From the IMG/VR virus record IMGVR_UViG_3300022407_007576, positions 1 through 25,898 of that record: DNA of 25,898 nucleotides; one strand, given 5' to 3'. Positions 1 through 25,898 of the stretch are shown here, piece after piece. The notes beneath the pieces were generated by a model. That model was not told the origin of the DNA. It did not search any database and saw nothing but the letters and a program-made list of their open reading frames with translations. Source of the DNA: a virus (lineage: Duplodnaviria > Caudoviricetes). Position 1 is the first letter of the stretch. Every line of letters starts with the position of its first letter. The translations under genes were made by a program, and so were the position numbers.

Positions 1-397
1 TAGGTTGTTCTTCTTCAGCTTTACTTACAGCATCTCCCCACCCTTGATCTAAAGTGAAATCATTAGAAATGTAATCTTGTACTAATTTAAGTAAGTTATC
101 TCCTTGCCCTTCTTGATCTTCTGTTTCTTCTTCTAGATTTCCTTCCCCTTCATTTAAAAATGGTTCAATCATTTCGTCTGGTACTTCATCGTATTTAGGT
201 TTGTGAAGATTTTTAAAGAATTCTACTGATGGTTTTACTTCCTCATAATCAGGATCATTATCTTTAGATCTTTGATAATTATCATCCTTTATACTTCTTA
301 CAAAATCTTTAATATCATCCTCTAATTCGGTAACATTATTACCTTCTTTTAATAAGATTCCTTCAGAAAGATATTTTTTTAAGTCAAAATTTTCCAT
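1..397 (-). CDS. Acidic hypothetical protein with MENFDLKKYLSE leader (partial, runs off the left edge); possible internal head protein
   Basis: Not in the ORF track. Manual translation from the ATG at 397 gives MENFDLKKYLSEGILLKEGNNVTELEDDIKDF...GWGDAVSKAEEEQP with no stop before position 1. Its N-terminus matches that of ORF 410..841. Confidence 0.85.
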   Translation of the reverse strand, partial: MENFDLKKYLSEGILLKEGNNVTELEDDIKDFVRSIKDDNYQRSKDNDPDYEEVKPSVEFFKNLHKPKYDEVPDEMIEPFLNEGEGNLEEETEDQEGQGDNLLKLVQDYISNDFTLDQGWGDAVSKAEEEQP

Positions 398-409
398 TTT
401 TATATTTTA

Positions 410-841
410 TTAATTGATATCTGATAAATCTTGTACTAAGTTGTCAAGTATTTGTTGTACGTCTTCTGGATTAGCGTATGAGTATTGGTCATGAGAATTA
501 ACATCATTTAATGCTTTTTGTAAGATATTAGCAACATCTCTCCACTCAGTAGATGTTTCTGCTTCTTTTAAACTCTGCTCTGGGTTTAAATATCCCCAGA
601 TATCCTCTAAATCTACATCATCACCAAAATCCTCTGGGAATATGATGTTTTGGCCTTTGTATGTAAGGGGTTTCAATTCTACACTGTTAGGTCCTATTGC
701 TGCAACTTCGTATCTATCTTTTTCACCATCAACTAATATATCTCCTAATTTAAGTTCATGTTGGATGTCAAACTCAGCTTCTTTGATATTTTCAGTTAAT
801 TTATTTTCAGCAAGGTATTTTTTAAAATCAAAGTTTTCCAT
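410..841 (-). CDS. Acidic hypothetical protein with MENFDFKKYLAE leader; possible internal head protein
   Basis: 143-aa ORF that fits the tiling, is D/E-rich, has several (L/I)xE motifs and follows promoter-like motifs at 865-897. Confidence 0.8.
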   Translation of the reverse strand: MENFDFKKYLAENKLTENIKEAEFDIQHELKLGDILVDGEKDRYEVAAIGPNSVELKPLTYKGQNIIFPEDFGDDVDLEDIWGYLNPEQSLKEAETSTEWRDVANILQKALNDVNSHDQYSYANPEDVQQILDNLVQDLSDIN

Positions 842-864
842 TTTTTATATTTTAATTTATATGG

Positions 865-897
865 TATAAATATATGAAAGAAAGATTAAATCTCCAA
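865..897 (-). promoter_or_regulatory. Composite promoter-like site: TTGG-N17-CATATATT overlapping ATATTTATA
   Basis: Minus strand reads TTGG AGATTTAATCTTTCTTT CATATATTTATA. The same spacing recurs at 20195-20223 and 22485-22513. ATATTTATA recurs at 2759, 17353 and 23012. Confidence 0.6.
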
Positions 898-901
898 GTT
901 T

Positions 902-1582
902 TTATTTAGTATAAGATACAATATCGTCGTCATCATCTCTAAAATCGTTTTCATCTAATAAATTTAACGATTTAAAATGCTCATACATTGCATCATCCAT
1001 TTCCCATTTAACTTCTTGAGCTTTAGGTATTTCGTATGTATCTTCTATACCTTGGATTTGTTTAGGTGTAAATATATCTCCAATAGTTAAATAATAGCAA
1101 TTGTAACATAAAAATTCTAAATTTTCTCGTTTCCAATCTCGTTTATTCCCATTTTTAAAGTTAATTAATAATGGTACTCTGTAATCTGATACACGTTGTT
1201 CTTTAAATCCACAACACGAGCATTCTTCAGCTAATATTGCTTCTTGGATTAATCTACGTTTGAATTTATCTATACTGAATGATTCAGTGTATAGTTCTCC
1301 TCTTAATATTTTTTGTAGATCAGGGTCTTTACCATGATGTTTTAAAAATTTAGGGATACCTTTACCCACTTGATTTTTATGTACATCAAATAGTGTTGGT
1401 GAGTTAGGATCGTTATCGTCTACTCTAAATGATTTGAAATAGGGTTTAACGTGTTGGTATGAGCAGTTTAAGTATCGAGCCGCAGATCTAATACTTTTAG
1501 TAACCTTCATTGCACGTAACAAATCTTCTTTAGAGTATATCTTTGGTTTAGGACCCTTTTTATGGTCATTAATTCCAGCCAT
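902..1582 (-). CDS. HTH plus degenerate HNH-fold zinc-binding protein
   Basis: N-terminal HTH-like SIRSAARYLNCSYQHVK. C-terminal CSCCG...LLINFKNGNKRDWKRENLEFLCYNCY follows the HNH pattern CxxC...DH.dGn..nN..eNL..LCxNCH but lacks the His residues. Confidence 0.7.
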   Translation of the reverse strand: MAGINDHKKGPKPKIYSKEDLLRAMKVTKSIRSAARYLNCSYQHVKPYFKSFRVDDNDPNSPTLFDVHKNQVGKGIPKFLKHHGKDPDLQKILRGELYTESFSIDKFKRRLIQEAILAEECSCCGFKEQRVSDYRVPLLINFKNGNKRDWKRENLEFLCYNCYYLTIGDIFTPKQIQGIEDTYEIPKAQEVKWEMDDAMYEHFKSLNLLDENDFRDDDDDIVSYTK

Positions 1583-1587
1583 ATAAC

Positions 1588-2016
1588 TTATTTTTCGTTT
1601 ATAAAATCAGGATTTATTTGCATTAAGTAGTTATATAAATCTTCAGGTGTTTTTAAAAATATTTCTACTTCAGTTCCATCCTCTTTAGTTTGAATTAAAT
1701 AATTCATAGTACCATCTAAATTAAGACGCTCATATAAATAAAATGTAACTAATTCATAAATGCTTCCACCCCACATTAATAACATTAATTTATCTATAAC
1801 ACCATAAAATGGTTCTTCATATTCAAATAAATCAATACCAAAATTACTTTGCAATAACACTGATTTGTTAAGTGCTTTTTCGTATTGGTCTATAAGTGAT
1901 ATGAATAATGTTTTTTTTTTAAGTGCTTTATTACGTCTTTGTTTTTTAACAATAACAGGGGAGTTAAATAATTTTAAAAAACCCTCTTCTAAACTATGTT
2001 TTAATTGCTCGTCCAT
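1588..2016 (-). CDS. Hypothetical protein
   Basis: 142-aa ORF with ATG start that fits the minus-strand tiling. No recognised motif. Confidence 0.75.
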   Translation of the reverse strand: MDEQLKHSLEEGFLKLFNSPVIVKKQRRNKALKKKTLFISLIDQYEKALNKSVLLQSNFGIDLFEYEEPFYGVIDKLMLLMWGGSIYELVTFYLYERLNLDGTMNYLIQTKEDGTEVEIFLKTPEDLYNYLMQINPDFINEK

Positions 2017-2317
2017 TTTCTAATTCTTGAATTAAGTTATTGATTTGGGTGCATTTATGATAATCCTCTATTTTAAGATAAAACTCAATAGCGGATTTCA
2101 AAGTAGTTATAAAACTTGATTTAGGTAAAGTAACACTAAGTTCAACTTGAGGTAAATTACAAATTATAGCTTCTTTTTTATTATTTTTAACAGACTGTCT
2201 TATTTCATCTACAACATTTTCAAATAATGATTGTTGTACTTTAGGTGCATAAAGGGTATCTAAGATACCCCTTGCACTATATTCGCTGATTAATAAATTA
2301 GGCGTTTTGTGTTTCAT
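1994..2317 (-). CDS. Hypothetical protein with a C-terminal UVR-like helical motif
   Basis: Start moved from 2380 to the ATG at 2317 (MKHKTPNLL) to reduce overlap with the upstream gene. C-terminal AIEFYLKIEDYHKCTQINNL resembles the UvrB/C-type 'A...EdYE.A..i' motif. Confidence 0.6.
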   Translation of the reverse strand: MKHKTPNLLISEYSARGILDTLYAPKVQQSLFENVVDEIRQSVKNNKKEAIICNLPQVELSVTLPKSSFITTLKSAIEFYLKIEDYHKCTQINNLIQELENGRAIKT

Positions 2318-2744
2318 CTTCAGAACCTGTTGATTCATCTCCAGTTTTAGCAGGTGATTCATTTGATTCACCACCCTCACCTAATACTTTATCTCTAATA
2401 AATGAAAAGATTGAATCTAATGGGATTTGGAAATTAGCTGCCATTTTATCTGGAGCATCTGTATCTCTATCAAATTCTAACCCAAAGTTAACAAACTTTT
2501 TAGATACAGCAGTTGATATTGAACTTTGTAATGAATCTACTTCTTCAGGAGTTAAATTAGTTAATACTTCTCCATTTTCATTTACAGGGAAGAATTTTAC
2601 TTTAATACCTTTTTTAGTTGGGTTTTTATTTACATCTACTACTACTTTAAAGTCTTCACCTCCAATAGTAGCGTTATAATTTAATTCACCTTCTTCTTTA
2701 AGAAATTCTTCAGTTAAGAAGAAATCATGCAATTTGAATTTCAT
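2298..2744 (-). CDS. Acidic hypothetical protein, possibly virion-associated
   Basis: 148-aa ORF. N-terminus MKFKLHDFFLTEEFLKEE has LxE motifs, the tail is acidic and low-complexity, and ATATTTATA lies just upstream. Confidence 0.7.
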   Translation of the reverse strand: MKFKLHDFFLTEEFLKEEGELNYNATIGGEDFKVVVDVNKNPTKKGIKVKFFPVNENGEVLTNLTPEEVDSLQSSISTAVSKKFVNFGLEFDRDTDAPDKMAANFQIPLDSIFSFIRDKVLGEGGESNESPAKTGDESTGSEDETQNA

Positions 2745-2758
2745 ATTGTTAATTTTGG

Positions 2759-2767
2759 TATAAATAT
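2759..2767 (-). promoter_or_regulatory. ATATTTATA motif (candidate phage late promoter)
   Basis: Sits in the gap upstream of ORF 2298..2744. The 12-mer ATATTTATACCA is identical to the site at 862-873. Confidence 0.5.
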
Positions 2768-3972
2768 TAATTATTTTTAAGATAAATTAAATCATTTTGA
2801 TATTCATCCATGGAATTGATAGTTACTTTAAATATATCTAATTCAAAAGTACCAACCTCACCATTATCTTTTATTATCTCAGGAAGCTGAATGAGTAATT
2901 TAAAATTTTCATTAGTTATTAAGTGAGCATCAAATTTTATAACTATATCATTTTCACCTATTGGATCATTATACTTTATATTAAGTACTCGTTTTTTTAA
3001 ATCGTACGATGTATTTTTATGTTCAGTTTCGTAGTAGGATGCAAACAATATTCCCATTTCATCATCAATATAAATTCTATCACACCATGGTTCTAATGCT
3101 TCTAACATTTGAGAGTTACAATGTTCAATTACAAATGCTACATTGTATTTGGGAGTTATAACAGGATATTGAAATTCATTATATTTAGGTGGAGTTCCCC
3201 ACTTTCTAATAAACTCTCTAGTTTGGTTATGAGCTAATTTATTCCATTCACCTGATTTATGAGTTAAGTCTTTGGTTTCATTAGCATGTTCAAATTGACC
3301 TCCTCTACAAGTTAAATGATAAACTAATGCTTCCCAACTTTGAATTAATTCATATCCGTTTAATAAGAATCTATTAAATAAATCTCTATCTTCGCTGTGT
3401 GATTTCATAATTGGATCATGTCCACCTACATTATTAAAATCATCTTTATGTATTAGCCAAGGAGCAAAAATACCATTTGTAATTAAATCTTTTTTATTTT
3501 GTTCTACAAATGTATTAAATTCATCTATCTTAAATCCATCCTTAATATCAGTTTCAGGCCATAAACCTAAATCTAAAACAATTTTAGCAGGATCTGCAGG
3601 ATGTAATGGTGGTTCAATTCTAGTAGCAGATACTACAGTTTTAGGTTTCCAATTATTATATAAAGCAACATCAAACCCTTTTCCCATAATCATATCAGCA
3701 TGATATATTACTACAAAATCAGTTTCAGCTTTATCAACTAATAAATTATATGCATTACCTATCCCAAATAATTCTTTAGATGAATTTTTAATGAATTTAA
3801 TATTATTTTCAATACACCATTTTTCAGTCCCATCATTATCAGCATCTATGAATACTAAAATGTTATGTTCAACAACTGAATTTTGTTTAATGTATGAAAC
3901 AGCGTGTTTTAAATACCTCAAATTATTTTTTGAGGTAATACAAAATGTAAATTTAGGTATATTATTTTCCAT
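2767..3972 (-). CDS. Glycosyltransferase family 2 (GT-A) with C-terminal extension
   Basis: N-terminal FTFCITSKNNLRYL, VFIDADNDGT, HADM (DxD-like), GGHDP...SEDRDLFNRF, VYH. Confidence 0.85.
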   Translation of the reverse strand: MENNIPKFTFCITSKNNLRYLKHAVSYIKQNSVVEHNILVFIDADNDGTEKWCIENNIKFIKNSSKELFGIGNAYNLLVDKAETDFVVIYHADMIMGKGFDVALYNNWKPKTVVSATRIEPPLHPADPAKIVLDLGLWPETDIKDGFKIDEFNTFVEQNKKDLITNGIFAPWLIHKDDFNNVGGHDPIMKSHSEDRDLFNRFLLNGYELIQSWEALVYHLTCRGGQFEHANETKDLTHKSGEWNKLAHNQTREFIRKWGTPPKYNEFQYPVITPKYNVAFVIEHCNSQMLEALEPWCDRIYIDDEMGILFASYYETEHKNTSYDLKKRVLNIKYNDPIGENDIVIKFDAHLITNENFKLLIQLPEIIKDNGEVGTFELDIFKVTINSMDEYQNDLIYLKNN

Positions 3973-4651
3973 TTATTCCTTCAATTATATGTCTATCCCA
4001 TCCAATATGGGTAATATATGTTTCTAAAAATCTCATAGCAATCATCCCTTGTTTAGCGTATTCAACTGAAATATCACATTCAAGAGTAACTCCTCCACTT
4101 TGTTCTGCTGGGGTAATTCTGTCACATCCTTCATAACCATTAGGTAGTTTTTTCCAATCAGTTAATCTTTTTAATCCTGGATTAAGACTAAATCCGTTCC
4201 AAACACCTGTATATTTAAGAAGAACGCATTGTAATCCGTCTATTTCATATATGTCATTTTCCCATGGGTGTGGAGCGGTAGTATCATCAATTCCTCTTAA
4301 CCATACTTGTAATATGTTTGGATCAGCTTCTAACACTTTCATTGAATCCTCAATAAATCCTTTCTTTAAAAACAACCAATCTTCTTCCATATGAAAGATG
4401 TATTCAGTATCTACTAAAGAATAGGCATAATCTATAGATTTAATTTGAAATAATTTAGGATCATTATAAATAACTTCTATGGGGAAATCATATTTGTCTT
4501 TAATAAAATCATTACATCCAAAATTCATTCCATCATCAATGATAATAAAACGTTTAAGTGAATAAGTATTCATTTCGAAGAAACTATCTAAAGTTTGTTC
4601 TAATAAATCTGCTCTGTTACAAGCTGTTAGTACTACTGTTACTTCTTTCAT
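3962..4651 (-). CDS. Glycosyltransferase family 2-like
   Basis: VTVVLTACNRADLL, IIIDDG, YIFHMEEDW, FSLNPGL, HIG. Confidence 0.8.
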   Translation of the reverse strand: MKEVTVVLTACNRADLLEQTLDSFFEMNTYSLKRFIIIDDGMNFGCNDFIKDKYDFPIEVIYNDPKLFQIKSIDYAYSLVDTEYIFHMEEDWLFLKKGFIEDSMKVLEADPNILQVWLRGIDDTTAPHPWENDIYEIDGLQCVLLKYTGVWNGFSLNPGLKRLTDWKKLPNGYEGCDRITPAEQSGGVTLECDISVEYAKQGMIAMRFLETYITHIGWDRHIIEGINGK

Positions 4652-5531
4652 AAAATTTATTTATTTCAATTGGAAAATTTGTGTGAGCTATTTTAGTAAA
4701 CTCATCTTTTTTACTTATGTTTGATATATATCTTTTAATAGTTTCGTTAGGTCTATGAGTATAACTTTCACCTATTAAGTGATTTTCTAATATAAATTGA
4801 TATACATTTTCATTATTACGCCTTAATATATTACAGCATTCAGTTACATAAGTATCTTCTAAACCATAGTGACCTAAAGATTTAGGTATTCCTGTTTTAC
4901 TTAATAATTCCTTAGAAATTAGAGTAAACCACCCACCAGCAAATTTAAATTTAGAGATAGGTTTTACTTCAATTTCACCTATATCAGGTAAAGTATCTTT
5001 ATAAACATCAGCTATTAATTCATAATCTATAGGATGATTTAAAAATGCTTTATTAACAAGTATATCCCATGTATTATCCCATTGTTTTACAAATTGAGGG
5101 GTAAGTATAAATAGATCTATATTGGATTCTTTAATAGTCTGATAGGCTTGAGTCATGTAACTTAAGGTAGTATCTTTAAATATAAAATCACAATCTAACC
5201 ATATAAAGAAATCAGCATTAGGATTAGTTTTAAGACTATATCTTCTTTGAGAGACGCATCCTAAAACATTTTCTTCATGTCCCCAGATCAAATTCCATTC
5301 ACACCAATCTAAAAATTTAGTAACTAATTCAGTAGTTCTTTCTTGAATGTACTCTTTAGGTAATTTGGTTTTATTCCAATCTGTTAATTCATTTGATAGA
5401 CACATTGTTATGTCTATTTTATATTGATGGTTAGAGTCTAAATATATTGAGTTTCTCTTTAAGTTATATAATGTTAAAGCTAAATCTTCTAATTCTTGTG
5501 GTAAAGCAAATATTGTTATAACTCCTCTCAT
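4617..5531 (-). CDS. Putative GT-A fold glycosyltransferase
   Basis: FIWLDCD (DxD), FAGGWFTLIS and YGLED (acceptor-base-like ED), located within a GT cluster. Confidence 0.65.
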   Translation of the reverse strand: MRGVITIFALPQELEDLALTLYNLKRNSIYLDSNHQYKIDITMCLSNELTDWNKTKLPKEYIQERTTELVTKFLDWCEWNLIWGHEENVLGCVSQRRYSLKTNPNADFFIWLDCDFIFKDTTLSYMTQAYQTIKESNIDLFILTPQFVKQWDNTWDILVNKAFLNHPIDYELIADVYKDTLPDIGEIEVKPISKFKFAGGWFTLISKELLSKTGIPKSLGHYGLEDTYVTECCNILRRNNENVYQFILENHLIGESYTHRPNETIKRYISNISKKDEFTKIAHTNFPIEINKFYERSNSSTNSL

Positions 5532-6553
5532 ATAAAGATAACATCGGTTAATTTATTTTTTATTTCTTCATTGTAAGGTCCCATTTCTACAAATACTTTA
5601 GAACCTTTAGGAACATCATTAGGAGAAATAACTCTTGTAGTTGTTCCGTACATCCTTTTATTTTGTTTGTAAGGATCATTATCTATGACTGCTATTATTT
5701 GATTTACATCAATTCCTAAATTTATTAGATAATAATAAGTAAAATGAGCACCAAAAACATAAAACTTTTTATTTTTAATACCTTCAATTCTTTTCTTATA
5801 AAAATCTATTAAATTAATAATATCTGATTTAATATTAAAAATTGTTGGGTTTATTTCAGATTTAGAAGGTTGAGTAATATAAAATATTGAATGGTCTTTA
5901 TAGTAAATTTTATCAATAATATTCCAACCATTTTTATGTAAGATATAATCTAAGTATTCTTCAGGTAAATAATTTGGATGTTCAAACATTATAGTAGATG
6001 GAAAATTCTGTTTTGAAAATTCTTTAAAATTAGGTAAAGAAAAAATATGATATTTAGGATTTCTTTCTTTTAAACCTGATAAGAATTCTTCTAAATCAAA
6101 TATATGTTCTACAAAATGTGAACTTATAACAACATCATTTTCTTCAATTTGAGATGGTTCAAATAAACCTTTAATTTTTTCTACTTTTGGGTGATCATAA
6201 AGATCTGATGGGTTTATATCTATTACCTTCCATGAATCAAAATCAGGGTTTGAATCTGAGTATAAAGAAAATACTAAACCTGATCCACCTGCTATTTCTA
6301 CTATGTTTGAATTTTCATATTGAAGAACTAATTTAGTAAATTTTTCATTATGTTTTTTCCAAGTATCACCAACACAATTATTGTGTTGACTTATGTATAT
6401 GTCTAATGGATCAATATAAGGTAAAAACTTAATTGAACCATCTTCATTTTCAACAATATAGGCTTCTGTTAATTTTTCGTTTGGAGAAATTTTAGAAGTA
6501 GTTTGAGTACAAACACTTAATGGAAAATTAGGAAATGTGTGTAATATATTCAT
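5528..6553 (-). CDS. SAM-dependent methyltransferase, NDP-sugar C-methyltransferase-like
   Basis: IVEIAGGSG (SAM motif I), SSHFVEHI, FEHPNY, VFGA, IDNDPYKQNKRMYGT. Start moved from 6604 to the ATG at 6553 (MNILHTF) to remove the overlap with the upstream gene. Confidence 0.75.
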   Translation of the reverse strand: MNILHTFPNFPLSVCTQTTSKISPNEKLTEAYIVENEDGSIKFLPYIDPLDIYISQHNNCVGDTWKKHNEKFTKLVLQYENSNIVEIAGGSGLVFSLYSDSNPDFDSWKVIDINPSDLYDHPKVEKIKGLFEPSQIEENDVVISSHFVEHIFDLEEFLSGLKERNPKYHIFSLPNFKEFSKQNFPSTIMFEHPNYLPEEYLDYILHKNGWNIIDKIYYKDHSIFYITQPSKSEINPTIFNIKSDIINLIDFYKKRIEGIKNKKFYVFGAHFTYYYLINLGIDVNQIIAVIDNDPYKQNKRMYGTTTRVISPNDVPKGSKVFVEMGPYNEEIKNKLTDVIFI

Positions 6554-6560
6554 AAAATAT

Positions 6561-7292
6561 CTATCGTATAATAGCTGTGGTAGAGGATTGATTTGGTGTT
6601 TCAAATTCTATTACTGGGATGTTATTTTTTATTAAATGCCATTTAGTTAGATATTCATCTCTTATAGGGGAATCTTGACCTGGCCATCCTCCTGAAAGAA
6701 ATGTTTGGAAATCTGTGTCTAATGTAATATAAGATATGATATATGAGAATAAATTAGAGAATTTTTCCATATTATTATAATTACCTAATATGAACAAACC
6801 ATAATATCCTCTATGAGATACTCTAGGATCTGTATACCATTTAGGTATATATACGTTGTTTAAATCTAAATTACCTAAATCAAGAGGTAATTGATTATAA
6901 TCTAAATCAAATCTAGTTCTAATTACTACATCATATTCAATTTGTGATTGTTTACATAATAAAAATGATTTATACACTGAGTAATACATACTTAGTATAG
7001 TATTTATAGGATATCTCCAAATAGGACATCTATAACCACTAGCTTCAAATGTTATAGGAGATTCTAATATATAATTTTTAGGTTTGTATAGTTCTACTAA
7101 TTCTTTATATTCGTCTTTACTTAAAGAATATTGAACATTCCCTTGCCCAAAATTTGTAGATTCAAAATTAGAAGTTTCCCATGAATGGAAATATATGTCA
7201 CAATCATATTTATCTAAATAATTCGATTTTAGACTTTCGTAACTTTGTTTAAAATTTCGTGGCTGACCACTTATACAAATTGCTATTTTCAT
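6561..7292 (-). CDS. Putative glycosyltransferase-like protein (MKIAxCxSGQPR type)
   Basis: MKIAICISGQPR, DIYFHSW, SMYYS and YDVVIRTRFD, a motif set typical of uncharacterised proteins in polysaccharide loci and large phages. Confidence 0.6.
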   Translation of the reverse strand: MKIAICISGQPRNFKQSYESLKSNYLDKYDCDIYFHSWETSNFESTNFGQGNVQYSLSKDEYKELVELYKPKNYILESPITFEASGYRCPIWRYPINTILSMYYSVYKSFLLCKQSQIEYDVVIRTRFDLDYNQLPLDLGNLDLNNVYIPKWYTDPRVSHRGYYGLFILGNYNNMEKFSNLFSYIISYITLDTDFQTFLSGGWPGQDSPIRDEYLTKWHLIKNNIPVIEFETPNQSSTTAIIR

Positions 7293-7726
7293 TTTTTATA
7301 ATTTTCAATATAATCACTACAAATCCCTATACACTGAGTTATATTATCATTGTGAATTTCAGGCATTACAGCTATTGATTGTTGTATAGGTTGTTTACCT
7401 GGGTATGCCCAAATAAATCCTTTTGATGTTAAGGTTACTGTATCTTCTTCGTGCCAAAAGTAATTAAATCCACCAATAGCATTAAACCATTCCATAGCTT
7501 CTATGGTTTTGCAATGTATCCAAAGAGATTGTGACCTTTGATTTAACCAAAGTTGACTTATACCATATTGGGGTTCATCATGTCCTAATAAAAGAACACC
7601 TTCAATACTCCAAATATCAATTTCAACATCATAACCCAAAGATATAGCTTTATCAATATATTCAGGATTATTTTCTTTTCCGGGAATTTTTCCGTTTACA
7701 TTACCTCTATGAGATATTAATATCAT
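7289..7726 (-). CDS. Short GDPD/PLC-like phosphodiesterase
   Basis: ISHRGN, EN, YDVEIDIW, LGHD, WIHCK and GICSD match glycerophosphodiester phosphodiesterase TIM-barrel motifs. Confidence 0.75.
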   Translation of the reverse strand: MILISHRGNVNGKIPGKENNPEYIDKAISLGYDVEIDIWSIEGVLLLGHDEPQYGISQLWLNQRSQSLWIHCKTIEAMEWFNAIGGFNYFWHEEDTVTLTSKGFIWAYPGKQPIQQSIAVMPEIHNDNITQCIGICSDYIENYKK

Positions 7727-7732
7727 AATTTT

Positions 7733-8593
7733 TTAATATTTTTCGTTTAAATGTAATTTACGAACATCTCCTCGGTCTTCCAACCTATTTTCAGAAATAA
7801 TTTCATGAAACATATGAATACCATAAGCTCTATGTTCACCACTAAAATATACTCCGTTTTGTTTTAAACCATAAAATAAATTATGTGGTCCACCCCATGT
7901 AGAATTCATATCAAACACTTGAGGATGATATGCTAATTCTCTACCTAATTCTAAAGTATCATTAGACACAACATGTAAATTAAAATCATGAACATAATTG
8001 TGAGAAACATAATTTATAGAAGGATGGTAATCCATTTCCCCATTAGGTGAAATTTCACCTTTAGGTAAATTATTATTAGGATTATCTCCACCTCTATAAT
8101 AGGTTTCAAAATCTGATGGAATAAATTCAGATAAGTTAAGTTTTGTTAAAATGTCGTCGTAGTTAATTTTTTCTTTAGCACTAAGCGTAGGTAACGACCA
8201 CATAAAATTATTATTATTATGTTCTAAAAATATTTTATTAAAATTATTAGATACACAGTAATCTGATTTTAACCATAACGTTTTACCTGGAGTATTATTT
8301 GACTCCAATGAAAGTGATACATCATACCAATTTCTTATATCTTGAAGTAGATTTTTCTTATTAAGTTCAGGATCATAAGGGAATATTAAGATATCTTTGA
8401 TATAATTTTTAATATCGTATTGTCTTATTAAATCTATTAAATCATGGTTACTTAATTCATGTTCATGAGTATTATAGATTACAAAATTATCCCATATTAA
8501 ATCAACGTTTTGAAGTTCTAATAAAGATTTTAAACTATATTTAGCATGTTTTAAATCTAATGTAGTATGAGTTGTAAATATGCAGGTATTCAT
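7733..8593 (-). CDS. Hypothetical protein, possibly a divergent GT-A glycosyltransferase
   Basis: 286-aa ORF within the glycosylation cluster. LWLKSDY and a late HMFHE are only weakly GT-like. Confidence 0.5.
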   Translation of the reverse strand: MNTCIFTTHTTLDLKHAKYSLKSLLELQNVDLIWDNFVIYNTHEHELSNHDLIDLIRQYDIKNYIKDILIFPYDPELNKKNLLQDIRNWYDVSLSLESNNTPGKTLWLKSDYCVSNNFNKIFLEHNNNNFMWSLPTLSAKEKINYDDILTKLNLSEFIPSDFETYYRGGDNPNNNLPKGEISPNGEMDYHPSINYVSHNYVHDFNLHVVSNDTLELGRELAYHPQVFDMNSTWGGPHNLFYGLKQNGVYFSGEHRAYGIHMFHEIISENRLEDRGDVRKLHLNEKY

Positions 8594-9300
8594 TATTTAA
8601 TTTTATTTAGTTTATTAACATTCATACTAACATTTAAGGGAGTAGAATTATTTATCAATTTAGGTAATATACTAAGATTAGTTTTAAAAGCCAAATCTTT
8701 CATTGTCTTTAATTCAGTACCTACGTTATATAAACCTGTAGCTTTTTTATTGATTAGACTAATAATTAATTTAGATATAACATCTACATAATCAAAATTG
8801 CCAATTTGATTTACCCAAGCTTCTTTATATTTAAATGGGGTTTCTTTATGAGTTCCTCTAAGTACTAAATGGTTAGGATCTAATTGAACATAACTATCAC
8901 CTAATAATTTTGTATAGCTATACCAATTATTTCCATGTATAGGAATATCATCCTCACTAGCTTCATCTATTGAATTAGTGTAAACATAGTCTGTTGATAT
9001 ATGAACTAGTTTTATTCTTTCTTTAGAGCAATAATTTGATAGATTTACAACACTTCTATAATTAATATCCCAATGTAAGTCTTTATTAGTAGAGTAAGTA
9101 TCAGTATGAGCTATGCAGTTAACTAAAACTTCATAACGTGAAGAAAAAGCTACTCCATAAAAATCTTCAATAAAGTATTTCCAATATAAATTTTCTTGGG
9201 TTATATCGAAACCATCTTTTTTTCTAGATATAAAATCCCATCCAGTTTGTTTAACAATTTCAGATCCTAATAACCCATCTCCTAATACTACTATTTTCAT
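8593..9300 (-). CDS. RmlD-like NDP-4-keto-sugar reductase (extended SDR)
   Basis: VVLGDGLLG Rossmann motif, VNCIAHT, HISTDYVY and YSYTK (YxxxK). Confidence 0.85.
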   Translation of the reverse strand: MKIVVLGDGLLGSEIVKQTGWDFISRKKDGFDITQENLYWKYFIEDFYGVAFSSRYEVLVNCIAHTDTYSTNKDLHWDINYRSVVNLSNYCSKERIKLVHISTDYVYTNSIDEASEDDIPIHGNNWYSYTKLLGDSYVQLDPNHLVLRGTHKETPFKYKEAWVNQIGNFDYVDVISKLIISLINKKATGLYNVGTELKTMKDLAFKTNLSILPKLINNSTPLNVSMNVNKLNKIK

Positions 9301-10559
9301 TTGAATTTTTTAATAACACTTTCAATATATTTGAATACTTCTTCATTATAATGTGGAGCGGCACCTATAAAAAATACTTTATCTAACACCTTATTTGCTT
9401 CAGGGTATAAGTGGCTATTACCTAATTGTTTGTATCCTGGGTGTAATAAAATATTACCTGCAAAGTAATTTCGTGTTTGAATTTTGTTATCTTCTAAGTA
9501 TTGAACTAATCTATGTTTTAATCCTGGTTCTTCACATATAAATGGTGTTCCAAACCAACAAGGGTCAGCTTTGTCTAAAGTTTTAGGTACTCTAAGATTT
9601 GGAATATTATCTAAAAATATTTTTTCTAGACGTTCTTTAGAATTTTTTCTATTAATTTCAATTTCATCTAATTTTTCAAGTTGGACTATTCCAATTGCAC
9701 CTTGTAAGTCTAATGGTTTTAGATTGTAACCCATTTCAGAAAAGACATACTTATGGTCAATTATTCCATCGTAAGAGTCTAACCATTTATCAAATCGTTT
9801 ACCACAAGTACCACATGAAGCTAGGTTAGCTGCTCCTACACAGTAGCAATCTCTACCCCACCAAGCAATACTCATCATTAATTTCTTTAACTCTTCATCA
9901 TTAGTACAAATCATTCCACCTTCTCCTGTTGAAATGTGATGTGCTGGGTAAAATGAATTTGAAAATGCTATATAGTATTCATTTAGATATTTTCCATCCC
10001 ATTTTGAACCTAAACTATCGCAATTATCACCTATTAATTTTAGGTTGTATTTTTTAGCAATTTCCATAAGTCTATCCATATCTGGTGGATTACCTAATAC
10101 AGGAGATACAAATATAGCTTTTGTATTTGGGGTAATTTTAGCTTCTACTTTATCTAAATCAAAATTTAATGTTTCCCATTCAATATCAGCAAATTTGGGT
10201 ATTAATCTATTTTGGTAGATAACAGATATAGTAGTAGCAAATCCTACAGGAGATACAATTATTTCATCTCCTTCTGTCCAGTTGAATCTTCTTTTAAGAG
10301 CAGCTATTAATACTAAATTAGCAGATGATCCTGAGTTTACCATAAAGGAATATTTAGTATTAAATCTTTTAGAGAATTTTCTTTCAAATTTAAATACATT
10401 TTCACCTGTAGTAATCCATCTACCATGCAATATTGCGTTAACAGCAGCTTCTGTTTCTTGATGATCCCAATAAGGACCTGAATAGTATATAGGGGTTTCT
10501 CCAGGTATAAAATTTTTAGAATTATAAACGTATGGAGGGATGTGTTTTTCTTGAGTCAT
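9297..10559 (-). CDS. rfbH: CDP-4-keto-6-deoxyglucose 3-dehydrase (RfbH/DdhC, E1-type), DegT/DnrJ fold
   Basis: VNSGSSANL, DNCDSLGS, SFYPAHHISTGEGG (His in place of the PLP Lys), WGRDCYC...CGTCGKRF (Fe-S motif), HKYVFSEMGYNLKP, TRNYFAGN. Confidence 0.88.
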   Translation of the reverse strand: MTQEKHIPPYVYNSKNFIPGETPIYYSGPYWDHQETEAAVNAILHGRWITTGENVFKFERKFSKRFNTKYSFMVNSGSSANLVLIAALKRRFNWTEGDEIIVSPVGFATTISVIYQNRLIPKFADIEWETLNFDLDKVEAKITPNTKAIFVSPVLGNPPDMDRLMEIAKKYNLKLIGDNCDSLGSKWDGKYLNEYYIAFSNSFYPAHHISTGEGGMICTNDEELKKLMMSIAWWGRDCYCVGAANLASCGTCGKRFDKWLDSYDGIIDHKYVFSEMGYNLKPLDLQGAIGIVQLEKLDEIEINRKNSKERLEKIFLDNIPNLRVPKTLDKADPCWFGTPFICEEPGLKHRLVQYLEDNKIQTRNYFAGNILLHPGYKQLGNSHLYPEANKVLDKVFFIGAAPHYNEEVFKYIESVIKKFK

Positions 10560-10561
10560 AA

Positions 10562-11167
10562 TTAAAGATTATTATATATTATTCTGTCTTGATTTTTTAC
10601 TTCGTTAAATGTAGGAAGACCACTAGTTTGTTCAGAGTCACCTCTTAAAGCCCAATTGAAAAATTCATAATTTTGTTTTCCACTTCTTGTAAATATCCAA
10701 TCGTCTCCATAATGAATCTTAAGTTCATTTGGGATTTCAGTATATGATTTTTTATGAAAAAACATAGCAGCTCCATAACAATTAGGTCTTGCATTAGTAG
10801 GATTTAAATATACTCCTTCATCTTTTATTTCATGCCAACATGTCCAATGTGGTCCTATTATTCCCTTATCTTCGGTTATATGTTCATATAATAAACTTAT
10901 AATATCCCAATTTGAAACTACATCATCACTAGCTAAAAATATCTTATCATATTTTGATAATAATACTCCTTTATTCCAAGCAGGATTAACATAGATATTT
11001 TCAGGTTCTTTGATGTGAACAATTTTAGAAATATGGGTTAAATCTACATCTTGTAAAGAATTATCTATAACTATAATTTCACCTACATGTGAGTTAAGGG
11101 ATATTTGTTCTAAAGTACTAAGTGAGGTTTCAGGTTTCCACATGGTTGGCATTACTACTGAAATCAT
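10562..11167 (-). CDS. Glycosyltransferase family 2-like
   Basis: ISVVMPTMW, IIVIDNS, NIYVNPAWNKG, LASDD, YGDDW. Confidence 0.8.
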   Translation of the reverse strand: MISVVMPTMWKPETSLSTLEQISLNSHVGEIIVIDNSLQDVDLTHISKIVHIKEPENIYVNPAWNKGVLLSKYDKIFLASDDVVSNWDIISLLYEHITEDKGIIGPHWTCWHEIKDEGVYLNPTNARPNCYGAAMFFHKKSYTEIPNELKIHYGDDWIFTRSGKQNYEFFNWALRGDSEQTSGLPTFNEVKNQDRIIYNNL

Positions 11168-11967
11168 ATTCTATATAAGTTTTTAATTTGTTCTAAGTTA
11201 ATATTATCCATTACAAATTTTGAATCTTCCATAGTTTCATCAAATGAATAACCAATGAGTTCTCTTTGTTCTTTAACATGCTCATTATCTTCTTTCATAT
11301 TAATTCCTTGAGCATGTGATACTTGATTTTCATGTTGTCTCCATAAAAATATAGCATCTTCACATTTTTTTAGATTTTTAATTTTATGTAGAAAAACAGT
11401 ATATAACCATTCAAAATCACAATTCCATTTTTCTCTATAATCTAATATACCACTATTTAAAATAGTATCTTTCCTAATAATAGTTGAATGACACATCCAA
11501 GGTATTAAATACCCTACAGAATTAACAGATAATTCATTAATTCTCATGCTATCACCACTTGTAATTTCATTATTATCATTAATTAAAAATACCTTACTCC
11601 AACATCCATCTAAATCATTTTCTTCAATAAAAGTAATTTGATTTAAAGCTTTATTACTTTCCCAAAGATCATCATAATGAAGAAATGAAACATATTGTGA
11701 ATCATACTTTTCCCAACATCTGAATATCTTACCCCAAATTCCTTCTTTAGTAAAATAGGAATATTCAGGAAACCATTCAACATTTACACCTGTATCTTTT
11801 AATACCTGTTTACATTCATCTGATATATTTTCATCAGCTGCTACTGTAATTAGGATAGTATCTAAGGTTTGTTCGTTTAAGCTTTCTATACCATTTAATA
11901 AAAATTCAGGTATAGGTGTCCCAGGTGAACTTACTCCAATTGGTATTACTACATGTAATCTATACAT
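11164..11967 (-). CDS. Glycosyltransferase family 2-like
   Basis: LHVVIP, SLNEQT, FLHYDDLW, DFEW, WRQHENQVS. Confidence 0.8.
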   Translation of the reverse strand: MYRLHVVIPIGVSSPGTPIPEFLLNGIESLNEQTLDTILITVAADENISDECKQVLKDTGVNVEWFPEYSYFTKEGIWGKIFRCWEKYDSQYVSFLHYDDLWESNKALNQITFIEENDLDGCWSKVFLINDNNEITSGDSMRINELSVNSVGYLIPWMCHSTIIRKDTILNSGILDYREKWNCDFEWLYTVFLHKIKNLKKCEDAIFLWRQHENQVSHAQGINMKEDNEHVKEQRELIGYSFDETMEDSKFVMDNINLEQIKNLYRI

Positions 11968-13312
11968 AATGTTCTAAATAATAATTTAAATCTTCTGGGG
12001 TTCCTAATCCCCACATTGCTTTTGTATTGAATGTTCTGATTTGTTTGCAGTCTCCTATAGCTTCATTAAATACAGGACAAACGTAAAATTCATTATTTAC
12101 TCTAATATCTTTTTTAATCATTTGTTCTGCGTATTTTACAAAATCAGATCCATTTTTCCAGTAATAATAGCCTACTGTTGCAATATCAGAGATTGGGTTT
12201 TTTTCTGCTACTTCCGTTACTAACCCATTATCATCAACTTTAGCAAATGACCATTTAGGGTGTGTAGCTGTAAATGTAACTATACCACCATCGGCATCAG
12301 TTTCTTGCATTTTATACATAAACTCATTTGAATCCCATTCTACAAATTGGTCTGAATTAGCAAAGAATAAAGGTGCATTATTATTTATGAATTCTTTGGC
12401 TAATAATGCAGTACAAGCTGCTCCTTCAGTTAATCCTTCAGTTTCTACAATTTTACATCCAGGTGTAATTAGGTTTAATAAAGTATCTAAATTATATTTT
12501 TGTCTGTGAGATTTTTGTACTACATAAATGTAATTTGCTTCTAGATTTAAGTTTTCTACTACAACTTGAATCATAGGTTTACCTTTCACTTCAATAAGGG
12601 GTTTTGGGAAAGTGTATCCGGCTTGTTCAAATCGTGAACCAGCTCCAGCCATAGGAATTAAAACATTTAGTTTTTCGTCTTTCCATTTAGGTGTTAAATT
12701 CATTTTTTCTTGGTTTAAATATTTATTTATATTATTATACGAAACATCTTTTGGGGATCCAACTCTCATTACAAAGGCTTTACTACGAGAAGCTGCTAAT
12801 AAACCATAGGGTGAATCTTCTACTATTAAAGTTTCTTCAGGTAAATACCCAAGTTTACTCATAGCTGACCAATATATTTCAGGATGGGGTTTACTACTAA
12901 TTACATCTTCATTTGATAATATTAAATCAAAACGATCAATTATATCAAATTTAGATAAAACAGTTAATACAGTTTTTCTAATACTATTAGAACATACTGC
13001 TAATTTAAAACCTTCTTGAATCAAGAGATCCATACAAACCTGTAATTGAGGATTTGGTTTTAAGTTTGATAAGGCTTTTAAAGTATATTTTTGTTTATCA
13101 TCCCAAACTTTTTTATAAAGTTTAGTAGGTAATCCTTTATCTTGAGTTAGCATTTCAAGTTTTTGATTAGTTTTTAAACCATCATACCTACTTAAATGTT
13201 CGTTCCAAGATATTTCATACTTAGGTCCTAATGCTTCATTTAATGCTTCAAAATGAATATTTTTAGCTTCTACTAAAACTCCATCTAAATCAAATATAAT
13301 TAATTTTATCAT
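11960..13312 (-). CDS. HAD phosphatase fused to a sugar-phosphate nucleotidyltransferase-like domain
   Basis: N-terminal FDLDGVL, CSNS, KPHPEIY and EDSPYG (HAD motifs I-IV). C-terminal IPMAGAGSRF...PKPLI, VAEK, EFYVCP and GLGTPEDL (NTP transferase). Confidence 0.88.
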   Translation of the reverse strand: MIKLIIFDLDGVLVEAKNIHFEALNEALGPKYEISWNEHLSRYDGLKTNQKLEMLTQDKGLPTKLYKKVWDDKQKYTLKALSNLKPNPQLQVCMDLLIQEGFKLAVCSNSIRKTVLTVLSKFDIIDRFDLILSNEDVISSKPHPEIYWSAMSKLGYLPEETLIVEDSPYGLLAASRSKAFVMRVGSPKDVSYNNINKYLNQEKMNLTPKWKDEKLNVLIPMAGAGSRFEQAGYTFPKPLIEVKGKPMIQVVVENLNLEANYIYVVQKSHRQKYNLDTLLNLITPGCKIVETEGLTEGAACTALLAKEFINNNAPLFFANSDQFVEWDSNEFMYKMQETDADGGIVTFTATHPKWSFAKVDDNGLVTEVAEKNPISDIATVGYYYWKNGSDFVKYAEQMIKKDIRVNNEFYVCPVFNEAIGDCKQIRTFNTKAMWGLGTPEDLNYYLEHYV

Positions 13313-13932
13313 AATGTATCGTAGTAATTATTTTGTTTTTCTTGTCTATCAATTGTTTTTGGATGATATAAAGAATAATCCTCCTCCATAGGTAGAGTTG
13401 TATAAGTTTTAAATCCTTCTAATACTTCATGTACTTTATTTTTCCATTTTATACTAGGAGTGTTTCTATAAATTCTCCATTGATAATCTGGCCAATTAAC
13501 CCATCCTTCCGAATTTACATTCCATCTCCATTTCTGAATATGTTCTTGTGTTAAACCTTCTACAGTATTAACTCTAGGGACTAATAGTACATCTAATTCG
13601 GGATTTGATTCTAAAATAAAAGGTAAAGATTCTATAATAGGTGTACAAGGAATTTCATCAGCATCTATTTGAAAGATAAAATCTCCTAAGCATATTTTAG
13701 AAAATTTATTCTTCCAATCAGCAAAATGTCCTTTAAATTCAGATTCAATTAAAAGTATTTGATTTAAAGAGGAATACTCTTTAAGAGTGTTTTGTAACTC
13801 TTGAGACATTTTAGGACTATCTGCTAGTACTACTATCTCGTCTTGTTCTCGTTTGTTTGAAAGGAGGAAGTTGACTAGTCTTTTCACTTCCTCCAATTCA
13901 TTACAAACTGTTATTGCATAACTTATTTTCAT
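13309..13932 (-). CDS. Glycosyltransferase family 2
   Basis: ISYAITVCNE, FQIDADE (DxD), PDYQWRIY, VHE. Confidence 0.88.
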   Translation of the reverse strand: MKISYAITVCNELEEVKRLVNFLLSNKREQDEIVVLADSPKMSQELQNTLKEYSSLNQILLIESEFKGHFADWKNKFSKICLGDFIFQIDADEIPCTPIIESLPFILESNPELDVLLVPRVNTVEGLTQEHIQKWRWNVNSEGWVNWPDYQWRIYRNTPSIKWKNKVHEVLEGFKTYTTLPMEEDYSLYHPKTIDRQEKQNNYYDTL

Positions 13933-13936
13933 TTTT

Positions 13937-14389
13937 TTAGTTATAAAAACCTATATAATCTAATGCTTCAATAAAATCGTTTTGGGAATGATTTTTTAAA
14001 GATTTAATATCAGTTTTATGAGTATAATACTCTTCAGTACCAGGTATTTTAAATTTACCTTTTTCTTCATCGCTTACTTCAACTGCTTTTATACCTGCCC
14101 ATTGCCAATTATCTTTATGAGTACCGTTAGCAAATACTGTTCCTTTTTCTTGAATATTAATAGTTATTGGGTACCAAACTCTTTTTTTATCATCTACTGA
14201 TTTGATATCTTTGTAAAGTTCAGGTAGGGTTTCTTCATAGGTTTCAAAATCAAATTCACCTTCTTTCATTAGATCATTTGTTTGAAAACCACATCCAAAA
14301 CAAAAATAATTGTTTTTAGTTTCATTTACAGGAGTGACATAGCAAGCATCACTCTCGCAACGTGGACATATAGATAGTTTATCTTTCAT
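13937..14389 (-). CDS. Hypothetical protein with N-terminal zinc ribbon
   Basis: CPRCESDAC...CFGCG. Confidence 0.7.
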   Translation of the reverse strand: MKDKLSICPRCESDACYVTPVNETKNNYFCFGCGFQTNDLMKEGEFDFETYEETLPELYKDIKSVDDKKRVWYPITINIQEKGTVFANGTHKDNWQWAGIKAVEVSDEEKGKFKIPGTEEYYTHKTDIKSLKNHSQNDFIEALDYIGFYN

Positions 14390-14390
14390 T

Positions 14391-15698
14391 TTATTCTACT
14401 TTTTTTAATTTAGGTAACTCAACCTTTTTCAATTGAGGTAATTTTAATTGAATTTGTTTTGGTAACTCGGGTACATTAGAATTTAATATTATATCTAATT
14501 TTTCTTGCATTTTCTCAAATGAGAAATTAGTTTTACAATAGTGAGCTAAACGTTTACCATTATCTTGGTATTTTTTATAATTATCAAAATAATCTCTTAA
14601 TAACCCCCCAGCAAATCCATAATCAACTGTAAACCATTGAGATCCTTCAATTAACATATCAGGAACTTGTGCTGATGGATGGATATTGTTTAAAGTACCT
14701 GGGATTAATGAAGTAAATTCAGGATTTAAGAAGTCTAATTGACCACTCCAATTTGAAGCAATTACTGGTTTTTTAGTTTGAGTAAATTCAAGTAATGGTC
14801 GGCCGAATCCTTCACCTTTAGTAAAACTAACCATTGCTTTTATTTTTGAATGATTATATAATTGGTTTACTTCATCATCTGATATTTCACCATGGAATAG
14901 GTAAATGTTAGGTAGATTTTTAGTAGGTATAGAATGTCTTATAGCATCTATTTTCTTTAAAATATTATCTCTATCTATAATACTAGTAGGACCAGACATG
15001 GTTTTTAATATAAGGGCAGGTTTTTTAGATTTATTCTTAAATGCTTCTAAAAATACTCTAACTAAACCACCTACATCTTTTCTATCTTGTCCCCAATCAC
15101 CTTGCAACCAATGACCTACAAATAAGAATGCAAAGTCTTCTTTTACAATATCTAAGGCTTGTTTTATTTCAGAAGCAGGTGTTAAGGCCGCAGGAAAATA
15201 TTTAGTAATGTCTATCCCTTCAAATAATACTTCAATTGGTGATGTCAATTCTATATTACCAATAACTTGCTTAGTTCTTTCGTCTTGTTTTTGGAATTTA
15301 GAATCTTGAAATACTTTTTTAGCATGTTCTGAAGATACTAAATTTAAACTCATTCTATTTAACCCTTCAATCCATTGTGGAGCACAAATTGTAGTTTCAA
15401 TACCTGCTGTAATCCCTATATTAAATTTACCAATAGGTTGAAATTCATTTGGTACTGTGATTTGTGCCCAAATATCAGGTTGTTGAGTCATTTGACCTGG
15501 GAGAATATGAGGTTGTAAAAATCCCCATTCTTCAGGATGATCTTCAATAAATCCCCAAGGTGTATTACCCCAACGTTGAGGTAAAATTTTAACGTCATAT
15601 TTGTCTAAATTAATTAACGCTTTAACTAAATCTCTACTGCGAGAACCATATCCGCTGTAAGTGTCAATTGGACAACTTATTACAAATGTATTTTTCAT
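14391..15698 (-). CDS. Glycosyltransferase family 4 (GT-B)
   Basis: SGYG, FLFVGHW, RKD, and GEGFGRPLLEF...PVIASNWSG (Ex7E motif). Confidence 0.88.
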   Translation of the reverse strand: MKNTFVISCPIDTYSGYGSRSRDLVKALINLDKYDVKILPQRWGNTPWGFIEDHPEEWGFLQPHILPGQMTQQPDIWAQITVPNEFQPIGKFNIGITAGIETTICAPQWIEGLNRMSLNLVSSEHAKKVFQDSKFQKQDERTKQVIGNIELTSPIEVLFEGIDITKYFPAALTPASEIKQALDIVKEDFAFLFVGHWLQGDWGQDRKDVGGLVRVFLEAFKNKSKKPALILKTMSGPTSIIDRDNILKKIDAIRHSIPTKNLPNIYLFHGEISDDEVNQLYNHSKIKAMVSFTKGEGFGRPLLEFTQTKKPVIASNWSGQLDFLNPEFTSLIPGTLNNIHPSAQVPDMLIEGSQWFTVDYGFAGGLLRDYFDNYKKYQDNGKRLAHYCKTNFSFEKMQEKLDIILNSNVPELPKQIQLKLPQLKKVELPKLKKVE

Positions 15699-15707
15699 TT
15701 TATCTTA

Positions 15708-17132
15708 TTAATACGTTAATTTATGAACTAATTCTAGGGGTTCCAAATCTTCTATCTTAAAAAATTCAAAGGATTTTTTAGGGGTAAATGTTTTTAAAGT
15801 TAAATCAATATCCTTAATAACATTATTACACATCATTCTAGCTGACATTCCTGATTCATCTGATGTTACCCATTCTCTAGCGGCTAACCCATTCTCTTTT
15901 CTAGTTTCAGGAGACATTTCATAAACTTGTTGAATAGCTAAAGCTAATTCTCTAAAATCTAATTTATCATCCCAAATATAAGGAGTAATTGGTGAACCTA
16001 CTAATGACATATTATTTGGAAATACAGGTACCGCCCATTTACCACATTTTTTATACTTACCAAAGTGATTTGATGGAAACTCTTTAGTTAATTCTACCCA
16101 TTTTCCATTTTCATCTTCAAAACGCATTTGATCCTGCATACCACCGGTTACATTGGCTATAATCATTTTACCAGCCATCATTGCTTCAGTTAATGCTAAC
16201 CCCCATCCTTCATTTGAAGTAGGTAATACAGTTACATCAGCAATGTTATATAACTTATTCAATTCTTGAGTATCAATTCTACCATCTGAAAATATTATAT
16301 TTGAGTTTTTACCAAATAATAATTCTCTAACTGCATATAAATCTGTACCATTATTGTCTACAGGTTGGGTGTGTAGTATTAAAGCTATTTTATCTGCTTT
16401 TTCTTTAGGTAAAGTATCTAAGAATAATTTATGAGCTGCTAATAAATCACTAATACACTTTCTTCTAATATTTCTTGAGTTAAAGAATAATACAAAATCA
16501 AATTCTTTGTCTCCAAATAATCTTTTTTTAGTTTCTTTTAATTCATCTTTACTTTCAATTGGGAAGAACATTTTTTCATTTATACCATGTGGCACATAAG
16601 AAATAACTTTACCATCTGCTCTTTTACCTAAAACCATTTCATTAATGTTTTTGGTTTGTTTTGAAATAGCTAATAAGGCATCACATGATTCGTAAAATGC
16701 TCTGTTATAAAGTGGAGCTGGTAGATCATCCCAAATATTTAAGTAAATCATTGGGATTTGTTTTCTTACTTCATTTTCAATGGCAAATAACCAATCATAA
16801 TATCTTGGATCTGTAAAGAACATTAAACCATCAGGTTTTTCATTCTTTATCATATATCTAATTAAATCTGAATTACCATATCCATTATTAGGGTATATAA
16901 TAACGTTTGAGTCGGTATTACCTGTTTCTTTGTTAGTAGCATCAGATAAATCCATTCTTTGTCCTGCTTCAGGATGATCAATAGCAGCTCCAATTACTAT
17001 CCAATTATAGTGGTGAGCAGTACCTAAAACTATTTCTCGAGCCATTGTAGCAACACCCGAGTGCATTCTGATATCATCACAGATGAATAATATCTTTTTT
17101 CGTTGTTCTTTTGGTATATAACCTTCTTTCAT
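15708..17132 (-). CDS. Glycosyltransferase family 4 (GT-B)
   Basis: HSGVA, VPHGI, RNIRRK, and NEGWGLALTEAMMAG (Ex7E motif). Confidence 0.9.
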   Translation of the reverse strand: MKEGYIPKEQRKKILFICDDIRMHSGVATMAREIVLGTAHHYNWIVIGAAIDHPEAGQRMDLSDATNKETGNTDSNVIIYPNNGYGNSDLIRYMIKNEKPDGLMFFTDPRYYDWLFAIENEVRKQIPMIYLNIWDDLPAPLYNRAFYESCDALLAISKQTKNINEMVLGKRADGKVISYVPHGINEKMFFPIESKDELKETKKRLFGDKEFDFVLFFNSRNIRRKCISDLLAAHKLFLDTLPKEKADKIALILHTQPVDNNGTDLYAVRELLFGKNSNIIFSDGRIDTQELNKLYNIADVTVLPTSNEGWGLALTEAMMAGKMIIANVTGGMQDQMRFEDENGKWVELTKEFPSNHFGKYKKCGKWAVPVFPNNMSLVGSPITPYIWDDKLDFRELALAIQQVYEMSPETRKENGLAAREWVTSDESGMSARMMCNNVIKDIDLTLKTFTPKKSFEFFKIEDLEPLELVHKLTY

Positions 17133-17137
17133 AAATT

Positions 17138-17326
17138 TTATTTTTCTAATTCTAAATTCATATGATTATGAACTAATTTTTGGAATTCGGGATCTGTTAA
17201 GTATAGATGCATACATCTATCTGCTAGTTTTTGTAATGAGAACTTAGTTTTAATTGTCTCGATTTTAAATGCTTCGAAGATATCTTTATCTACTTTTACA
17301 CTTGTTAGTTGTTGATTTTGTGACAT
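17138..17326 (-). CDS. Small ribbon-helix-helix-like DNA-binding protein
   Basis: 62 aa. LTSVKVDKDIFEAFK...SLQKLADRCMHLY has the alternating beta-strand plus two-helix pattern of Arc/CopG-type proteins. Confidence 0.55.
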   Translation of the reverse strand: MSQNQQLTSVKVDKDIFEAFKIETIKTKFSLQKLADRCMHLYLTDPEFQKLVHNHMNLELEK

Positions 17327-17352
17327 AATTATTTATTTATATTGTTAACATA

Positions 17353-17361
17353 TATAAATAT
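17353..17361 (-). promoter_or_regulatory. ATATTTATA motif (candidate phage late promoter) heading the glycosylation island
   Basis: Located in the 43-bp gap upstream of the RHH-like gene. Confidence 0.5.
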
Positions 17362-17369
17362 ATTAATAT

Positions 17370-18341
17370 CTAATAAAATTTAAAGGATTGTTTAACTTCC
17401 TCATTCTTATTACACAAATCAGGATTATTACTGTAAGGGCAAAAGTGACAATTATGTTTACTTGGTTTTTTCTCTAACTCTACAGGATTATAAGTACCTT
17501 CATCTGTGAATACTTGAGTTAAAAAATTCTCTAATAATTGTGTTGATTTATTTATTTTTACCTTACCAGAAGCTGGTTTGTATTCTTGGATACGTTTTTG
17601 TGGGAAATCACCTTCTTCGTATACTTTTCTTCGAGTAATAAAATATTCTACCTCGATATTATCAACAGGAAAGTTGTATTGTTCAGCAAAAAATTTTTTG
17701 TAAAGGATTAATTGAGACATTTTAACTTCATCCTTTTTTTCTTTATCACCCCAACCTCTTGTTGAAGTTTTAATATCAAGAATTTTAATAGTATTTGTTG
17801 GTTCATGATAAAACACTACGTCTAAAAACCCATTAAATAAAACATTATTTAGTTTCTTAATAGGATTTAAAACAATAGGTACTTCACAACCTACTAGGTA
17901 CCATCCTCTTTTGGAAAAATAAGCACCTTTTTTCTTTTTAATATAATCTAAAATCTGGATACCATCATCACAGAATTCAGCTAATTCAGCAGCATTTGAG
18001 AAATGAATGTTTTTGTTCTTTTTATAAAATTCTTGATATTCTTCTCTCAGTGCATTCTTAAATTCAGTTTCTATATCTAATCTATCAGCCGCGGCTCCAC
18101 TTTCTTCATAAAATATTGTTAGGTAATGTTGAAGAGCACGATGTAAGGCAGTACCAAATACAGCGTGTATACTTGGTTCAAAAACCTTATATCCATCTCT
18201 ATACTTCAATCCCCAATGAAAAGGGCAAGTTGAAAATATACTTAATTGAGAATAAGATATAGATTTATGAAAAGCATAATTTATCTCAGGTACATTTACC
18301 TTTTTAAATTCTTTTAATATTGAAGGGAGTTTTTTAGCCAA
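17370..18341 (-). CDS. PD-(D/E)xK nuclease, Cas4/AddB/RecB-like with predicted Fe-S cluster
   Basis: ISYSQL..F.TCP, FGTALH, E..., GFLD...ILDIKT, QLILY and C-terminal CHFCPY.....C (1+3 Cys arrangement). Confidence 0.85.
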   Translation of the reverse strand: MAKKLPSILKEFKKVNVPEINYAFHKSISYSQLSIFSTCPFHWGLKYRDGYKVFEPSIHAVFGTALHRALQHYLTIFYEESGAAADRLDIETEFKNALREEYQEFYKKNKNIHFSNAAELAEFCDDGIQILDYIKKKKGAYFSKRGWYLVGCEVPIVLNPIKKLNNVLFNGFLDVVFYHEPTNTIKILDIKTSTRGWGDKEKKDEVKMSQLILYKKFFAEQYNFPVDNIEVEYFITRRKVYEEGDFPQKRIQEYKPASGKVKINKSTQLLENFLTQVFTDEGTYNPVELEKKPSKHNCHFCPYSNNPDLCNKNEEVKQSFKFY

Positions 18342-18624
18342 GTTTTTTTCTATTTTGGATTTCTCTATCTAAATAAAATAGAGCTTTTTCTAAATCCTGG
18401 ATTAAATTGTCTTTTTTACCTGCTCTGGAAATATATTTAAGAGTATTACCTAAATTAAATCCTACTTGCCAAGCTTCTATAACTTTAATAGCCTCATATG
18501 GATTATCTTTACCACCATAATGAGATGGATGTTTTACTGAGTTTTTTTTAGGTTTGTCTTCATCAATTGTAAAAGTACCTTCTCTATCATTCATTTCTTC
18601 AAATTTTTTTATTGAATCACTCAT
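18334..18624 (-). CDS. DUF3310-like phage protein
   Basis: VKHPSHY, EAIKVIE, FNLGNTLKYISRAGKK, DLEKALFYL. Confidence 0.8.
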   Translation of the reverse strand: MSDSIKKFEEMNDREGTFTIDEDKPKKNSVKHPSHYGGKDNPYEAIKVIEAWQVGFNLGNTLKYISRAGKKDNLIQDLEKALFYLDREIQNRKKLG

Positions 18625-19040
18625 TTTAGTAATTTTTTTATTTCTTTTTCTTCTTTACCTAACTGTTGTAAAATTTCAGTTACATCTTGTTGAGTTAGGA
18701 TATTACAGTAATCTAAAACCTCTCTAGTACTTATTTGAAAGTAATCAGATAATAAATTTAATACTTCTTTTACGTACTGTTGTTTTGTGGGTTTTATATA
18801 CTTGTTGAAAAATTTTTGTTTGGGTAAAGTTTTACAATAAAATTCATATAACTTTTGTTTTGGCATTTGGTGTTCTTGAATCTCAGCTACTAATTCAATA
18901 TAGTTGGGATTCATAGAGATAATCTTGTTAATCATAAAATTGTTAAAGATCTCATGCTCCTCATTCGAAAATGAGGACCATGGTTCTTTATCATATGATA
19001 ATTGCTTTACCCAATCAAAAATTGTTTTAATCTTGGTCAT
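18621..19040 (-). CDS. Probable clamp loader small subunit (T4 gp62-like)
   Basis: IFDWVKQL...FNNFMINKIISM...YEFY...LPKQKFFNKYIK, one gene away from the clamp-loader ATPase. The ATG at 19040 is preferred to the TTG at 19046. Confidence 0.65.
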   Translation of the reverse strand: MTKIKTIFDWVKQLSYDKEPWSSFSNEEHEIFNNFMINKIISMNPNYIELVAEIQEHQMPKQKLYEFYCKTLPKQKFFNKYIKPTKQQYVKEVLNLLSDYFQISTREVLDYCNILTQQDVTEILQQLGKEEKEIKKLLK

Positions 19041-19269
19041 CTTCAATCATGAATTTCAATTCATCAGGTAATCCATCTTTTAAAATTTCACCTGTTGTTG
19101 GATCATAAAATACTTGAATAGGCAAAACATTATCTTCGTTTGTACCTGTTACAAATTTAGATACTTTTCTTAATAAGTATCCTTGTTGCCAAATTTTACC
19201 ACCATCTGCAGTGTAAATTGGGGTTGTTTTGTTAATGTCTAAGCTCATTTGTGGTTGTTGATCTTCCAT
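19027..19269 (-). CDS. Hypothetical protein between the clamp loader subunits
   Basis: 80-aa ORF with ATG start that fits the tiling. Confidence 0.75.
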   Translation of the reverse strand: MEDQQPQMSLDINKTTPIYTADGGKIWQQGYLLRKVSKFVTGTNEDNVLPIQVFYDPTTGEILKDGLPDELKFMIEDDQD

Positions 19270-19276
19270 CTTTTGT

Positions 19277-20188
19277 TTATTTAGTTGTTAATAATTTAGA
19301 TACACAGGCACAAAATGTAATTTCTTTATCTGGTGCCATAATTGATTTGTATTGGTAATCTGCTATAATAAGGGTAGCTATAGCTGAATTAGTAAATTCG
19401 TCTGCTCGTTCAAATAATACTCTATATAACTCGTTATAATCTCTAACATTTGAATCCATTACTAACTGTCTTATAGTAGTGAAGTTTTTAATGTTTTGAC
19501 CTTTAAGTAAATCTATTACTTGATCAGAAGTTTGTTTGAAATTAGTGACAGTTCTACTCTCTACTAACTCTCTATTTTTAATAGAGGATTGTAATAAATT
19601 TAAAGTTTTTCTAATATCAGGGTAAGTTTGTTTAACAATTCTTACTATATCAGCCTTAGTATAAATAATTTCTTCTAAATCCAAAATTTCAACACATTTG
19701 AATGCTACATCCTGCATTGATGGAGGAGTTAATTCAAACATTACTGTTCTAGATTGAATAGGATCAATTATACGTTCAATGTAATTACAAGTGAAAACAA
19801 AACGAGTATTTAAACTATAAGTTTCAATTATATTACGTAGAGCTGCTTGAGCGTTTATTGTTAAGAAATCTGCTTCATCCATAATAACCACTTTTTGTGG
19901 TTTAAAACTAGCGGCTGAGGCAAATGATTTTACCTTATCTCTAATAGTATCAATACCATTTTCATCAGAACAGTTGATATATAGTGAATCACAATTAATA
20001 TTATTGATAATTAATTTGGCTGCAGTAGTTTTACCTGTTCCAGCTCCTCCTGTTAATAACAGGTGAGGAATATCATTAGAATCAATCCATTGTTGTAAAG
20101 ACGATTTAAAATCATCATTACCAATGTATCCTTCTAAGGTATCAGGTCTATACTTTTCGGTAAATAAGGTGTGTTTTTTATTGAACAT
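19277..20188 (-). CDS. Clamp loader AAA+ ATPase (RFC small subunit / T4 gp44-like)
   Basis: EKYRP, Walker A GGAGTGKTT, NCSDENGID, Walker B DEAD, AQAALR, and IQSRT (SRC-motif variant). Confidence 0.93.
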   Translation of the reverse strand: MFNKKHTLFTEKYRPDTLEGYIGNDDFKSSLQQWIDSNDIPHLLLTGGAGTGKTTAAKLIINNINCDSLYINCSDENGIDTIRDKVKSFASAASFKPQKVVIMDEADFLTINAQAALRNIIETYSLNTRFVFTCNYIERIIDPIQSRTVMFELTPPSMQDVAFKCVEILDLEEIIYTKADIVRIVKQTYPDIRKTLNLLQSSIKNRELVESRTVTNFKQTSDQVIDLLKGQNIKNFTTIRQLVMDSNVRDYNELYRVLFERADEFTNSAIATLIIADYQYKSIMAPDKEITFCACVSKLLTTK

Positions 20189-20194
20189 AACTTT

Positions 20195-20223
20195 AATATA
20201 TGACTCCCCTTTCGGGGAGCCTA
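20195..20223 (-). promoter_or_regulatory. Promoter-like TAGG-N17-CATATATT upstream of the clamp loader
   Basis: Same spacing as the sites at 869-897 and 22485-22513. Confidence 0.5.
20202..20221 (-). terminator. GC-rich GNRA hairpin downstream of groEL (terminator or processing site)
   Basis: Minus strand GGCTCCCC-GAAA-GGGGAGTC, 7 nt after the groEL stop. The following U-tract is weak (ATATATT). Confidence 0.6.
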
Positions 20224-20228
20224 ATTTA

Positions 20229-21869
20229 TTACATCATTCCTTGCATAGGATTGGTTTCTTCTTTATTATCTTCTTTTTTCTCGTAAATTACAGATTCTGT
20301 TGTTAAAATTGTACCTGCAACTGAAGCTGCATTTTCTAATGCAATACGAGTTACTTTTTTAGGATCAATAATACCTGCTCCTTTAAAGTCCATTACTGAT
20401 AAGTCTTTATAATTAAGACCTGCCCAATTGCTTCCTTTTTCTGAGTCAGTTAATTGAGAACCTAAATATTGAACTTCTACTAGATCATGTCCGGCATTAG
20501 TTAAAATTCTTTGAAATGGAGCTGCTGTTGCTCTATAAACAATTTTCTTACCGTTTACAAAATCATTTGAACCTTCAAATTTAATTGATTTTCTAGCATA
20601 TAATAAAGCAGTTCCACCACCTACTACAATACCTTCTTCTAAAGCAGCTCTTGTAGCAAATAAAGCATCTTCTACTCTATCTTTTTTCTCTTTGATTTCA
20701 AGTTCACTATTACCACCTACGTTAATAATAGCTACACCACCAATCATTTTACCTAAACGCTCTTGTAATTTTTCTTTTTCAAATGGGGAACCTGCGTCAT
20801 CAATTTGTTTTTTAATTTCTTGAGCTCTGTTTGTAATAGCTTCTTCTTCACCTTTACCATCTACAATAGTAGTTTTTTCTTTACCAACTGTAGCAGTACG
20901 TGATGAACCTAAACATTGTTTTAAAGTATTAACATCAATTTTTTCTAATTTATGACCTTTATCTTTAGATAAAACCTGACCACCTGTAATAATAGCTAGA
21001 TCTTCTAAAGCCATTGTTCTACGATCTCCAAACTCAGGGGCTTTAACTGCTACTACATTTACAATACCTCTCATCTTATTAACGATTGTTACTGCTAATG
21101 CTTCACCATCAATATCCTCTGCTACAATTAACAATGAACGTTTTTCAGTGTTAGCTAATGTTAAAGCTGGTACTAATTCGTTTACTGAAGTAATTCTACC
21201 ATTGTAAATTAAAATGTAAGGATTTTCTAATACAGCTGTCATTGTATTATTGTCAGTTACAAAATAAGGTGATTTGTAACCTCTATCAAATTGCATACCT
21301 TCTACAACTTCAAGTGAAGTTTCTCCAGATTTTGATTCTTCAATTGCTACAACTCCATCTCTACCTACTTTTTCTAAAGCGGTAGCAATTAAGTTTCCAA
21401 TTTCTTCATCATTATTACCTGAAATAGTAGCAACTTCTTTAATTTGTTGATTATCAGAAATGTCTTCTGTTAAGTTATTAAGGGCTGTTTTAATTTCTTC
21501 TACAGCAGCATCAATACCTTTTTTAATTTCAACTGCATTTTGACCTGCATTAACATGTTTTAATCCTTCTTCTAGAATAGCATATGTTAATAAAGTACTT
21601 GTAGTTGTACCATCTCCAACCTCATTTGCTGATTTTACTGATACTTTTTGTACCAATTCAGCTCCTGTTGATTCAATTGGGTCTTCTAATTCTTTAAAGG
21701 CTTTAGCTACAGTTACACCATCTTTGGTTACTGTTAATTGACCATAATCTCCTTTAATTAATACTGTTCTACCTGCTGGTCCTAAAGTAGAAGATACGCT
21801 ATCATTAAGTTTTTTAACTCCTGATAGTAATTTTGATTTTAATTCTGTTCCGAATGCTGTTTCTGTCAT
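20229..21869 (-). CDS. groEL: Chaperonin GroEL (Cpn60)
   Basis: [60 protein letters not shown] and C-terminal GMM. Confidence 0.98.
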
Positions 21870-21871
21870 GA

Positions 21872-22165
21872 TTAATCTTCTATAATTGATGGGATTTGTT
21901 CTTGTGCTATAATTAAATAATCTACGTTATCTAACGTAAGTTTTTGTGCCCCCATTGGTGGGATAACTACTTTCATACCTACTTTTAAATCAGTTGGTAC
22001 AAATTCACCTTTATGCCAATTAAAAGTATCAGATACTGCTATAACTTCGGCTACAAGTGATTTTTCATGACCTACGTCAGGGATAATGATATTACCTACC
22101 ATCATTTCATTTTCTTCAAGTTGTTTTAGGATAATACTACCCAGTCTTGGTGTTAATTTACTCAT
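21872..22165 (-). CDS. groES: Co-chaperonin GroES (Cpn10)
   Basis: LTPRLGSIIL, GNIIIPD mobile loop, AEVIAV, LKVGMKV. 97 aa, immediately upstream of groEL. Confidence 0.88.
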   Translation of the reverse strand: MSKLTPRLGSIILKQLEENEMMVGNIIIPDVGHEKSLVAEVIAVSDTFNWHKGEFVPTDLKVGMKVVIPPMGAQKLTLDNVDYLIIAQEQIPSIIED

Positions 22166-22460
22166 TGTTGATTAAATTTTTTAAATTGGTTAAAGTTGTT
22201 TCTAATTCTGTAATATACTCTTTAATAGTATAAACGGGTTTTTTTTCAATAGTTTGATTTTTTACTACACATCTTAAAGCATTATTTAATTGAGTATAAT
22301 AACCTACTACTTTTTCTTTTTGAGTAGTAGGGTCTATAAAAACCAAATTATAAGATTCTTCATCAAATATTATTTTATAATCTCCTAAAGCGGGATCTAT
22401 AATAGTTGATATTTTTTTAATTGTGCCTTTTTGTCGGCCTTTAAAATTAGGATTTGCCAT
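22158..22460 (-). CDS. Hypothetical protein overlapping the groES start
   Basis: 100-aa ORF with an 8-bp overlap with groES and a basic N-terminus (KGRQKG). Confidence 0.75.
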   Translation of the reverse strand: MANPNFKGRQKGTIKKISTIIDPALGDYKIIFDEESYNLVFIDPTTQKEKVVGYYTQLNNALRCVVKNQTIEKKPVYTIKEYITELETTLTNLKNLINNE

Positions 22461-22476
22461 AACTTTTACTTTTTTG

Positions 22477-22513
22477 TTTCGTATAATATACGAAAAATTT
22501 TTTGGGTATCCAA
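22477..22513 (-). promoter_or_regulatory. Promoter-like TTGG-N17-CGTATATT with overlapping 19-bp palindrome (candidate operator)
   Basis: Minus strand TTTGG ATACCCAAAAAATTTTT CGTATATT. The palindrome TTTCGTATA-A-TATACGAAA spans 22477-22495. Confidence 0.6.
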
Positions 22514-22542
22514 ATAAAACTTAACCTAAGGGCGTAAGGTTA
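22512..22542 (-). terminator. Weak intrinsic terminator-like hairpin after hsp20
   Basis: Minus strand TAACCT-TACGCCCTT-AGGTTA followed by AGTTTTATTT, directly after the stop codon. Confidence 0.45.
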
Positions 22543-23004
22543 TTATTTTATTTTTATTGATTTTGGTTTTGCTTTTTCAGCTACAGGTATAGCAATTTCT
22601 AGCAAACCATTTTCTAGTTTTGCTAGCGCTAATGATAAATCGTATTTAGCTGAGATTTTGTAACCTAAATTAAAGGATTTTTTAGATAATCCTCTTACGA
22701 TTGTTCCAGGGTGAAGTTCTTTTTCTTCTTCTGGTTTATTATAACTAATTTTTAAGACATCGTCTTCAATGTCTACGTTAACATCATCTTTAGTAAGACC
22801 AGTACATGCTACTTCAAAATGAAGTCCATCATCGTCATAAAAGATATTTAAAGGGTGAGGTTGTTTGGTGGTTGCTGCTGAACCGAATCCACTTGTTGGG
22901 AAAAAGAAATTGTGGAATAGAATGTCAAATTCATTGTAATTTGTACTCATATTGATTTACGTTTTGTGAGTGCTTTTGCTACTCGTTATTAATTGCCCTT
23001 AGGT
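22524..23004. repeat. 10-bp perfect inverted repeat bracketing hsp20 (ACCTAAGGGC at 22524-22533, GCCCTTAGGT at 22995-23004)
   Basis: The two intergenic 10-mers are exact reverse complements, read directly from the sequence. Confidence 0.85.
22543..22950 (-). CDS. Small heat shock protein Hsp20 (alpha-crystallin family)
   Basis: PLNI, FEVACTGLTKDDVNVDIEDDVLKISY, RGLSKKSF, AKLENGLLEIAIP and C-terminal IKI (IxI motif). Confidence 0.93.
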   Translation of the reverse strand: MSTNYNEFDILFHNFFFPTSGFGSAATTKQPHPLNIFYDDDGLHFEVACTGLTKDDVNVDIEDDVLKISYNKPEEEKELHPGTIVRGLSKKSFNLGYKISAKYDLSLALAKLENGLLEIAIPVAEKAKPKSIKIK

Positions 23005-23011
23005 CATTTGT

Positions 23012-23020
23012 TATAAATAT
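23012..23020 (-). promoter_or_regulatory. ATATTTATA motif (candidate phage late promoter) upstream of hsp20
   Basis: Intergenic, right after the clamp gene stop and just before the 5' arm of the inverted repeat. Confidence 0.5.
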
Positions 23021-23022
23021 TA

Positions 23023-23745
23023 TTACTCATGCAAAGCTACAAGAAAATATTCAGCTTTCACACCTGCTTCTTCTAAATTAATTTTTAATAAACCATCTTT
23101 ATAAAGATATGCTTTACCAACTGCATCTTTATTTACTGATACTATTTCTCTAAAATTATTAGCACTAAATGCTACGGGTTTAACTTGATTAGTAATAGTT
23201 CCATTTTCAGTAAAATTAACTTTGTTAGAGTATGATGATTTTTCCCCAATCATAAAACTAACAACATCTTCTTTTTGAAAATCCTTTGTTATTCCTATTT
23301 CAAAACGAGGTGGTTTATCTAATGCATTGTGGGCTTTAATATATTTTTGAGTAAAATCAAAATTAATATCAAATTCTAAGTCATGGGGTGGTAAGTTAGG
23401 TACTACACCTGGATCCTGAATTAATCCTAAATCACTTAAATTATACGATAAGTCAAATTGATTATCACTAATATGTAATTTTAAGAAGTGATTATTTTGT
23501 TTTTCTAGTTTTAACTCAATATAATCATTCGTGATATTAAGTAATTTTAATAGTTGTCCAGTATTAAAAATACCAATTTCGCAGTCTTCTAAGGTTATAG
23601 GCGCTGTAACTTCTCCGATACAGTCCTTATTGTCAACTGCAAATTTGATGTGAGCTTCGTTGTCTTTTACCTTAAATTTAACTTGAGATGTTAATCCGTT
23701 TAAGTAAAAACTTTCAATTATTTGTGCTAATATTGTTTTATCCAT
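23023..23745 (-). CDS. Probable DNA polymerase sliding clamp (gp45/PCNA-like)
   Basis: 240 aa, beta-rich, EIGIFNTGQLLKLL and C-terminal GLLKINL...AEYFLVA. It directly follows polB and lies near the clamp loader. Confidence 0.7.
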   Translation of the reverse strand: MDKTILAQIIESFYLNGLTSQVKFKVKDNEAHIKFAVDNKDCIGEVTAPITLEDCEIGIFNTGQLLKLLNITNDYIELKLEKQNNHFLKLHISDNQFDLSYNLSDLGLIQDPGVVPNLPPHDLEFDINFDFTQKYIKAHNALDKPPRFEIGITKDFQKEDVVSFMIGEKSSYSNKVNFTENGTITNQVKPVAFSANNFREIVSVNKDAVGKAYLYKDGLLKINLEEAGVKAEYFLVALHE

Positions 23746-23746
23746 T

Positions 23747-24682
23747 TTATGAGAATGTAAAGAATTTATGTATTAATGGGTTTGCAGGTGGTAATGACCA
23801 TTCAAGATCAGTGTAAAACCCTTGTAATTTGTTTTGTAATATAGTTTCAAAGCTTTTTCCTCTATCAATATATTCATTAATAAAGTCTTTCATTTTTTGA
23901 GGTAAATCAAATTCTAAAAAAGCTATAGCTTCCATCTGATAGGGATTATCTTTTAAATAGACCCATTTTATTTTATCACCCTGTACTATTTGACTATGGT
24001 CTCTATCTAATTGCCAGAATCTTAATAAGTCATTATAGCAAGTAGCTGCTTTTACATTAGCACCTGCTCCTTTTTTAAGTGTAGATAATATTTTACCTGG
24101 TTTAGGGATAGCCTCAACATAATCATTTAATACTTTAACTGCTGTTGGATTACCAATTAAAGTAAAATCAACATCAGGTGAAGTAGCTTCTTGTCTAAAC
24201 TCATGAATTTTTTTATCTACAATACTTTGTGGAGTACCTTTAATGATTAATTCAAGAATTTCTTGATAAAACTTACCAAAGTATTTTGGAAAATTAGCTT
24301 TTTTAAATTCTAATCCTTTTATATCAAGTTCTTCTTTAGCTATACCTTCTTTTTTAGTAATCCATTGAGCATAACGTCTTGTTGCTCTAAAATAGGCAGA
24401 ACGAATAACACACTCCGTTTTCATTTCTAATCGGTGTGTACTAATATTAAAGGCTTCTTTAGCGAGTGTGTTATAATGTTCTGTTATAATATCTTGGTAT
24501 TTAAGAGCTACTCTCTCTAATAAATCATCTTTTTCTTGATCAGGTTTTTCATCAAAATCAGGATATAAATGTTTTAATAAAGGTTCAGCATTAAAGTAAT
24601 TAGAGTCAGTATCCACATAGGCACAGAAGTTGAAATCACCTTCATCACAAATCCACCATGGCGTGTCTTCTAAATGCTTCAT
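23747..24682 (-). CDS. polB: Family B DNA polymerase, C-terminal part (palm motif C and thumb)
   Basis: YVDTDSNY (motif C), LEMKTE, RRYA, IKGLE, GDKIKWVYLK and C-terminal IHKFF (clamp-binding-like). Confidence 0.9.
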   Translation of the reverse strand: MKHLEDTPWWICDEGDFNFCAYVDTDSNYFNAEPLLKHLYPDFDEKPDQEKDDLLERVALKYQDIITEHYNTLAKEAFNISTHRLEMKTECVIRSAYFRATRRYAQWITKKEGIAKEELDIKGLEFKKANFPKYFGKFYQEILELIIKGTPQSIVDKKIHEFRQEATSPDVDFTLIGNPTAVKVLNDYVEAIPKPGKILSTLKKGAGANVKAATCYNDLLRFWQLDRDHSQIVQGDKIKWVYLKDNPYQMEAIAFLEFDLPQKMKDFINEYIDRGKSFETILQNKLQGFYTDLEWSLPPANPLIHKFFTFS

Positions 24683-24683
24683 A

Positions 24684-24947
24684 TTAAAATGTTCTTTCTC
24701 CTGGAATTGGAGGTAAATTTATTGGTCTATTTCCTTTTGAATCTATATCAGATCTTTCTTTAAGTGATATTTCAAATACATTCCCATTAACTTTACATCT
24801 ACCACCTTGTTGTAGCATTTTTTTAAAGAACTTCTCTTGTGATTCATCCCAACTTTCAGATAACTTAATAACTAATTGCTTTTCAGCTTTAACTCCGTTT
24901 ACTGTAATAGTAACTCCGTTTCTAATTGATTGTCCTTTTAACGCCAT
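24684..24947 (-). CDS. Hypothetical 87-aa protein inserted between the two polB parts
   Basis: Its ATG overlaps the upstream stop (TAATG) and its stop lies 1 nt before the next ATG, so it fills the gap exactly. Confidence 0.75.
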   Translation of the reverse strand: MALKGQSIRNGVTITVNGVKAEKQLVIKLSESWDESQEKFFKKMLQQGGRCKVNGNVFEISLKERSDIDSKGNRPINLPPIPGERTF

Positions 24948-25898
24948 TATATTTCTAATTTAATTTCACCTCTAATAACTTTATTCATATGTCTGTTAGC
25001 ACAAAGTGCTGATTCTTGAATAATACGTTGACCACTTAATGTAATAGCTTCTGATAAAATGACATTTCCGTATCTAAATGAAGGCAATGCTGTAGCACCA
25101 TAAAGTGAGTTAAGTAAGATTTTCATTGTATATTGTAATAAATGATTCTTTTCACCACCTACTGTATCACCTGCTTTATAAGCAGCTTTCATTCTATTTT
25201 TGTATAAAACCCTTTCATCAAACCATTTATTCAAAATAGTAGATAATACTGACTCTTTATCTGTACGGAATATAACACCATTTGCTGAGATAGCCAAATT
25301 ATATTGCTGAAGTAGTTTAACTAATTTGGAAGAAGTCCAATCAATTTTATTGAATTTATCTTTATTAGTAAACCATTCAGTAGTACGAGGTTTATCTTCA
25401 GTATCAGCTATTAAATCGTTTAAACCCAAATGATTATTTCTATCATTTAAATCAATAATTCTACCTACTAATGTTTCCTTACCAATGTTTAAAGACATGA
25501 TAATTGAAGGGTATAGTGAAGTTAAATCTTCATCAAACATATAGCGGTATAAACCTGCTTTAGGGCAAAATAAATAACCACCAGCATAATTAGCTTTTTT
25601 AATGGGATTTCTATCTCTAGAAGGAGGAACTATATCTTCAGATAATAAGAAGGCTGAGATAGCACCATCATGGATTTTTGATGATTGATAAACATCATCA
25701 TAATGAATTTTACCTTTATGGGCTAAATTTTTAGTTAAACTAATATAGTTAAATTTATTATCTAATGCTTTTAAAATTTCAACATCTCGAAAGTTATACT
25801 CAATAAACTTTTCTTTATCAGTTTCAAATAATCTATCCAAACTACCTTCATACTCAATTTTAGATAATTTACAATACTTTTCACCTAATACATCTATC
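24947..25898 (-). CDS. polB: Family B DNA polymerase, N-terminal part (exonuclease end, motif A, motif B); partial at the right edge
   Basis: The frame stays open to the window edge (IDVLGEKYCKLSKIEYEGSLDRLF). YNFRD (ExoIII), YAGGY, DLTSLYPSII (motif A), KILLNSLYG (motif B), AITLSGQ. Confidence 0.93.
   Translation of the reverse strand, partial: IDVLGEKYCKLSKIEYEGSLDRLFETDKEKFIEYNFRDVEILKALDNKFNYISLTKNLAHKGKIHYDDVYQSSKIHDGAISAFLLSEDIVPPSRDRNPIKKANYAGGYLFCPKAGLYRYMFDEDLTSLYPSIIMSLNIGKETLVGRIIDLNDRNNHLGLNDLIADTEDKPRTTEWFTNKDKFNKIDWTSSKLVKLLQQYNLAISANGVIFRTDKESVLSTILNKWFDERVLYKNRMKAAYKAGDTVGGEKNHLLQYTMKILLNSLYGATALPSFRYGNVILSEAITLSGQRIIQESALCANRHMNKVIRGEIKLEI

Follow-up and report, generated by a model that had tools for sequence, protein, structure and literature searches.

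Known two-chain family B polymerases

Motifs A and C of family B DNA polymerases (PolB) each give a catalytic Asp to one active site. Active two-chain PolBs have precedent (accessible text of PMC3061061, PMC2988022 and PMC13648687). The gp43A/gp43B pairs of the T4-like Aeromonas phages 25, 31, 44RR and 65 and of Acinetobacter phage 133 are encoded by genes separated by 2 bp to 3 kb of variable DNA, in one case an endonuclease gene, and the phage 25 halves co-purify and are active (PMC3061061 and PMC2988022, accessible text). The PolB1/PolB2 pair of Methanothermobacter thermautotrophicus is broken in the palm, about 83 residues after Pfu 467/468, and forms an active non-covalent 1:1 dimer that requires co-expression (PMC3061061, accessible text). 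The PhiKZ/chimallivirus polymerase consists of DNAP-N, DNAP-C and Rhc, an RNase H-clamp fusion (PMC13648687, accessible text). Genes fractured by endonucleases without inteins include Aeh1 nrdA/mobE and T4 gene 60/mobA (PMC2988022 and PMC2677866, accessible text). Phages of 155-190 kb that carry divPolA1 are related to Flavobacterium phage vB_FspM_immuto (PMC11348598, accessible text).

The PolB of an uncultured freshwater phage is described here as the product of two genes, with the cut inside the catalytic palm, an arrangement found in a large group of relatives. The split is real, conserved and common to a clade. The 25,898-base record was analysed whole and is called the window. Split PolBs in general are known; the break site and the clade are new relative to the literature searched, which took in few subscription papers and gave no account of a phage PolB divided between motifs B and C.

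Like gp43A/gp43B, this is a two-gene phage PolB without an intein and with variable intervening DNA. The gp43 break lies at the finger tip, between motifs A and B, whereas the present one lies after motif B in a palm loop and in a separate lineage; the gp43B-like PHROG 1918 matches the N-part from motif B onward. Methanothermobacter PolB1/PolB2 is also broken in the palm domain, but its genes are archaeal, far apart and uncoupled. By Pfu numbering, we take the archaeal break to lie probably just after motif C, not before it. PhiKZ likewise has the motif A and motif C Asp on separate chains and its break in a lineage-specific palm insertion; however, it belongs to a divergent PolB clade with the break before motif B and the fingers on the C chain, and here the fingers are on the N subunit. 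A third protein associates in PhiKZ, and Rhc shows no sign of relation to the 87-aa protein described below. As in Aeh1 nrdA/mobE and T4 gene 60/mobA, an essential gene occupies two ORFs and some relatives have a gap nuclease with a co-conversion tract; unlike those cases, the gap in the window holds no nuclease, nor do the gaps of most relatives. The enzyme should work like the known split PolBs (gp43A/B, Methanothermobacter, PhiKZ), with a break position that differs from gp43A/B and PhiKZ.

Gene layout and position of the break

The N-part, an 87-aa ORF and the C-part all lie on the minus strand of the window, with the following features.

24947-25897, open at the window edge (24947..25898), minus strand: 3′ portion of the PolB N-subunit gene, 316 aa, with ExoIII, motif A, fingers, motif B and the following palm helix
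25781-25798, minus strand: ExoIII-type motif, on the N-part
25505..25534, minus strand: motif A with the first catalytic Asp, invariant in 25 N-halves but for one position
25097..25123, minus strand: motif B, on the N-part
24684..24947, minus strand: gene for an 87-aa basic protein, a frequent but movable gap occupant from a phage family without a named domain
23747..24682, minus strand: PolB C-subunit gene, 311 aa, with a conserved 21-residue leader, motif C, the remaining palm and the thumb
24602..24619, minus strand: motif C (YxDTDS) with the second catalytic Asp, its Tyr being C-part residue 22
23023..23745, minus strand: 240-aa gene coupled to the C-subunit gene, a likely sliding clamp to judge from size and position only

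Motifs A, B and C all have intact catalytic residues, A and B on the N gene and C on the C gene. The N-part ends in ...GEIKLEI-stop. The 87-aa start overlaps this stop (TAATG), and the 87-aa/C-part junction reads TAA-T-ATG. A preliminary description of this DNA had reported an N-part that carries ExoIII, motif A and motif B and then stops, motif C about 20 aa into a separate ORF, and coupling at both ends of the 87-aa ORF; the ORFs, motif positions and junctions were confirmed. Met1 and the DTDS of motif C are invariant in 30 C-halves. The full N-part is about 576 aa, going by relative L001 (96% identical, 576 aa), with about 260 N-terminal residues beyond the window edge. Only the ExoIII region of the exonuclease domain is inside the window, and the remainder is visible in relatives such as L001.

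The best PHROG for both parts was 262, with a divergent-PolB Pfam model as a weak second. The N-part covers positions 290-567 of the PHROG 262 profile and the C-part 565-846, giving end-to-end coverage. The closest single-chain relative, P0051 (851 aa), aligns with the N-part over residues 215-520 at 62% identity, with eight residues remaining to an end at 528. The C-part starts exactly at Met529 (47% identity), and the halves meet at residues 528/529. Both motifs were found by patterns in 86 of 113 single chains, where the spacing from motif B to motif C is 75 residues in 74 chains, 80 in one (P0051), 58-59 in 10 and 68 in one; the halves of the window add up to 58+21=79 residues. Compared with RB69 gp43, the break falls between residues 605 and 606, inside a 16-residue insertion, before D621/D623, and motif C aligns through P0051 to RB69 Y619-S624. 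In an AlphaFold model of P0051 (mean pLDDT 88), the break corresponds to the loop between helix 491-520 and strand 548-552. Loop residues 528-542 are the only internal stretch with pLDDT under 50, which may be due in part to few aligned relatives there.

These alignments indicate that the two ORFs together make up a whole PolB without loss of residues, with the break in a loop that is specific to the lineage and directly precedes the motif C strand. The preliminary description had left a loss at the junction to be checked against unsplit PolBs, and none was found; its contrast with the finger break of gp43A/gp43B also held, with motif B and the next helix on the N gene.

The reading that we consider quite probable, on comparative grounds, is that these are two separately started genes cut without loss, whose proteins likely assemble non-covalently, and that the 87-aa gene is likely independent and movable. 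Since both Asp act in one site by established PolB chemistry, a non-covalent heterodimer is likely the working form. The exonuclease, fingers and motif A Asp would come from the N-subunit; the C-subunit would contribute the thumb and place its motif C strands within the shared palm sheet. The overlapping stop and start codons would keep the two genes coupled in one operon. Conservation is 0.83 for the first 21 C-half residues and 0.60 for the last 11 N-half residues, which would fit a free N tail and a docking C leader. The break probably arose once, in an insertion of about 16-22 residues already gained by an ancestor, and the broken site would then have become ordinary intergenic space, taking cargo and free-standing endonuclease genes.

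Such a break adds a further natural break point in PolB, with fingers and motif A apart from motif C and thumb, and it is fixed in a wide range of large aquatic phages. With the lossless pair and the close single-chain P0051, the fission of an active-site gene can be tested directly, and the break points to a position where engineered split polymerases may tolerate a cut. Any PolB marker survey or tree that expects motif C on the same ORF would overlook the whole group or represent it by truncated sequences.

Conservation of the split and content of the gap

Scanning IMG/VR with the C-part gave 402 confirmed relatives, of which the best 80 were analysed. Both motif B and the C start are held in 71 of these; the other nine loci are incomplete. 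The loci are not independent, several being the same phage from different samples. Among the 71 loci from the best 80 of 402, none has fused halves. The halves abut directly in 28, the gap holds the 87-aa gene alone in 28 and with other genes in eight, and seven have other genes without it. A DNA pattern across the short junction, which would also match in-frame fusions with the same letters, returned a stop and a new out-of-frame start in 61/61 contigs (60 ATGA, 1 TAATG). Split relatives have C-part identities of 52-97%, and the 113 longer, single-chain proteins reach at most 54% identity to the C-part, one likely chimera aside. That protein, P0106, was dropped (57% over 46% of the C-part, with Clp-type domains). 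The best PolB identity to any cultured phage was 34-35%, and none is close.

The same three-gene order, which the preliminary description had proposed to look for in related phages, recurs in independent IMG/VR contigs. The N/87-aa junction is bridged by a contig of another public run (run X2, 24913-25178) and the 87-aa/C junction by one of a further run (run X3, 24456-24851); the public runs with the best matches come from freshwater or aquatic metagenomes. Median dN/dS over 16 pairs was 0.088 for the N-part, 0.115 for the C-part and 0.177 for the 87-aa gene, values that mark purifying selection on all three. PF00136 gave a single match in each of 4/4 near-complete relatives (at least 96% complete, 156-173 kb), and no second PolB was found in them by this search. 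There is next to no chance that the locus is an assembly artefact or a decaying pseudogene. The contig does come from an uncultured phage, and a second, divergent PolA-like gene is possible in these phages: a weak PolA-like ORF of 429-449 aa, below cut-off, occurs in 3/4 complete relatives, as a divergent PolA does in the divPolA1 group. However, the break is identical in every relative examined, junctions are bridged in other runs, catalytic motifs are invariant and dN/dS is near 0.1. The view of the preliminary description that this is no decayed pseudogene stands, and neither an assembly artefact nor relaxed selection on either half, both of which it named as contrary evidence, was seen.

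In a tree of 45 rows of C-regions, all 24 split C-halves and P0051 form one branch (SH-aLRT 99), which is consistent with one origin of the break. Support for the split rows alone as a group is 47, so P0051 could be a re-fusion. P0051 is the lone single-chain PolB in or beside the split branch and has a Met exactly at the split start; it may be either the closest unsplit sister or a re-fusion. Elsewhere among the single chains, L195 and P0080-P0084 have Asp for the usual Ser after Asn in motif B (KxxLNDxYG), and this altered motif might influence which nucleotides are selected in phages whose bases are modified.

The genes in the gap form 19 clusters across 99 distinct junctions, and gaps range up to about 5.9 kb. 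The 87-aa gene is the commonest occupant (71/99 junctions, in a set enriched for this gene since it was used as a search query). Pfam matches on 17 of the 19 clusters include DUF6165, mannose-6-phosphate isomerase, cytidylyltransferase, a PALP enzyme, DUF2452, epimerase, aminotransferase and acetyltransferase. The gap offers a trackable insertion hotspot within a replication operon.

Some relatives have HNH-like or GIY-YIG-like genes in the gap. L002:2724-3733 holds a divergent tract and a 258-aa gap gene with zinc-finger-type Pfam matches only, which we take from its motifs to be HNH-like. L002 and the nuclease-free L001 are 93-100% identical outside this tract, which begins shortly before motif B, runs to the N-gene end (78, 66, 68 and 51%) and is 90-96% identical to L018, the other nuclease carrier. 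This is the pattern expected of homing with co-conversion, so an endonuclease origin of the break is plausible from these comparisons. In L006, part of the divergent tract is kept and the nuclease is absent. L140-L143 have endonuclease-like genes of 257 and 229 aa on either side of the 87-aa gene inside the gap.

The halves might instead yield one continuous chain, through recoding (frameshift, ribosomal hop or readthrough) or through RNA or protein splicing. The two halves of the window are in the same reading frame (gap 264 nt), but the N frame meets six stops across the gap, and the 42 distinct gap lengths are spread over all three frames (13/11/18). The ATGA overlap of abutting loci would permit a -1 shift, yet a slippery pattern fits 1/17 distinct abutting junctions. 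Gaps of several kb and N-half tails that differ in length and sequence also argue against a continuous chain. As the preliminary description had noted for both junctions, inteins are not apparent: locus proteins have no Pfam intein match at E<=1, and a search for split-intein halves found no spare residues at either new terminus relative to P0051. Nothing matched in Rfam at E<=1 in 22000-25898, and the gap is either wholly taken up by the 87-aa ORF or absent (61 contigs), which speaks against a ribozyme core in the intervening DNA, as an intron would have. The RNA data comprise one run with scattered pieces, too thin to exclude RNA-level joining, and the sole joint that skips the 87-aa gene comes from a DNA run. 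A continuous chain is very unlikely indeed.

The junctions have no more promoter-like sites than expected by chance (4, versus 4.7 in shuffles). Two terminator-like hairpins (24697-24713 and 25171-25185) are present within the polymerase locus on the plus (non-coding) strand, versus 0.3 expected.

The 87-aa gene and its surroundings

A profile of the 87-aa protein matched 142 cluster representatives. In 77 of its 80 best loci, with C-part identities of 52-97%, the gene lies between the PolB halves; 76 were assigned by script and one was reclassified by eye, and the other three loci are truncated. The protein has a net charge of +5. No family in Pfam, PHROG or NCBIfam matches it, nor does any annotated phage record, and the ESM Atlas gave no usable match. 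Its model (mean pLDDT 67) has a beta-beta-alpha-alpha-beta-beta core and a low-confidence tail; Foldseek against the PDB returned no match at E<=0.001, and the best VIA-align Z was 3.2. The core also occurs as an internal insert in a 281-aa sigma-70-like protein family (20 members, contigs to 192 kb). This insert is the only functional clue for the 87-aa family and leans toward a nucleic-acid or transcription role. In P0238, residues 122-172 form the insert between the N- and C-terminal parts of the sigma-70-like protein; only one further near relative of this insert was found, and the carrier itself was not found in IMG/VR. The long profile matches P0179, P0258, P0210 and P0219 look like chimeric or repeat artefacts and were set aside.

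Homologs lie away from polB in two phages that have PolB as one open frame. In a phage with unsplit PolB (L109:3039-5999), the homolog is between what we take to be ribonucleotide reductase beta- and alpha-like genes, and another position is after a presumed GroEL-like gene. Twelve abutting-type records were tested, and four, including all three complete ones, have a homolog elsewhere. The three complete genomes are near-identical and carry a 74-aa homolog about 9 kb upstream; in G018 (L267:506-2642) it lies between presumably DpdA-like and QueC-like genes of a deazaguanine-type cluster. The other eight records, all incomplete (12-74% complete), had no match. Simple loss of the gene in abutting-type phages had been considered from 0/5 incomplete contigs and was overturned by the relocated homolog in complete genomes. 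Every complete split-PolB genome tested (G006, G016-G018) carries a homolog somewhere, and one complete PolA-bearing phage, immuto_2-6A, has no match. Occupancy of the gap by the 87-aa gene requires seven changes among 24 tree rows. The relocated homologs and the variable gap suggest that the gap position is dispensable and that the gene itself may be widely kept. It could be one of the conserved genes of these phages, linked in some way to replication.

The preliminary description had proposed a two- or three-subunit enzyme, with the 87-aa protein as a possible subunit, assembly factor or regulator. The functional, two-part split was upheld; the three-subunit form was not, as the 87-aa gene is often outside the gap (35 of the 71 loci from the best 80 of 402, 28 abutting and seven with other cargo). 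That the protein is an obligate third subunit, bridging the halves or assembling them, is very unlikely. There are no missing PolB residues for it to replace, and it has no homology to single-chain PolBs (hhalign probability 0.6%). Coupling at both ends and its rank as commonest occupant would suit such a role, as would its presence in every complete split-PolB genome tested, but homologs also occur in the two unsplit-PolB phages and the gene is relocated and shortened to 74 aa in some phages. Known split PolBs act as 1:1 dimers (PMC3061061 and PMC13648687, accessible text). Complex prediction for the N-half and C-half with the 87-aa protein as partner scored 0.00 in two runs and was counted neither for nor against binding.

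A looser role, as a non-essential or position-independent accessory (partner or regulator) of the PolB/clamp module kept near polB for co-expression, is also unlikely. Its frequency in the gap, its purifying selection, its basic charge, the homologs elsewhere in 4/12 abutting-type records and the absence of a match in the single PolA-bearing genome are in its favor. The eight unmatched incomplete records and the seven changes in occupancy weigh against it, and the other positions, by their presumed gene labels, are unrelated to polB. The core inside the sigma-70-like protein points to transcription as much as to replication. It is improbable that the 87-aa family is an accessory PolB-replisome subunit, older than the split and PolB-linked, that docked at the palm loop later cut and now forms a three-chain enzyme. 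Were this so, the active site of a three-chain PolB would be assembled from separately regulated genes. Two coupled polymerase genes with an independent, movable neighbor remain our preferred reading.

These phages resemble the immuto group in having the polymerase beside GroES/GroEL and nucleotide-modification genes and in the size of their relatives (156-173 kb). Unlike the split-PolB phages, a cultured immuto-group member has PolA at this site, and no mention of a split PolB was found in the accessible main text of the same paper (PMC11348598). The 240-aa gene at 23023..23745 has no Pfam, PHROG or NCBIfam match; in Mel-JY01, PolB and the clamp-loader ATPase flank a gene of similar size. The ORFs at 20229-22165 are presumably GroES- and GroEL-like, in an order that agrees with the annotated immuto-group order. 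Downstream of the replication and chaperonin genes, the minus strand at 2767-17132 carries about 14 kb of what we take to be glycosyltransferase-like and sugar-nucleotide genes. Three of six genome-bin matches are Flavobacteriales-type and the others differ, a hint of a Flavobacteriales-type host. Two adjacent minus-strand ORFs at 2-841 start with near-identical MENFDxKKYL, which is also found at the start of an L069 ORF.
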